Program-made: the position numbers and the translations under genes
Shown: positions 1 to 64,000 of the stretch, one piece after another
Layout: each line of letters opens with the position of its first letter
Numbering within the stretch: position 1 is the stretch's first letter
Notes under the pieces: model-generated
Seen by the model: the letters and a program-made list of their open reading frames with translations, nothing else
Database searches by the model: none
What the model was told of the DNA's origin: nothing
NCBI GenBank assembly: GCA_965197405.1
Contig: OZ240206.1
Span: 2,386,183-2,450,182, forward strand
Origin: Dehalococcoidia bacterium
Lineage (GTDB): Bacteria; Chloroflexota; Dehalococcoidia; Lucifugimonadales; JAGWBF01
Direction: 5' to 3'
DNA length: 64,000 nucleotides

Positions 1-157
1 GCCGGTACGCCCGGACGGGCCTGCCACGTGGTGGACCTTCTCGACGAGTCCTACCGGGGCGAGGGCTAGCCAGGGTTCCCGTTTGAGGCCAGCTTGCGTT
101 GAGGGTCGCTGCTCCAGCCGCCCGGGTGTAACAGGTGACGAGGGACCCACCCGTGCT

Positions 158-1354
158 TCAGGCGAAGGCAAGGGCGCGCTGAGCGCCGGCCACACCGGCG
201 CCCCGGGCTACCTCGTAGCCTTCCTCCGGCAGGGTGCGCTCCAGGGCCGAGAGAAAGGCCAGTACGTTGCTCTCCCTGGAGGACTCCCCCATGAGGCCGA
301 CTCGCCACACACGGCCCGCTATCTCGCCCAGGCCACCGCCTATCTCGATGCCGTAGTCCGCCAGCAGCCTTCGGCGCACCCGGGCCTCGTTCACCCCCTC
401 GGGCACTGCCACCGTCGTCAGGGGATTCAGACGGTATTCGGGGTCGGCAAAAAGCTCCAACCCCAGCGCCTCCAGGCCCGCTCTCAGGGCTGTGGCGTTG
501 CGGCCGTGGCGCCGGATGCGTTCCTCCATGCCTTCCTCCATAGCCATACGCAAAGCCTCTCTGAGGGCATATATCATGGAGATGGGCGCGGTATGGTGGT
601 ACACGCGGGCCTGGCCTTCGGACCAGTAGCTCTCCAGGTCAGCCAGGTTCAGGTAGAAGCTCTGTACCCTTGTCTTGCGCTCTTTGAGGACGCTGACGGC
701 CCGTGGGCCGAGGGTGATGGGCGAAAGTCCGGGAGGCGCTCCGAGACATTTCTGAGATGCGCTGTAGGATACGTCCACGTCCCACTCGTCCAGGGTAACC
801 TCTTCTCCCCCCAGCGAGGTTACGGCATCGGCTATAAGCAGGGCATCGTAGCGGTGGGCAAGCTCGGCTATACTTGGCAAAGGGCTGAGGACGCCCGTCG
901 AGGTCTCGCCGTGGACAACGCCAAGGGCCTTGACGCTGCGATGTTTTTTCATCTCCTGCTCCAGGGGAGACAGGTCGGGGCCGATTGGCCTGCCCCAGGG
1001 GAACTCCACGGTGTGGAGATCGGCCCCGCATCGAGAGGCTATGTCGGCCATCCGGTGGCCGAAGTACCCGTTGATTCCCACGACCACCGTATCGCCAGGC
1101 TCGACCATGTTGCAGAAGGCGGCCTCCATTCCCGCGGAGCCTGTCGCGGAGAGGGGCAGCGTCAGCTTGTTCGAGGTCTTGAACACGATGCGCAGCATCT
1201 CCATCACGTCGTCCATAACTCCGAGGAAATCCGGGTCCAGGTGTCCCAGGATGGGCATGGTCATGGCCTGGAGCACCCTGGAATGCACGTCGCTAGGGCC
1301 CGGCCCCATGAGTATCCTCCGGGGCGGCTTGAACTCATTCAGATAGCTGCTCAT
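158..1354 (-). CDS. Alanine-glyoxylate/serine-pyruvate aminotransferase (class V PLP enzyme)
   Basis: LMGPGPS N-terminus, VHGETSTG, DAVTSLGG, SQKCL PLP-lysine motif, YHHT. Confidence 0.9.
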   Translation of the reverse strand: MSSYLNEFKPPRRILMGPGPSDVHSRVLQAMTMPILGHLDPDFLGVMDDVMEMLRIVFKTSNKLTLPLSATGSAGMEAAFCNMVEPGDTVVVGINGYFGHRMADIASRCGADLHTVEFPWGRPIGPDLSPLEQEMKKHRSVKALGVVHGETSTGVLSPLPSIAELAHRYDALLIADAVTSLGGEEVTLDEWDVDVSYSASQKCLGAPPGLSPITLGPRAVSVLKERKTRVQSFYLNLADLESYWSEGQARVYHHTAPISMIYALREALRMAMEEGMEERIRRHGRNATALRAGLEALGLELFADPEYRLNPLTTVAVPEGVNEARVRRRLLADYGIEIGGGLGEIAGRVWRVGLMGESSRESNVLAFLSALERTLPEEGYEVARGAGVAGAQRALAFA

Positions 1355-1432
1355 ACGATCCCTTCAATCAAGGCCCTTCAATTAACGGAGATTCCGAGGC
1401 CCCAGGGCGCTGCTCCGGATGCTGTGTACCGG

Positions 1433-2230
1433 CTAGACCACCGGGGACGCGCCGCCGTCTATGTTGACTGCTATCCCGGTGAGGTAGCTCGACCGCGCCG
1501 AGGCCAGGAAAGCGATCACGTCGCCGGCCTCCTCCGCCTCTCCCACCCGTCCGAGGGGGACGCTCCTGCCCTGGGCCAGCTGCTGGTAGAAGTCATCCTC
1601 GGTCAAATCAGGGGCCTGCTCTTTAAGCCGCTCGTAACGACCCTCGTGCTGGCCGCTCTTTATCAGCCCGATACAGACGGTGTTGACCAGGATGTTGTCC
1701 TTGGCCAGGTCCTTGGACAGGGCCTTGGTGATGGCCACACCCGCCGCCCTGGAAACGGAGGTGGGCACGGAGCCGGGACCCGGGGCTTTCGCCCCCAGAT
1801 TCGTGACGTTTATGATCCTGCCGCCGCCGGCCTCGCGCATGTGGGGTATGCTCAAGCGTATCAGGCGTATGGCCGACCAGACCTTCAGGTCGAAGTCCGC
1901 CTGCCAGGCCTCGTCCGTCACACTATCGAAGGGACGGGCATCCGCGTGGCCTGCGTTGTTCACCAGTATGTCCACCCCACCGAAATGCTCCACCGTGGCG
2001 CTGACAACCCGCTCCAGGTCCTCGGGTATCGTTACGTCCGCCTGGACCGGCATGATTACCCCTTCGGTCCTGGTCCGGATTTCCTGGGCGGCCTCGTCCA
2101 GAACGTCTCTGCGCCTGGCGCATATGGTGACTTTGGCCCCCTCGTAGGCCAGACGCCAGGCCGCGGCCTTGCCTATCCCGTAGCTGCCGCCGGTGACTAT
2201 GGCCACTTTGTCCTTGAGTCCCAGGTCCAT
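1433..2230 (-). CDS. Short-chain dehydrogenase/reductase
   Basis: TGGSYGIG, NNAG, IDGG. Catalytic YxxxK appears replaced (TSVSRA). Start chosen at MDLGLKDK. Confidence 0.88.
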   Translation of the reverse strand: MDLGLKDKVAIVTGGSYGIGKAAAWRLAYEGAKVTICARRRDVLDEAAQEIRTRTEGVIMPVQADVTIPEDLERVVSATVEHFGGVDILVNNAGHADARPFDSVTDEAWQADFDLKVWSAIRLIRLSIPHMREAGGGRIINVTNLGAKAPGPGSVPTSVSRAAGVAITKALSKDLAKDNILVNTVCIGLIKSGQHEGRYERLKEQAPDLTEDDFYQQLAQGRSVPLGRVGEAEEAGDVIAFLASARSSYLTGIAVNIDGGASPVV

Positions 2231-2311
2231 CTTGCACCCCCTTTGCCAGGTCATCAAGCAAAATCACGTTACATTATAGCATCATAGGCAAGGCGCACCG
2301 GGGAGATTCAG

Positions 2312-3868
2312 CTACCCTTCCCTGATGGCCCGTATCGCCCTGGGTAGAGCAGGGGGCAGGTCCCCTGCCAGAGTGCCCGTATCGCCCATCTCCTCCCGGA
2401 CCGCCTCCCCTGCGGCCCCCTGGAGGTACACCCCGCAGCAGGCCGCGTCTTCGGGAGAAAGGCCCTGGGCCATCAGCCCGGCTATGACTCCCGTGAGCAC
2501 GTCTCCCGTTCCCCCCGATGCCAGTCCCGGGTTGGCGAAGGGGCTGACCCTGCACACGCCTTCCGGAGAGGCGATAGCCGTGTATGCTCCTTTCAGGGCT
2601 ACCACCACGCCCCAGCGGGCGGACCACTCCAGCGCCGTCTCGGTGCGCCTGTGCTGTATGTCCGGCGTGGAGATACCTGTGAGAGTAGACATCTCTCCCG
2701 GATGGGGCGTGAGCACCGCCGCACATTTCAGGTCTCGCCACCAGCCTTCTATCTTGGAGAGGTTGTTCAGACCGTCGGCGTCAGCCACCAATGGGAGGAG
2801 GGGCCGGGGTTCTTCAAGGAGCAGCCTTCGCAGAAACTCCACCAACCCTTCGGACACGCCAAGCCCGCAGCCCACCAGGATGGAGCTGTACTGGCGCAGG
2901 TTGTGCTTTATCAGCGTGGACGCGTCGGGATGGAGCCTGCCACAGTCGTCCTCGGGAAGGGGCAGGTGGACCACCTCGGTCAGCTTCGACGCAAGGGTGG
3001 GGTAGATGCTTTGTGGCGAGGCCAGGGTGACCAGGCCCGCCCCCACCCTGGCGGCACTCTGGGAGGCCAGGTACGCCGCGCCGACATAGCTGCGGGAGCC
3101 TGCTATGACCAGGGTATGGCCGAAGGTGCCCTTGTGGGCGTTGAGGGGCCTTGGGGGCAACCTGTCCTTGACCCACTCTCCGGTGAGTAGCTCCAGGTTT
3201 ATGTCTCGGCCCAGGCGCTCAGGGATGCCGATGTCCACCACCTCCAGCCTGCCCAGCTTCGCCGCGCCTGGGAACCGGAAGTGGCCCGCCTTGGGATAGC
3301 CGAAGCTGACGGTGACATCGGCCCGTGGGCAGGCCGGGTCTACCTCGCCGGTATCGGAGTTCATGCCCGTAGGCACGTCCAGCGCCATAATCTTCATGCG
3401 GGGTCTTTGGCCTCTGGCCGCGGCCAGGTGAAGCATGACGTCTTTGAGTGTCCCCTCGAGAGGCCGCGCCTGCCCCGTTCCCAGGACCGCATCTATAACC
3501 ATGTGGGAGCGCGCAAGCTCTTTGTCGAGAGCTTTGAGGCCAGAATCGTCAGAGGCGGAGGTTTTCAGGACGCCCGTTTCCAGGGCCAGGGAGAGTTTGG
3601 GGTCCTCTCGCCGTTGGCGGAGCACGAGGTATGCCGTTACGCTAGCGCCCCAGCGATACAGGTGACGCGCTGCCACCAGGCCGTCGCCCCCGTTGTTCCC
3701 CGGCCCCACCAGCACCAGGACCCTGGAGCCGGCCACGAAGCCCAGGTCTTTACGCGCTTCCCTGGCTGCGGCAAGCCCGGCCTTCTCCATGAGTGCGTCC
3801 ATGCTCACGCCCTCAGAGACGGCGGCCTCTTCCAGGCGGCGCATCTGCTCTACCGTAACTATCTTCAC
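2312..3868 (-). CDS. nnr: Bifunctional NAD(P)HX epimerase/dehydratase
   Basis: LMEKAG, GPGNNGGDG, DVPTG, HKGTFG, TPHPGE, GGTGDVL. GTG start inferred at 3868. Confidence 0.93.
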   Translation of the reverse strand: MKIVTVEQMRRLEEAAVSEGVSMDALMEKAGLAAAREARKDLGFVAGSRVLVLVGPGNNGGDGLVAARHLYRWGASVTAYLVLRQRREDPKLSLALETGVLKTSASDDSGLKALDKELARSHMVIDAVLGTGQARPLEGTLKDVMLHLAAARGQRPRMKIMALDVPTGMNSDTGEVDPACPRADVTVSFGYPKAGHFRFPGAAKLGRLEVVDIGIPERLGRDINLELLTGEWVKDRLPPRPLNAHKGTFGHTLVIAGSRSYVGAAYLASQSAARVGAGLVTLASPQSIYPTLASKLTEVVHLPLPEDDCGRLHPDASTLIKHNLRQYSSILVGCGLGVSEGLVEFLRRLLLEEPRPLLPLVADADGLNNLSKIEGWWRDLKCAAVLTPHPGEMSTLTGISTPDIQHRRTETALEWSARWGVVVALKGAYTAIASPEGVCRVSPFANPGLASGGTGDVLTGVIAGLMAQGLSPEDAACCGVYLQGAAGEAVREEMGDTGTLAGDLPPALPRAIRAIREG

Positions 3869-3875
3869 GGACGCC

Positions 3876-4262
3876 TCAGGGCTGGCCTTCCGCCGGGTCC
3901 GGGATGACGCCCACCACAAAGGCCACGGCGTAGCCCCTGGAGTGGGAAAGGCTCAGGGCCAGCTCGGTCACGCCCAGCTTTTCGGCTCTGAGGAGTGCCC
4001 TGCCGTGGAGACGGACGGAAGGCTTCCCTCCCGGCCCTCGTATCACCTCGACGTCTTTCCAGCCCACCCCTCTCAGGCCCGTACCCAGCGCTTTCATGGC
4101 GGCCTCCTTGGCGGCAAATCGGCCCGCCAGGTTGGGTGGGCGGCCTCGGCAGTAGGCAATCTCACCTTCCGTGTATATCCTGTGGAGGAAGCGCTGCCCC
4201 CACCGCTCCAGCGCTGCCTGGATGCGGTCAATCTCGATTATGTCTACGCCCGTGGTAAGCAT
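3876..4262 (-). CDS. acpS: Holo-ACP synthase
   Basis: GVDIIEI, AGRFAAKEAAMKALGTG, LSLSH. Confidence 0.95.
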   Translation of the reverse strand: MLTTGVDIIEIDRIQAALERWGQRFLHRIYTEGEIAYCRGRPPNLAGRFAAKEAAMKALGTGLRGVGWKDVEVIRGPGGKPSVRLHGRALLRAEKLGVTELALSLSHSRGYAVAFVVGVIPDPAEGQP

Positions 4263-4332
4263 TCGTGGCGGACTCCATCATCGATAAAGGGATGGATAGA
4301 GGGAAGGACATCAAATAAAGGGGCCGCTTCCA

Positions 4333-4541
4333 CAGGGCCTTTCAATTGTCACCCCCTGTTCAAGCCAGGGGCAGGCTCCGAGCGGAGCGAGGGGCCTAAA
4401 ATCCTGACTGACCGTGCTGTTGTTTTGGCTGGTACTGCCTTGATTCCGGTTTTGTTAGGCACCATTTTTAGATTCCTCACTCCGCTTCGCTCGGAATGAT
4501 CAGGGGAAAGAGACCCGCAGATTGACAATTAAATGACCCTG
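4333..4541. mobile_element. MITE-like element containing paired REP-like palindromes (copy A)
   Basis: Ends CAGGGCCTTTCAATT / AATTAAATGACCCTG; flanks both begin GCCGCT; internal GTCACC..CCGAGCGGAGCGAGGGG and GATTCCTC..GCTCGGAATGA arms. Confidence 0.7.
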
Positions 4542-4567
4542 GCCGCTCGCGGGGATGGGAGGAGGTA

Positions 4568-5464
4568 TCATGGAGATGAGGGAACAATGGTCTGTGCCCT
4601 GGAAGAGTCCAGACTGTCCAGAAGCCTGGAAACGGAGTAGCTCCTGTTGAGGGTATACAAGTGGACCCCGGCCACGCCACTTCGCCACAACTCTTCCACC
4701 TGTGTCGTGGCGTGCTCTATACCAATCTCCCGGACGGCGTCATCGTCGTCGGCGAACCTATCCAGCTGCTGGTCCAGCTCCGGTGGAATCTTCGCTCCGC
4801 ACAGAGCGGTAAACCGTCGTATCTGGGGCGTACTCAGGATGGGGAGAATACCGGCGATTACGGGCAAGTGAATCCCCGCTCGCTCTGCCCGGTCCATGAA
4901 GTCGAAGAAGTCCCTGTTATCGAAGAAGAGCTGTGTAATAAGAAAGTCTGCCCCTGCCTCGATTTTCTTCTTCAGATAGGCTATGTCCGCCTCCAAATCA
5001 ACGGAGTCCAGGTGACCCTCCGGGAAACAGGCCCCTGCGACCCCAAAGTCGAAGTTCTCGCGTATGTGGGCTATGAGCTCGGAAGCATAGAGGAATCCAC
5101 CCTCCGCAGGCACGAACTTTTCCTCTCCTCGGGGCGGGTCGCCCCGCAGGCCCAGCACGTTCTCGATGCCCACCTCCTCCAACCGGACCAGCACGTTGTG
5201 GACATCCTCCTTAGTCTGGGCCACGCAAGTCAGATGGGACATGACTCTCAGGCCGGTCTCATCCTTGATGCGTATAACGATGTCCTCGGTCCTATCCCTC
5301 GTGCTTCCCCCTGCCCCATAGGTGACGGATACGTAGTCGGGCCTGTACACCTTCAGCCGGTCAATGGTCTTGAAAAGGGATTCCAGCCCTTCATCCGTCT
5401 TTGGCGGAAAGAACTCGAAGGATATGGTCTGTTTGCCCGTGCTCAATATGTCGCTGATCTTCAT
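4568..5464 (-). CDS. metF: 5,10-methylenetetrahydrofolate reductase
   Basis: SFEFFPPKT, VSVTYGAGGS, HLTC, LRGDPP, ITQLFFD, HLYTLN. Confidence 0.95.
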   Translation of the reverse strand: MKISDILSTGKQTISFEFFPPKTDEGLESLFKTIDRLKVYRPDYVSVTYGAGGSTRDRTEDIVIRIKDETGLRVMSHLTCVAQTKEDVHNVLVRLEEVGIENVLGLRGDPPRGEEKFVPAEGGFLYASELIAHIRENFDFGVAGACFPEGHLDSVDLEADIAYLKKKIEAGADFLITQLFFDNRDFFDFMDRAERAGIHLPVIAGILPILSTPQIRRFTALCGAKIPPELDQQLDRFADDDDAVREIGIEHATTQVEELWRSGVAGVHLYTLNRSYSVSRLLDSLDSSRAQTIVPSSP

Positions 5465-5637
5465 CTAAGGCCCCTAACACCAATGGTCGTCGAGATATGT
5501 CAAGATATAAAGTATTATAGTCATGGGGCTCGCGCTTGTCCAATCCAGGCCACGAGCGCGTCAAAGGGCCGGCCGGTACGATTGTTCGCCTATCGGCCCT
5601 ATGCTATCATAGCTAGTGCGGCAACGTTGCTGCGGAG

Positions 5638-5771
5638 CAGAGCTTTTTAATCGTCATTCTGAGGAGCGAAGCGACGAAGAATCTAAAACCCTTGATTGGA
5701 GAATCGGCCTTGACTTGCAAGAGGGATTTTAGACCCTTCACTCCGTTCAGGGTGACAGTTAAATAACCCTG
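5638..5771. mobile_element. MITE-like REP-containing element (copy B)
   Basis: GTCATTCTGAGGAGCGAAGCGACGAAGAATCT...AGACCCTTCACTCCGTTCAGGGTGACA; right end TAAATAACCCTG; 16-bp direct repeat GCTGCGGAGCAGAGCT at 5629-5644 and 5772-5787. Confidence 0.7.
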
Positions 5772-5787
5772 GCTGCGGAGCAGAGCT

Positions 5788-6678
5788 ATGGCGAAGATAT
5801 TAGATGGTACGGCCACGTCGAAGGGGATTCGCGCCGAGGTAGCCCTGGGTGTCGTGGAGATGCAGCAGAAGCACGGCGTGACTCCCGGACTGGCTGCCGT
5901 CCTCGTGGGTGACGACCCCGCCTCGGCCATATACGTGCGCAACAAGGGACGGGCCTGCCAGGAGGTGGGTATCTTCAGCGAGACCTTTCACCTGCCCCAA
6001 AGCGCCTCCCAGGATGAGCTTCTTGGACTGGTGGACAGACTCAACGCCGACCCGCGTTTCCACGGCATCCTGGTACAGCTACCCCTCCCTGGGCAAATAG
6101 ACGAAGGGGCCGTGCTGATGGCGATAAGGCCGGAGAAGGATGTTGACGCCATTCACCCCGTGAACGTGGGCAAGTTGGCCCAGGGGAACGCCGACTTTGT
6201 GCCAGGCACCCCTGGCGGCGTCCAGCAGCTCCTCCTGCGCAATGGTTATGACCCCGGAGGGAAGCACGTAGTCATATGTGGACGGAGCAATATCGTCGGC
6301 AAGCCGTTGGCCATGCTGCTGACGCAGAAGCGGGCGGGCGCCAATGCCACGGTGACCATATGCCACACCGGTACGCCTGACCTGGGCAAGATGACGCGCC
6401 AGGCCGATATTCTCGTGGCTGCTATGGGGAGTCCCAAGACCATCACCCCGGACATGGTGAAGGAGCAGGCAGTCGTGGTGGACGTGGGCATAAACCGCGT
6501 CGCGGACCCCACCCGCAAGAGCGGTTACCGGCTGGAGGGGGACGTGGACTTCGAGGCCGTCTCGGAAAAGGTGGAGGCCATAGCGCCTGTGCCCGGTGGC
6601 GTGGGTCCCATGACCATAGCGCTGCTGCTGGTCAACACTGTCACAGCCGCCCGAATAAGCATCCACGGCAGGCCATAA
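5788..6678 (+). CDS. folD: Methylenetetrahydrofolate dehydrogenase/cyclohydrolase
   Basis: YVRNK, GILVQLPLP, KDVD, GRSNIVGKP, PVPGGVGPMT. Confidence 0.96.
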   Translation: MAKILDGTATSKGIRAEVALGVVEMQQKHGVTPGLAAVLVGDDPASAIYVRNKGRACQEVGIFSETFHLPQSASQDELLGLVDRLNADPRFHGILVQLPLPGQIDEGAVLMAIRPEKDVDAIHPVNVGKLAQGNADFVPGTPGGVQQLLLRNGYDPGGKHVVICGRSNIVGKPLAMLLTQKRAGANATVTICHTGTPDLGKMTRQADILVAAMGSPKTITPDMVKEQAVVVDVGINRVADPTRKSGYRLEGDVDFEAVSEKVEAIAPVPGGVGPMTIALLLVNTVTAARISIHGRP

Positions 6679-6704
6679 TTTCACGGGGACATCCCATCTG
6701 TGAT

Positions 6705-7742
6705 ATGCGGACCAGCGACTTCGATTACTACCTGCCGCCTCATCTCATAGCCCAGGCCCCGGTGGAGCCCAGGGACTCATCCCGCCTCCTTGTGCTTCAC
6801 AGAGGCACGGGCCGCATGGAGCACAAGCGTTTCCCCGACCTGGTGGGCTATTTGAGAGAGGGAGACGTGCTGGTCTTCAATGACAGTCGCGTCATTCCCG
6901 CCAGGCTGCACGGCATCCAGGAAGGCACTGGCGGGAGGGTGGAGCTTTTGCTGCTGCTCCGGCTCCGGCCCGGTATATGGAAGTGCCTCGGGAGGCCGGG
7001 GCGGCGTCTCAGGCCGGGGAGCCGCTTCCGCATAGAGGGGGACTCGCCCACGGAGCTATGGGTAGAGGTGCTCGAAGCTGCCGGGGATGGAGTCAGGACG
7101 GTCCGGCTCTCTTCCGAGGATGGGATAGAGGGAGCGGGCCGGATACCCCTGCCCCCCTACATCCATACACCCCTGGACGACCCGGAAAGATACCAGACGG
7201 TCTACGCCAGGGCGCCGGGCAGCGTGGCCGCACCCACCGCCGGGCTGCACTTCACGCCGGAGCTTCTTGAAGCTTTGAAAGCCGGGGGCGTGCGGGAGGT
7301 GTACATCACCCTTCACGTGGGCCTGGATACCTTCCGGCCCGTTCACGGAGAGGACCCGGAAGAGCACAAGATACACGGCGAATACTTCGAGATAGACGCG
7401 GAGGCCGCCGCCCAGCTAAACGCCGCCCGCAGGGAGGGGCGCAGGGTCATAGCCGTGGGCACCACCTCGGTGCGTGTGCTGGAGCAGGCCGCCCTCCACG
7501 CGGAGGACAGGGGTTCCAAGGAGCTTGTGCCCACCTCCGACTGGGCGGAGCTATACATACTGCCCGGCCATCGCTTCCGCGCGGTGGACGCCATGATAAC
7601 CAACTTCCACCTGCCACGGACCACCCTGTTGATGCTGGTGAGCGCCTTCGCCGGGCGGGAGCGCATCCTGAGCGCCTACGAGGAGGCCATCGCCAGAGAG
7701 TACCGCTTCTACTCCTTCGGGGATGGGATGCTGCTCCTGTAG
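6705..7742 (+). CDS. queA: SAM:tRNA ribosyltransferase-isomerase
   Basis: FDYYLP, PLPPYI, YQTVYA, AAPTAGLHF, TNFHLP, YRFYSFGDGM. Confidence 0.96.
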   Translation: MRTSDFDYYLPPHLIAQAPVEPRDSSRLLVLHRGTGRMEHKRFPDLVGYLREGDVLVFNDSRVIPARLHGIQEGTGGRVELLLLLRLRPGIWKCLGRPGRRLRPGSRFRIEGDSPTELWVEVLEAAGDGVRTVRLSSEDGIEGAGRIPLPPYIHTPLDDPERYQTVYARAPGSVAAPTAGLHFTPELLEALKAGGVREVYITLHVGLDTFRPVHGEDPEEHKIHGEYFEIDAEAAAQLNAARREGRRVIAVGTTSVRVLEQAALHAEDRGSKELVPTSDWAELYILPGHRFRAVDAMITNFHLPRTTLLMLVSAFAGRERILSAYEEAIAREYRFYSFGDGMLLL

Positions 7743-7762
7743 AGAGGAATCGGCGTATCTAA

Positions 7763-7949
7763 GAGGGTGTTTCCAAAGCAATTGCAGCCCATCCCTGTCA
7801 TTCCGAACGGAGTGAGGAATCTAAAATGCTTGGGCAACAGCACGTCCAAGAAAGCAAGGATTTTAGACCCTTCGCTTCGCTCAGAGCCTGCCCCTGGCTT
7901 GAACAGGGGGTGACAGGTGACCGGTTGCGAGGACTTATTAAACACCCTC
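7763..7949. mobile_element. MITE-like REP-containing element (copy C) with different, IS5-like ends
   Basis: TIR GAGGGTGTTT / AAACACCCTC flanked by TAA on both sides (7760-7762, 7950-7952); same REP core as copies A, B, D, E. Confidence 0.7.
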
Positions 7950-8042
7950 TAAGCGCAGACCACCGTGCCCGCAGGGTTGACGGCCCTATCAGCGTGCCGC
8001 ATACTCATCTCCGTACATGATTATCCGCACGGGGAGAGAGAT

Positions 8043-8291
8043 ATGCCACGGCTGGATGTACGGTTGGATGCCGAGCGGCGACGGCGGCTGGAGGAGCTCG
8101 TCGCGCGTAGAGGCGCGCCCATCTCCGAGGTGGTGCGACACCTGATTGACGACGCCTATGAAGGCGTCATGTGGGAGCGTCGCAGAGAAGCGGTCGGGCG
8201 GTTGGTAAAGCTGGAGGTGGAGGACCCGCCGGATGCCGCCACGCTCTCTCGGTCGTTGGAGGCGGCCCATGCGCCTGACGGCCTTTATTGA
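8043..8291 (+). CDS. RHH/CopG-type antitoxin (VapB-like)
   Basis: RLDVRLD..ISEVVRHLID ribbon-helix-helix pattern; overlaps the downstream PIN gene. Confidence 0.7.
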   Translation: MPRLDVRLDAERRRRLEELVARRGAPISEVVRHLIDDAYEGVMWERRREAVGRLVKLEVEDPPDAATLSRSLEAAHAPDGLY

Positions 8292-8751
8292 CACCAATGT
8301 CCCCATCTACGCCTCCGGCAGGGAGCACGTGAACAAAGAGCCGTGCGCCAGGGTCCTGATGATGGCGGCAGAACACCCACTGTCGTTTGTGACTGACGCC
8401 GAGGTCTTTCAGGAGCTTATGTATTACTACCTGGCCTCGGAGCGATGGGCCTTGGGAAGAGAAGTCCTTCGGGATTTCTCCGAGGTGATGCATGACCGTA
8501 TCGAACCCGTCTACGTGAAGGACATCCTTTCGGCGTCGAGGCAGACCCGCCACCATCCGGGGATAAGCGCCCGGGACCTCGTCCATGCGACGGTGATGCA
8601 GCGCTTGCGGACCCACTTGGTCATCTCCACCGACACCGGCTTTGACCGCCTGCCGGACATAACCCGGCTGGACCCTGCCCGCGTGGGAGAATGGGGCGAT
8701 TCCATGCTGTCCAGCGAGGGCCGCTGGGGGAAACTGTGCGAGGGAACGTAA
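8269..8751 (+). CDS. vapC: PIN-domain toxin (VapC-like)
   Basis: FIDTNVPIY, EVFQE, SARDLVH, STDTGFD acidic motifs. Confidence 0.85.
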   Translation: MRLTAFIDTNVPIYASGREHVNKEPCARVLMMAAEHPLSFVTDAEVFQELMYYYLASERWALGREVLRDFSEVMHDRIEPVYVKDILSASRQTRHHPGISARDLVHATVMQRLRTHLVISTDTGFDRLPDITRLDPARVGEWGDSMLSSEGRWGKLCEGT

Positions 8752-8757
8752 AGACTG

Positions 8758-8863
8758 TCATTATGCGGTAGGGGTCGTTGGCCCGGCCTTCACCCCGCCG
8801 TGAAGGCCAAGGTTCAGGCGCAGGCTGCCCCACTCGAAGTTGGCCCGGTATCCCTTCCGGCTG
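8758..8863. repeat. Near-identical copy of an internal segment of the VOC gene (10679-10785)
   Basis: TCATTATGCGGTAGGGGTCGTTGGCCCGG...TCCCTTCCGGCTG at both places, with a few substitutions and a 1-nt deletion. Confidence 0.9.
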
Positions 8864-10070
8864 TGAACCTTGTCGCTTCCTCCGAACCGCCTGTGGCATC
8901 CCCTTCGCTGTAGGAGTGAGCTCCTGCCCCGGCAAGGGCGCCCCCCTGGACAATCAGGTACTCCTCCCTGATTGGCCGTCCATCCAACCAGCACTCCAGA
9001 ATCTCACGGACTCCCGCCGAGTAGCGGGCTTGGGCTGAAAGAGAGGTACCCGAGGTGTGGGGGGTCATGGCGTGGTTGGGCATGGCTCTCCAGGGATGGT
9101 CATTCGGAGCCGGCTGAGGAAACCAGACATCGCCCGCATACCCTGCCAGGTGGCCGCTTTCCAAAGCTCTTACGATGGCGTCCCGGTCACAGATTTTGCC
9201 GCGGGCAGTGTTTACGATATAGGAGCCGCGTTTCATCTTGCTAATCAGGGCATCGTTGAACATATTCTCAGTCTCGGGATGCAGGGGACAATGGATGCTG
9301 ACCACATCGCACACACTGACCAGCGACTCAACCGTTTCATGGAACGTCAGTCCCAGCTCTTGCTCTACATCGGCGGTAAGCCGGCGCCTGTCGGTGTAGT
9401 GGAGAGCGACATCGAAAGGCTTCATTCGTCTCAGGACCGCCAGGCCGATCCTGCCGGCCGCCACCACACCCACGTCCATTCCCTCAATGTCGTAAGACCT
9501 GGAAACGGCGTCGGCAATGTTCCAGCCGCCCCTGACCACCCAACCGTACTGGGGAATGTAGTCCCTGACCAGCGCCAGCATCTGCATGACCGCATGTTCC
9601 GCGACGCTTATGCTGTTGGACCAAGTCACTTCACACACGGTGATGTTCCTGTCAATGGCTGCCTGAAGATCAACGTGGTCCGACCCAATGCCGGCGGTTA
9701 TGGCTAGCTTGAGATTGGAAGCCTTTTCAATGCGCTCGGCGGTGAGGTATCCGGGCCAGAAGGGTTGGGAGATGATTATATCGGCATCGGCCAACTCTCT
9801 TTCGAAAACGGAATCGGGTCCATCCTTGTCCGCCGTTACGACGAACCGGTGTCCCCGTTCAGCCAGGAATCTCTCCAGCCCAAGCCCGCCCGAAACGGAC
9901 CCCAGGAGGTGTCCAGGGGTGAAGCCTATGGAGGCCGGTGAGGGTAAGGTCTGACCGTCCGGATAGCGAGTAAGGTTGGGTATACTCTCCCGGGCATAGT
10001 CCGGGGGAAACCCTGTCAACGGGTCGGGATAGAGAACACAGAGCACTTTCTGAGCAGAAGAGGAACTCAT
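8814..10070 (-). CDS. fdh: NAD-dependent formate dehydrogenase
   Basis: KVLCVLYPDP, ISQPFWP, AGIGSDHVDL, AAGRIG, YAGDVWFPQP, TPHTSG. Confidence 0.93.
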   Translation of the reverse strand: MSSSSAQKVLCVLYPDPLTGFPPDYARESIPNLTRYPDGQTLPSPASIGFTPGHLLGSVSGGLGLERFLAERGHRFVVTADKDGPDSVFERELADADIIISQPFWPGYLTAERIEKASNLKLAITAGIGSDHVDLQAAIDRNITVCEVTWSNSISVAEHAVMQMLALVRDYIPQYGWVVRGGWNIADAVSRSYDIEGMDVGVVAAGRIGLAVLRRMKPFDVALHYTDRRRLTADVEQELGLTFHETVESLVSVCDVVSIHCPLHPETENMFNDALISKMKRGSYIVNTARGKICDRDAIVRALESGHLAGYAGDVWFPQPAPNDHPWRAMPNHAMTPHTSGTSLSAQARYSAGVREILECWLDGRPIREEYLIVQGGALAGAGAHSYSEGDATGGSEEATRFTAGRDTGPTSSGAACA

Positions 10071-10203
10071 CTCAACCCCCTAGATCCAGTTTCACACGGT
10101 GTAAATCAGACCAGCCTGCCCCTAATCTTTGTACCACATGCGCCGCCGTCCTGCAAGGTCAGGGACCGCGGGCAGGCCGAATGCGTCATTGAGCGGCCGC
10201 GCA

Positions 10204-10509
10204 TCAGCCGGGCTGGTAGCGCTGGACGCTAATCTCGTTTGCCCGGGTACGCATCTGCGACGCGTCGTACCAGGCCTGCATCCGCAGCAGCATGTCCATG
10301 CTCACGTCAAAGGCCTTCTCGATCCTAAGAGCCATCTCCGGTGAAAGTGAAGCGTTGCCGTTCAACAGGCTAGAAAGCGTCGTCCGTCGGACACCCAAAA
10401 CCTCGGTTGCCTTCGTCACGCTCAGACCAACCCCTGCGATGACCTCTGTGCGAATGAAGTCGCCTGGATGCGAAGGGGTCATGTTCACCTTGATGACGCT
10501 AGTAGCCAT
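10204..10509 (-). CDS. higA: HigA-family HTH antitoxin (no adjacent higB)
   Basis: HPGDFIR, LSPEMALRIEKAF, MQAWYD. Confidence 0.85.
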   Translation of the reverse strand: MATSVIKVNMTPSHPGDFIRTEVIAGVGLSVTKATEVLGVRRTTLSSLLNGNASLSPEMALRIEKAFDVSMDMLLRMQAWYDASQMRTRANEISVQRYQPG

Positions 10510-10886
10510 CAGCTAAAGCGCCCCTGCTTCTGCATCATCTGCAATATGTTCCCGTCGGGGTCCAGGAAGGTGGCTACCCAGCCGCCCCAGTGCTCCTGCT
10601 CGGGCACACGTATGAACTCCACTCCCTGCCCTTTAAGGCGGTGGTACTCGTCATGTATGCCGGACACGCCGAAGGTTATCATTATGCGGTAGGGGTCGTT
10701 GGCCCGGCCCTTCACCCCGCCGTGAAGGCCAAGGTTCAGGCGCAAGCTGCCCCACTCGAAGTTGGCCCAGTCTCCCTTCCGGCTGCGGAGCCTCAGCCCC
10801 AGGGTATCCCGGTAGAAGCCCAGCAGCCGCTCCAGGTCATCCGTCCACACGGTGACGCCAATCACGCCTTCGTTCGTTTCGCCCAT
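10509..10886 (-). CDS. VOC/glyoxalase family protein
   Basis: FYRDTLGL, WGGWVATFLDPDGNILQ. Confidence 0.85.
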   Translation of the reverse strand: MGETNEGVIGVTVWTDDLERLLGFYRDTLGLRLRSRKGDWANFEWGSLRLNLGLHGGVKGRANDPYRIMITFGVSGIHDEYHRLKGQGVEFIRVPEQEHWGGWVATFLDPDGNILQMMQKQGRFS

Positions 10887-10895
10887 TCTGTCCCC

Positions 10896-11678
10896 TTATC
10901 CGGCCAGCTCACGCACCTTGGCCCCCACGTCGGCAGCGGTGATGAGGGCCTCGCCCACCAGGGCGGCGTGGACGCCCAGCCCCTTGAGCATGGCCATATC
11001 CTCCCTTGCGCTGATGCCACTCTCGCTGACCACTATCTTACCCCTTGGCGCCAGCCCTGCCAGATTCCGGGTCACCGACAGGTCGGTGTGAAAGGTGCGC
11101 AGGTCCCGGTTGTTGATGCCGACAATCTCCGCCCCCGCATCCAAGGCCACCTTCAGTTCCTCCTCGGTGTGGACCTCCACCAGGCATTGCATCCAGAAGC
11201 TGCGGCTGAGGGTCAAAAGCTCCTTCATTCTCTGGGGCGTCAGGATGGCGACTATAAGGAGAACGGCATCGGCCCCGTGTGCCCTGGCCTCGTACACCTG
11301 GTACGGGTCGAAGAGGAAGTCCTTGCGCAGCACCGGAATCCCGCGCGCCTGCACCACTTCTTTTACCGATGCCAGGTGGTCCAGAGTCCCCTGGAACCGG
11401 GGGTCCGTGAGCACTGATATGGCAGCGGCCCCGTTCTCCGCATAGGTGCTGGCCAGCGCGACCGGGTCGAAGTCAGGCGAGAGGAGGCCGCGAGAGGGTG
11501 AGGCCTTCTTTATCTCGGCTATGAGGCGGACCTGGTCGCCCAGCAGAGCGCCGGAGAAGTTCAGGGGCCTGGGCTGGGCCGAAATTCGCCGCTCCAGGGC
11601 CTCAATGGGGACCTCGGATTTCCCTTGCTCCAACTCCTCACGCTTTGCGGCGACGATGTCGTCAAGTATGGTAGCCAT
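10896..11678 (-). CDS. trpC: Indole-3-glycerol phosphate synthase
   Basis: IAEIKKASPS, LRKDF, GINNRDL, ESGI. Confidence 0.96.
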   Translation of the reverse strand: MATILDDIVAAKREELEQGKSEVPIEALERRISAQPRPLNFSGALLGDQVRLIAEIKKASPSRGLLSPDFDPVALASTYAENGAAAISVLTDPRFQGTLDHLASVKEVVQARGIPVLRKDFLFDPYQVYEARAHGADAVLLIVAILTPQRMKELLTLSRSFWMQCLVEVHTEEELKVALDAGAEIVGINNRDLRTFHTDLSVTRNLAGLAPRGKIVVSESGISAREDMAMLKGLGVHAALVGEALITAADVGAKVRELAG

Positions 11679-11885
11679 CTAGGGTAGCCTGACCTCCTCT
11701 CCTTTGACCAGACTCGTTATGGAGCCAAGGAGAAACTCCCTTCCGCCCTGAATCTCAAAGACGACCGGCCTGCCCTCGGTGGAGAAGTGGGTAATAATAC
11801 CATCCATCTCCTCTGCGTAATCAACCGGGGAATCGGAAAGCCATACCATAAGTATGTCTACGTCTTTGCTGTATTTAATCTTCAT
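11679..11885 (-). CDS. Small DUF2283-like protein
   Basis: MKIKYSKDVDILMVWLSD...GRPVVFEI pattern; coupled between trpD and trpC. Confidence 0.65.
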   Translation of the reverse strand: MKIKYSKDVDILMVWLSDSPVDYAEEMDGIITHFSTEGRPVVFEIQGGREFLLGSITSLVKGEEVRLP

Positions 11886-12895
11886 ACTGACTGTTGGCTC
11901 AACTCTGCCAGGGCGTTCACCTTCTTCAAGGCTTCTCCACAGGCGATGGCGTCACTGGCAAGGGCTATGCCCTCCTTCAAGTCCTGCGCCTTTTCCCCCA
12001 CCACCAGCACGGCGGCGCTGTTGAGCAGCACCACGTCCCTCGCAGGTCCCTTCTCCCCCTGGAATACCCGGCGTAGAATCCGAGCGTTTTCCTCCCTATC
12101 GCCCCCCTTTATCTCGTCCGCGGACACCGGCGGCAAACCCAACTCCCGAGGGGATAAGACGTAAGAGCGAGTGGCGCCGTCTCGAACCTCCCATACGTGG
12201 GTCCTCGCGCCAAGGGTCAACTCGTCCAAGCCGTCCTCCCCGTGCACCACCATCGAGTGCCGGGAACCCAGTAGCTTGAGCACCTCCGCCATCTTATCGC
12301 CCAGTCCGAGATTGGCGACGCCCAGGAGCTGGCATTGAGCGCCTGCCGGGTTGGTCAGAGGACCCAGGATGTTGAACACCGTGCGGATGCCTATCTCCCT
12401 GCGCGCCGGGGCGGCGTGGCGCATCGCGGGATGGAAGGTCTGGGCAAACATGAACCCGATGCCCACCTCCTCGATGCACTGCTTTACGCCCTCCGGACCC
12501 AGGTCTATCTTTACCCCCAGGGCCTCCAGCACGTCGGCGCTCCCACAGGAGCCGGAGGCGGCGCGGTTGCCGTGCTTGGCTATCCTGAGGCCCGCCGCCG
12601 CGCCCACAAAGGCGGCGGCAGTGGAGACGTTGAAGCTCCCCTTGCCATCGCCCCCCGTGCCGGCGGTGTCCACCAGCGTTCCGTCCACCTCCACCTTCAG
12701 CGCCTTCTCTCGCATGACGATGGCCATGCCCGCCATCTCCTGGGCGGTCTCACCCTTCACTCGCAAGGCGGCGAGGAAGGCCCCAAGCTGTGCGGGGGTG
12801 GCCTCTCCATCCATGATTTCGCGCATGACGCCGGATGCCTCTTCCATGCTCAGGGAGCGGCCCAATACGAGGGACTCAATCGCCTCTCTAATCAC
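11882..12895 (-). CDS. trpD: Anthranilate phosphoribosyltransferase
   Basis: DTAGTGGDG, KHGNR, GSADVLEALG, FNILGPLTNP. Confidence 0.96.
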   Translation of the reverse strand: MIREAIESLVLGRSLSMEEASGVMREIMDGEATPAQLGAFLAALRVKGETAQEMAGMAIVMREKALKVEVDGTLVDTAGTGGDGKGSFNVSTAAAFVGAAAGLRIAKHGNRAASGSCGSADVLEALGVKIDLGPEGVKQCIEEVGIGFMFAQTFHPAMRHAAPARREIGIRTVFNILGPLTNPAGAQCQLLGVANLGLGDKMAEVLKLLGSRHSMVVHGEDGLDELTLGARTHVWEVRDGATRSYVLSPRELGLPPVSADEIKGGDREENARILRRVFQGEKGPARDVVLLNSAAVLVVGEKAQDLKEGIALASDAIACGEALKKVNALAELSQQSV

Positions 12896-12922
12896 GGCGT
12901 CCTCGCGACGTCCGGCCCAGAC

Positions 12923-13336
12923 CTAGCCGGTCCACAGGAGCTTCTCCGGGGTAATCCGGATGAGGGCCATCTCTTCGGCGGCCATCGAGTTTGCCCACTC
13001 CGCGCCCTCTTCGGGGCCGAAGTAGCGGACGGCCAGCCTGCGGTGCACCTCCTGGGCCAGGTCATTGTCCATCACCATCTCGGCGCGGCCCAGGACGGTG
13101 AGGGACTTGACCTGGCGGGAGGTATCGGTTATGCACAGGGCGACCTGGGGGTTCTGGTGGATATTGCGCACCTTGGCGGCGCCGGCCTCGGTGGCGACGG
13201 TGAAGGACTCGCCGTCGTACTCGTACCAGATGGGGAAGACCTGGGGGCCGCCGCTGGGATAGACCGTGGCCAGGATTGCCAGGTAGTTATGCTGGGTGAA
13301 CTCGAGGACTCGCCTGGATGTTGTGGTCATGGTCAT
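12923..13336 (-). CDS. PPOX-class (F420/FMN-binding split barrel) oxidoreductase
   Basis: LATVYPSGGPQVFPIWY, KVRNIHQNPQVAL. Confidence 0.8.
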   Translation of the reverse strand: MTMTTTSRRVLEFTQHNYLAILATVYPSGGPQVFPIWYEYDGESFTVATEAGAAKVRNIHQNPQVALCITDTSRQVKSLTVLGRAEMVMDNDLAQEVHRRLAVRYFGPEEGAEWANSMAAEEMALIRITPEKLLWTG

Positions 13337-13418
13337 TTTAGCCGCCTCACCTTGAATCTCCGTATTGCCCCCATTCTAGCACAAGCCGGGCAAGATTGTT
13401 CTAGCTTGGGATGGCATC

Positions 13419-13576
13419 CAGGGCCTTTCAGTTCTCACGCCAGGCAAATACAGGCCCCCGCCGCGTGTCATTCCGAGCGCAGCGAGGAATCTAAAAATGC
13501 TTGGATAGCAGCACGCCTAAGAAGGCAAGGACTTTAGACCCCTCGCTCCTCTCGGGGTGACAATTGAATGGCCCTG
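13419..13576. mobile_element. MITE-like REP-containing element (copy D)
   Basis: Ends CAGGGCCTTTCA / TGAATGGCCCTG; exact 10-bp flanking duplication GGATGGCATC (13409-13418, 13577-13586). Confidence 0.8.
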
Positions 13577-13614
13577 GGATGGCATCCAGGGCCTCTCGAT
13601 TATGGGCAGTCTCT

Positions 13615-15249
13615 TCAGCCCCTACCAAAACCACCCATTGTCGCTTGCTCGCCCTCCGGAGGGCGCACCCGTTCCGTCGCCTGGTACACGGGTTGGCGGG
13701 GCGGCATGTCGAACCCCTGGCCGGCCAGCATTTCCGATACCGTCCGCAACTGAATCTTGGGGAAATCCCGATTCCACAAATCCGAGTGGAAGAACCCTCC
13801 GCTGGCCGCTTCGGAACGCATGGGACCCGTCGGCGCCTCCAGGCTGATGAACAGGCCCAACGCCGCCTTTTCCCGCTCCACGACACCTTTCAGGTCCCGG
13901 ACTTGCGGGGCGGAGACGTGGCCGCCCTTGACCTGGATAACGACCTTCTGCGGCGTCCGGCGAGGGCCGTCCACGAAGTAGATAACCCCGTCAATGCCCC
14001 GGTCAGCGCCCCTTTTCTGCTCCTGTTGCGGCTGGGCCTCCAGCAGCGACACGGCCCAGAACTGGAACTGGTAGGGGTCCTGCTCCCACAGGGCGCGGGC
14101 GCTGCCCTCGTCCTGTGGCTCGCCCACCACGTCGTAGTCCTTGCCCGGCTCCAGGTTGAACATGGTCTTGAGCCGGTTCTTCATCAGGGACACGGCCAGG
14201 TGGGTTATATCTATCCCAATCCACTGTCGCTTGAGCTTCTCGGCGGCGGCCACCGCCGTGCCGCAGCCACAGAAAGGGTCCAGCACCACATCGCCCTCGT
14301 TGGAGGATGCCTGGATGATGCGCTCCAATAGGGCCAAAGGTTTTTGGGTGGGGTAGCCCAGGCGTTCTTTGGCTTGAGAGTTGATTGGGGGAATATCAAT
14401 CCACATGTCTTGAAGCGACACACCTGGCATCTCATCAAGGTAGCGTATATATTCCGCTACGCCGTTACGGGTATACCTGATCCGTCCTTCATTGTCTAGA
14501 CGTTCCATCGTCTCATGTGGGCAACGCCATATACGTGAGACACCGTTCCATTCGTATTCATACCCGCCACCGCTCAATCCCGTTGCGGTTAGGTTATCCG
14601 TGCGATATAAACGCCCGTCATCGGTCTTGTGATGATAGTGAGTCTTTACGTACTCAACATCATAACTCTGATACTGCTTATTCCAAACGAACTTTGCCTT
14701 GTCTTTCGCGTAGGAGAAGATAATGTCGTGTGTGTTTCCACAAGCCTTTGCATCACTGTGCGCTGCTGAACGCTTCCAGACGATTTCGTTCCTGAAATTC
14801 TCCTGCCCAAACACCGTATCCATCACAATCTTCAAGTAATGGCTGGCGGTGGGGTCGCAGTGGAGGTAGAGGCTGCCGGTGGGTTTGAGGACGCGGCGCA
14901 GATCCACCAGGCGGGGAGTCATCATCACCAGGTAGGCCATCATCGCGTTCTGGCCGATGAACTGTCGGAAGGCGGCAATCATGTCCTTCACCGCCGAGGG
15001 AGTCCCCGGGTGCATGATGATGTCCTGCTCAAAGGTGCGCTCCGTCTCCAGGGTCCACTCCCAGGTATCGGTGAAGGCCTTGATTTGGGCAGGGGAGTCC
15101 TCGCCCGACTTCTCCCGGAACAGGACGTTGTAGGAGGCGTTGGAGTTGAAGGGCGGGTCCAGGTACACTAGGTCCACCGACTCGTCGGGGATGTACTGGC
15201 GGAGTATGTCCAGGTTGTCGCCGTAGTAGAGGGTGTTGGGCATGGTCAT
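13615..15249 (-). CDS. N6/N4 DNA methyltransferase (beta class) with C-terminal Mrr-like PD-(D/E)xK domain
   Basis: YLDPPF, YPTQKP, DPFCGCGT; C-terminal DRGIDG..IQVKGG. Confidence 0.88.
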   Translation of the reverse strand: MTMPNTLYYGDNLDILRQYIPDESVDLVYLDPPFNSNASYNVLFREKSGEDSPAQIKAFTDTWEWTLETERTFEQDIIMHPGTPSAVKDMIAAFRQFIGQNAMMAYLVMMTPRLVDLRRVLKPTGSLYLHCDPTASHYLKIVMDTVFGQENFRNEIVWKRSAAHSDAKACGNTHDIIFSYAKDKAKFVWNKQYQSYDVEYVKTHYHHKTDDGRLYRTDNLTATGLSGGGYEYEWNGVSRIWRCPHETMERLDNEGRIRYTRNGVAEYIRYLDEMPGVSLQDMWIDIPPINSQAKERLGYPTQKPLALLERIIQASSNEGDVVLDPFCGCGTAVAAAEKLKRQWIGIDITHLAVSLMKNRLKTMFNLEPGKDYDVVGEPQDEGSARALWEQDPYQFQFWAVSLLEAQPQQEQKRGADRGIDGVIYFVDGPRRTPQKVVIQVKGGHVSAPQVRDLKGVVEREKAALGLFISLEAPTGPMRSEAASGGFFHSDLWNRDFPKIQLRTVSEMLAGQGFDMPPRQPVYQATERVRPPEGEQATMGGFGRG

Positions 15250-15278
15250 GTTAACCTGCGATGGAGTTGGGGGCACGC

Positions 15279-16001
15279 TTACCGCACGGCTGCCGGGCCC
15301 CGGCGCAAAATATCAGACTGTATATCCCGCAGTATTTTAATACCCGGGTCCCACCCAAAGCACTGAAATAGTTTGGTTGCTGGCTGCAAGGCCAATTCTC
15401 TAGTATTGGCGATTAGCTCCGCCCTTGACAGGTCTTCTTTATATGGTAATGGCGTAGCGCTCATCTCGCGGAAAAAGTCCGGTTCGGTTGATGGAAGGAC
15501 CCGGAGGCGATGATTTTGAATACCTCTAACTTCAACCTCCAGGTGCATTTGGTCATCACCGGCCTCAGTGAACGTCAACCTGGATGCGAACTCGAATATC
15601 TCAGCAAAGCGAAACAGCACTTCGGCAATATCCAGAAGCACAATGTAATTCCCGTCAGGTCCGGACTTCCATTGGCTGGACCACCCAGTGTATGTGCCTG
15701 AGTGTTCGTTCCAACCGGACAACATGCCGGAGTAGTGTACGAACTGACCGCTTTGATAGAACCGCCATAACTCGACGATGGAATCCCAATCAATTTCTTG
15801 ACCTATCCAGTCAGTGCCACTTTGGGTGTGCACAAAAGCGTCTATGTGAGGAAAATTCCATCCCTTAAGCTGTACTGAAGTGTTTTCCAGGATGGGAAGA
15901 AGAGCCGACCGTTCCGCGATCCGCTTCTCAACGAAAGTAGCCGGGCGAATCACTACTCTCCAATGGCCGCGGGACTTGATCTTTTCCAGAATCTCACTCA
16001 T
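15279..16001 (-). CDS. Hypothetical protein coupled to the AlbA_2 gene
   Basis: 240-aa ORF, ATGA overlap with upstream gene, lower GC. Confidence 0.7.
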   Translation of the reverse strand: MSEILEKIKSRGHWRVVIRPATFVEKRIAERSALLPILENTSVQLKGWNFPHIDAFVHTQSGTDWIGQEIDWDSIVELWRFYQSGQFVHYSGMLSGWNEHSGTYTGWSSQWKSGPDGNYIVLLDIAEVLFRFAEIFEFASRLTFTEAGDDQMHLEVEVRGIQNHRLRVLPSTEPDFFREMSATPLPYKEDLSRAELIANTRELALQPATKLFQCFGWDPGIKILRDIQSDILRRGPAAVR

Positions 16002-16618
16002 CTTAACTCCCCTAGTTGCTCATCGAAGTGTTCTTGCTCGGCGTGCGGTGACATGCCCGTTGAGGCATCGAACAGTCCTACCCGCCGTGCACTTTCCAAG
16101 AATTGTCTCACGCCCTTTTCAATTGCCAAACCGAGTAAGTCCCGCATATCGGCGTGAGTGGGAATATCCGAGGTCTCCGGCTTCCTTCGAGTTCTGACAT
16201 AGCAGGCCCCGTCCCGCAGCACATCGTCATAAGCCCGCTTGCACAGAACCGGAATATCTGAGAATTCCTCCACCTCGATAACCAAATACCTGTTTCCATT
16301 ATACTGTCTTGTTTCGATTTCAAAGCTGACGCCAGGGTCGGCATAGCGTGCCACTTGGTCCGATACGGCATCGTATGTCCAGGTTGGCAGGTCATCGGCA
16401 CTGATGCCAATTGGATTGAGGACATTCCCGTCATCCTCAACTCCAATTATGACCCTGCCTCCATCGCGTCTATTGGCCATGCCCAGCATTGCCTTGACAA
16501 CCTGGGCAACAAGCCTGCCGTCCCGTACTGGGCCTGGGCCCTTGAACTCCAATCCGCTCAATTCATGGCCCCGGTCTATGATCAGGTCCATAAGCTGGGT
16601 AAATTCTTCGTCGGTCAC
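15998..16618 (-). CDS. AlbA_2/Schlafen-like domain protein
   Basis: E..GLEFK, GMANRRDGGRVIIGVEDDG, CYVR. Confidence 0.8.
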   Translation of the reverse strand: MTDEEFTQLMDLIIDRGHELSGLEFKGPGPVRDGRLVAQVVKAMLGMANRRDGGRVIIGVEDDGNVLNPIGISADDLPTWTYDAVSDQVARYADPGVSFEIETRQYNGNRYLVIEVEEFSDIPVLCKRAYDDVLRDGACYVRTRRKPETSDIPTHADMRDLLGLAIEKGVRQFLESARRVGLFDASTGMSPHAEQEHFDEQLGELR

Positions 16619-16807
16619 TTATCCTTCCCCCGCCAACACCCCTGCGTCCCTGATGTAGTCCAGTGTCTCCCGTATGCCGGCAATCTGGTCATCCTCCGGC
16701 TCGGTAACGCCATCATAGAAGCAGGCCCCGTGCAGGAAGGATTGGCGGGAGGCCAAATGTTCCCGCAGCGCCTCAAGGCTGTCGCCGCAGTAGAGGGTGT
16801 TGGGCAT
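16619..16807 (-). pseudogene. Chimeric remnant: methylase-like start fused to a duplicated gene 3' end
   Basis: MPNTLYCGD (cf. MPNTLYYGD of the methylase at 15243) joined to EDDQIAGIRETLDYIRDAGVLAGEG*, whose DNA recurs at 17953-18031. Confidence 0.55.
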
Positions 16808-16811
16808 GACG

Positions 16812-17621
16812 CTACACTCCCGCCAAGGCCGAGGCGGGTACGGAAGCCGTTCCCTTGTGCAGAAGTTCCGCGGCTTCCCGGAGAATATCACCGTAATTTT
16901 CCGGGCTGGGTTCAACGGATTTTTCCGTATCAAGCGCGGGACCAGAAGGCTGTTCTCGCAGCCCTGCATGAAGGGCATTCATGGTTTCCGTGCCCGCCTT
17001 TAGCTTCCGGGATTCCCGATTCCATTCTGCGGCATCAATATGTCCGATATATTCCTCGGATGTTGCATTCCATTCCAGGTATGCTTTGAAGAGGACGCCC
17101 ACTACCAATCGTGGAGTGACAGCAGGTGAAGGTTGGTAAACCAACTGTATCCGGACGGCCCCCGGCCCTTCTCCGACAAATCGGAATTCCACACGGTCAT
17201 AATTTGGGTTATCCGATAGCTTGGGACTATCAGTGGGATTATCAGAAGGTACAATGCGGAAAGCAATGACTTCATCGTCATAGGTGGTATAAATGAGTCG
17301 CCCGTGTTCCAGGGGAACCGTAGCCCTCTGCTGGTAACTGGGCAATGGTTCAAGTTCTCCGGGAACCCCGTCTTCGTTCCGTTCTTGGGCTTTGTCGTAC
17401 TGCGCCTGCAATTGATACCAGGTAGACGCGCCGCCGCCAAACAACTTATCCAAGCCGACAGCCATGACGAAGGATATGCCTGCCTGTCCGTTGATAACGC
17501 TTAATAGCTGCTCGGGGCTGACTCCCAGCTTTTGCGCTGTCTCGGCCACGCTCATCCCCAATGGTTCCATGCAATCACGAAGGATTGAACGCCCCGGATG
17601 GGGTGGAAACTTCATTGGCAT
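16812..17621 (-). CDS. higA: HigA-like antitoxin with long C-terminal extension
   Basis: PPHPGRSILRD..TWYQLQAQYD followed by about 180 extra residues. Confidence 0.7.
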   Translation of the reverse strand: MPMKFPPHPGRSILRDCMEPLGMSVAETAQKLGVSPEQLLSVINGQAGISFVMAVGLDKLFGGGASTWYQLQAQYDKAQERNEDGVPGELEPLPSYQQRATVPLEHGRLIYTTYDDEVIAFRIVPSDNPTDSPKLSDNPNYDRVEFRFVGEGPGAVRIQLVYQPSPAVTPRLVVGVLFKAYLEWNATSEEYIGHIDAAEWNRESRKLKAGTETMNALHAGLREQPSGPALDTEKSVEPSPENYGDILREAAELLHKGTASVPASALAGV

Positions 17622-17633
17622 CGTGCAGATTCC

Positions 17634-17912
17634 TCAATGATAATCAACCAAATCCACGTTGGTAACATCGCCATCATCAAACCGGAAGATGATTCTCCAG
17701 TTACCCGATACAGCTATCGACCAGAAACCGGTCAGGTCTCCACTCAGTTGGTGCAACCTGTAGCCGGGCAGATTTAGGTCCTGTGGCGCGGTCGCGGCGT
17801 CGAGCCGGGCTAGAATATCCTCCACCTTGTCAATGTACTCAGGCGGGATGCGTCTGCGTTCGCCCTTCTCAAATAAGCGTTGCAATCCCCGGTGTCGAAA
17901 CCCGATAATCAT
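17634..17912 (-). CDS. higB: HigB (RelE-family) toxin
   Basis: FRHRGLQRLF, LHQLSGD, WSIAVSGNWRIIFRF, VDYH. Confidence 0.9.
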   Translation of the reverse strand: MIIGFRHRGLQRLFEKGERRRIPPEYIDKVEDILARLDAATAPQDLNLPGYRLHQLSGDLTGFWSIAVSGNWRIIFRFDDGDVTNVDLVDYH

Positions 17913-18064
17913 CGTTGGGCAGAGAACTCGTTACCCTTCAGGTTCCAGCACATTATACTTCCCCCGCCAACGCCTCTGCGTCCCTGATGTAGTCCAGCGT
18001 CTCCCGTATGCTGGCAATCAGGTCTTCTTCTGACCCCGTCCTAGCACAAGCGGGCAAGACTGTC

Positions 18065-18646
18065 CTAACCTGAGAGAGCATCCACCCTGTCCAGGAAGTT
18101 CCGGAGCACGTCCTTGCCCACCGGGGTCATAATGGACTCGGGGTGGAACTGCACCCCTTCGACGGGGTACTCCCTGTGGCGCAGGCCCATGATTATGCCC
18201 CTGTCCGTCCAGGCGCTGACCTCCATGCAGTCGGGAAGGTCCTCGGGGTAGACGACCAGGGAGTGGTAACGGATGGCCTCGAAGGGGCTGGAGAGGCCCC
18301 GGAAGACGCCCTTCCCGTCGTGGTGAATCATGGACGTCTTGCCGTGCATTATCTCATCCGCCTGGCCCACTCTGCCGCCGTAGGCGTCGCCGATGCACTG
18401 GTTGCCCAGGCACACCCCCAGGGTGGGTATGTGGGGGCCGAAGCGGAGGATAACGTCGTTGGAGATGCCGGCCTCTCGCGGAGTGCACGGCCCCGGCGAT
18501 ATGACGATGCCCTGGGGCGATAGGGCTTCCACGTCCTCCAGGGTCAGCTTGTCGTTGCGGACCACCGTTACCTGCGCGCCCAGCTCGCAGAGATACTGGT
18601 ACAGGTTGTAGGTGAAGCTGTCGTAATTGTCTATGATGAGAATCAT
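18065..18646 (-). CDS. trpG: Anthranilate synthase component II
   Basis: [31 protein letters not shown]. Confidence 0.93.
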
Positions 18647-19086
18647 TCGAACGCTTCTATAAATTCCAGCCAGTTTTTGTCAGGGTCCTGGGCGTAGGCG
18701 GCCTTGCGCACCACCTTGCCGTCCTGCACGAGGGACACCGGGGGGCCGATGAAGCTCAGGCCCTTCTGCGACATGCTCGCGTAATACTCCTCAATGTTCT
18801 CCACGTAGAAGGCCAGGTGGCTCGCCCCCAGGTCATTGCGATTGATATGGCCCTCGGCGCTTGGAGGCACGAAGTACTGGACAAGCTCCAGGTTATGGCC
18901 TTCGTCGTCCATGCTCAGGAAGGCCACCTCTATGTGAGCGTCTTTGAATCCCACCAGCTTCTCTGCAAACTCTCCGGTGCGCTCGGTCCTCCGCACCAGG
19001 GCCAGGCCCATGACATCTCTGTAAAAGGCCAGAGAGCTATCCAGGTCTTTCACTACAAATCCCGTGTGGTAAAAGGACTTCAGCAT
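18643..19086 (-). CDS. VOC family protein
   Basis: [30 protein letters not shown]. Confidence 0.85.
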
Positions 19087-19113
19087 TTTTGCCTCCTTCC
19101 CTCCTATTCTACT

Positions 19114-19297
19114 CGGAGCTTTTCCATTCTCAACGTCGGGTGAATACAGGCATGTCTGCAACAAGCAGGCCCCCACCGAGCGTCATTCTGAGAAGCGGAG
19201 CGACGAAGAATCTAAAATGCCTCGCAAGCAAAGCAACACCCAGGGAAAGGATTTTAGACCCTTCGCTGTAGCTCAGGGTGACAATAAAAAGGCCCTG
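19114..19297. mobile_element. MITE-like REP-containing element (copy E)
   Basis: Degenerate left end CGGAGCTTTTCCATT, right end AATAAAAAGGCCCTG; flanks share TATTCTAC; REP core GTCATTCTGAG..GAAGAATCT / AGACCCTTCG..CAGGGTGACA. Confidence 0.65.
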
Positions 19298-19307
19298 ATA
19301 TTCTACG

Positions 19308-20759
19308 CTATTCTACCCCTTCCGCTTTGTCTATGGCCCTCAGGAGCGCCCCGGCCTTGTGCAGGGTCTCCTGGTACTCGTCTTCAGGGATGCTATCGGC
19401 CACCACGCCGCCCCCGGCCTGCACGTATGCGACACCGTCTTTAATCACGCTGGTACGCAGGGTTATGGCCGTGTCCACGTTGCCGGAGAAGCTGAAATAG
19501 CCCACAGCGCCCCCGTAAGGGCCGCGCTTTTCCCCCTCAAGCTCGGATATTATCTCCATCGCGCGGATTTTGGGAGCTCCGGACAAGGTCCCGGCGGGGA
19601 AGCAGGCCCTCAGGGCGTCATAGGGGGTGATCTCCGGCTTGAGCTTTCCGGCCACATGGGACACCAGGTGCATTACGCGAGAGTACCGCTCCACGTCCAT
19701 GAGCCGGGTCACCTGCACCGTGCCGGGCTCGCTCACGCGCCCCACGTCGTTGCGGGCCAGGTCAACCAGCATGATGTGTTCCGCCCGCTGCTTCTCGCTC
19801 CCTTTAAGCTCCTCCTCCAGGGCCGCGTCCTCCTCCGGCGTGCCGCCCCGAGGGCGCGTCCCCGCGATGGGGTGAGTGACCACGGTGCCGTCCTCCACCC
19901 TCACGAGAGTCTCTATGGAGGCGCCCACGATATGGAAGTCGTCCAGGTGGAGGTAGTACATATACGGGGAGGGGTTGGTGGACCGGAGCGCCCGGTATAT
20001 CTGGAAGGGGTGGGCGTCGGTCTTCCGTGCGAGTCGCTGGGAGGGGACCACCTGGATTATGTCCCCGGCGTAGATGTACTCCCTGGCTCTCTCCACCGCC
20101 GCCTCGTAGTCTTCCTGGCTGAAATTGGAAGCTACCCGGGCGCTACTGCCCACAAGCCCGGCAGGGTGGGCCGCCGGAGGAGGCTCCAAGGGCATGGAGA
20201 GGCGCTCCACCAACCGGTTGATCTTCTCGACGGCCTCGTCGTAGGCCCTTTCGATATTGCCGTCCAGGTATATGTGGCTTATCACTTTTATGGTGTGCCT
20301 CAGCCTGTCGAAGACCAGCAGGGTGTCGTTGAAGGTAAACACCGCCTCGGGCAGCGCGAGGGCGTCTCTGGCAGGCTCCGTCACCCTGGGCTCGAAGTAC
20401 CGAATGATGTCGTAGGCCAGATAGCCGACGGCGCCCCCGTGGAACCTGGGCAGGTCCGGTATGGGGATGAGCTTGTACCTGTCCATCTCCGCTTTTATGG
20501 GGACTAGGGGGTCGCCGGAGCCGTCGGGCTGGCCGGGGCCTGTCTTGAGAATCGCGTAAGGCTCGGTGCCAATGAAGCTGTAGCGGGCCAGGCGCTCGCC
20601 GCCCTCCACGCTCTCCAGCAGGAAGGAGTAGGGCGGCCTGGCCACCTTTAGATAAGCCGACACCGGCGTCTCCAGGTCGGCATCTATCTCCCTGAACACC
20701 GGCACCAGGTTCCCCCGGCCGGCCAGCTTCTTTACTTCTTCAAGGGTCGGGGAGTACAT
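19308..20759 (-). CDS. trpE: Anthranilate synthase component I
   Basis: DLETPVSAY, LLESVEGG, NPSPYM, PIAGT, EHIMLVDLARND, GAPKIRAM. Start at MYSPT after the T-box terminator. Confidence 0.95.
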   Translation of the reverse strand: MYSPTLEEVKKLAGRGNLVPVFREIDADLETPVSAYLKVARPPYSFLLESVEGGERLARYSFIGTEPYAILKTGPGQPDGSGDPLVPIKAEMDRYKLIPIPDLPRFHGGAVGYLAYDIIRYFEPRVTEPARDALALPEAVFTFNDTLLVFDRLRHTIKVISHIYLDGNIERAYDEAVEKINRLVERLSMPLEPPPAAHPAGLVGSSARVASNFSQEDYEAAVERAREYIYAGDIIQVVPSQRLARKTDAHPFQIYRALRSTNPSPYMYYLHLDDFHIVGASIETLVRVEDGTVVTHPIAGTRPRGGTPEEDAALEEELKGSEKQRAEHIMLVDLARNDVGRVSEPGTVQVTRLMDVERYSRVMHLVSHVAGKLKPEITPYDALRACFPAGTLSGAPKIRAMEIISELEGEKRGPYGGAVGYFSFSGNVDTAITLRTSVIKDGVAYVQAGGGVVADSIPEDEYQETLHKAGALLRAIDKAEGVE

Positions 20760-20778
20760 ATCCCACGCTTTCCTAAAC

Positions 20779-21155
20779 AAAAATCCCCGTCCACAAGGGA
20801 CGGGGTCTTCCCGCTGTACCACCCTTATTGTCCAGCAGCCTCGCCAGCAACGAGCACATCTGCCGGGCATCTCATCCGGCGGAGAGAGGAGCACTTATAG
20901 AAATACCTGTCCTTCCGCACCGTGGACCGGTAACGGGGTCCAAGCGGCTCGGCCTACCTCCCTGCTCCACCCCCGGCGTCGGCCCCCTGAAGCCCGATTT
21001 ACGATTCTTCGTGGGCCGGATCCTATCCTGGGTGGTTAAGGGTTTCAGCTTGCGGCTCCGAGGCCCATTCGGTCCCTGCGCTGGCGCCGGCTCTCACCTC
21101 ACCCGGCTCTCTGTGCCCCGCTTGGGGACGTACTAGCCCTCATCACAGCCGTTGT
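20779..21155 (-). ncRNA. Trp-specific T-box riboswitch leader
   Basis: Minus strand: stem I with AGUA, AGAGA and UGAGA motifs; specifier GAA-UGG (21065-21067); antiterminator AAGGGUGGUACAGCG; terminator CCCCGUCC..GGACGGGG + U-run. Confidence 0.9.
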
Positions 21156-21171
21156 TCATTGGCTTGACTGG

Positions 21172-21200
21172 AGTATATCTTCGGCGGCATTTGATGTCAA
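21172..21200 (-). promoter_or_regulatory. Sigma70 promoter of the trp leader
   Basis: TTGACA-17 nt-TATACT on the minus strand. Confidence 0.85.
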
Positions 21201-21219
21201 GCGTACCTGAGCGCCAAAG

Positions 21220-22638
21220 CTACCCGCCCCCAGGCCCTACACTGAGGGACGGCTCCGTCATCTTCACCGGGTCCAGCAGGTCGTCAAGCTGCTCGTCGGT
21301 CAGGCCGGCCATCTCTCTAGCCATCTCCCTGATGGTGCTGCCGGTGGCGGCGGCTTCCTTGGCAATCTCTGCGGCCCTGTCGTAGCCAATGGCGGGGGAG
21401 AGGGCCGTTCCCAGCATCAACCCCTTCTCCACCATGGCGGGACCCGTTTCCGTGGCCTGAAGCCCCTTCACGCACTGCTCTGCGAAGTTATCGGCTGAGG
21501 AGGCCAGCAGGGATACGGACTGGAGCAGGTTATAGGCCGCCACGGGCATCATGGTGTTAAGCTCGAAGTACCCCCCCTGGCCTGCCAGGGCTACGGTGGC
21601 GTCGTTACCCACCACCTGGGCCACCACCTGCACCACCGACTCGGCGATGACCGGGTTTATCTTCCCGGGCATGATGGAGCTTCCGGGCTGCACCTCCGGC
21701 AGGACCAGCTCCCCAAGCCCCGCCCTGGGACCGCATCCCATCCAGCGAATATCGTTCGCGATTTTGTGAAGGCTTATAGCCACTGCCCGCAGAACTCCGC
21801 TGGCCTCCACCGCTGCATCCAGGGCGCTCTGGGCCTGGAAATGGTTGTCCGTCTCCCGCACCTGGACGCCCGTCATCTCGGAGAGGATCTGGCAGGCCCT
21901 CCCGGAGAACTCCGGGTGGGTGTTCACCCCGGTGCCCACCGCGGTGCCGCCCAAGGCCACCTGGGAAAGCTCCTCCTGGGCATGGCGCAGGCGGCGGATG
22001 CTGTACTCCACCTGTCCGGCGAAGCCCTTGAACTCCTGCCCCAGACGGATGGGTGTGGCGTCCTGGATATGGGTCCGACCCGTCTTGATTATGGGCCAGA
22101 ACTCGTCGCTTTTCTGCTCCAGCGCGGCGCCCAGCTTTTCCAGGGCCGGGACCAGCCGCTCATTTATCTGAATGAGCGCGGACAGGTGAATGGCCGTGGG
22201 TATAACGTCATTGGAGGACTGGCCCATATTCACGTGGTTGTTGGGGTGCACCAGGCGGGAGCCGCGCTCCCCGCCCATGATTTCCGTCGCCCGGTTGGCT
22301 ATCACTTCATTGGCGTTGGTGTTGGTGGAGGTGCCGGAGCCTGTCTGAAAGATGTCCACTACGAACTGGTCGTCGAACCGGCCCTGGGCTACCTCCTGGG
22401 CCGCCTCCACTATAGCGCTGCCGACGTGGCCCTCCAGCAGTCCCAGGCCCATGTTCGTCCTGGCGGCGGCCAGCTTGATTTGGGCCAGGGCGCTGATGAA
22501 GCTCCGTGGGAAACGCAGGTCACTGATGGGGAAATTAAGCTCCGCCCTCCTGGTGGACGCGCCGTAATAGGCGTCGGTAGGGACCTCCATAGCGCCCATA
22601 GAGTCGCGTTCGATTCTAACTTTCTGTTCGGCGGCCAT
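21220..22638 (-). CDS. fumC: Class II fumarate hydratase
   Basis: FQTGSGTSTN, HPNNHVNMGQSSND, KTGRTHIQDA, PGSSIMPGKINP; GAGGAGG RBS. Confidence 0.93.
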   Translation of the reverse strand: MAAEQKVRIERDSMGAMEVPTDAYYGASTRRAELNFPISDLRFPRSFISALAQIKLAAARTNMGLGLLEGHVGSAIVEAAQEVAQGRFDDQFVVDIFQTGSGTSTNTNANEVIANRATEIMGGERGSRLVHPNNHVNMGQSSNDVIPTAIHLSALIQINERLVPALEKLGAALEQKSDEFWPIIKTGRTHIQDATPIRLGQEFKGFAGQVEYSIRRLRHAQEELSQVALGGTAVGTGVNTHPEFSGRACQILSEMTGVQVRETDNHFQAQSALDAAVEASGVLRAVAISLHKIANDIRWMGCGPRAGLGELVLPEVQPGSSIMPGKINPVIAESVVQVVAQVVGNDATVALAGQGGYFELNTMMPVAAYNLLQSVSLLASSADNFAEQCVKGLQATETGPAMVEKGLMLGTALSPAIGYDRAAEIAKEAAATGSTIREMAREMAGLTDEQLDDLLDPVKMTEPSLSVGPGGG

Positions 22639-22673
22639 GACTGCAACCTCCTCTTCAATTCGCCACAGGTATA

Positions 22674-24008
22674 CTACCACCCATGCTCCAGCTTGTCCTT
22701 GAGGATGTGCACCAGCTCAGCTATGGGGACCCTTATTTGACGCATGGTATCCCGGTCCCGAATTGTCACCCTCTTGTCCTCCAGCGTCCCGAAGTCCACT
22801 GTGACACAGTAGAGGGTGCCAATCTCGTCCTGCCTCCTGTAGCGGCGTCCGATGCTCTGGGCGTCATCGTACTGGGTGGAGAAATGCCTCCGGACCAGGC
22901 CGTATATCGCCCTGGCCGTGGGCGCCAGCCTCTCATTGCGGCTCAGGGGCAGCACCGCCACACTTACGGGGGCGATATGACGGTGGAAGCGCAGCACCAC
23001 CCGGACCTCCTCTTTGCTTGACGAAGAATCAGGCTCCTCGTCGTAGGCATCCAGAAAGAGGGCCAGGGCCGCCCGGTCCACACCGCCTGAAGGCTCGACC
23101 ACGTACGGGTAATACCGCTCCTTGGTCTCGTCGTCGAAGTAAGTCAGGTCCTGGCCGCTGGCCTCGCCGTGGTGCCGGAGGTCGTAGTCGGTGCGGTTGG
23201 CGATGCCCTCCAGCTCGGCCCAACCCCAGGGAAACCGGTACTCGATGTCGTAGCAGTCCTTTGCGTAGTGGGCCATCTCGTCCTCGCCGTGTCTGCGCAA
23301 CCGCAGGTTCTGGCGGCGGACGCCGTGCTTCGTGTACCAGGAGAAACGCTCTTCCACCCAGGCATTTAGCCATTCCTGGTCTGTGCCCGGCTTGACGAAG
23401 TATTCTATCTCCATCTGCTCGAACTCCCTGGTGCGGAAGGTGGAGTTGCCGGGCGTTATCTCGTTGCGGAAGGCCTTGCCTATCTGGGCGATGCCGAAGG
23501 GGAGCTTGCGGCGAGAGGACATCAGCACGTTGGCGAAGTTGACGAAGATGCCCTGGGCCGTCTCCGGGCGAAGGTAGACCTGGTTGGCTGTCTCCTCCAC
23601 CGGCCCCATGAAGGTCTTGAACATCAGGTTGAAACGGCGGGGGTCTGTGAGAGATCCCCCACATTCGGGACATACACCCGCATCGTCTAGGTCGTCTGCC
23701 CGGAAGCGCTGGTGGCAGTTTCTGCACTCCACCAACGGGTCGGAGAAGCTCTCTACGTGGCCGCTGGTCATCCACACCTGGGGATGCATCAGTATGGCCG
23801 CGTCCAGCCCCACCATGTCATCCCGCTCGTGGACCACCGAGCGCCACCAGGCATCCTTGACGTTGCGCTTGAGCTCGACGCCCAGGGGGCCGTAGTCCCA
23901 GGTGGCGTTGAGACCGCCATAGATTTCGCTGCTCTGGAAGATGAACCCTCTCCGCTTGGAGAGGGAAAGAATCTTGTCCATGTCGGTCCGTTCCAGAAAA
24001 TGCACCAA
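22674..24008 (-). CDS. glyQS: Glycyl-tRNA synthetase (alpha2 type)
   Basis: YLRPETAQGIF, FRNEITP, REFEQMEIE, ELEGIANR, SIGRRYRRQDEIGT. Confidence 0.95.
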   Translation of the reverse strand: MVHFLERTDMDKILSLSKRRGFIFQSSEIYGGLNATWDYGPLGVELKRNVKDAWWRSVVHERDDMVGLDAAILMHPQVWMTSGHVESFSDPLVECRNCHQRFRADDLDDAGVCPECGGSLTDPRRFNLMFKTFMGPVEETANQVYLRPETAQGIFVNFANVLMSSRRKLPFGIAQIGKAFRNEITPGNSTFRTREFEQMEIEYFVKPGTDQEWLNAWVEERFSWYTKHGVRRQNLRLRRHGEDEMAHYAKDCYDIEYRFPWGWAELEGIANRTDYDLRHHGEASGQDLTYFDDETKERYYPYVVEPSGGVDRAALALFLDAYDEEPDSSSSKEEVRVVLRFHRHIAPVSVAVLPLSRNERLAPTARAIYGLVRRHFSTQYDDAQSIGRRYRRQDEIGTLYCVTVDFGTLEDKRVTIRDRDTMRQIRVPIAELVHILKDKLEHGW

Positions 24009-24180
24009 AGCCTTTTCTCCTTTTCTAGCTTCACCGCCGTTACAAGGTTACCAATTCGCCCTGGGAATGTAAATGAAGGGCGACCAGGCGTGAGGATTGC
24101 CTTACCGCTCCCCTTGATATAAAATCCTCTTCTCCAAAGGTTCATATCGCGGAAAGACCGCTCTTGAGGAGGGAGTAGCT

Positions 24181-25374
24181 ATGACGGAAGGACCACTGGA
24201 GGGTGTACGAGTCCTCGACCTGAGCCACGATATAGCCGGCTCCTTCAGCGCCAGGCTCCTGGCCGACTATGGCGCCGACGTGGTAAAAGTGGAGCCTGCC
24301 GGCGGCGTTGAGCTGCGGCGCGTAGGCCCCTTCTACAAAGACGACCCCCACCCCGAAAAAAGCCTCTTCTTCTTTATTCTGAACCTGAACAAGCTGGGCG
24401 TCACGCTGAATATCGAGAATGAGGGAGGCAAGAGGATTTTGAGGGAGTTGGTGCGGGACGCGGACGTGATGGTGGAGAGCTCCAAGCCCGGCTACATGGC
24501 CTCTCTGGGTCTGGACTACGCTGGACTGGAGGCGCTGAACCCCGGCCTCATACTGACCTCAATCACCCCCTTCGGTCAGGACGGGCCTTACAGCCGGTAC
24601 GAGGGAGAGGAGATAGTCAGCTACGCGATGGGGGCTATCATGAGTATCAGCGGCACCCAGGACCGGGAGCCCCTCAAGCATGGCGGCTTTCAGGCCCAGT
24701 ATGAGGCCGGCCTGAACGGCGCCGCTGCAACCTCTATGGCCCTGTTCCTCCGGGGCAGCACCGGAGAGGGCCAACACCTGGATATATCCATCACCGAATG
24801 CGTCAGCTCTACCATGATTGCCAACCAGACCCTCTACGCTTCCACCGGCGCCATACAGACCCGCAGGAAGCCCGTGGGAGAGATGTTTGGTCATACCATG
24901 CCCTGCAAAGACGGATGGGTCATAAACCAGGCGGGGGGAGGCGCTGGCTGGAGGGACATAGCCCGGTTCTACGATAGGCCTGAGCTGCTGGACTCCCGGT
25001 TCACCGGCCGGGCACAGCGCGCCGAGTATGGCGAGGAGCTGGACTCCATCCTGGTGGACGCCATCAAAGACAGAGGCAAATGGGAGCTATTCCAACAAGC
25101 CTCGGAGATGCGCATTCTTCTTGGTCTGGTCCAGACCCCGGAGGAGCTGGCGCGCTGTCCACAGCTGGAGTCCAGGGGTTTCTACCGGGACGTGGACCAT
25201 CCCCTAATGGGGAGGCTCAAGGTGCCCGCGGTGCTCTTCAACCTCAGCCTGACCCCCTACCAGCTAAGGCGCTCGGCCCCCCTGCTGGGCCAGCACAACG
25301 CCGAAGTATACTGCGACCGCCTGGGCTACCCGAAGGAAGCCCTGGCGCGCATGAGACAGCTCCAGATAATCTAA
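24181..25374 (+). CDS. CaiB/BaiF family III CoA-transferase
   Basis: PLEGVRVLDL, LADYGADVVKVE, APLLGQHN. Confidence 0.9.
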   Translation: MTEGPLEGVRVLDLSHDIAGSFSARLLADYGADVVKVEPAGGVELRRVGPFYKDDPHPEKSLFFFILNLNKLGVTLNIENEGGKRILRELVRDADVMVESSKPGYMASLGLDYAGLEALNPGLILTSITPFGQDGPYSRYEGEEIVSYAMGAIMSISGTQDREPLKHGGFQAQYEAGLNGAAATSMALFLRGSTGEGQHLDISITECVSSTMIANQTLYASTGAIQTRRKPVGEMFGHTMPCKDGWVINQAGGGAGWRDIARFYDRPELLDSRFTGRAQRAEYGEELDSILVDAIKDRGKWELFQQASEMRILLGLVQTPEELARCPQLESRGFYRDVDHPLMGRLKVPAVLFNLSLTPYQLRRSAPLLGQHNAEVYCDRLGYPKEALARMRQLQII

Positions 25375-25394
25375 CTCAGCAGAGGTGTCCGTAC

Positions 25395-26750
25395 ATGCCA
25401 AAGCTCCCACTACAGGGTATCCGTGTCCTGGACTCCACCTACGTCTTCGCCCTTCCCTATGCCGGCGGCCTTCTGGCGGACATGGGAGCGGAGGTCATTA
25501 AAGTAGAGGGGCCAGGCCGCCCGGACACCACGCGTACCGGCGGTCAATCCGGCTCCTTCCCCGAAAACGACCTCGGCGAGGACTGGTGGAACCGCTCTTC
25601 CACCTACAACACCCTGAACAGGGGCAAGGCCTCCCTTACCCTCGACCTGACCGATGCCAGGGCCAGGGACCTCTTTCGAGAGCTGGTGAGCATCAGCGAC
25701 GTGGTCATGGAAAACTACACTCCAAGGGTAATGCGCGGCTGGGGCCTGGACTACCAGGGCCTCCGGGCCATCAGACCCGACATCGTCATGGTGTCCAACA
25801 CCGGCTACGGGCATGGAGAGGGTCCCTACTCCGGCTACCCGGCTATGGCCACCACCCAGGAGGGTACTCACGGCCTCTGCTGGATAACGGGCTATCCGGG
25901 AGGACCGCCCTCCAGGGCCGGTGCCTCCTACGTAGATTTCCTGGCTACCTGGACAGCCCTCTTCGCCATAGGAGCGGCCCTGCACTACCGCAATCGCAGC
26001 GGCCACGGCCAATGGATAGACCTGGCCATGTACCAGCCGGGGGTGATGTTCACCTCCGAGTACATACTGGACCACATGGTCAACGGGCGCATGGGGGAGA
26101 GGATGGGCAACCGCCATCCTGCCCGCGCTCCCCAGGGCTGCTACAAGGCCGGCGGCACGGACCAGTGGGTCACCCTATCCGTGGGATCCGACGAGCAGTG
26201 GCAAGCCCTCTGTGAGCTGATGGGCTTGCCGGAGCTGGCCTTGGACCCCAGGTTCGGGGATGTCCTGGCCCGCATAAAGAATCACGACGAGTTGGACCTC
26301 ATCCTCAATCGGTGGACAGGAGGATACGACAAGTACCAGCTCATGGAGATGTTGCAGTCGGTGGGCATCCCGGCGGGGCCTGTGCTAGACAACAGGGACA
26401 CCCACCTGGACCCTCACTTCAGGGCGAGGGGCTTCCTGGAGAATGTCACCTATCCCGAGGATAGAGGGATAGGGACAAGACCACTGATAGGCCGGCCCTA
26501 CAGGTTCTCCAAAAGTCCTCTGAAGATAAAAGGTCCGGCCCCTTCCCTGGGCCAGCACAACGAGCCTCTGCTGACGGAGCTTCTCGGCGTCAGTAAGGAG
26601 GAGTACCTGGCTTTAGAAGAGTACGGCATCATAGGAATGGTCCCCACGACCGGCGAGCCTGTGATTCCAGCACCTATCGAGGAGCAGTTGAAGAAAGGCC
26701 GCCTAGCTGGATGGGACCCTGATTACAGAGAGAAGCTTGATATTCCTTGA
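25395..26750 (+). CDS. CaiB/BaiF family III CoA-transferase (second subunit)
   Basis: PLQGIRVLD, GAEVIKVE, NRGK, ENY, APSLGQHN. Confidence 0.9.
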   Translation: MPKLPLQGIRVLDSTYVFALPYAGGLLADMGAEVIKVEGPGRPDTTRTGGQSGSFPENDLGEDWWNRSSTYNTLNRGKASLTLDLTDARARDLFRELVSISDVVMENYTPRVMRGWGLDYQGLRAIRPDIVMVSNTGYGHGEGPYSGYPAMATTQEGTHGLCWITGYPGGPPSRAGASYVDFLATWTALFAIGAALHYRNRSGHGQWIDLAMYQPGVMFTSEYILDHMVNGRMGERMGNRHPARAPQGCYKAGGTDQWVTLSVGSDEQWQALCELMGLPELALDPRFGDVLARIKNHDELDLILNRWTGGYDKYQLMEMLQSVGIPAGPVLDNRDTHLDPHFRARGFLENVTYPEDRGIGTRPLIGRPYRFSKSPLKIKGPAPSLGQHNEPLLTELLGVSKEEYLALEEYGIIGMVPTTGEPVIPAPIEEQLKKGRLAGWDPDYREKLDIP

Positions 26751-26775
26751 CACTCCTCTGGCTCTACAGTAACCT
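26747..26775 (+). promoter_or_regulatory. Probable tRNA promoter
   Basis: TTGACA-17 nt-TAACCT about 80 nt upstream of the tRNA. Confidence 0.65.
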
Positions 26776-26855
26776 AAATAAAGACGTAGAGGAAAGATTA
26801 GCCCCTACTCCTTCCCCCCATCCCCTCCTTCCCTGCCTGAGCAGACAGGCAGCAA

Positions 26856-26930
26856 GGGCCCGTAGCTCAGCGGCAGAGCAGCCGGCTCATAACCGGCGGG
26901 TCCCAGGTTCGATTCCTGGCGGGCCCACCA
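26856..26930 (+). tRNA. tRNA with CAT anticodon, probably tRNA-Ile2 (alternatively elongator Met)
   Basis: GGGCCCG acceptor stem, CCGG-CTCATAA-CCGG anticodon arm, GGTTCGATTCC T-arm, encoded CCA; C4:G69 and C5:G68 as in E. coli TilS substrates. Confidence 0.92.
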
Positions 26931-28507
26931 CTGTATCCGATACTGCGAACTCCGCCGTTCAGGGCGATTTCGGCGGCGTCCTTGCCCCCTATGGGACTGT
27001 CCTCCGGCGTGGGGATGGCGTAGATGATGGTCGCCCCGCCGGGCCGGACCAGCACCTCCTTCACAAAGGAACGCACGAAGGCCTTGGTCTCGGTGAGTTG
27101 GCTGGTCCTGAGGAACTCGCTCATGTCATCGGCGAAGGCGGCGATGACATCGGCGCTGTCGAGCAATGCCCGCCTTTGGGACAATACGGCCCTAGCCTCC
27201 TCGGCGGCGGCTTCCAGTTGCTCCCGGCGGTGGCGGTGTTCCAGGATGCGCTCCGAGGCGTCGGCCATGTCCAGGTCGGTGCTCTCGACGAAGTGCCAGA
27301 TGCGGTCCAGCTTCCGCTTCACCTCTTCCAGCTCGGACTCGACGGTTTCCAAGTTCTGCCGCTGCTCACGGGCCACGCCGTCCATCTCCTCGTCCAGCAG
27401 TTTCACCAGGTCTCGGATATTGGACTCGGTGAGGATGTTGTCCCGGATGTTGGAGATGATGATCTCCTCGAAGTTCTTGGCGTTGAGCCTGGGGGTGTGG
27501 CATGACCCGCTGCCCTGCTTGAGGAGGGACTGGCAGACGTAGTAGGTGTATTTGCCGCTCTTGGCTTCGGCGGCGGTGAGCGCCTTGCCGCAGGTCTCGC
27601 ACTTGGCCAGGCCGCTGAGCAGGTAGGGACTGGCGGCGCGGCGGGGATGGGTGACCGCCGGGGCGCGGGCTTCCAGGAGCTTTCGGACCCTGCTGAACTC
27701 CTGCCGGGAGACGATGGCGGGGAAGGCGTCTTCCACCCGCACCGGCTCCTGGCCGTCCCTGGCCTTCTGTCCCCAGAGAAGGGCGCCGGTGTAGGCTTCG
27801 TTGCAGAGGAGCTTGTGGACGGTGGTCTTGCGCCACTGCTTGCCCTTGGGTGAGGGGATGCCCTCGGCGTTGAGGGTCTTGAGGATGTCCAGGGAGGTCC
27901 TGCCCTGGAGGGTGAGGTCGAAGATGCGGCGGACCACGGCGTCGTGGGGCGGGTCGAGTTCCAGCCGGGGGCGCTTCTTGGCGCCGTCCTGGACGTAGAC
28001 CCTCTGGTAGCCGTAGGGTGCGCTGGTGGTCATCCAAAAGCCCCTAGAGGCGGCCTCGCGCATCCCCCGCACAACCTCCTGGGCTAAATTTTCTGAGTAG
28101 AACTCGTCCACGGACTCGATGATGGCCTCCATGAGCTTGCCGGTGGGGGTGTCGTCGGCGTGCTCGGTGATGGAGACGACGCGGACGCCCCGCCTGCGGA
28201 GCATGGACTTGAAAGCGACGGCGTGCTCCCGCTTGCGGGTGAAGCGGCTGAACTTCCAGACAAGAATCTCGCTGAAAGGAGCCTCGGGCTTGCTGGCCTC
28301 GTCCAGCATCTTCCTGAACTGGGGCCTATCGGCGATCCTGCCGCTCTCGGCCTCGTCGATGTACTCGCGGGCCACCAGGTAGCCGTTCTTTTCGGCGTAG
28401 TCCCGCAGCGCCCGAAGCTGGGCTGCCACGGAGAGGTCCACGTCCTGGCGGTCGCTGGAAACCCTGGCGTATAGGGCCGCCAGTATCAGTTCCAGTCGTT
28501 CATTCAT
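26867..28507 (-). CDS. Large serine recombinase (integrase)
   Basis: YARVSS catalytic motif, SRFTR, recombinase domain (PYGY, YTG), zinc ribbon CETCG..YYVC..C, coiled coil. Confidence 0.95.
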   Translation of the reverse strand: MNERLELILAALYARVSSDRQDVDLSVAAQLRALRDYAEKNGYLVAREYIDEAESGRIADRPQFRKMLDEASKPEAPFSEILVWKFSRFTRKREHAVAFKSMLRRRGVRVVSITEHADDTPTGKLMEAIIESVDEFYSENLAQEVVRGMREAASRGFWMTTSAPYGYQRVYVQDGAKKRPRLELDPPHDAVVRRIFDLTLQGRTSLDILKTLNAEGIPSPKGKQWRKTTVHKLLCNEAYTGALLWGQKARDGQEPVRVEDAFPAIVSRQEFSRVRKLLEARAPAVTHPRRAASPYLLSGLAKCETCGKALTAAEAKSGKYTYYVCQSLLKQGSGSCHTPRLNAKNFEEIIISNIRDNILTESNIRDLVKLLDEEMDGVAREQRQNLETVESELEEVKRKLDRIWHFVESTDLDMADASERILEHRHRREQLEAAAEEARAVLSQRRALLDSADVIAAFADDMSEFLRTSQLTETKAFVRSFVKEVLVRPGGATIIYAIPTPEDSPIGGKDAAEIALNGGVRSIGYSGGPARNRTWDPPVMSRLLCR

Positions 28508-28730
28508 TGACTTCTCCTCCTTCGTCCTCTTCCTGGGTGGTCCGGCGGGAGCGCAGCCGTTCCAGGCGCTCCTGGCGGCGAAGTTCTCTATCTTCCATGT
28601 ACAGGCGGAGGGCTTCGCGCACCAACTCGCTCATGTCGCGGCCCTCCTCATCCTTCACCCGCTGCACCTGCTCGAACATCTCCGGCGGCAGGGAGAAGGT
28701 GATGGTGCGTGATTTCCGGCGTGGGGGCAT
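28500..28730 (-). CDS. CopG/RHH DNA-binding protein
   Basis: ITFSLPPEM..MSELVREALRLY; overlaps the integrase start. Confidence 0.8.
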   Translation of the reverse strand: MPPRRKSRTITFSLPPEMFEQVQRVKDEEGRDMSELVREALRLYMEDRELRRQERLERLRSRRTTQEEDEGGEVNE

Positions 28731-28798
28731 GGTCTCTTTTTTGCCTGCTGAAATAAGCGTTTGTCTTACTATCATTATCAGCGGTCCGGCCCGGTTCG

Positions 28799-29722
28799 TC
28801 AAGGCGCGGCGATAGCCGTCCTGGGGTTGTTGCGGGCATCGGGCCGCCACCCCTGCCTATCCAGCTGCGGGGCCAACGCAACGCGGTACTCGCCGGGCAC
28901 GGCGACCACCGCCACCTTGGCCAGCCTTCCCTTCCAGATCACGGGCGTGGCCACGGCGGCGATGCCGTCCGCCTCGGCGTACTCGGGCCTGCCGCTTTGG
29001 GCCGCCCGTTCCGCCAGGGAGCCGGGCGCAATGGCCCGGTCCTTGTGGGGCATCCCGCCCCGCCGACCGCCCATGAGCCGGGAGCGCCGCGCCCGGAAGC
29101 CGGGCGTCCGCCTGACCACCTTGGCCCGCAGCGTCGGCGGCTCCGTCCAGCCCGCCGGGTCGCCCCGTTCCGTGTGCTCGTACAGGACCACCAGCAGGGG
29201 CGGGACCCGCACCACCTCGGCCAGTCTGAGCGCCGCCGATACGTAGGAACTGCCGAACCGGTCGTGAAGGGCCACCACGTCCAGCCCGCAAGCCTGGGCA
29301 TGGGAGGTGAAGACATCCGGCTGCATCAGCGCCGCCACCGCGAAGCGTTCCGCCTGCAGGCACACCACGGGGTCCAGCGGCCCGCCGGATTCCCTGACGC
29401 CCAGGTTCTCCAGGATGATCTCGTAGATTTCGTGCCCCACGGTCTGGGCCTTGGACCCTTCCCACAGGTCGTCCCGGTAGTAAATGTGGTACTCGCCCCC
29501 GGGCTGGCCGATGTGGGCGCCCTTCAGCCCGTCCATCTTCCCCTCCAGCACGGTGCCGAATCCGGCCCGGCCCGCCAGGGCGGTCAGTTCCTCCAGGTTG
29601 GGTCTGGGGGAGACGCCAAAGCGGTCCACGAACCGGGCGGCGACGGTCTCCGGGTCCAGGCGTTGGCCCTGTTCCAGTTCCTCCAGCAGGTCGCAGCAGA
29701 AGCCGTCCAGGGTCTCGCTCAT
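28799..29722 (-). CDS. ImmA/IrrE-like metallopeptidase-fold protein
   Basis: TVGHEIYE and AERFAVAALM motifs; coupled to an HTH repressor. Confidence 0.65.
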   Translation of the reverse strand: MSETLDGFCCDLLEELEQGQRLDPETVAARFVDRFGVSPRPNLEELTALAGRAGFGTVLEGKMDGLKGAHIGQPGGEYHIYYRDDLWEGSKAQTVGHEIYEIILENLGVRESGGPLDPVVCLQAERFAVAALMQPDVFTSHAQACGLDVVALHDRFGSSYVSAALRLAEVVRVPPLLVVLYEHTERGDPAGWTEPPTLRAKVVRRTPGFRARRSRLMGGRRGGMPHKDRAIAPGSLAERAAQSGRPEYAEADGIAAVATPVIWKGRLAKVAVVAVPGEYRVALAPQLDRQGWRPDARNNPRTAIAAP

Positions 29723-30162
29723 TCCAGCAGCCTCTTGCCGGTGAATTTCTCGTACATCTCCACGATGAACCGCTTGGCGTTGACGGTCAGGAGGCCATCG
29801 GGCCGGGTTCCGACGCGGAAGGCCGGGTCGTCCAGCACGAAGCGGTAGGCCCGCTCCACGTCGTGGGCCTCGTCGCTGAAGGGGTCGGGCTGCGAACCGT
29901 GGCCAGCCCGCCGGATCAGGTCGTCGGGGTCCACGCGGTACAGGTCGGCCAGCTTGCGCAGCAGGGTGGCGCCGGGCTTGCGGTCTCCCCGCTCTATCTG
30001 GGAGAGGTAGGAGCTGGATACGCCGGTGCGCCGGGTCACCTCCCGGAGACTGACTCGGCCCCGCAGGCGGCGCAAGAGCGCGCCGAAATCCTCGTCGCCC
30101 TCCATCTCTATCTCTTGGTCTCGTTCCGGTTGGCTTGGCCGCTGTTGGTCAGGCTCGCCCAT
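29719..30162 (-). CDS. Xre-family HTH repressor (ImmR-like)
   Basis: FGALLRRLR..SLREV..SSYLSQIERGDRKP. Confidence 0.88.
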   Translation of the reverse strand: MGEPDQQRPSQPERDQEIEMEGDEDFGALLRRLRGRVSLREVTRRTGVSSSYLSQIERGDRKPGATLLRKLADLYRVDPDDLIRRAGHGSQPDPFSDEAHDVERAYRFVLDDPAFRVGTRPDGLLTVNAKRFIVEMYEKFTGKRLLE

Positions 30163-30306
30163 GATGCTCCCCTCCTGTCCTGCAAAGGCCGTGGCGTCTC
30201 CCGCAGGATAATTGGTACATAGTTGGCAATATATTGTTACATCATAGCAAGCACTTGATCAAGAATAGCATTGATACGGCACTTGTTCTATTGCGTGTGA
30301 CGACGG

Positions 30307-30627
30307 GTGATTGATACACTCAAGAATACAGAACGGATATTCCCATATCCGCCTGAGTATACATCACCTACACCTCTCCGGCCAACCCCCAGGGGTCGCG
30401 CCGGGTTCCACCGGGAGAAGAACCCCTTGATCAGGAAGCCCAGTCATACCAGGGACCAGGAGCGCCGGCGCATCGAGGGCCTGCGTCTGCTGGCCCGCAG
30501 CATCGTCCGGCACTACCTGGCTCACCCGGAACTCTATCCCGACCCGGCCGCGGACCGGGTCGTTCCCGCCGTCAACGGCGCCATGCCCGCCGGCGGAAGC
30601 ATAGCCCAAAGGGAGGAAACGGCGTGA
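30307..30627 (+). CDS. Hypothetical protein (start uncertain)
   Basis: First ORF of the divergent unit; GTGA overlap with the next gene. Confidence 0.45.
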   Translation: MIDTLKNTERIFPYPPEYTSPTPLRPTPRGRAGFHREKNPLIRKPSHTRDQERRRIEGLRLLARSIVRHYLAHPELYPDPAADRVVPAVNGAMPAGGSIAQREETA

Positions 30628-32097
30628 GACGCAAGCAATCCTTTTACAGGGTCAGGCTGAAGCCTGAAGCGGCAGGGTCTTTTAATAGTAGAAAGGGATA
30701 TTCAGGCTGTTGGATAATTAGGTGAGAGTTTTGGGGAATGTGGAGGAAGGTTGTGTTGGAGGAGAGTATTGGGGATTGGGGTCCTGGGCTGCTGGATGCC
30801 CTGAGCCAGATAGAGGATCCCAGGAAGCCCAAGGGAGTGCGGCACCCCTTGGGGGCAGTTCTGGCCTTGGCAGTTTGCGCCATGCTGGGCGGCGCCAGGA
30901 GCCTGTACGCCATTGCCCAGTGGGGCCGAGAACACCCCCAGTTGACCCGGTCGCTGGGATTCAGCCGAGAGCAGACTCCCTGCGTGGCCATCTTGCATCA
31001 CGTATTTCGCCGGATGGACGTGGATGATTTCGAGTCGGCCCTGGGGCGCTGGGCCCAAGAGTGTTTGGGAGAGGGCGAGGCCGTCATTGCCATAGACGGC
31101 AAGGCCCTACGGGGAATACACGGCAGGGAATTGCCCGGGGTGAGGCTGGTGGCGGCATATGCTGGGGAGAGCGGCCTGGTACTGGGACAAAAGGGGGGTC
31201 AGGGGGGAGCGCAAGGAGAGTGAACTGGGGTTGGCCTCCAGCCTGCTGGCCCGACTGGAGTTGAAGGGGAAGGTGGTTACCGGGGACGCCCTCTACGCGC
31301 AGCGGGAGTTGAGCCTGAGAGTGCTGGAACAGGGCGGGGACTATTTCTGGGCACTGAAGGACAATCAGCCTGGGATGAGGGAGGCGGTGAGTCTCCTCTT
31401 TGAGCAGCCGCCCTGGGGAGAGAGCTTTGCCGAGGCGTGTCAGGAGGGCCGACGGGGAGACCGATGGGAAAGGCGACGGTTGCGGGCATCGGCAGTTCTG
31501 AACGAATACCTGGACTGGCCCGGTCTGGGACAGGTCTGCTGCATGGAACGAACCAGGAGGCACAAGGGCAGGGAGACGATGGAGCGTGCCTACGCCATCA
31601 CCAGCCTGACGGTGGAGCGGGCGGATGCCGCCCGGCTGCTGGGGATATGGCGTGGGCACCGGGGCATTGAAAACCGGCTGCACTGGGTGCGGGACGTGGT
31701 CTTTGGCGAGGGTCAAAGCCAGGTGCGAACGGAGTCGGCACCGCAACTGCTGGCGGCGCTGCGCAACTTGGTAATAGGCATGTTGAGGCTGAACGGAGTT
31801 AAAAACATATCGGCAGCCCTGCGACACTACGGCTGGAAGCCCTGGGAGACACTGCTGCTAATCGGCCTACCTCCACACAATTAAAAGACCCTGCCTGAAG
31901 CGGTGTGGGAGTTGCTCAACCGGCTCAACATCACCCAGAACGAGCTGGCCCGGCGCATCGGAAGGTCGTCGGGATACCTGTCCCAGTTGATAAGTGACGA
32001 CCGCTGCCCCTCGGCCGAGACCCGAAGGCGGCTGATGGAAGTGCTGGGCGTGTCCGACTTCGACCAACTCTTCGTCCTGGAGCGGGTCGATGCCTAG
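30624..32097 (+). pseudogene. Xre HTH gene interrupted by ISAs1
   Basis: GGGAGG RBS; removing the IS and one TSD restores MRRKQSFYRVRLKPEAVWELLNRLNITQNELARR. Confidence 0.85.
30673..31893 (+). mobile_element. ISAs1-family IS; transposase split into 30738-31223 and 31159-31884
   Basis: TIR CAGGGTCTTTTAAT / ATTAAAAGACCCTG; 10-bp TSD CCTGAAGCGG; DPR..HPL, IAIDGK, DALY, LKDNQP, IENRLHWVRDV. Confidence 0.93.
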
Positions 32098-32389
32098 CTC
32101 CCGCGCGGACGTGGCAATGCCCGTTGCGATACCCCCCGGCGTGGCCCTGATGCCGGAGGACTTCCGGGGGAGGCTGGAGGCCATCAAGCAGCTGACCGGC
32201 CTCTCCTGGGAGGGGATGGCCTCGGCCATGGGGGTGGACAGCCGCCAGCTGTGGCGCTGGCGTAAACGCGGGGTCCAGCCCAGCGGGGGCGCCATGCTGG
32301 CCCTGGTGCGGTTAGCGCTCCGGGTGCCCGGCGGTCTGGCCGTGCTTACGGACGAGGACGTGATCATAATCCATGAGCTTGGGAGATAG
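32090..32389 (+). CDS. Small HTH protein
   Basis: DFRGRLEAIKQLTGLSWEGMASAMGVDSRQLWRW. Confidence 0.75.
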   Translation: MPSSRADVAMPVAIPPGVALMPEDFRGRLEAIKQLTGLSWEGMASAMGVDSRQLWRWRKRGVQPSGGAMLALVRLALRVPGGLAVLTDEDVIIIHELGR

Positions 32390-32393
32390 AACC

Positions 32394-32660
32394 ATGACCA
32401 CCGCAAGATGCCAACCGTTTGACCACGCCGTGTCCCCGTCGTTGCCCGTGGGCTTCGGCGACCGCCTGGAGCATTTGCGGGAAATGTCGGGCTTGACCTG
32501 GCGGGAACTGGCTTCCCGGCTGGGCGTGTCCGACCGTGGGCCGATACTGCGGCGCCGGGGAGAGCGGCCTCGGTCGGGACCCGGCCACCGGGCCATTGTT
32601 GCCCTGGCGCGGGACTGGCCCGGCGGCTACGACCGGATCACCGGCGGCGACGGGGGTTAG
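32394..32660 (+). CDS. Small HTH protein
   Basis: FGDRLEHLREMSGLTWRELASRLGVS. Confidence 0.7.
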   Translation: MTTARCQPFDHAVSPSLPVGFGDRLEHLREMSGLTWRELASRLGVSDRGPILRRRGERPRSGPGHRAIVALARDWPGGYDRITGGDGG

Positions 32661-32663
32661 GGT

Positions 32664-32951
32664 ATGGGACGCCGCCAGCAGTGGGTCTACCGCATCGAGC
32701 CCGAGGAGTTTCCCCAGGACTTCCCCGACCGGCTGGACCGCTTCCGGCAGGCCGCCGGTTTCAGCTGGCGGGGGCTGGCCCGGGAGCTCCGGGTCAACGC
32801 CCGCACGGTGCGCCGCTGGAACGCCGGGGCCGGGGTTGGCTCCGGCCACCTGGTGTCGCTGTTCGCCCTGGCCGCGAGATTGGGCCTGCTCCACCGCCTT
32901 CTGCCGGAGGTAGGAGAGCCGGTTGGCGCCCCTGGCGCCGATCCCGAATGA
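32664..32951 (+). CDS. Small HTH protein
   Basis: DFPDRLDRFRQAAGFSWRGLARELRVNARTVRRW. Confidence 0.75.
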   Translation: MGRRQQWVYRIEPEEFPQDFPDRLDRFRQAAGFSWRGLARELRVNARTVRRWNAGAGVGSGHLVSLFALAARLGLLHRLLPEVGEPVGAPGADPE

Positions 32952-32957
32952 AGGTTG

Positions 32958-33051
32958 GCGCCGGGTCACTAGCAACCCAAAACTGACCGGGGTGTATCAA
33001 GTTTCCCGACGAAGAAGGGGCCGGACGGTTCAATCCGTCCGGCCCCTTCTT
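32958..33051. repeat. Imperfect direct repeat with terminator-like hairpin, copy 1
   Basis: GCAACCCAAAACTGACCGG..TTTCCCG..GGGGCCGGACGG-loop-CCGTCCGGCCCC-TT; recurs at 35871-35964. Confidence 0.8.
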
Positions 33052-33333
33052 GTTGCCTTGCCCCGCTTTGGGTTGTTCCCCTCTTGTAGTAGGATTGTTC
33101 AAATAGGCGTTGCCGCTGCGGAATCCGTGACCGGCAATCGGCGGACTCCCGAGACACTGCTTTAGGTTCGGCAAGCACCGGCCGACGGACTGGTCTACGT
33201 TCCTGCCACGTACGGCCGTGCTAAATTCCTCTCGGCTGGCGGGTGGCCGCATGGGCGGTGACGATTTCTCAGGGAGTGTACCATACGGGATCGGCCAGCC
33301 CCACATCAGGCATCTGAAACTCGCCGAACGCTA

Positions 33334-34549
33334 GTAGTGAGTCAAACTTGATTTAGATGGTAATGTAAAAGATAGGCCGAAGGCGCTATCCTGACTCTGG
33401 AAAGTGATGCTGGGAGGTGGTATGGTCAGGGAAAAGTATGGAGTCGGGCTGACGCCGGAACAGCGGGACCACCTCCAGCATCTGGTTCGTGCGGGGAAAG
33501 GCTCAGTCCGGGTGACGGTCCGGGCACGGATTCTGCTCAAGACGGATCAGGGGTGGAGTGCTCCCCAAGTGGCGCAAGCCCTGGATGTGGCCGAGGGCAC
33601 TGTATTTCGGATCAAGCGGCGCTTCGCCGAAGAGGGGCTGGAAGGGGTGCTGAAAGACCGGCCCCAAGCCCAGCGGTACCGGAAGTTGGACGACCTGGGC
33701 GAAGCCCACCTCATCGCGCTGGCCTGCTCCGAACCACCGGAAGGGCATGAACATTGGACCCTGCGGCTGCTGGCGGGCAAGGTGGTGGAGTTGGGGTTGG
33801 CGCCCTCCCTATCCCATGAGACGGTGAGGTTGCACCTGAAAAAAACGCCCTCAAACCGTGGCAGAAGCAGGAGTGGTGCATTCCCAAGGTGAGCGCCGAG
33901 TTCGTAGCCCACATGGAGGACGTGCTGGACCTGTACGCCGAACCCTATGACCCGCAACGGCCGGTGGTCTGCTTTGACGAGACCTCCACCCAGTTGTTAG
34001 CCGAGACGCGGCCCTCTCTCCCTGCCGAGCCGGGGCGTCCGCTGCGTCGGGACTACGAGTACCGGCGGGAGGGAACCCGCAACCTGTTCCTGGCCTGTGA
34101 GCCCCTGGCTGGCTGGCGGCAGGTGGCGGTCACCGAACGGCGCACCATGCAGGACTTCGCCCACCGGATGCGCTGGCTGGTGGATGAGGCCTACCCGCAA
34201 TCCTGCGTGGTGCGGCTGGTCTTGGACAATCTGAACACTCACCGGACAGCGTCCCTGTACGAGACCTTCCCGGCGGCGGAGGCCCGGCGCATCGCCCAGC
34301 GACTGGAGTTTCACTATACCCCGAAGCACGGCAGTTGGCTCAATATGGCGGAAATCGAGTTCAGTGTCCTGTCTCGCTGCTGCCTCAAGCAACGCGTCCC
34401 TGACGAACCGGCCCTCCGACGGGAGGTCCAGGCCCTGGTCACGGAGCGAAACGTCGCCCGAACCACCATCAACTGGCGGTTCAACACCCACGACGCCAGG
34501 GGCAAACTTCACCAACTGTATCCCTTCGATTCCAAACATGACTGACTAC
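33334..34549 (+). mobile_element. IS630-family IS with -1 frameshifted transposase (33422-33892 / 33889-34545)
   Basis: CTAG at both ends (TA duplication), TIR GTAGTGAGTCA / TGACTGACTAC, A7C slippery site near 33840, DETS..DNLNTH..WLNMAEIE. Confidence 0.93.
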
Positions 34550-34573
34550 TAGGTTTTCTATAGGGGCGCATTT

Positions 34574-35707
34574 GTGCAGGAAATCGAATTTATACGCTAT
34601 CTGAAGGACGTTTGTAATTTGGCGGAGCGTACTGTTACCGCCAGGGTATCCAACTGCAGGCGTGTTGAGCGATACCAGGGCGACTTGGACGACCACTTCA
34701 AGGCAGACCGTATGGTGTCGCTGATGCGAAGCCTCACCTACTCAACGGAAGACGCAAATCAGAACCGACCAGCGCGGCACAACGTTCCCATCGTCGGAAA
34801 CGTTCGGAACGGGACCGCCACGCTAAAGCAGGCCGCCGGTTTGTATCAAAAATTCCACCGGAGCGCCGGTTACCACCCGAAGACGCCGCGTGCCTCCTCA
34901 AGACCTGAACCGTCCAGGCGTACGCCGGGTGCTGCATGGCCAGACTGGCCGCAACCGGACGAAAACGATGTCTTCCAACTTGCCACCGTGATCACTCCGT
35001 TGGTCAGATTCTTGCACCCCCAAATCGTCCAGCAGGTTGTTGACGACAATAGCGTCAACCGAGCCACTTGGTCGGCGGAATTGCAGCGGATAGGCATAGA
35101 CCCCGACATCTACCTGTGGGAAGGTTCCCCGTGCCCATTTCCAGGGGTTCGCAGATACGCTGGCAGTCAAGAGATTGCTCAGTTCAGAAAGCAGGCCGGC
35201 ACTTCCCCTGAACGACCAACCGATTGCCTATGCTTGGACGACAATGACTACCCAAAGCACTTGTGGGCCTACGTGTTCACCGGAAAACCATTTCGCAAAC
35301 GGGGGCCACAAGGGTACCAGTTGGCGCACTTGGCTGACCACAAGGCGCATAACAATCGTTGGCGGGAGGAGTTCGCAGTAGAATCTCCCACGAACCCTCC
35401 ACCGCTATTTGGACTTTACACCAGCCCGGCCAATCTGGCCTACGTTCCATCGAACTTTCTGAAGCCTACGGATTTTTCCGGGACTTTGCGTGCGCTTCTT
35501 CTCAGCAGGGCATATCAGCTGTATGGCAGCGTTGCTCGCCTCGCTCCTCCCCCGCTCGTCGAGAAAACCGAAGCCAACTCCGAATGGCATCCCGAAAATT
35601 TTCGATGGGGCGACTGTGTTGGGACTGTCGAACACGTCGACAGCTTCCTGCAATACAGGAAACAGCTCATGGATGAGTTGATAAGCGGTTCGGCAAAGTG
35701 GGCCTAG
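34574..35707 (+). CDS. Hypothetical protein with possible C-terminal HNH-like nuclease motif
   Basis: 377-aa lower-GC ORF; GYQLAHL..LYTSPANLAYVP resembles an H-N-N core. Confidence 0.55.
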   Translation: MQEIEFIRYLKDVCNLAERTVTARVSNCRRVERYQGDLDDHFKADRMVSLMRSLTYSTEDANQNRPARHNVPIVGNVRNGTATLKQAAGLYQKFHRSAGYHPKTPRASSRPEPSRRTPGAAWPDWPQPDENDVFQLATVITPLVRFLHPQIVQQVVDDNSVNRATWSAELQRIGIDPDIYLWEGSPCPFPGVRRYAGSQEIAQFRKQAGTSPERPTDCLCLDDNDYPKHLWAYVFTGKPFRKRGPQGYQLAHLADHKAHNNRWREEFAVESPTNPPPLFGLYTSPANLAYVPSNFLKPTDFSGTLRALLLSRAYQLYGSVARLAPPPLVEKTEANSEWHPENFRWGDCVGTVEHVDSFLQYRKQLMDELISGSAKWA

Positions 35708-35709
35708 GG

Positions 35710-35875
35710 TTCGTATGGCCCAAGTTGGCGCCATCGTTCCGGGGAAAGCGTTCCAGGAATCTCAGGCCGTGTATGATGACCTCCGCCCCTTGGTCCGGGT
35801 CGGTCCAGCAGCGGCGGCCCAGGGTGAAGGGGTTGGCGGTTCCGGCCAAGAGGTCCGCCCAGTGGGGGTCGCGCC
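35710..35875 (-). pseudogene. Fragment paralogous to the middle of the 36085-36846 protein
   Basis: ADLLAGTANPF..WTDPDQGAEVIIHGLRFLE vs ADLLSPTGGPF..WPTLEQGLEIMMEGLRVVE. Confidence 0.6.
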
Positions 35876-35964
35876 GTGTCTCTGGCAATCCAAAACTGAC
35901 CGGCGTGCAACAACTTTCCCGGCAACAGTGGGGCCGGACGGATCATTCCGTCCGGCCCCCTTTT
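35871..35964. repeat. Imperfect direct repeat with terminator-like hairpin, copy 2
   Basis: GCAATCCAAAACTGACCGG..GGGGCCGGACGG..CCGTCCGGCCCCCTTTT. Confidence 0.8.
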
Positions 35965-36084
35965 CTGCGTTGTGCGGCCTCGCTTCCGGTTGTTCCTCCT
36001 TCCCCGGTGACCCCGCTCAAGCACGTTCCAAGCTCAACCCCGGGGATGGCGTGGCGCGGAACGATGCTGGCAGGTCCTGACCGC

Positions 36085-36846
36085 TCACAGCCGGTCCACT
36101 CCCTGGGGGTCCTGGGGGCAGGCGCGCCAGTCGAGGACCCTGTTGAGGATGCCAAAGGCCAGGTGAAAGTTCAGGGCCTCCGCCATGGCGGTTGGTTCCT
36201 CCTGCTGGAGCAGGGAGTATGAGACCAGGCCGGCCAGTTGCAGCAACTCGTCGTCCCCGGCGACCCGGTAAGGCGAGGCGTAGATGGCAGTGTCCGGGAG
36301 CGCGTCCCCGCCGGAGCCGCCGTATCTCGCAGACCGGCAGGCTGCGGGCGCGGGGTCGCGGTGAACGGGCCCGGCCGCCAGGGCGGGAAGACCGTCGATT
36401 TGTTCCTCATCCTCGATGATATGGGCGTAGCGGGCGTCCGCCGCCACTAGGGCGTTGATATGGTGGAGGAGCCGCTCCCGGGCGGCGGCGCGGTCGCGGT
36501 TGCGGCGGAGGGGGGAATTTCGCCGGCAGACGTTGATCACGCTTATTCCGCCCCGGTTGTGCGGTGAGTGCTCCACGACCCGCAGGCCCTCCATCATGAT
36601 TTCCAGTCCCTGCTCCAGGGTGGGCCACTGGCTGCGGCAGCCCCGTGGGAAGGGGCCGCCGGTTGGTGACAGGAGGTCCGCGCCGCGCAGGGTCCGCCCC
36701 GAGGGGACGTTGAAGTTGTCCTCCATGACCCAGCGCCAGTTCATGACCCGTTCCGCCAGGCTGTTCCAGTGCTCCCCGCCCACCCCCAGGGCGGTGGCGG
36801 CATGGAGGGTTCGGCTCTTGGACTCGCCGACGTAGTAGATTCTCAT
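36085..36846 (-). CDS. DUF3800-like (RNase H-fold) protein, degenerate
   Basis: YYVGES and LLQLAGLVSY resemble Y-D-E-S and LQ-ADL motifs with D>G changes; AGGAG RBS. Confidence 0.5.
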   Translation of the reverse strand: MRIYYVGESKSRTLHAATALGVGGEHWNSLAERVMNWRWVMEDNFNVPSGRTLRGADLLSPTGGPFPRGCRSQWPTLEQGLEIMMEGLRVVEHSPHNRGGISVINVCRRNSPLRRNRDRAAARERLLHHINALVAADARYAHIIEDEEQIDGLPALAAGPVHRDPAPAACRSARYGGSGGDALPDTAIYASPYRVAGDDELLQLAGLVSYSLLQQEEPTAMAEALNFHLAFGILNRVLDWRACPQDPQGVDRL

Positions 36847-36874
36847 GGCAGTTATTCTCCTTTTTCGTGGTGTT

Positions 36875-38593
36875 TCACTTGTAGCGATTCAGGGGTTCGA
36901 CCGGCTGGAAGTCGCCGTCCGGCGCCAGCCAGGCGGCACCCAGGGGTCCCTCCCGTTCCACCAGTTCCCGGTGGGAAGCCAGCAGGGGGATCGGCACGCG
37001 AACGCGCGCCATCTCCCTCCAGGACACCTCCAGGAAGTGGGTCGGGGCCACGGGATCGTCGAAGACCACTAGGACCAGGGGCCTCTGGCCGTGGTCGTCG
37101 GCGGGGCGGTGGGAGGAGTAGTAGCGCAGGTAGGGGGCCAGGCGCTGGGCCATGGTGGCGGGGCGCACGGCCCGGCGTTCGTACTCCAGGAAGAAGGAGC
37201 GCAGCGTGTCATCCCGGCGCAGGGATCCGAAGGCGTCGGGGTGCAGGGAGCGGGGGCGTCCGTAGTGCCGGAAGTAGCGGGAGGCCCGGTGGGGCGGGTC
37301 CAGCTGCTCCACGTCCCAGCCGCAGCTTCGGGCCTGGCGGTTCAGGGCGGCGATGAAGCGGTGGACGGCGGCGGTGTGTTCCAGGTCCCGCAGCAATTGC
37401 CGGCTGCGGCTACCGGCCACGATGGGTCGGTCGCCGCTGGCGCCGTTGCCCTCGCCGCCTTCCGCGCTGGCGCTCCACCGCTGCCTGGCCTCGCCGGTGG
37501 AAACGCGGTCCCGGCGGGCCAGCAGTTTCAGCCCCCGGTCGGTGAGGGCCAGGCGGCGGGCGTCGTGGTTTACGGCGGTGACCAGGCCCAGGCGTTCCAG
37601 GGCGGCGGTGAGCTGGGACGCCCTCGGTTTGCTCACGTCCAGGAGCCCGGCCAGGTCCTCCCGGGTCAGCCAGGGCCAATCGGCCAGCAGGTCCAGGGCG
37701 CGCTTCTCGGCGGGGCGCAGCAGTACGGGCAGCAGGTGGTCTGGAACGTCTTCGCTCCCTCCGCTCACGTTTACGTCCCCAAGGTCAATGTCCCTGGGTA
37801 TGGATACCCGCACCAGGGGCGGCTCCGCCGCCATCACGCCGCCGGGATTGGCGCGGCCCACGGCCTCGCCCAGGGAGAGGGAGGCGCCGCCCGCAGAGGC
37901 CCGCCAGATAGTATCGGCAGCCCCGGTCGCCGCAGCGTGGCGCTCCAACGCGAAGAAGGCCGGGACCGGGGACGCCGCAGGACGTGCCCCCCGCAGCAGG
38001 GCTATGGCCTGGCGCAGGCGCACCTCGTCGGGGACAATCACCAGGACGGCGCCGGGCCGCGGACCCTGGGCCAGCCGCCAGAGGCGCTTGGCGAAACCGG
38101 CGCGCTCGGCGGTGGCCCCCTGCCTCACCATCGCCACCACGCGGCCGTCTGGCAGCACCACGTCGGCGTCCTGGGGCAGGGCCCGGCGCCAGCGGAAGCG
38201 GACGGGGTGGCCCAGGTCGTTGAGGGCGGAGGCCAGGCGGTAGATGACGGCGGCGGCGTCCAGCCGTTCCAGCAGCGTCCGCCGGAAGCGTAGAGGTAGG
38301 GGATATTCGCGGAGCAGCCGGCCCACGGGCTGGACCTCCTCCAGGGCCAGCGCGTTCACGCCCCGTTCGGTGAGATAGTACCGCCGGGTGGGTGCCAGCA
38401 ATGGGGTGCCGTGGGGAACGGAGGCGACGAGCCCGGCGTCTTCCAGCCGGCCCACCGCCTCGTAGACGCCGCCCCGGGACCGGCCGGCCAGGGCGGCCAG
38501 CTCCAGCCGGTCCAGGAAGGGCATCCGGGCCAGGAGGCGTAACAACTCTCCTTGCCCTTGATTCAGCGGCCGCGTCATTCCTCCGCCCCCCAT
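36875..38593 (-). CDS. Replication-relaxation (Replic_Relax) family protein with tandem domains
   Basis: Two wHTH units (YYLTERG, LALTDRG); LEHTAAVHRF, LHPDAFG, FFLEYER. Confidence 0.75.
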   Translation of the reverse strand: MGGGGMTRPLNQGQGELLRLLARMPFLDRLELAALAGRSRGGVYEAVGRLEDAGLVASVPHGTPLLAPTRRYYLTERGVNALALEEVQPVGRLLREYPLPLRFRRTLLERLDAAAVIYRLASALNDLGHPVRFRWRRALPQDADVVLPDGRVVAMVRQGATAERAGFAKRLWRLAQGPRPGAVLVIVPDEVRLRQAIALLRGARPAASPVPAFFALERHAAATGAADTIWRASAGGASLSLGEAVGRANPGGVMAAEPPLVRVSIPRDIDLGDVNVSGGSEDVPDHLLPVLLRPAEKRALDLLADWPWLTREDLAGLLDVSKPRASQLTAALERLGLVTAVNHDARRLALTDRGLKLLARRDRVSTGEARQRWSASAEGGEGNGASGDRPIVAGSRSRQLLRDLEHTAAVHRFIAALNRQARSCGWDVEQLDPPHRASRYFRHYGRPRSLHPDAFGSLRRDDTLRSFFLEYERRAVRPATMAQRLAPYLRYYSSHRPADDHGQRPLVLVVFDDPVAPTHFLEVSWREMARVRVPIPLLASHRELVEREGPLGAAWLAPDGDFQPVEPLNRYK

Positions 38594-41235
38594 TCACCAT
38601 CCGGTTCACCGTTGACCGGCTCCTCGTCGTCGCCCGGCTCCCCTTCCGCCTCGGGTTCCGGACCGGGCGCGGGCTGCTGCTGTTGCCGCCTGCTGCGCTG
38701 GTTGCGCCGGTTGGCGGGTTTGGGCGGGGCCGGCGGGCTGGCCTGGTTCTCCTTCCGCTGGCCCGGCCCCTGCCTGAGCAGCTCCAGCTCCTGGCGGTAC
38801 CGCTCCACCAGCTTCCGCATCTCGTCGTCCTGGGGGACGATGTCCTCCGGCGGGGTGAGGTAGCCCAGGGCCAGCTCCCGGATGCGCCCGGCCACCGCCG
38901 GGTCTCCCGGCTCCGGCGGAAGCACCCGCATGGAGAAGGCGTCCATGCGCTCGACGCCCACGGTGGCCCGCACGTAGCACTGGTGCACGTCCAGGGAGGT
39001 GACGTCGTCCTCGCTGATCCGCTCCTTGCCCAGCTCCCACACCAGTTGCCGGGCGTCGGTGCCCGCCATCTGGAAGGCGGCCAGGCAGCCCACGTTGGCC
39101 AGCACGGTGTCGCGCATGGTGCGGGACAGGTCCTCCAGCTTGGCCAGGCTCTGGGTGGCCAGGATGAAGTTGGCCCCGAACTTGCCCAGCTCGCTGAGCA
39201 TGGACTCGTAGTCCACGCCGGGCATGGTCTGCATCTCGTCCACCACCACCAGCGCCCCCCGCCGCTGCTGGGGCGGCAGGCTGCCCTGCTCCCGGATCAC
39301 CCCGTCCACCAGGTTCAGGACGGAGGATCCCACCAGGGCCGCCACGTCCCTTCCTGCCGTTCCCTGGGCGGTGGACACCAGCAGGATGCCGCCCTCCCGG
39401 ATGGTCTCCCGCAGGTCGATGGTGGAGCGGGGCTGGCCCAGGATGGCCCGGGCCGTCTTTGAGGATGCGTAGTAGGCTAGGCGGGTCTGCACCGGGGCCA
39501 GGGCCATACCCTGGTAGTCCCTGCGCCAGGCGCCGAACTCCCGGGCCCACCACCGCAGCAGGTGGTGGTCGTCCACCTGGGCCAGGGCCTCGTCCCGGAA
39601 GTCGTCGTCGGAGAGGATGCGCAGCCCGTCCAGGATGGTGTACTGCTCTTCCGGCTGCCGCTTCTCGTTGGCCTCGTGGAGGCTCTTCACCGCGTGCTCC
39701 AGGATGGACTGCATCCGGGGACCCCACTGCTCTCACAGCCCGTGGGCCACCCGCACCACCGAGTCGGCGGTGCGGTCCCTATCGGCGAAGACGCGGGTGT
39801 CCAGCAAGTTGATGCCGGGAAAGCCCCGCCGGTCGGCCAGGTCGATGAGCTTCACCTGGTGGATGAGGCTTTCGGGCACCTGGGCCAGGACGCTGCCCAC
39901 CAGGTCGGCGTGGGGGTCGACGACGATGATGGCGTCGGTGTCGTTGCCCGCCGCCTTCTCCCGGAGCTTGTGGGCGATGACGTGCTCCATCAGAGTGGAC
40001 TTGCCCATGCGGGTGCGGGCCACGTAGAGGTGGTGGCGGCGCAGCAGGTCCTGGGGGAAGTGGATCCGGCGCGCCGGGCCGGTGGTGGTCTCGCCCACCA
40101 GGGCGCCGCCGCTGGTGCCCCGGGCCGAGGGCAGGAGCGCCCGGGACCCGGCGCGGGCCACCAGGGGCGTCTCGTCCCCGGCCCCCGGCGGGTGCCACAG
40201 GCTGGCCGCCTCCCTCACCCCCAGGACGCTGCGCTTACCGAACAGCCCCGGCCTGGCGGGGTGCAGGTGGGCGCTGGGCACGGTGGGTTTGACCCGGCTG
40301 ACCCGGAAGCGGGCGCCGGCGGGGTTGTCGTAGAGCTTGTAGGCGGCGGCCACCGGCCCCAGCAGCTCCCCGGCCCGGTCGGCGCCGGCGTCCTCCGGCA
40401 GGATGGCCGTCACCTGTATCTCGCCGTCGAAGGCGATGCGGGAGGTCTTCTCCCGGATGAGCAGCGGGTCGTAGACCCGGCTGCGGGCCTGCTTCCAGCG
40501 CCACCAGCCCCAGCCGGCGGCAACCAGGCCCAGGGCCGCGCCCACTCCCAAAAGGGACGCTTTCATGCTCTCGCCGTCCTGGTACCACAGGTAGCCCCGC
40601 AGCCCCACCAGGGCGGCCACGCCCAGGACGGCCAGGGTAATGCCGTCCTGGGTGCTGATCTGGGCCTGGGTGGCCTGGGTGCTGTTGCCGGACTGGCTGG
40701 CGGCGGGCTGCTGCTGACGCTGGAGCTTCTGCTGGTGGACCTGGGACCACTCCGGCCCCATGGACCGCAGCAGGAGGCGGGCCATCACCCGCTCCCCGTC
40801 GTTCAGGCCGGACAGCGCCCCGATGATGGCGATCAGCGGGTCGGAGCCCGGGTCCAGCAGGTCGTCGTCCCGGAAGGTGCGCAGCGGCGCGTACTCCGGG
40901 CCGGAGGCCCGCAGCGTCATGCCCCAGGCCCCCTCGCCCTCCGCCAATCGTAGGGGGTCCTCGTCCGGGTCAATGGTCCGGATGCGGGCCTGGGGGTAGC
41001 GGGCGGCGATCTGGCCCCTTACTACCTGGTCGTCCAGGCAGCGGGCCAGAAGGGTCACGCCGCCCGAGTCGCCGGCCAGTTCCAGGGAGAAGGGCTCGGG
41101 GACGACGATGGAGGCCAGCAGGTTCTCCACCCCCAGCAGGGTGCGCTCGCCGCTGCGGGGCGGCGTGATCGCCAACAGGACCGGCGCCTTCTTCCGGTTG
41201 CCGCCCAGGAAGATGCTCCTGATGCTGATACTCAT
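38575..41235 (-). pseudogene. VirD4/TraG-like coupling ATPase with in-frame TGA at 39733-39735
   Basis: TM pair, RTRMGKST Walker A, VVDPHADL, VVDEMQ, ATQSL; reads AHGL*EQWGPRM in one frame. Confidence 0.82.
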
Positions 41236-41732
41236 GATCTCTGCCTCCTTATCGTCGAAATGGTGGTGTCGCGGGACCGGGGACCGGCGGCGGACGGGAT
41301 AGACCACGATGCCTTGCCTTTCGCTGAGCCGGACGCCGGTTTTGGGGGCCTTGGCCCCCAACCGAGTGTGAGAAGGACAGAGCCGAAATACCATGCCTTA
41401 TAAGGAGGGACGCCGGCGTCCCTCCTTATAAGGCATGGGAGAGATGGGGCCGGATGTGATGTGATACCCGTGTACAGGGATTTGGGTCGGTTGCAGAAAT
41501 ACAAGTCCGGCCCGTCCTGAACCTGAAACAGGCCGGAATCAGGGGTGCCCGGGCCGTATCTGCAAGCACTTGGTGGTAAGGCTCGGTTCCGGCCCCATTT
41601 GCATTAGTGCAAGTCGGTGGTGGCCCGAATCCGGCGCCGCAGCAGCAAGCGATTTGGGCCGGGGGTCGCTGTCCGGGGAACGGAACCCCCCTACAGGACC
41701 TGTCGCCCGGAGCAGGAGCAAGGAGGTCGAGC

Positions 41733-42605
41733 ATGACGCAAAACGGGGGAAAGGACTCTGGTGGCGAGGATGCCGGCGCGCTGCGGCGGGAGCGGCTGCA
41801 CGGGTTCCTGTGCGAGCTGGTGGAACGGGAGGGCCGGATGGAGGCCACGGTGCTGCTGGGGGTGAACTACCGCACGCTGGTCAAGGCCGAGAAGTCGGGC
41901 GAGATGACGGGCCGCATGAGCGATGCCCTGGAACGGCTGCTCTTGACCTGGGACGGCGGGGCCGGGGCAGACGATGGCGCTGAGGATGCGGAACCGGAGT
42001 CCGGCGGCGACCTGGCGCGGCGGGTGGAGGCGTTGGAGGCAGGACTGGAGGAGCTGACCCAAGAGCTGCGCGGCGGGCTTGAAGCAATCCGGGTCGCCGT
42101 CGAGGGCGCCGCGAACGGGGATCCGGCAAGCAGGGCAGGGAAACCGGCGGCCCAAGCCCGGGCCAAGCCCGGCAACAAGGGAGCCCCGTCGCAGACGCCG
42201 CCCACGCCGCCGGTGGCCGGGTTGAACCGGAGCAGGCCCGCCCGGCTGCGACGGGTGGACCCGGAACTGGTCACCCGGGAACCCGCCGACGATGACCCGG
42301 AGGTGTACGGCGATGTCTGGCCCCTGGTGGCCCAGTGGCGCGAGCTGAAGGCCCGGCACCCCGTCCGGGGCCGGAGCCTGTCCTGGCTGACCGATTACGA
42401 GCGGCTGCTGGTGATGGAGTTGGCCATGCTGGAGGAGCACGAGCTGACCCTGCCGCCGGCGAAACAGCCGGTGAAGGGCCTGGCGCGGCGGGACCACACC
42501 CGCTGGCGCTGGAAGGCGCTCTACCGAACCCAGGTGGCGATCCGGCGGCGCAAGCTGCTGCGCTGGCTGCGCCGGTTGCTCACCCTGGGGATTTGGTGGA
42601 ATTAG
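41733..42605 (+). CDS. Hypothetical protein (N-terminal HTH-like region, coiled coil, basic C-terminus)
   Basis: AAGGAGG RBS, GC3-rich codons, followed by a hairpin. Confidence 0.7.
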   Translation: MTQNGGKDSGGEDAGALRRERLHGFLCELVEREGRMEATVLLGVNYRTLVKAEKSGEMTGRMSDALERLLLTWDGGAGADDGAEDAEPESGGDLARRVEALEAGLEELTQELRGGLEAIRVAVEGAANGDPASRAGKPAAQARAKPGNKGAPSQTPPTPPVAGLNRSRPARLRRVDPELVTREPADDDPEVYGDVWPLVAQWRELKARHPVRGRSLSWLTDYERLLVMELAMLEEHELTLPPAKQPVKGLARRDHTRWRWKALYRTQVAIRRRKLLRWLRRLLTLGIWWN

Positions 42606-42640
42606 GACGCCAGCCCCGGGCCGGCGCCGGGGCTGGCGTC
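42606..42640. terminator. GC-rich hairpin
   Basis: GACGCCAGCCCCGG..CCGGGGCTGGCGTC immediately after the stop codon. Confidence 0.6.
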
Positions 42641-44036
42641 GTTGCAATGTAGTCTTCGCGCGGCGGCGAACCGCCAGCAAGCGTCGGGCAAGTGATTGGC
42701 CGCAGGGTGCTCCAGGTGCTTGCAAAATCCGTTCCCTGCGATGGGAGCGCGGGCGATAATCAATGCAGTTTACGGTTTTTTCCAGTCTTTCCCGCCAGAA
42801 AGCTGGAGGGTCCGTCCCCGACCCGGACCGTTCGCCAGTGATCGAGCTTTGCTCTCCCGGCGTTGGTTCCAACGAGGACAAGCGCCCACCCGCTGCGTGA
42901 CGCGGCACTCCGGGGTTGAGCCCTGCTCCTCCGGCGTCCACGTCGATGCGGGACATCACACCACGCTGGCGCCGGTTGTTAGCAGGGTCGTCAGCGTCGC
43001 CAACATCGTCCAGGAGGTGAAAACCGGAACCAACACGGCAACCCAGGACCCGAACCCTTCGGTCCAACTCTCAGAGCGCACACGACGCTGCGCTCACCCC
43101 TCACGCTGCGGCTGGAACGGGCTTCGCCATCCGGCCGCTTCCTCACGTCCGGCGCCGCTGTTCACAAACAGTAGCGTCGCGGTATTCACATTCCCCTCCG
43201 GCAATGCTGCATTGCCAGACCGGTTGCGTGCCTCTGCTGCGCCGTCACGGTTGACGCTGCTTTCGCCGACCGCGTAGCCCTCCCTCTCTCCGCTCACGGC
43301 TATTGCCAGGTTCGCGCTGGGGTTGAACTGCGCCGCGCTCTGGCGTAGCTGCTTTCCTTCCTCACTGCCGCCGCTGCCATACCCAAAGGCACGGCGGCGC
43401 TCTTCGTTGCGCTCTGCCCGTTGCCATCGCCCGTTCACGGTGTTGCCCCACGACGCAACCGCTCTCCCTTCTCCACGTGGGGGATGGCGAGCGCCGGATT
43501 CGGTTGCGGCGTCAGGGGCCTGACCCGTGATTGACACATCGCGGGCCGTGGCCCGGCGCATCCGGCGGCCAGACCTGCTGGTTCAATCCTATGTCCGGTG
43601 GGAACGGGACCGGCGTCATTCCCCTGCGCCGCAACGGGTGGGAAATGCCGGGGTCAACCGGCAGCGCGTCAGCGTCAACCACGACAACCACATCGAGGAG
43701 GTGATCAACGGCAACAACGGTCATCCTGGGTTCCCTGCCATAACGGGCCGGTTGGAGCAACCGGCGAACCGGCAATAACAACCCGAAGCCCGCCGCCTTC
43801 CCGGGGCGCGGCGGCAACTGGGGCGGCTCCGTGGGCCGCCCCTGACAATCGAATAGGCGCCAACGAGCGGGGTCGTCTCTCCCAACGGCGGGGAGGCGTC
43901 CCCGCTCTTCGTGTTTCGCCACCGGCGAACACCAGAGCGGCTGAATGGACCGCACCCAAAGACCTACATCTTGAACCGGAGAGCGGGGTCGGTCCATTCG
44001 GACGGGCCTCGCTTTCCCCCTTTTGGAGGAAGCGAC

Positions 44037-45278
44037 ATGACCACCACCACCACCACTACTAACAACAACAGCAATAACACGGAGACCAGCCACAACCTCG
44101 CGGCCACACTCTATGGCCAAGGCGACGGCCAAGAGGACATCAACACCCTACCGGCTCTCCAGGCTCAGGTTAGCACGGGGCAAGAGACAGCGAACAAAGG
44201 TAAGCCCGAGAGCGAGCTCCGGGCCGCAGCCCGGCGACGAGGCCTCACCGTCAAGGAACTGGCCTCCCTGATGGCCGTCAGCTACGGCTACCTGTGCTCG
44301 GTGGCCAATGGCCGCCGGCCCTGGAGCCCCATGCTGCGGGAGAGGGCCAAGGCGGTCCTGGGAGAGGCGCCCGGGCCGGGCGTCGTCTACCGCCGGGGCG
44401 GCGTGGTCCAGGGCGAAAGCACCTGCGTCCGGGAGCGGGCCAGGGAGCGGGGCCTGAGCCTGAAGGCCCTGGCCGCCCTGGTGGGAGTGTCCGCCGGCTA
44501 CATGTCCGACGTGTGCCGGGGCCGCCGCAACATGAGCCCGGCGGTGCAGGCGCGGGTGGAGGCGGCGCTGGGCGGTCCGGTGGAGATCGCGCCCGCCAGG
44601 TGCGCCAACCGGCAGGGCGACGTGGTGCACGGCGGGGAGAGCACCTACCTCCGGGAGCGGGCCAGGGAGCGGGGTATGACCCTGCGGCAGGTGGCGGACC
44701 GGACGGGACTGAGCTACGGGTACGTAGTCCGGGTGTCCCGGGGCCGGCGCAACCTGAGTCCCGCCGCCCAGGCGCGGATGGAGTCGGTCCTGGAGGCTCC
44801 CGTGAAAACCGAGTCCGCCCAATGCTCCAACGTGGACCCCAGCGTTCTGTGGGAGCGAATGGACGCGCACCACATCAGCCAGAACGAGGCAGCCCGGCGG
44901 GCGGGCATCAGTTCCGGCATGCTCTCCCAGACCATGAACGGCAAGCGCACCCCCTCGGGGGACGTGCTGCGGCGGCTGCACGAGGTGCTGTTCGCGCCGT
45001 CTCCGGCGGAACTGGTTGCGCCCGTCGAGCTCAAGGTGTTGGCCTGGAAGAAGGGCGGGCGCAACGGGGTGGTGATACGCGGCGCCGGTGGACCTCGGGC
45101 TGGCGGCAGGTACGACGGCGGCGCCATCCGCGTCGGCGGCCGAGTGCCCTGGGGGGCCGAGGTCGAGTATGCCTACACTACTGGCTACGACAGCCACGGC
45201 CGGGTGTCGGTGAACCATATAGTGGATGAACGGGGCTGCGCCGCCCTGTTGCAACAGGGGGAGCCGGACGGCGTCTAG
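44037..45278 (+). CDS. Protein with four tandem Xre-HTH domains and an unknown C-terminal domain
   Basis: GGAGG RBS; repeats of RERG(L/M)(S/T)L..(L/V)A..G.S.GY....RGRRN.SP. Confidence 0.85.
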   Translation: MTTTTTTTNNNSNNTETSHNLAATLYGQGDGQEDINTLPALQAQVSTGQETANKGKPESELRAAARRRGLTVKELASLMAVSYGYLCSVANGRRPWSPMLRERAKAVLGEAPGPGVVYRRGGVVQGESTCVRERARERGLSLKALAALVGVSAGYMSDVCRGRRNMSPAVQARVEAALGGPVEIAPARCANRQGDVVHGGESTYLRERARERGMTLRQVADRTGLSYGYVVRVSRGRRNLSPAAQARMESVLEAPVKTESAQCSNVDPSVLWERMDAHHISQNEAARRAGISSGMLSQTMNGKRTPSGDVLRRLHEVLFAPSPAELVAPVELKVLAWKKGGRNGVVIRGAGGPRAGGRYDGGAIRVGGRVPWGAEVEYAYTTGYDSHGRVSVNHIVDERGCAALLQQGEPDGV

Positions 45279-46049
45279 CGCATCCGTCCCCGTGCCAACA
45301 GCCGCTCCCTACTACAGGAGACTCAGCGCACGGCAACGTCAGTGGAGCGGAGGTGCAAGCCCGCGTGGCTAAGGGTAGGGCTGCGTGATCAGCGGCCCTA
45401 TCTGGCCCTCCCATGTATGTCGCTTCCATTACCTTCGGGTCCCGGTGCCACCCTGCCGGGCTGCGTGTGCTTCGCTAGTGACACAGTTTGACATGGAGTA
45501 TCAGGAAATCCGATATAGTACCCTTACTCGCTGTCGTCACTGGGAATGGCGTCTTCCTGGAGTTGGTGGAGCGTGGCAGGACCGAGATAAAGTAACCATA
45601 CGGGGCACTGAATCAGATGCCGGTGGCCTTTGAGACCACGAGCATGGATTCATCAGCAGGGTCCCGTGTTGCCTTGGGCTTCCGTTAGGGCCGGTACGCC
45701 GATTTCACGCACGTGCATGAGAATGTGCGAAACTGATGGATCAGGCAGACGGTCCGTGTTGCAATTTCGCACAGTTTCGATACCGGCTGGTGTGAAACAA
45801 CCAGTTACCGTGGAGGCTGACTAGGTTGTATCTCTCCGCGTTTGGCCCGTGATGTTGGTCAGCCAGACGTAGCGGTTTGCTTCTTTATTCAGGTTGTCGC
45901 CCCATCTGTCAGGGGCTGGAGCCAGTGTTGGTCAGCGACGCCTACACTGCGCTATGTGTCGCCCGCCGTGGATATGTCCAGGCTGTATACCAGTGCCAAT
46001 TCTGACCACTGGTCCGCTTAAAGCGTCACTCCTGCCCCATTGCAAGTCT

Positions 46050-47390
46050 TCACGATGACAACTCCGCAAAGCGCGAGCCATTGATTGATTCTCGGTACGC
46101 CTCGTCATCGCGGGTTATGCAGATGCATCCTTGCTTCCGTTCAAGTGCTGCGGCTTGGAAAGGGGCCACCGCACGCGGCTGGAAGAAAACGCTGTTCTCC
46201 TTTGCTGCCTTCCCGGTGATCGCTAGTTTCGCTATCTCTGCCGCCGTCATCAGCCCAGCTGCATAGGACAGGAATGGGAGGGCGACATCGTCCTCACTGA
46301 CCGTTTCATCGACGGATGGTGCAGTTGCGCACGCGAGGGGTGCCGACGTTCGTTGGCTTCCGGGCACGCATAATGAGCACGGGCCTTTCGTTGGAATGTG
46401 TTGAAGTAGCGTCGCTTGCCAGTTTTTGCCCGTGGTGGCGTAGATTTGTACCGGAGGGAAGTAATTCTCTATTGTCGACCGCACGTTCTTTTCGTTGGCA
46501 GCTGAGATAATGAGGTCAGGAGTCCCTTGCGGGCGTTGCGCCCATTCTTCCAACTCGTGCAGCCAGGCGTAATAGGCTGAAGTTTCCCTGACTCTTGTTT
46601 GTTCTAGCCAGCGTTCGGCGACCGTCACCTTTGATGTGTTCTGTAAGGCGTCTTTCCACGTGAACAAGGGAGATCGTGTGACGTTTTCCACCTCTACGTT
46701 GTCTCGGTCAACGAGTGCAGCGTGAAAGTCTTGAGTGGCTAGACTCAGGAAGAACAGGGCGCAGCTGCCAACGGAGCCTACGCCTACGCACCAGAGTTCC
46801 CCGACTTCAAATCCGGTAGGTTTGGGAGGGCTGGGTAGGTCCTGTGTGCCAACGTTCCATGTGTACGTGTCCACTGTTGTCCGCTCAAACTGCTCGGCTT
46901 TCGGGTCTATCTGTATGCGAGCAGCTGCCATGATTGCTGCGAACGCAGCACCGAATGGATTCTGGTGATTATGGCTACTCAGGGGGGACTGTCCTGTTCC
47001 GGAGTACGCCTCCCAGCCGCTTCCGTGAACTACTATGCCGTCTCCTTTTGGCCCAATGAACACTCGACGGTCTCCGGGCATTGGCCCGCGGCTCACGTGC
47101 TGACCGTACTGGTGTGCTTCCGCCAGCGTTTGATGGACGACACCGTCCAGTGTTCTCCCTTTCCAAGGTAGGAGGCTCGAAATCGTAGCAGGCGGCACTT
47201 GCGTCGCAACTGACTTGGTCATGCGTCCCAAGATGCTGGCAGCCGTGACCGCAGCCACTTGCCCTGAGTACGTCTCGGCGTATTCCGGGTCGACTGTGAT
47301 GTGTACGGTTGACCCGTCAGGCAGCGGCGTTGATCCCGCATAGCGCGCCGTGCGATCACCCCACCGCTCGTCGTATCGTTGTTCTTGCAT
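46050..47390 (-). CDS. E1-like ThiF adenylyltransferase (BilD-like)
   Basis: VGVGSVG, VDRDNVEVENVTR, SKV, CSLC and CIC zinc ligands, candidate catalytic Cys in LACA; N-terminal extra domain. Confidence 0.85.
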   Translation of the reverse strand: MQEQRYDERWGDRTARYAGSTPLPDGSTVHITVDPEYAETYSGQVAAVTAASILGRMTKSVATQVPPATISSLLPWKGRTLDGVVHQTLAEAHQYGQHVSRGPMPGDRRVFIGPKGDGIVVHGSGWEAYSGTGQSPLSSHNHQNPFGAAFAAIMAAARIQIDPKAEQFERTTVDTYTWNVGTQDLPSPPKPTGFEVGELWCVGVGSVGSCALFFLSLATQDFHAALVDRDNVEVENVTRSPLFTWKDALQNTSKVTVAERWLEQTRVRETSAYYAWLHELEEWAQRPQGTPDLIISAANEKNVRSTIENYFPPVQIYATTGKNWQATLLQHIPTKGPCSLCVPGSQRTSAPLACATAPSVDETVSEDDVALPFLSYAAGLMTAAEIAKLAITGKAAKENSVFFQPRAVAPFQAAALERKQGCICITRDDEAYRESINGSRFAELSS

Positions 47391-47402
47391 TTGCTTTGAC
47401 CG

Positions 47403-47903
47403 TTACAGGATTTTGACCTGCTCTTCGATTTCTTGGAATTTGTGCCCGTCCCACATCAGGGTATGGGCGCTTATCAACGACGGTAGTAGGCTCCCGTATT
47501 TCGGAAGCACCATTGAGAAGTAGCCGGGGTGTTTTATTCGCATTCCATTTAGGTCGCCTTTGCTGTGAAAAGCGCCTGCCGGGTGGGTGTGGATTTGCCC
47601 GACCACTTGGAGGTTGGACTTCGTTACTTCGCCAACGATTTTTGTGATTTCTCCTCTGCTGACGTCGAAACTTCCCCGTGTCGTAGCCGCGTTTGGGAAC
47701 CTTGCTGACGCGGCAATCGTGGTAGTTCCGGTCGTCAATCCGATGAGGTATGCGATTCCTTCGCGGCTTCTCTGGGTTGCGCTTTCCATGCCTTGCATGA
47801 CTTCGCGGAGGCATTGCCTAGTCAGGGCTACTGTGTAGCTTTGGGCAGGCGCCACCGGGGGTGTGTTCCGCCGCCTGAAGAGATTTCTGATTTTTGCAAT
47901 CAT
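47403..47903 (-). CDS. JAB/MPN deubiquitinase-like peptidase (BilC-like)
   Basis: REGIAY and QIHTHPAGAFHSKGD JAMM motif. Confidence 0.88.
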   Translation of the reverse strand: MIAKIRNLFRRRNTPPVAPAQSYTVALTRQCLREVMQGMESATQRSREGIAYLIGLTTGTTTIAASARFPNAATTRGSFDVSRGEITKIVGEVTKSNLQVVGQIHTHPAGAFHSKGDLNGMRIKHPGYFSMVLPKYGSLLPSLISAHTLMWDGHKFQEIEEQVKIL

Positions 47904-48352
47904 TGCTGGCGCCCTTGGTATTTGTCGCTCTTGAGTTCAACCTCGATGCGTAAAAGCATCGCCGATAGTGTCTTAGTGCCCCCGGTGCGCTCGTTGCTCT
48001 GCCAGTCTGCTAGACGCCATTCGTTGTGCGGGCCGACTTGCGACGCGAGGCGGTTCCACGGTGCACATATCACGGGTATATTGCCGTGCTTGATGAAGAA
48101 GTCGTATTGGTTCGGTGAGAAAGCCAACTGGTCCAGTTCGCCTGTCGCTTTGTCGCGCCAGTGAAACGCAGGTGGTTGTCCGGGGAATCCTTCGTAGTCG
48201 ACCTCAACCTGGTACTGGTCGCCGTCATTGGCCGTAAGCGTGATCCTGAATCGGTAGTCGCCGGCTTCCTCAAACTCCCACCCGTAGAGGTGGGAGTTTT
48301 GAATGACGTGCTCAATCTGCTTCGCGACGATGCTGTCGCCTACGGCGGTCAT
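47900..48352 (-). CDS. E2-like conjugating protein (BilB-like)
   Basis: UBC-like FPGQPP, single Cys in VICAPWN; located between Ubl and JAB. Confidence 0.75.
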   Translation of the reverse strand: MTAVGDSIVAKQIEHVIQNSHLYGWEFEEAGDYRFRITLTANDGDQYQVEVDYEGFPGQPPAFHWRDKATGELDQLAFSPNQYDFFIKHGNIPVICAPWNRLASQVGPHNEWRLADWQSNERTGGTKTLSAMLLRIEVELKSDKYQGRQQ

Positions 48353-48354
48353 TT

Positions 48355-48609
48355 CTACACCCCGGAGCCTGTGGCTACCAAGGTTAGAACAGCATCGTCC
48401 TTTAGGTCCAAGCTGGAGAGGCTTTTGTCTTCCGGAAGCGGCTTCGGCTGGCCGTCTAAGTACAGCTCCAACTTGTCCTCCGTGGACAGCCGCATCTCCT
48501 TCGCGACTTCGGCTATAACCTCGGCAACGGTAGTGTCCAGCTTGAATTTTCCCTCGTACACGCCGGCCGGAGTCCCGATCTTCAGCATTATGGTGGCCGT
48601 AGTCGTCAT
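48355..48609 (-). CDS. Ubiquitin-like beta-grasp protein (BilA-like)
   Basis: 84 aa; TTVAEVI, LELYLDG, LPEDKSLSSLDLKDDAVLTLV, C-terminal GSGV. Confidence 0.8.
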   Translation of the reverse strand: MTTTATIMLKIGTPAGVYEGKFKLDTTVAEVIAEVAKEMRLSTEDKLELYLDGQPKPLPEDKSLSSLDLKDDAVLTLVATGSGV

Positions 48610-48711
48610 TTTTCCTCGTGCGCGGGTTTGGATTTGCCAGCCAACTTTGGGGTGCTGGCTAGTCGCGCTACAATTCAGAGTACACTTGAACCAATATAGT
48701 GTCAACTTATA

Positions 48712-49788
48712 TTAGTCCCAATTTGGGAACAGTTTTCGGACCGCCCCGGTGCCTACGAACTGAGAAAGCAGTCGATAGTTTCGCAACTCACGGCGAGCCC
48801 GGCCTGCAACGATGGCTGGGTGGATGCCGACCTCTTGTGCCAAGGCTATCACCGTCATTGGTGATGGGTTTTCGAGCACACCGCTGTCCTGCCATATATC
48901 TTCCGGTATCAGACAGTCGTAGGCGAAGTCGTCGGCGTCCGTCTCCTTGTCATCCCCGCTGGCCAGTCTGAGGTCGTCAATGAAGGTTTCGTCGTTTTCT
49001 GGCAGGTGCCGTACTACGTGGGCCAGTTCGTGCATGAGCACCCACCAGAAGTTGTCGACCCTGTCGTAGCGGAGGGTCAGGCCGATTACTGGCCGTCCTT
49101 CCACGGACTTCATGGCAGCGCCATCCAAGTGGGTCCGTGGCAAATGCCCTACTATTTCGACGGCGATTCCTTGCCCAGCCAGGAAATCAACTGCTTGCCG
49201 TGGGCCGTCAATTGCGGGGCTTAACCTCGCTACTTGGTTCATCAGCTCGGCTTGGTCGCTGTTCTGTTGGTAGTCAACGGACAGGTCCCTTTTATTGGCC
49301 TGAGCCAAGACCTGCCAACACCAGGCTTTGAGTGCGTAGGGGTCGGTCTTCGCGTTGGCGCGATTCTGATTGGTCTTCCGATACAGCGCGACGGTAGGTT
49401 GCGTGTGTCCGGCTTTGTTCACTAACTCTGCGACCAGTTCTTCTGCGTGCTCACGAAGGTTGCTCCGCTTCTTAATCCAGCCACGCTTTGCCATCTCGCT
49501 GAGGGGGAACCGTCGCCAGTCGATTTCCTCGTCAGAGTGACCGTTGTATACAGCAGGCTCTTTCAGCAATGCTTCCGCTGGTATGCCTAGGTGCCGGTGG
49601 AGTGCCCGAGCCATCGGCATAGTCAGAGGTCGAGTGCCAGAGAGAACTTCGGAGACCTTAGAACGACTTCCAATCATCGGGATCAAGTCTCGCTGTTCGA
49701 GGCCGCATTCAACCATGTAGAACTTGATAGCTTCTACAGAGTCCCTGAATTCGTGTGTCCTAATGGAACGGTTATCAGCATCTCTCAT
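48712..49788 (-). CDS. HigA-type HTH fused to an ImmA/IrrE metallopeptidase
   Basis: GSRSKVSEVLSG HTH; FWWVLMHELAH; ETDADDFA. Confidence 0.88.
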   Translation of the reverse strand: MRDADNRSIRTHEFRDSVEAIKFYMVECGLEQRDLIPMIGSRSKVSEVLSGTRPLTMPMARALHRHLGIPAEALLKEPAVYNGHSDEEIDWRRFPLSEMAKRGWIKKRSNLREHAEELVAELVNKAGHTQPTVALYRKTNQNRANAKTDPYALKAWCWQVLAQANKRDLSVDYQQNSDQAELMNQVARLSPAIDGPRQAVDFLAGQGIAVEIVGHLPRTHLDGAAMKSVEGRPVIGLTLRYDRVDNFWWVLMHELAHVVRHLPENDETFIDDLRLASGDDKETDADDFAYDCLIPEDIWQDSGVLENPSPMTVIALAQEVGIHPAIVAGRARRELRNYRLLSQFVGTGAVRKLFPNWD

Positions 49789-49918
49789 GACTCCTCCCTT
49801 TCGTGCCATTTGGTGGGCATTGTACCATGTTCCCAAATTCGCAAGATGTGCGTGGACACTGTGTTAATATTGCAGGTGAACCAAGGTAGCCTTAGGCTAT
49901 CAAAAGGAGGTGATAACG

Positions 49919-50050
49919 ATGGCAGACCGTCGAGCAGGGGGCCGTGTGCCCCATGTCCCGAGCAAGGGCGGGGCACAGCCACGTGCCCGCAACAAAGATG
50001 GATCGTGGCGAAAAAATCGTTCAGACGCTGGAAAGCCTCGTTCTAAGTAG
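49919..50050 (+). CDS. 43-aa basic small protein (below the ORF-track cutoff)
   Basis: AAGGAGGTGA RBS; MADRRAGGRVPHVPSKGGAQPRARNKDGSWRKNRSDAGKPRSK*. Confidence 0.7.
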   Translation: MADRRAGGRVPHVPSKGGAQPRARNKDGSWRKNRSDAGKPRSK

Positions 50051-50058
50051 CCATCTGA

Positions 50059-50090
50059 CTGCCCCATACTCGACATGGGGCAGTTCTTTT
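50059..50090 (+). terminator. Intrinsic terminator
   Basis: CTGCCCCAT-loop-ATGGGGCAG followed by TTCTTTT. Confidence 0.7.
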
Positions 50091-50106
50091 GAAATCTGGA
50101 TCCGCT

Positions 50107-50571
50107 TCAGGTCAGCCTTAGGTGGATTTCGGTCACTACCCTTCTCATATAGACTGTCGCATTACCATACATACCGCCGGAAAGCGACTCCGGGCTGTCG
50201 TGCTCGATCACTGGTCCTTGTCCCATTTTGCTGCGCCAGCGCCCATTGAGCACTTGAACGCTCGCGTGTTTCATCTCGCCGTTCACTTCGTACAATGCGA
50301 CCTTTTGGTAGACAACCTCGGCGTCGCTGCGGTCGCATTGTTCGTACCCCAGTCCGGCGAACGCTTCCTTCAGGCTGTCTAACCGGTTAGTCTCCGTCGC
50401 CCACGGAGGCCAGTAATTGATGCCGTCGGGCCACCACCACTTGCTGGTGTCGTCGGCGGCGTAGGCGATACAGTTATACTGCTCTGAGGGTTGTTCAACG
50501 ATTTCGAATCCTTCGCTGGATAGCAGTGGGAACGCTACGACGAGCAGTTGCGCCCATCTAGCCGTATCCAT
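50107..50571 (-). CDS. Papain-like (Cys-His) fold protein of unknown function
   Basis: YNCIAYA, WWWP, KHASVQ, WRSKMG; start overlaps the upstream stop by 14 nt. Confidence 0.7.
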   Translation of the reverse strand: MDTARWAQLLVVAFPLLSSEGFEIVEQPSEQYNCIAYAADDTSKWWWPDGINYWPPWATETNRLDSLKEAFAGLGYEQCDRSDAEVVYQKVALYEVNGEMKHASVQVLNGRWRSKMGQGPVIEHDSPESLSGGMYGNATVYMRRVVTEIHLRLT

Positions 50572-53500
50572 TGTCTTCACCCCATTGCAACCAGGCGGCC
50601 TGCATCGCTCCAACGTTGCCGCGGTCGTCCGGTTTCACGGGGCTGGCGCTGGTGATTTCTCTCAGCGCATGGAACCAGTGCCCACCCTGGGACTGCATAC
50701 GTTCCAGGATCAGGGGCACCGCCGATTCGCCCATGCTGACGATTTCTCGGTGGGCCGGGTGTTCAGTTGCCCGCCCCGAGTTCGACAGCAGTACGGTTTC
50801 ATTTTCCCACTGGTCGGCCAGTTCTTGGAAGCGTTCGCGGTCGGCAGGTTCTATGTCCGCCTCATCCGCGTACTGGCCGTAACCCAGGCCGCGGACGTGG
50901 GGCTCCTGGTGGAGCAGGTGGCGCAGGCGAGCCAGCTCGGCGGCGTCCCAGCCCATGGCAGTGGCCACGGCCTCGTCCCACAAGCGGCGCACTTCGCACT
51001 CCCCGTCTCGGAACTGCGGAACCGTCATGTCCCTGGTGCGTTCCCAGCAGTCGGCCAGGATACTACGGATGCGGTCGTCCTTGATGTCGGGTATACGGAT
51101 GTTGTCGGCTTCCGAAGTACTGTATGTAGGAAACGGTATTTTTCGTCCTGCACGCCGCATCAACTGTAAGCGTCCAGCGGTCGAGTTTATGAACACTGCG
51201 GCTGCTTTGGCTTGAGGTGACGATAATCCAGCAACTGGCATCCAGCCGTTGCCTATGTATCGCTCGTCATCAGCCGTTGCGGTTAATCGACCGGTTTTGC
51301 TGTCGTGCCCTGCCGTGATCAGCAGGTTACTGGCCTTTTCCAGAATCTGATCCACTTCTGGATAGGTGCCGCCGTTCAGCTTACGCGCCTTCTCGTCTCG
51401 GTTTTTTGGAACCCAGTATTCATCTGGATGGCTTTGTATGCGGGTTTGGGCGTCGGCACCTTTTGATTTAAGTATTGGGAAGCTGCCCGCGGACCCGGCT
51501 GGTGCCGGCTCGAAAGAGCCGCGCAGCAGCCGGCCTGTCGCCTGCGCCGACAGGCCGGCTGAATCTAGTGATTGTAGGTCAGCGTCGTTAGCGAACCGTG
51601 CAGCTGCCTCGGCTAGATCGGGCGACCTCCAGATGGCAGGCGTCCAGTCGCCCTCTGCCATCCTTTCGGCGGACCACCAGGACACTTCGCCCCACCCGTT
51701 AGCGATCTGTCCTTGCTGACATCCCAATAGGCAGCGATGCAATTCATCAACTTCGGTTTCATCAACGGGCATCCTGTCGAGTTGCACGAACCGCGTCGGC
51801 GCACTGTTCACCTTGTTGCGTGTGGCTATAATTATGCTCTCGTCAATTTCAGTGTTCTGACTAAGGGTGAACTCCCGTGGCCAACGACCAGTGAGCACAG
51901 TGTGAATGTGATAGCGCTGGGCCAGAGTGCGCCGCTCATTCAACCCGGATGGCGCAGATAGGGCGATGGTCGGGTTGATCATCGTTAATGTCCCTGCATC
52001 TTTAGGCAGGCAGCGGTCAGCCAGCATCACGAAACACGGTCGCACCGTGTTTCGTGATGCGAAATTTTTCAATTCCGGGTCAGCTTGGACCAGTAAATCC
52101 TCCAAACTATCCGTCCGTTTTCGCAATGCTTGCTGAACCCCGTCGGGAAACTTTTCACCCATCTTGGAACGATTGCTGAACGGCGGGTTCATAATGACGA
52201 TTCGCGCATCTTTGACCGCATCCACGGCGTATTCCAACTCGGCGTCGTCGGGCTGATTCCAGACTATTTGAGAGCCGATTTTGTCGTCAGGCAAGCCCAG
52301 TTCGTCGCCCCTGGGGACGATGGCCTTCTGCCCCAGGAGTTCCAGTGTTCCCACGGATACTTGCGCTGGATTGTTCGCCTGCGGGCCATAAGGCATCAGG
52401 TGCAGGCCCATTTTCCGGTAGCGGATGTCCTGGTTGCCGGCGGTGAGCTGCGACGCCGCCAGTTGCAGGGACACCGGGTTGATGTCCAACCCCTTGATGG
52501 TATCCTCCACCGCCAGTTTTTGCAGTTCGCCGATCTGCTCCTCGCTGGAGCCTTGCTCCCGGGCCCGGCGCTTCATGTCGGTGAGCATCGCAGCCAAGAG
52601 CGTCCCGCTGCCGCAGGCAAGGTCAACGGTCTTGTGTTCGCGCCAGACGTCGATGGCGGTCCAGTCCTTTTCCCCGCAGGCGTCCAGGGTGAGGCGTGCG
52701 GCGATGGACGCGGCCACCGGGCGGGTGAAGTAGGCACCGTCGCTGGCCTGGTTGCCCATAACCCGGTTGAACAGCGGGCCGGCGTGGTCGGCGCCCATGT
52801 CGGCGTAAGTTTCGGCGATGCGTTCCGCCTCCGCCGTGAGGTGCCGCAGGGCACGTTCCAGTCCAGCCAATTTGCCGGTGTCCTCAACGGCTTCGATGGC
52901 GTTGACGGCCGGAACTAGTACGGGGTGAAAGTCGCGACGCATGATGTTGTACCATTCCCTTTTGACCCGGCGTACCACGTTCACGTCGTTCTTGACTGCC
53001 TGTAGGTCGCTGACGCCAGCCAGCCAGCGGCCATTGGCGATGCGCTGGTGGAGCATGGCGGCGTTCATCATCAGCAGGGCGGCGGTCACGCATCCGTCGG
53101 CGGCCTTTCCTTCCTTTATCGCCTTTTTGGCCTTCTCGTCCAAGTTGTCCAGCATAAAGTGCTGGTCAAGGGCCGGTTGCAATTGGTCCTCTCGCAGATG
53201 GCGGGCGGCTTCCTTGACGCTGGATTCCAGGATGTTCAGGTCTCGGACCACGCGGTTATCCACCAGCCCAGACTTGGAAAGCAGGTTCATCTTGATGGCG
53301 TTACCCTGGTCTTCCAGTCCGCTGAGTTTGATCTGCCGAAAGAAGACTTGGTCCATTCGCTCTTCGCGGGTGGGGAGAGGCTTCCTTTCCGTTGTGGTCG
53401 GGATGCGCACCCCCTCGCCCTTGTTAATCATGGCCTTGGCCTTGGCCTTGGACTTCTTGATGTCCACTATGCCGCGGGTGCCGTCGGGCCGGGGATTGGC

Positions 53501-56011
53501 CCTGGCTACAGTGTCCATACGCAATTCGATGCTGCCGTCGTGGTTCTTCTTGCCGGTGACAATTTGTGTGGGTTCCGTAGGCTTTTCCGCAAGTTGCAAG
53601 GCCGTTGGCTTTGCTTCACCGATGCCACGCGATTCGTCGGCTGCGATGTCCTGGGTCTGGCCGTACAGCAATGGAGCGGAGTCGACGGCGGCAGGTTCGT
53701 CCGAAACCGGCTCCGTCATAGTGGGCGTCTCTGAGATTGGACGAAACTCTTTGGTCAGGGTGCTTTTGCCCTCTAGCACCCGTTCCACGGCCTCTTGCGC
53801 TTCCCCGGGCGGGCCTTCGTGCTCCCGGTAGTGGATGCGCTTGTCCTCGCCGCTGGCCACGGCGACGATGGTTCGCAGCGCGGGCGGCGGTTGCGGGATG
53901 TATAGTTGCAGTAGGTCAGCCAGATTGTCCTCAATACGCTGGTCGTGGGCACGCAGGGCCAGGAGTATCTGCCCCAGTTCCTGCCACCCCTCCTCCTTGT
54001 CGCTGGAACTGAGCCACTGTTCCGGGTCCGCATTGGGCGGTATCACGATGGGGCAGATAATATAGCCTATCTCTTTGCCCTCCGCAGTGCGCATGGCCCG
54101 GCCTACCGCTTGGATCACGTCGATGGGGCTTTTCCTGGCTTCCAGGAAGGCCACGGCGTTCAATGAGGGCGAGTCGGTGCCTTCACCGAAGATGCCCACG
54201 TTGATGATGCCGTGGGGATCAGGTTCGGTGGCTTCCGCGAGCCGGCGCTTGGCGTTTTCGCGGGCCGTTACATTGCTGGTAGCGTCCAGGTGTTCCAGAG
54301 TGTACTGCGCGGCGGTTTGCCCGTCCTGGTAATCGTTGAGCCAGTCCTGAAGCCATTTCCGTACCGCAGAGGTTTGGAGGGCGTCCTTCATGTTTTTGGA
54401 TTTGTCCACGGTGTTCATGAAGGCGATGCAGGACTTGATGGGAACCGTTCCCTCGCCCCGGTTCTGCGTGGCACCGCCCATGGCCAGGGAAAAAGCCAGC
54501 CCGCGAAGAAAATGGGTGGAGGTCAGGGGGTTGCGCCCTTTGCTCTGGGTTTCTCCGGCCAGCGTATTGGCGATGTTGTAGGCGTCGGGGCCGTTGACGC
54601 CCACGGCGATGATGCGATAGTCAGCAAGCCAACGGTTCCTGACCGCTTCCACGTAGTTCTTGCGATACAGCTCCACGCCGAAGACGGTCTCGTCGTCCAT
54701 GGTGCGGACGATCCAGTCGCTGGCCTGGTCTCGGTTCACCCTGCTGGTGTCGTAGATGCGGGGCGTTGCGGTCTGATAGACACGGTAGGTTGCCGGGAAT
54801 GCATCGTTGTCGTGGCACAGCGTGAAGTCGCGGATGCGGCGCTCTTCGTCGGACATCTCGCTGGTTTTGGCAGGGCGTTTCCGGCGCAGTCCAGCAGTAC
54901 GGTGCGCTTCGTCTGCTATGAGGACTTTTGCCGTGACTTCGGTCTCTTTGAGGGCCTCCGCAATACGGTTGCCGCTCTGGTAGGTGCCGAAGATGACGCT
55001 TATCTGGTCGGCGGCCTGACCGTCGCGTATCCATTCGGATATTTCCGCCGGATCGGTGGTAACCTTGCCCTTTACCTCGGCGGCGCTGACGTTGCTGTTG
55101 TCCAGCGTAGGGTCGGCGGCAGTGTTCCGCGTGCTTTCCTTCTTGGGATCGTAGCCGGCGGTTTCGTCCGAGCAGACGGCCAACGCGCGGATGTCCGTCT
55201 CGGCGTGCTGGAGGTACTCGCGCCTGATTTGGGCGACCAGGGCGATGGACGGACACAGCACGATGGACAGTTCACCCGGTGGCGTGAGTTCCTCGACGAT
55301 GCGCAATGAGATGCGGGTCTTGCCTGTGCCGCAGGGCAAGATGATTTTCCCGCGTGCTTGGCCTACCGGCAGGCCGCCACTGTCCGACCGTTCATATTCC
55401 TTGAGGATGCGCACGCTTTCGGCGATGGCTTCCGCTTGCATACAGGACTTGGATTGCCGACGTTCCTCGCCGTCGGGGTTGGGTTCGCAGTGAGGGCATT
55501 CCTCGTAGGTGAACGCAGCCTGCTGTTGCAGCAGGTCGTTGGCGATGCTGACCATCTTGACGGGTTTGTCGGTCATTGACATGGCCTGCTGGCTGTTGCC
55601 GCTCACAGGGTTGTCGCCGTTGGTGACGATCCATCGTTCGGCCCAGAATTCGCCGGCGGACGTGCTGGCGAAGCTGTCGATTTCGCCCTTGCTGATAGGA
55701 GCGCCCTGTCCGGCAGCATTCAGCCGCCGGGATTTGCACTGAATTGCGACGTGCTCTCCGTCGCTTCGGCGAATCGCTACACAGTCAATGCCTATATCCT
55801 GGTTGGTAGTTCCAGGGAAATGAGTTTCGCGGTCTGGCCATTCGGACCAGAGGTAGCACTGAGCAATGTCCCACTCTTTGACATGGGGGCCTACGGCGAC
55901 GGTAACATCTTCAAGCCATGTGCCATCGGTGCTTTGTGGACTCATCTCGGCTACGATGGCGATAGCGTTTTCGATGATGGCAGGCTGATTGATGCTTTGC
56001 ATAGTTTTCAC
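50558..56011 (-). CDS. Type ISP-like single-chain R-M enzyme (Mrr-like nuclease, SF2 helicase, N6-MTase, TRD) with extra C-terminal domain
   Basis: DIGID..IQCK; PCGTGKT, DEAH, TATP, QAVGRAMR; DLACGSGT, MNPPF. Confidence 0.88.
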   Translation of the reverse strand: MKTMQSINQPAIIENAIAIVAEMSPQSTDGTWLEDVTVAVGPHVKEWDIAQCYLWSEWPDRETHFPGTTNQDIGIDCVAIRRSDGEHVAIQCKSRRLNAAGQGAPISKGEIDSFASTSAGEFWAERWIVTNGDNPVSGNSQQAMSMTDKPVKMVSIANDLLQQQAAFTYEECPHCEPNPDGEERRQSKSCMQAEAIAESVRILKEYERSDSGGLPVGQARGKIILPCGTGKTRISLRIVEELTPPGELSIVLCPSIALVAQIRREYLQHAETDIRALAVCSDETAGYDPKKESTRNTAADPTLDNSNVSAAEVKGKVTTDPAEISEWIRDGQAADQISVIFGTYQSGNRIAEALKETEVTAKVLIADEAHRTAGLRRKRPAKTSEMSDEERRIRDFTLCHDNDAFPATYRVYQTATPRIYDTSRVNRDQASDWIVRTMDDETVFGVELYRKNYVEAVRNRWLADYRIIAVGVNGPDAYNIANTLAGETQSKGRNPLTSTHFLRGLAFSLAMGGATQNRGEGTVPIKSCIAFMNTVDKSKNMKDALQTSAVRKWLQDWLNDYQDGQTAAQYTLEHLDATSNVTARENAKRRLAEATEPDPHGIINVGIFGEGTDSPSLNAVAFLEARKSPIDVIQAVGRAMRTAEGKEIGYIICPIVIPPNADPEQWLSSSDKEEGWQELGQILLALRAHDQRIEDNLADLLQLYIPQPPPALRTIVAVASGEDKRIHYREHEGPPGEAQEAVERVLEGKSTLTKEFRPISETPTMTEPVSDEPAAVDSAPLLYGQTQDIAADESRGIGEAKPTALQLAEKPTEPTQIVTGKKNHDGSIELRMDTVARANPRPDGTRGIVDIKKSKAKAKAMINKGEGVRIPTTTERKPLPTREERMDQVFFRQIKLSGLEDQGNAIKMNLLSKSGLVDNRVVRDLNILESSVKEAARHLREDQLQPALDQHFMLDNLDEKAKKAIKEGKAADGCVTAALLMMNAAMLHQRIANGRWLAGVSDLQAVKNDVNVVRRVKREWYNIMRRDFHPVLVPAVNAIEAVEDTGKLAGLERALRHLTAEAERIAETYADMGADHAGPLFNRVMGNQASDGAYFTRPVAASIAARLTLDACGEKDWTAIDVWREHKTVDLACGSGTLLAAMLTDMKRRAREQGSSEEQIGELQKLAVEDTIKGLDINPVSLQLAASQLTAGNQDIRYRKMGLHLMPYGPQANNPAQVSVGTLELLGQKAIVPRGDELGLPDDKIGSQIVWNQPDDAELEYAVDAVKDARIVIMNPPFSNRSKMGEKFPDGVQQALRKRTDSLEDLLVQADPELKNFASRNTVRPCFVMLADRCLPKDAGTLTMINPTIALSAPSGLNERRTLAQRYHIHTVLTGRWPREFTLSQNTEIDESIIIATRNKVNSAPTRFVQLDRMPVDETEVDELHRCLLGCQQGQIANGWGEVSWWSAERMAEGDWTPAIWRSPDLAEAAARFANDADLQSLDSAGLSAQATGRLLRGSFEPAPAGSAGSFPILKSKGADAQTRIQSHPDEYWVPKNRDEKARKLNGGTYPEVDQILEKASNLLITAGHDSKTGRLTATADDERYIGNGWMPVAGLSSPQAKAAAVFINSTAGRLQLMRRAGRKIPFPTYSTSEADNIRIPDIKDDRIRSILADCWERTRDMTVPQFRDGECEVRRLWDEAVATAMGWDAAELARLRHLLHQEPHVRGLGYGQYADEADIEPADRERFQELADQWENETVLLSNSGRATEHPAHREIVSMGESAVPLILERMQSQGGHWFHALREITSASPVKPDDRGNVGAMQAAWLQWGEDNGYG

Positions 56012-56425
56012 CCTTTGGGGTCTCGATCCTACCTCGACTCGCGAGTCAGGTGATTTCGTGGTGAATAGTCTAATCGTTGCGCAGGGGGTTGACGCTAGGT
56101 CGTACCGGGTGCGTACGCGGCGTATTCCAATAGGGGGACTTGCACTTGGGGCAGACCTTCGGATCAGGCGCGCCCGGCTGCTTGCGTACCCAGCGGTGAC
56201 CGCATCGCTCGCACAAGAATCCGGGAATCATCACATAAGGCATGGAAGTTCTCCCCGCATCAAGGATCGGCGCAACGGTCGGCTATGTACCGAGTTGGTA
56301 TAGTTACAAGTTAGCACCGATTAGACACTACCGCAACTTTGATCCCCGTTTGGGCTTCAGTATCGGAGGTTTCCTGGGCTGCGACATCGGCAGGAGAGAC
56401 CTCCAGGATCCGGGGACGCAGACAC

Positions 56426-56450
56426 AAAAAAGCCGGGTTAACGACCCGGC
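56426..56450 (-). terminator. Intrinsic terminator after the PLD gene
   Basis: Minus strand GCCGGGT-loop-ACCCGGC TTTTTT. Confidence 0.7.
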
Positions 56451-56532
56451 AACTTGTCGAAGGAAAGCGCCGTTCATGGCCGCCAACTCGAACCTCGGCG
56501 CGAAGGTTCTTGCTTTCGTCGATTTTGTGGAC

Positions 56533-58044
56533 CTACCTAAACAATTCGTCAGCGCGAGCTTTCCATAACCCAATGTCGTCGAGTCGCGCCGAGTAAGAAC
56601 TCGTCTCTCTACGATACCCGGAATCGCGTTCGCCACGGTACGAGAGCCAGTTAAAGCTCCCCCAGGCACAGAACTGTGAGTCGCAGATAATGAACTTTTC
56701 GTGAGTCTCGGCGAGTTTAATCGTCAAATTGTCTCTCAGGTCCCTTGGGATCAAATCCCGAAGCTTGGAGAGGACAGCGTTGCCCTTTTCCCTGTTGCGG
56801 GACGCTTCAGGCCCACGTTTGCGAATACCAAGTCCCCAGGCGATCCTCACCTGGACGCCCCTGCCGATTGCGGCTGCCAGCATCCGGCAGACCTCATCAT
56901 CGAAGGCATACGGGTCTATCCAGGCCGAAACCAAAGTGAGCTCCGCAGAGGCATTGCCAATGGCGGTCAACAACACCTGTCGGTGTTCTTCGGTCTTGAT
57001 CAGCCGGATTTGTCCTTCCGTAATTGAGGTCAGTTTGCTCTCCCTTTCCTCCAACAGTTGTTCCAGTTGGAGTTTTTCCGACTCCAGGGTCTTGACCCGA
57101 GCCTCAAGGTCAGAACGTTCCTCTTCGTCTTGGGTAGTTCCTTGTGTTGCCCTCGCTTCCGCAACGGCTCTCTCGGTTTCTGTAACTTCCTGATCCAGGT
57201 CATCGATCTCTTGAAGGAGGCTGGATTCTTCCTGAGAAAAGGCTTGGGGCCGGATCCAATCAGTGAGTTGGTCTGCCTTCAGGTCATCCGGGACCAGATC
57301 TACCCCGCGGTCTGCCAGCCTCTGCAAATAGGCAGATTCCTCTTCAAGATATTGCTGAGCCTGAAAAGCGGCAAAGAACGACTTGTCACTGTTCACCGCA
57401 TCTAACTTGACCAGAATAACGTCATTCCGGTACTTGAGCCTCACGTCTTTGATATCCGATACTTCCAGAATTTCTACCCTGTCCCGCTGCCGTCCGTAAA
57501 ATCGCTCGTAGTCCCTGACTTCGTCGGTCCGGACGTTGCCAAGGCGTGGCCTCCGGGGGCTCGTGGAGGGAATGAACAAACCGTCTTTCCTTACCTCATC
57601 CCGGTCCAGCAGTTGCCGGACATCTGTATCAAGAATTCTCCTGGTCAGGGGGTCGTAAGGGACCCTGATATGTTTGTTCCTGGGCCGCCTGGTCCTTCCT
57701 CTGTCTCGGAGGACCTGCCTTCCTGAATCAGTAATACCGATGCCGGGCCCAGGAGACTGTGTGACCAGGTTCTCTCCAAGAAGTTCCGCAGCGGCGCTTG
57801 CTACGTAGTTCTGGGACATACCCAGCATTCTGCCGATTTCTGCCGGTTGCGTTACCTTTAGGTTCGACAGATGGAGCACAAATCTAGCCGGAGTGGACAG
57901 TTCGTCTTCTGCGATTTCGGTCACCTTCAGACGCAACTCGTAGACTGGCAAGCAAACCCGAAAAGGCACGTCGACTTTGTGGTCCGGGAACCGGCGTTTT
58001 GCGCGGGCGGCGACGTCATTCAATTCGTTGTGGGTAGTATTCAT
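56533..58044 (-). CDS. PLD-family nuclease with wHTH and coiled coil (Mokosh MkoB-like)
   Basis: HEKFIICD (HxKxxxxD) and GSFNW; ATGA coupling to the upstream gene. Confidence 0.8.
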   Translation of the reverse strand: MNTTHNELNDVAARAKRRFPDHKVDVPFRVCLPVYELRLKVTEIAEDELSTPARFVLHLSNLKVTQPAEIGRMLGMSQNYVASAAAELLGENLVTQSPGPGIGITDSGRQVLRDRGRTRRPRNKHIRVPYDPLTRRILDTDVRQLLDRDEVRKDGLFIPSTSPRRPRLGNVRTDEVRDYERFYGRQRDRVEILEVSDIKDVRLKYRNDVILVKLDAVNSDKSFFAAFQAQQYLEEESAYLQRLADRGVDLVPDDLKADQLTDWIRPQAFSQEESSLLQEIDDLDQEVTETERAVAEARATQGTTQDEEERSDLEARVKTLESEKLQLEQLLEERESKLTSITEGQIRLIKTEEHRQVLLTAIGNASAELTLVSAWIDPYAFDDEVCRMLAAAIGRGVQVRIAWGLGIRKRGPEASRNREKGNAVLSKLRDLIPRDLRDNLTIKLAETHEKFIICDSQFCAWGSFNWLSYRGERDSGYRRETSSYSARLDDIGLWKARADELFR

Positions 58045-61000
58045 AGGGAACTCACCAAGTTTGGCTGGATGATCTGGCACTCTTCAGGGTGCGACCGGAT
58101 GTGGTTGAGAATGGACGCGAACGGATTCAATTGGGCGCCAATGGTGGCCGATTCCATCATGTAGCCGTCTCCGACAATCACGAGTAGATCTCGGGCTCGC
58201 GACAGCGCCACGTTGATTCTGCGCCGGTCCTTCAAGAAACCGATGCGTTGTTCGCTGTTCGACCGTACCGTCGAATAAATCACGACGTCGCATTCACGAC
58301 CCTGAAATGAGTCCACTGTGGCGATTTCTATCTGGATGTTGCGCCAACGCTCCTGGTCTTCGGTGTCGACCCGGGTGGTCAGTAGTTCCACCTGAGCCGA
58401 GTATCCGGTTATCACGGCAACAGATGGGCTTCTTCGCCTCTCTCTGGACTTCTCTTCCATCTTCACCAGCAAGTCGAGGATGACATCCGCCTCGGCCGAA
58501 TTCGCGAATGATTTACCGACCCGGTTTTCCGCCCTATTAGGTGTCATCGAGGTGGATATCCATGTAACAGGAGCCGGCATCCAATCGAAGAGGAATTGCC
58601 GGGAACGGGTCCGGTCGCCGTTTCCAAGACGACCGTCATAAAATACGGAACTAATGAGGTTTCCGATGGCCGAGTACATCCGGTTCTGGGTGCTCAAAGT
58701 AGCGAGAAAATCCCAGTCCGATCCCTCCACTTGTTCGACCAAGGTCTGGAACAGACTGGTATCCAGACTGTGGCCGTCGGATGAAATGTTGGATTCGTCG
58801 CCCTTCATGTCCTCAACCATGGGAGGCAATTGACGTTCATCGCCCACCAAGATTGCTCGCTCGGACTGGACGATGGGAATCAGCACCTCCGGCACGGTGG
58901 CCCTTCCAGCTTCATCTATGATCGCCCAGTCGAACCCGGCTTCTCCCAGCCGCGCGCCCCCTGCCCGTTTGCCGCTGAATAAACAGGTCGCGGCAACGAC
59001 TCGGGATGACTTGCCAATCAATTCCTGGAAATCCTGCGTGAGACCAACGACCCTGGTCCAATCAGTGATTGTCCTTCTCAGTTCCTGGACCCGCTGGAGT
59101 TCCTGACTTGCGGGGTCATCCGTATCCGAGCCTTGCTGGTTGGGTGATGCAGACGCCGTTATGATTTCGGCCAGTATCTCCTTTTCGTTCATCCCCTGCG
59201 TTTCTATTGGCGTAGGCAGCAATTCATTCAGCGCATCCATCTGTTCACTGAGCTCGCTGCGAGCCCTCTCTACCATTTCAGCAGTCGCCTCGATGGCCAC
59301 CTCAGTTGCTTCGGACCCCGGTGAGGAATACTCCTGTTCGTACTCGTGGAGTTGCTCCGCTATTTCCTTAGCCTCAGTAATCCATTCCTCGATTGTTCCG
59401 GCAGCTTCCATCTCGGGGTTGTTATCCGGCTCGCCAGCTTTAATGGCGTCCCTGGCTTGGCGCTCATCCGAACGCAGTTTGGCCAGCTCGGGTTGGCATC
59501 TGTCCAACACCTCCTGCCGCCAAGTTCGGGCCCGCTCTGACAAAGTCCAACTTTCTCCACCGTGGCCGATTTTTTCAGAGCGTCCCAGCCTGACCATTTC
59601 CGGCGGAGGATCGCCGGCAGCATTTGCTATCTGCGTGAGGGTGTGGTCGACAGCAACGTTGGACTGAGAAGTGAGAAGAATTCGAGCTTCCGGTTCTCTC
59701 TTGAGAATCTGAAGAACGATCTCGGTGATAACTGACGTCTTGCCCGTGCCGGGCGGCCCTTGGATCAGGAATAGTTCGTTGCTGGAAACAGCTTTGCTTA
59801 CCGCAGCTTTCTGGTCGTCCGATAACCAGTCTTGAAAATAATCTTGCGGAGCTTCCGAGAACCGGGTCGCAGTTGAGGGATCTACGATTACCCGTGCCAG
59901 GCCAGGATTGACCATCTGCTCGTACAGGAAAGCGTTGACTGCGTTGGACTGTCGGCTGTTGGCAACCAGCGCCTCAGTCAGGTTGGTAGTCAAGAGTCCG
60001 AACTTGGGAACGGGTGAATCGCTCCTTCGGAACCGGTTACTTTGCTTGGCCGCTTCGACGGTCCGGCCACGGATGTTCATAAGATTGCCTATTGACAACC
60101 TCGGTGCATTGGCGTTTTCCCTGACGGCGAGAGGGGCATCATCTTCCCAATCCAGGTCATCTGGAGGGAGGTCAACTAGGGAAAAACGCCAGTGGTCTGA
60201 CTCCTCCGATACATTGGAGTACCTTAGCGCGGTTGCCTCCCCCTCGATGCGACTGCGGTTTCTGCTGAGCGCGACGTTCCAATTTTCTATGAAGTCGCGC
60301 CGTGACTGGCGCCGTTCATCGGACACCTTCCCCACGGTCTCGTAGGTGTCGAGCTCCGAGAGCAAATGGGTCAGTTCCTCCGCTGCCTCCGAGAGTGTAG
60401 TGGCATCTTCTCCAGACCTGAAGCCTGGATTCACCGGGTCCCACATTGCGCGGTAGACCATCGACCGAACTTTTTCGCTGTCAAGATTGGGCGCATAGGG
60501 GGTTTGAACCGCCTTCACGGCCAGCGCGTCTCCCTGTTCGTCAACGGCGCAAATGAGCCGTAGGGAATCTCCGAGGATAATGACGTCTCGGCTGTCTCGT
60601 CGGTCACGGCGGATGTGCACGTCTTCCAGTTCCATCCCTCCGAGGTCTTCGATGATCACATCCGATACCGACTGGAAATCATCTGTCAAGGACAGATCAG
60701 CTGCCACGACATCTCTTATCGCGGTCCTGGTTATCGCAAGGAAATGTGAGGGCAAGGTCTCATGGCGTCGGGTAACTTCCAGCGCGGATAATAGGTCCGA
60801 CCCTCTGGAAAAACGCCGTTCCGGCTCCTGTGCCAGCATCCTCTTCAAGAGGTTTTTGATTGCGACGGGATGCTCTACGAACTCATCCACCATATCAGGG
60901 GATGGTCCCTCCAGGGGTGGTTCGTGGCCGGAAAGAAGATGGGAAAACACCGCCCCCAACGAAAAGAGATCGGATTCAGGTCCAGTCGGCAAGGCGGCTC

Positions 61001-61538
61001 GCTGCTCGGGCGAGGCGTAACCGCTGCTCCAAAATCCTGCCAGCGTCTCCCCGACAGTTAATTGTGTGAGGAGTTTGCTGATACCGAAGTCCGTTAGCAT
61101 TGGCCGCCCGTTCACATCGAGCAGAATGTTGGACGGTTTAATGTCCCGATGGACAACATTTTCGGAGTGGGCGTGGGCCAGGGCTTCCGACAGCTCACGC
61201 ATCACGCGATACGGTTGAAAACCACCTAGCTGGGAATGCAATTCGCCCTTCAAGTACCGGTCCAGTGAATACGGCTGATATTCCAATACCAAGTAAGGCG
61301 AACTGCCGTCATCAGGCCAACTGCTGCTCAGTAGCCGAACGATATTTGGGTGCCTCAATTTTCTTAAGGCGCTGGTCTCGCGCTTGAACAACTCCCTCTT
61401 GATATCGTCGCCATGGGACTTGTTGAGGATTTTGACAGCCACCTGCGAGTTGCCGGATGCGCTATCCAGGGCCAGATATACGGAACTCATTCGTCCGTCA
61501 CCAATCTGACCTTGCAGCATGAATCGTTCTGTAATCAT
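58041..61538 (-). CDS. Ser/Thr kinase fused to an SF1 (DNA2/NAM7-type) helicase (Mokosh MkoA-like); start 61538 or 61586
   Basis: VAVK, HRDIKPSN, DFG; GPPGTGKT, DEAG, GDERQLPP, TVDSFQGRE, NVALSRAR. Confidence 0.87.
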   Translation of the reverse strand: MITERFMLQGQIGDGRMSSVYLALDSASGNSQVAVKILNKSHGDDIKRELFKRETSALRKLRHPNIVRLLSSSWPDDGSSPYLVLEYQPYSLDRYLKGELHSQLGGFQPYRVMRELSEALAHAHSENVVHRDIKPSNILLDVNGRPMLTDFGISKLLTQLTVGETLAGFWSSGYASPEQRAALPTGPESDLFSLGAVFSHLLSGHEPPLEGPSPDMVDEFVEHPVAIKNLLKRMLAQEPERRFSRGSDLLSALEVTRRHETLPSHFLAITRTAIRDVVAADLSLTDDFQSVSDVIIEDLGGMELEDVHIRRDRRDSRDVIILGDSLRLICAVDEQGDALAVKAVQTPYAPNLDSEKVRSMVYRAMWDPVNPGFRSGEDATTLSEAAEELTHLLSELDTYETVGKVSDERRQSRRDFIENWNVALSRNRSRIEGEATALRYSNVSEESDHWRFSLVDLPPDDLDWEDDAPLAVRENANAPRLSIGNLMNIRGRTVEAAKQSNRFRRSDSPVPKFGLLTTNLTEALVANSRQSNAVNAFLYEQMVNPGLARVIVDPSTATRFSEAPQDYFQDWLSDDQKAAVSKAVSSNELFLIQGPPGTGKTSVITEIVLQILKREPEARILLTSQSNVAVDHTLTQIANAAGDPPPEMVRLGRSEKIGHGGESWTLSERARTWRQEVLDRCQPELAKLRSDERQARDAIKAGEPDNNPEMEAAGTIEEWITEAKEIAEQLHEYEQEYSSPGSEATEVAIEATAEMVERARSELSEQMDALNELLPTPIETQGMNEKEILAEIITASASPNQQGSDTDDPASQELQRVQELRRTITDWTRVVGLTQDFQELIGKSSRVVAATCLFSGKRAGGARLGEAGFDWAIIDEAGRATVPEVLIPIVQSERAILVGDERQLPPMVEDMKGDESNISSDGHSLDTSLFQTLVEQVEGSDWDFLATLSTQNRMYSAIGNLISSVFYDGRLGNGDRTRSRQFLFDWMPAPVTWISTSMTPNRAENRVGKSFANSAEADVILDLLVKMEEKSRERRRSPSVAVITGYSAQVELLTTRVDTEDQERWRNIQIEIATVDSFQGRECDVVIYSTVRSNSEQRIGFLKDRRRINVALSRARDLLVIVGDGYMMESATIGAQLNPFASILNHIRSHPEECQIIQPNLVSSL

Positions 61539-61701
61539 CTCGTTTCCCGATTGACCTGATTCCTGGCGATTTTCACCGACCCCCATTCTCAGCTTTGACC
61601 TCGCATGAAACGCAACACATAATAGTACCACATCCGCTCGTTGTCCCAAATAGTCTGCTATCGAAAAATCAGGACGATTGCAAAGTCGTCCAAGTGCCCA
61701 A

Positions 61702-61775
61702 ACCGTTAGTCCTGAGCTTGTCGAAGGACGGGTAATCAGAATCCGTTCATGGTTCGACAGGCTCACCACGAACGG
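61702..61775. repeat. REP doublet of a second family
   Basis: CCGTTAGTCCTGAGCTTGTCGAAG ... GTTCGACAGGCTCACCACGAACGG inverted pair. Confidence 0.7.
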
Positions 61776-62397
61776 ATTCTCACCGACTTGGCAATCGTCC
61801 TGATCGAAAAATCGGGAGGGGATGCGACATCGCGGCCACTTCACCTGAAGGTTGGCAGGCGGAGGCCGCACTGCCGCCATGGTTCTGGGGTATGTCAGGA
61901 CCGAACTGGACCAATGGGGGCGGGGGCTGTTGGTGGGACAGCAAGCACATCAACTGGTCTTGTCTTTCTGGGTACGTAACAGCGATAATACACGCCCTAG
62001 CTCGGTGAGCCGCCGCCCTGACAGACTGATCCGATGGCCCGGCAAGGTTTAGGAGCGGCTCTGCCTACAACTTGACCTCCCACCGAAAAGTTCGCAATAC
62101 GGTACGCTTAGACCCACCGGAACAGCTGTTCGTGTCAATGGTATGAGCAGTGGCACGATTGCTTAATTTTGCCCCGGTCCTGTCCAAATAACCGGTTCTT
62201 CCACACTTTAGGTGAGAATTCGGAAAAGGCCCAATATTAGAGCGTAAGTTAGACTCGCACCGATGGGCCCCGTGCCCATCAGGCCTAGCTGCCCTTACTG
62301 CCCCGCCTATCTTCAGTTCCCTTCATCAAATTTGCAGAAGAGTAAACAACCGGGGCCACTTCAAGATGTTTACTTTCCTGTTCGCTTCAAAGCATCC

Positions 62398-63191
62398 CTA
62401 AAACTTGTCCGTGAACAGCGATATGATATAGATCACTCCGGCAGCTCCTGCCGCGACCGTGGATAGCGACAGTGCTATGCCCACAAATTTCTTCCACCCG
62501 GAGTTGAAAAGAACCGTCCACATCCTATCGATTTGGACCCATCTCTTTGGAGTTCAGCGAGGGTATTGGCCCTGTATTCGTGAAGTCTTCTCTCCATCTC
62601 GGAGGCGTAAAGGTCATACAGGGCATTGCTCAATGCCGAGTCGGCTGTATCGCGTACTCGGGCAATCATGGAGTCCTGAGATTCTTGACGACCAACGGTT
62701 GTACCTCTTTCAGGCTCTTCGTCCAGGGTCTGAAAGGCTATAGTAAAAATGGGCTCCCCTAGAGCTAAAGTCCAAGGCGTGGCCCTCATATTGATCAGCC
62801 TGATTGCGATAGGTCCCTCATAGCCAGAATCAACGTGGCCGGCGTTCAACGCAAGGATTCCCCTGAGGGCCAAATTGTTTCTTGAATATACGGTTCCACA
62901 GAGATCTGGCGGCATAACAACGTCCTCCAGAGTCACTATGAAAACCATTTGTCCAGGTTGCACCGAAATGGTTGGCTGTTCGGCACGTGAGAGACTTGGG
63001 TCGTGGCTCAAAGTAATGACACGTTGTTCATCCCGATTGGTGCCGGGTTCTTTCCAAATAGCAGTTCCGGCAGCGAGGTCATAGCTATCTGCCTCGATAT
63101 CCAACTGACCGTTTCCGTCTTTTCGAGAGTGTCGAAGCAACTGACTGTCGTTGACCCGATCCTCAATTTGCCTCTTGGTTAGCACGCCCAT
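62398..63191 (-). pseudogene. dCTP deaminase/dUTPase-fold gene with frameshifted C-terminal TM tail
   Basis: SYDL, SRNNLALRG, GHVDSGYEG; shifted frame near 62548 gives KRWVQIDRMWTVLFNSGWKKFVGIALSLSTVAAGAAGVIYIISLFTDKF*. Confidence 0.7.
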
Positions 63192-63558
63192 TGGATTCCC
63201 TCCCGATAACCTGCTTCAAAAAGAAAGTCGGCTTGTTGCTGAAGTTCCTTCTTGAAGCAAGGGGGTATGTATGTGACCCGATAAGTTTGGCGATCCTCAA
63301 GCTTAGCCTGACAGCTTGACGGAATCACGAAAGGACATCAATGGGGATGCTTGCTGAATCGTCCCATTTTGCGGCGTTCCGACTTCGTTCTTGGTGGATG
63401 ATGGATAGAGTGCCCATTCCGTCATCGCTATGTTTGTATCCAGTTTTGCATCGTACCTGGTTTCAGCGCCAATCGAAGTGGGGGAATGAAAGGGGAGGAA
63501 GTGATTTTCCCTCAATTCCTATCGGACAGATACGCGGAAGGCGTGGTCAGTCAAGAAG

Positions 63559-64000
63559 CAGGGCTATCGCATGAGGAAATAGAGGGTGATTAGAATAGAA
63601 AAGGGCTGCCGAGGATAGGTAGCAGAAGTTAGGCAATTGGGTGGAGGAAGGCGTGATGGGGGAAATGGAGAATGTGTTTGAGGGTCTGAACGACCCACGG
63701 AGGGTCAGCGGCCAGCATCACTCGTTGCACGACATACTGGTTATAGCCCTGTGCACTCTGTTGTGCGGTGGGGAAACCTGCACCGACATGGCCCTGTTTG
63801 GGCGAGCGAAGCGCGAGTTTCTTGAGCGCTTTCTGAAGCTGGAAAACGGGATTCCCAGCCACGACACCCCCGCTTTCGCGGGGGCAGGCTCTTCTCCCGA
63901 GTGTTCCGGTTGCTGGACCCGGAGGCGTTCCACACCTGGTTTCTGGGCTTCATGGAACAGTTCGCCCAAGGTTGCCAAGGAGTGGTGGCCCTAGACGGGA
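63559..64000 (+). mobile_element. Second ISAs1-family IS (5' part), transposase frameshifted by a 23-nt insertion
   Basis: CAGGGC left end; DPR..HSLHDIL, GIPSHDT, then FSRVFRLLDPEAF..VALDG in another frame. Confidence 0.85.

Follow-up and report, generated by a model that had tools for sequence, protein, structure and literature searches.

Our computational analysis of the window, the whole 64,000-nucleotide stretch of Dehalococcoidia bacterium contig OZ240206.1 under study, showed that a single-chain restriction-modification (R-M) gene carries an appended C-terminal domain, here called the tail, and that the tail and the gene overlapping its 3' end, a member of the Pfam family DUF7689, form a widespread module of their own. 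The tail-DUF7689 pair and its fusion to R-M enzymes are real and conserved, and apparently undescribed. The feature combines two known kinds, a toxin-antitoxin (TA)-like module and an R-M-linked accessory effector, and our leading explanation, which is held tentatively, is that a TA-like inhibitor-enzyme pair rides on the R-M gene and likely stabilises it.

The positions of the features are listed in Table 1. The 1817-aa chain carries, in this order, an Mrr-type nuclease, an SF2 helicase, an adenine methyltransferase and a target-recognition region, and the ATG of the 154-aa gene at 50571 lies 14 nt inside the 3' end of the 1817-aa gene. Both open reading frames and the overlap described in the initial annotation were present, and the tail motifs and the YNC..H..WRSKMG motifs quoted there were found in the sequence. 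The tail and DUF7689 occur in one copy each in the genome. No sigma-70-like promoter was found between 49700 and 51400. An assembly artefact was rejected because contigs from public runs span the 14-nt overlap without differences; other public-run contigs diverge from the window sequence at 50860-50862, which is the junction of the enzyme and the tail. A defence island surrounds the pair, with a dCTP deaminase-like gene, Mokosh A/B, a PD-lambda-2 B-like gene and Bil A-D.

Table 1. Features of the R-M fusion locus in window coordinates.
Feature	Position	Strand	Remarks
ISP-like single-chain R-M gene with appended tail	50558..56011	-	1817 aa
Mrr_cat_2 nuclease domain	55541..55867	-	PF13156, E 2e-16
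SF2 helicase/ATPase	54086..55441	-	ResIII and Helicase_C matches; LlaBIII match E 2e-53
Methyltransferase motifs I (DLACGSG) to IV (NPPF)	52178..52624	-	weak N6_Mtase match, E 0.019
Motifs of the 1817-aa enzyme (residue number)			DIGIDCVA 72, AIQCK 89, GTGKT 228, DEAH 367, QAVGR 634, DLACGSG 1130, NPPF 1275
Native enzyme end (..HVRGLGYGQYADE)	50861..50900	-	tail-less orthologues end 0-50 residues further on
Appended partner domain (tail), all-helical in the model, about 100 aa, unnamed family	50558..50860	-	
Conserved tail residues (numbered from 50854)			F9, W16, T20, S24, H32, W60, W88
Junction: purine-rich GGGGTGAAG within conserved W-G-E codons, then 14-nt start/stop overlap	50558..50583	-	
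DUF7689 protein, predicted papain fold	50107..50571	-	154 aa from ATG
Invariant DUF7689 residues			Y32-N33-C34, H102, Q106, W112, S114, K115, H124

The 1817-aa protein had been annotated as a Type ISP enzyme, and its domain order agreed with this assignment, as it is a single chain with an N-terminal Mrr-family nuclease and an SF2 helicase, followed by a gamma-class adenine methyltransferase in which motif I precedes NPPF. Its placement in the canonical class did not hold. Similarity to LlaBIII and LlaGI in phmmer comparisons was confined to the nuclease and helicase (residues 29-719), no match to the Pfam models of the ISP coupler and the ISP C-terminal region (PF22240 and PF18135) was found in the enzyme at E 0.1, and sequence comparison found no coupler and no core/jaw/guide target recognition domain (TRD) homologous to those of LlaGI/LlaBIII. 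Judged by such comparisons, the enzyme is ISP-like and not a canonical Type ISP enzyme.

The 154-aa protein matched DUF7689 (PF24738), a family without a described function, at 124.6 bits against a curated cut-off of 22.6 (E 4e-36). Its structural model (pLDDT 93) had no Foldseek match at E 0.001, and among the VIA structural matches listed 50 of 50 were papain-like. The best VIA match, AvrPphB, had a Z of only 6.0 (rmsd 3.4, 118 aligned residues), and NlpC/P60, CHAP, C39 and Josephin were among the further matches; no one papain-like family stood out. Residues C34 and H102 were invariant in 81/81 paired rows, as were N33, Q106, W112, S114, K115 and H124. In the model, C34 opens helix 34-38, H102 lies within strand 99-106, and S114 and K115 lie near the expected third catalytic position. 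The papain-like Cys-His protein proposed in the initial annotation was thus matched by both the model and the invariant residues, and DUF7689 is predicted to be a papain-like cysteine enzyme.

The tail was modelled as all-helical (pLDDT 92), with its lowest-pLDDT block at residues 21-30. No Foldseek match was found for its fold, and the best VIA match (Z 5.3) was to generic alpha-solenoids, CpcE among them. The integron cassette protein 3fy6 was considered as a relative of the tail and rejected, as its sequence match was weak (E 0.46) and it was absent from both fold lists; beyond this match, no solved structure matched the sequences of the tail family or the DUF7689 family. Covariation between the tail and DUF7689 in the 81 paired rows reached a top z of 6.6, at the overlapping codons, compared with 5.2-6.3 in neighbour-swapped controls, and the signal did not stand out from these controls. 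Mirror distances (r 0.52-0.90) were as expected for neighbours and were not counted as evidence.

Comparison with orthologues showed that the tail is an addition to the enzyme. Loci were scored by script where an ISP-like protein reached the native end ..GLGYxQYADE, and the tail was present in 48 and absent in 21 of the 69 loci scored, a ratio that gives no estimate of prevalence because the fused loci were found using the tail. DUF7689 lay directly behind the tail in 47 of the 48 (43 intact, 4 broken, 1 not scored). The 21 tail-less rows, which include four genes fetched twice and thus comprise 17 distinct genes, ended 0-50 residues past the native end, and DUF7689 was directly behind none of the 17. 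In addition, a close orthologue was identified in six other genomes among 61 relatives, and the tail was absent in all six. The alternative that the tail is a normal part of the ISP-like subfamily and does not co-occur with the papain-like gene was rejected, since the 17 distinct orthologues end just before the tail, without an adjoining DUF7689; the claim that the domain is appended to the enzyme was upheld.

Four of the tail-less loci have a separate tail gene at most about 2 kb behind the enzyme, accompanied by DUF7689 in three of them, and these three nearby stand-alone cassettes form the sister group of the fused clade, which suggests the route by which the fusion arose. On a quick tree of the first 1000 enzyme residues, from which six duplicate or near-duplicate rows were left out, the tail label switches 6 times, 4 of these switches being forced by well-supported branches, which indicates that the cassette was repeatedly gained, lost or swapped. 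Within the fused clade, 10 of 51 cassettes stand alone.

The fused unit is stable yet mobile and was found intact across six bacterial phyla, with ISP-like fusions making up 45 of 79 GTDB loci. Intact DUF7689 was kept by 36 of 37 full-length fused enzymes, and the seven catalytic motifs of these enzymes were each found in 36-38 of 38 entries, a set that contains near-duplicates. Over 27 fused loci, the median dN/dS was 0.19 for the tail, 0.24 for DUF7689 and 0.16 for the final 100 residues of the enzyme (pairs with dS 0.05-1.5 were kept: 220 of 351 for the tail, 227 for DUF7689 and 205 for the enzyme end), so that both the tail and DUF7689 are under purifying selection in the fused state. The 14-nt overlap pattern recurred in 62 of the 79 related loci and is therefore not due to chance, the partner-first gene order was retained in divergent loci too, and we infer that translation is coupled across the overlap. 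The flanking genes vary by locus, with defence genes at some and housekeeping genes at others, and no third conserved gene was found among the neighbours scanned (45 of 130 called neighbours). A functional tie to the adjoining Bil ubiquitin-like operon was rejected, as the neighbours change from locus to locus. Ca. Entotheonella and Ca. Synechococcus spongiarum, both sponge symbionts, are among the named relatives.

The statement in the initial annotation that the two parts occur elsewhere as a stand-alone two-gene pair proved correct. Three samples of 301 genomes were evenly drawn, from the window's class and from the phyla of genomes G403 and G381, and exclusion of three seed genomes left 900. 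The tail was found in 27 of these and DUF7689 in 30; 25 had both, almost always with no fusion to an R-M enzyme. The five genomes with DUF7689 only comprised two with broken genes, one with an intact orphan (G655), one with a probable fusion (G695) and one with a distant CHAP-like protein. A tail profile search returned 9,528 clusters at 50% identity, by which a large unnamed partner family is defined and tied to DUF7689; most of the best matches were short proteins that carry the domain C-terminally and have variable N-termini. The tail matched no Pfam, PADLOC, NCBIfam or PHROG family. By tblastn, the tail had no match in plasmids and DUF7689 had none in annotated phages.

This distribution bears on the suggestion that the cysteine enzyme docks on the tail and cuts the restriction protein at or behind the acidic linker, which would tune restriction. 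Conserved coupling is in keeping with such processing, and a flexible conserved T-x-x-x-S loop, located in the low-pLDDT block of the tail model, might act as a reactive loop. However, the pair is mostly found without an R-M partner, and tail-less orthologues keep their catalytic motifs without any DUF7689, and we regard processing as very unlikely.

In the TA-like explanation, the module would consist of the helical partner followed by the predicted papain-like cysteine enzyme, fused in frame to the end of the ISP-like enzyme. Coupling across the overlap would ensure that the cysteine enzyme is made only after its partner, which would bind and restrain it, whereas free cysteine enzyme would cut or acylate a cytoplasmic target and thereby stop growth. 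If the restriction protein were lost or turned over, the inhibitor would disappear with it. The restriction enzyme would act as the carrier, specific sensing of phage proteins would not be required, and with such a passenger the restriction gene would be hard to lose. Post-segregational killing is a means by which some R-M systems achieve their own stability (PMC12707154). We infer that single-chain R-M enzymes are incapable of post-segregational killing themselves, and the module would supply it.

Patterns of gene loss were examined in 138 distinct tail units, of which 94 had an intact tail with an intact DUF7689 and 27 had an intact tail with DUF7689 absent or broken. An intact DUF7689 without a usable tail was seen in L013, where the tail has no start codon, in L235, where the genome has no tail, and in one distant homologue. 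This asymmetry (27 versus 2 loci) suggests that, of the two parts, it is DUF7689 that depends on the other, and it is inflated, since the tail was used to find the 79 loci and the longer downstream gene is more easily lost. Together with the asymmetry, we counted for the TA-like reading the linkage of the two genes, the partner-first order, the overlap, the purifying selection, the predicted papain-like fold and a unit without a third conserved gene, as well as the pair arrays in G172 and G258 (8-10 DUF7689 and 9 tail matches), the HicA/HicB, Xre-RES and HEPN-type genes that adjoin stand-alone copies and the antitoxin-type N-terminal domains of some tails (PF07704 in P0086, RHH_1 in P0444 and an AF2212-like domain in P0490).

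Several observations were counted against the TA-like reading. The main one is the existence of exported single-chain fusions. An antitoxin-type domain exceeded the Pfam cut-off in only 3 of 150 tail proteins scanned. The intact DUF7689 genes without a usable tail in G655 and L013 were also counted against it. The DUF7689 of the window keeps the invariant residues and is off-consensus at the conserved positions 40, 87, 104 and 108. Furthermore, constraint on the tail is no weaker than that on DUF7689 by the dN/dS values above, and it is unusual for an antitoxin to be at least as constrained as its toxin. Three loci, L027, L040 and L041, combine an intact DUF7689 with an R-M frame that is interrupted upstream of the tail (possibly by assembly indels); they fit the TA-like reading poorly unless coupling silences the cysteine enzyme. 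Of the earlier proposal that a TA-like pair was grafted onto the R-M enzyme, the grafting stood and several genomic patterns were TA-like; that the pair acts as a TA system is the best reading at present, possible rather than probable.

Among the single-chain fusions were two plasmid-encoded Bacteroidales proteins that have lipoprotein-like N-termini and unite DUF7689 with a tail-like domain (32 and 30 bits, compared with 7.7 for the best shuffle). A connection with plasmid pBCPT was rejected, since pBCPT measures 9 kb (PMC9308784) and the H2 plasmid 43.7 kb. A T9SS-sorted protein had no direct match to the tail profile and matched the C-half of the plasmid proteins at 14.4 bits, compared with 6.4 for the best of 1000 shuffles, and is probably also a DUF7689-tail single chain. 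Such fusions point to a shared job of the two domains, and, with their predicted export, they fit a two-part enzyme as well as, or better than, a self-inhibited one. In a two-part enzyme, the helical domain would be a required co-subunit or a substrate-binding cap instead of an inhibitor, and the fusion would park the cysteine enzyme on the restriction complex or be incidental. The strong constraint on the tail, with its invariant W, T, S and H residues, and the intact orphan DUF7689 in G655 also favour this arrangement. Against it, an intact tail without its DUF7689 is far commoner than an intact DUF7689 without its tail (27 versus 2, a biased count), and some tails bear antitoxin-type DNA-binding domains. 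We consider a two-part enzyme somewhat unlikely.

The range of R-M enzymes that carry the tail bears on a third possibility, guarded restriction, in which a phage anti-restriction protein, or breakdown of the R-M chain, would free the cysteine enzyme from the tail and lead to abortive infection. The 120 best longer tail matches comprised 73 full ISP-like enzymes (counting that of the window), 30 C-terminal pieces, 5 internal deletions and 12 other proteins, among them two Eco57I-like enzymes, a canonical Type ISP enzyme, an ISP_C-type enzyme and small proteins. Other R-M chains ending in the tail were canonical ISP (P0227), ISP_C-type (P0233 and L037) and Eco57I-like (P0143 and P0171) enzymes, and in G021 an HsdR_N-MTase-S chain has a diverged tail at its end, with DUF7689 behind it. 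This G021 cassette falls outside the clade of ISP-like fusions, which indicates a second origin of the R-M fusion, whereas L037 lies inside the clade and has an ISP-like linker, which indicates a regraft; the remaining R-M fusions mostly look like regrafts out of the same clade. The tail is also joined to unrelated proteins, including small ones without a Pfam match, three of which we take to be HicB-like in appearance.

The occurrence of the tail at the end of several kinds of single-chain R-M enzymes, the separate position of the G021 cassette, and the retention of intact DUF7689 and catalytic motifs across six phyla are all consistent with guarding, and PrrC and Ronin, which are associated with Type I components, provide precedents (PMC12707154; 10.1101/2023.04.06.535777). 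Against it, only 1 of the 27 non-seed tail-positive genomes (G021) had an R-M fusion, so the module does not need R-M. The stand-alone cassettes within the fused clade, the tails on unrelated proteins, the exported single-chain fusions, the repeated switches of the tail label and the likely regrafts also argue against guarding, and no sensor element was identified. Guarded restriction is judged quite unlikely, and the same holds for the version in which the fused tail would cage a papain-like toxin until the enzyme is jammed or degraded, with one TA family grafted on several R-M scaffolds.

No published description of the tail-DUF7689 pair or of its R-M fusion was found in a search that covered the literature outside supplementary tables and most subscription papers, and the term "DUF7689" was absent from the literature searched. 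The pair could appear in the large supplementary tables that some studies give for candidate defence or TA systems. The pair is a testable candidate for a new class of cysteine-enzyme toxin-antitoxin systems, and its incorporation into single-chain restriction enzymes represents a conserved architecture. If the module is toxic, single-chain R-M genes, in which restriction and methylation are lost together, could become addictive. The bolder case, if true, would be a covalently guarded single-chain R-M enzyme, protected against anti-restriction proteins, and the TA family behind the pair would then be an undescribed one with thousands of members.

Among known systems, LlaGI and LlaBIII consist of one chain with an Mrr-family nuclease, an SF2 helicase, an adenine methyltransferase and a TRD in that order (PMC4872093). 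The window enzyme resembles them in this single-chain order and in its nuclease and helicase, whereas its coupler, methyltransferase and TRD have no phmmer match to theirs and it has in addition a C-terminal domain and an overlapping DUF7689 gene.

Cpe1-Cpi1 (PDB 9l5u; PMC12136450) likewise joins a small cysteine enzyme of papain fold to a cognate partner, and the match of DUF7689 to structure 9l5u was weak (E 0.11, TM 0.33). Cpe1 is C39-like and is delivered by T6SS or CDI, with the immunity gene downstream (PMC12136450). In contrast, the window pair has its partner gene upstream and lacks a carrier, as no T6SS or CDI carrier domain was found in the window or in the fused loci examined.

Type II TA systems and the window pair share a two-gene operon of small overlapping genes with the putative antitoxin first, patchy spread, arrays, orphan partners and occasional RHH, PF07704 or AF2212-like N-termini. 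They differ in that the pair matches no known TA family, most of its partners are without a DNA-binding domain and exported single-chain fusions exist; the pair is TA-like in its genomic patterns.

In PrrC-EcoPrrI and Ronin, an effector in the R-M locus is silenced by R-M proteins; one effector is a tRNA nuclease and the other a small membrane protein, and both are linked to Type I components (PMC12707154; 10.1101/2023.04.06.535777). An effector always tied to R-M, a trait of such guardians, was not found for DUF7689, given the single R-M fusion among the tail-positive genomes, and the fused form may still guard. The window locus resembles PrrC and Ronin in that a candidate effector is encoded within an R-M locus, and it differs from them in that this candidate has a predicted papain fold and that the partner forms a domain of its own at the end of the R-M chain.

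The defence island of the window around the fused unit, in which the ISP-like R-M gene ending in the helical tail is followed by the DUF7689 gene, carries further defence genes (table). The arrangement of the Bil operon beside the fused unit was not kept at other loci. A PD-lambda-2 B-like gene was also found after the fused unit at locus L004; for the one in the window, the partner genes of that system were not recognised.

Features of the defence island and of related loci (L, locus; G, genome; C, contig)
Feature	Location	Strand	Remark
Bil ubiquitin-like operon, complete	window 46050-48705	-	BilA-D matches; same island as fused unit
Mokosh MkoA/MkoB genes and dCTP deaminase-like gene	window 56533-63191	-	upstream of R-M gene
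HTH + Peptidase_M78 gene	window 48712-49836	-	PD-lambda-2 B match, E 8e-124
455-aa protein, four HTH_31 repeats	window 43911-45278	+	adjoins island edge
Distant MTase-TRD paralogue	G000:C1:1401959-1403752		about 25% identity
Distant MTase-TRD paralogue	G000:C1:768576-770978		about 25% identity
Tandem array of diverged tail-DUF7689 cassettes	L182, G258:C1:1207000-1218500
Tandem array of diverged tail-DUF7689 cassettes	L183, G172:C3:1189000-1202000
Bacteroidales plasmid protein, DUF7689 fused to tail-like domain	L228:4827-5825
Bacteroidales plasmid protein, DUF7689 fused to tail-like domain	L229:72-1058
Intact DUF7689 without tail	L235:1372-1869 (G655)		integrase-like gene immediately adjacent
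Small gene directly upstream of stand-alone cassette	L124:889-1254
Small gene directly upstream of stand-alone cassette	L131:903-1361
Small gene directly upstream of stand-alone cassette	L126:777-1316
Small gene directly upstream of stand-alone cassette	L232:274-1017		TIGR04255

Neither MTase-TRD paralogue in G000 had a nuclease-helicase match or a tail. At L046, direct repeats of ~500 bp carrying a 71-aa gene (7900-11400) separate a tail-less ISP-like gene from a stand-alone cassette; deletion in such a layout is a possible route to the R-M-tail fusion.

The tail and DUF7689 also occurred in other forms. The single-chain fusion gene at L228 is followed by a MACPF-domain gene, and the intact, tail-less DUF7689 gene at L235 lies immediately beside what we take, from its pattern, to be a tRNA 3' end. 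Two tandem tail domains constitute the whole protein in P0357, P0360, P0362, P0374, P0375, P0385, P0408 and P0452. The two genomes with tandem arrays each contain 8-10 DUF7689 matches, and these arrays provide ready natural material for testing tail-DUF7689 specificity.

In the four cassettes preceded by a small gene, the tails bear long N-terminal extensions. Searches of Pfam and NCBIfam returned no matches for the small genes of L124, L131 and L126, which appear to resemble SecB. Upstream gene, extended tail and DUF7689 at these four loci may represent a toxin-antitoxin-chaperone arrangement.
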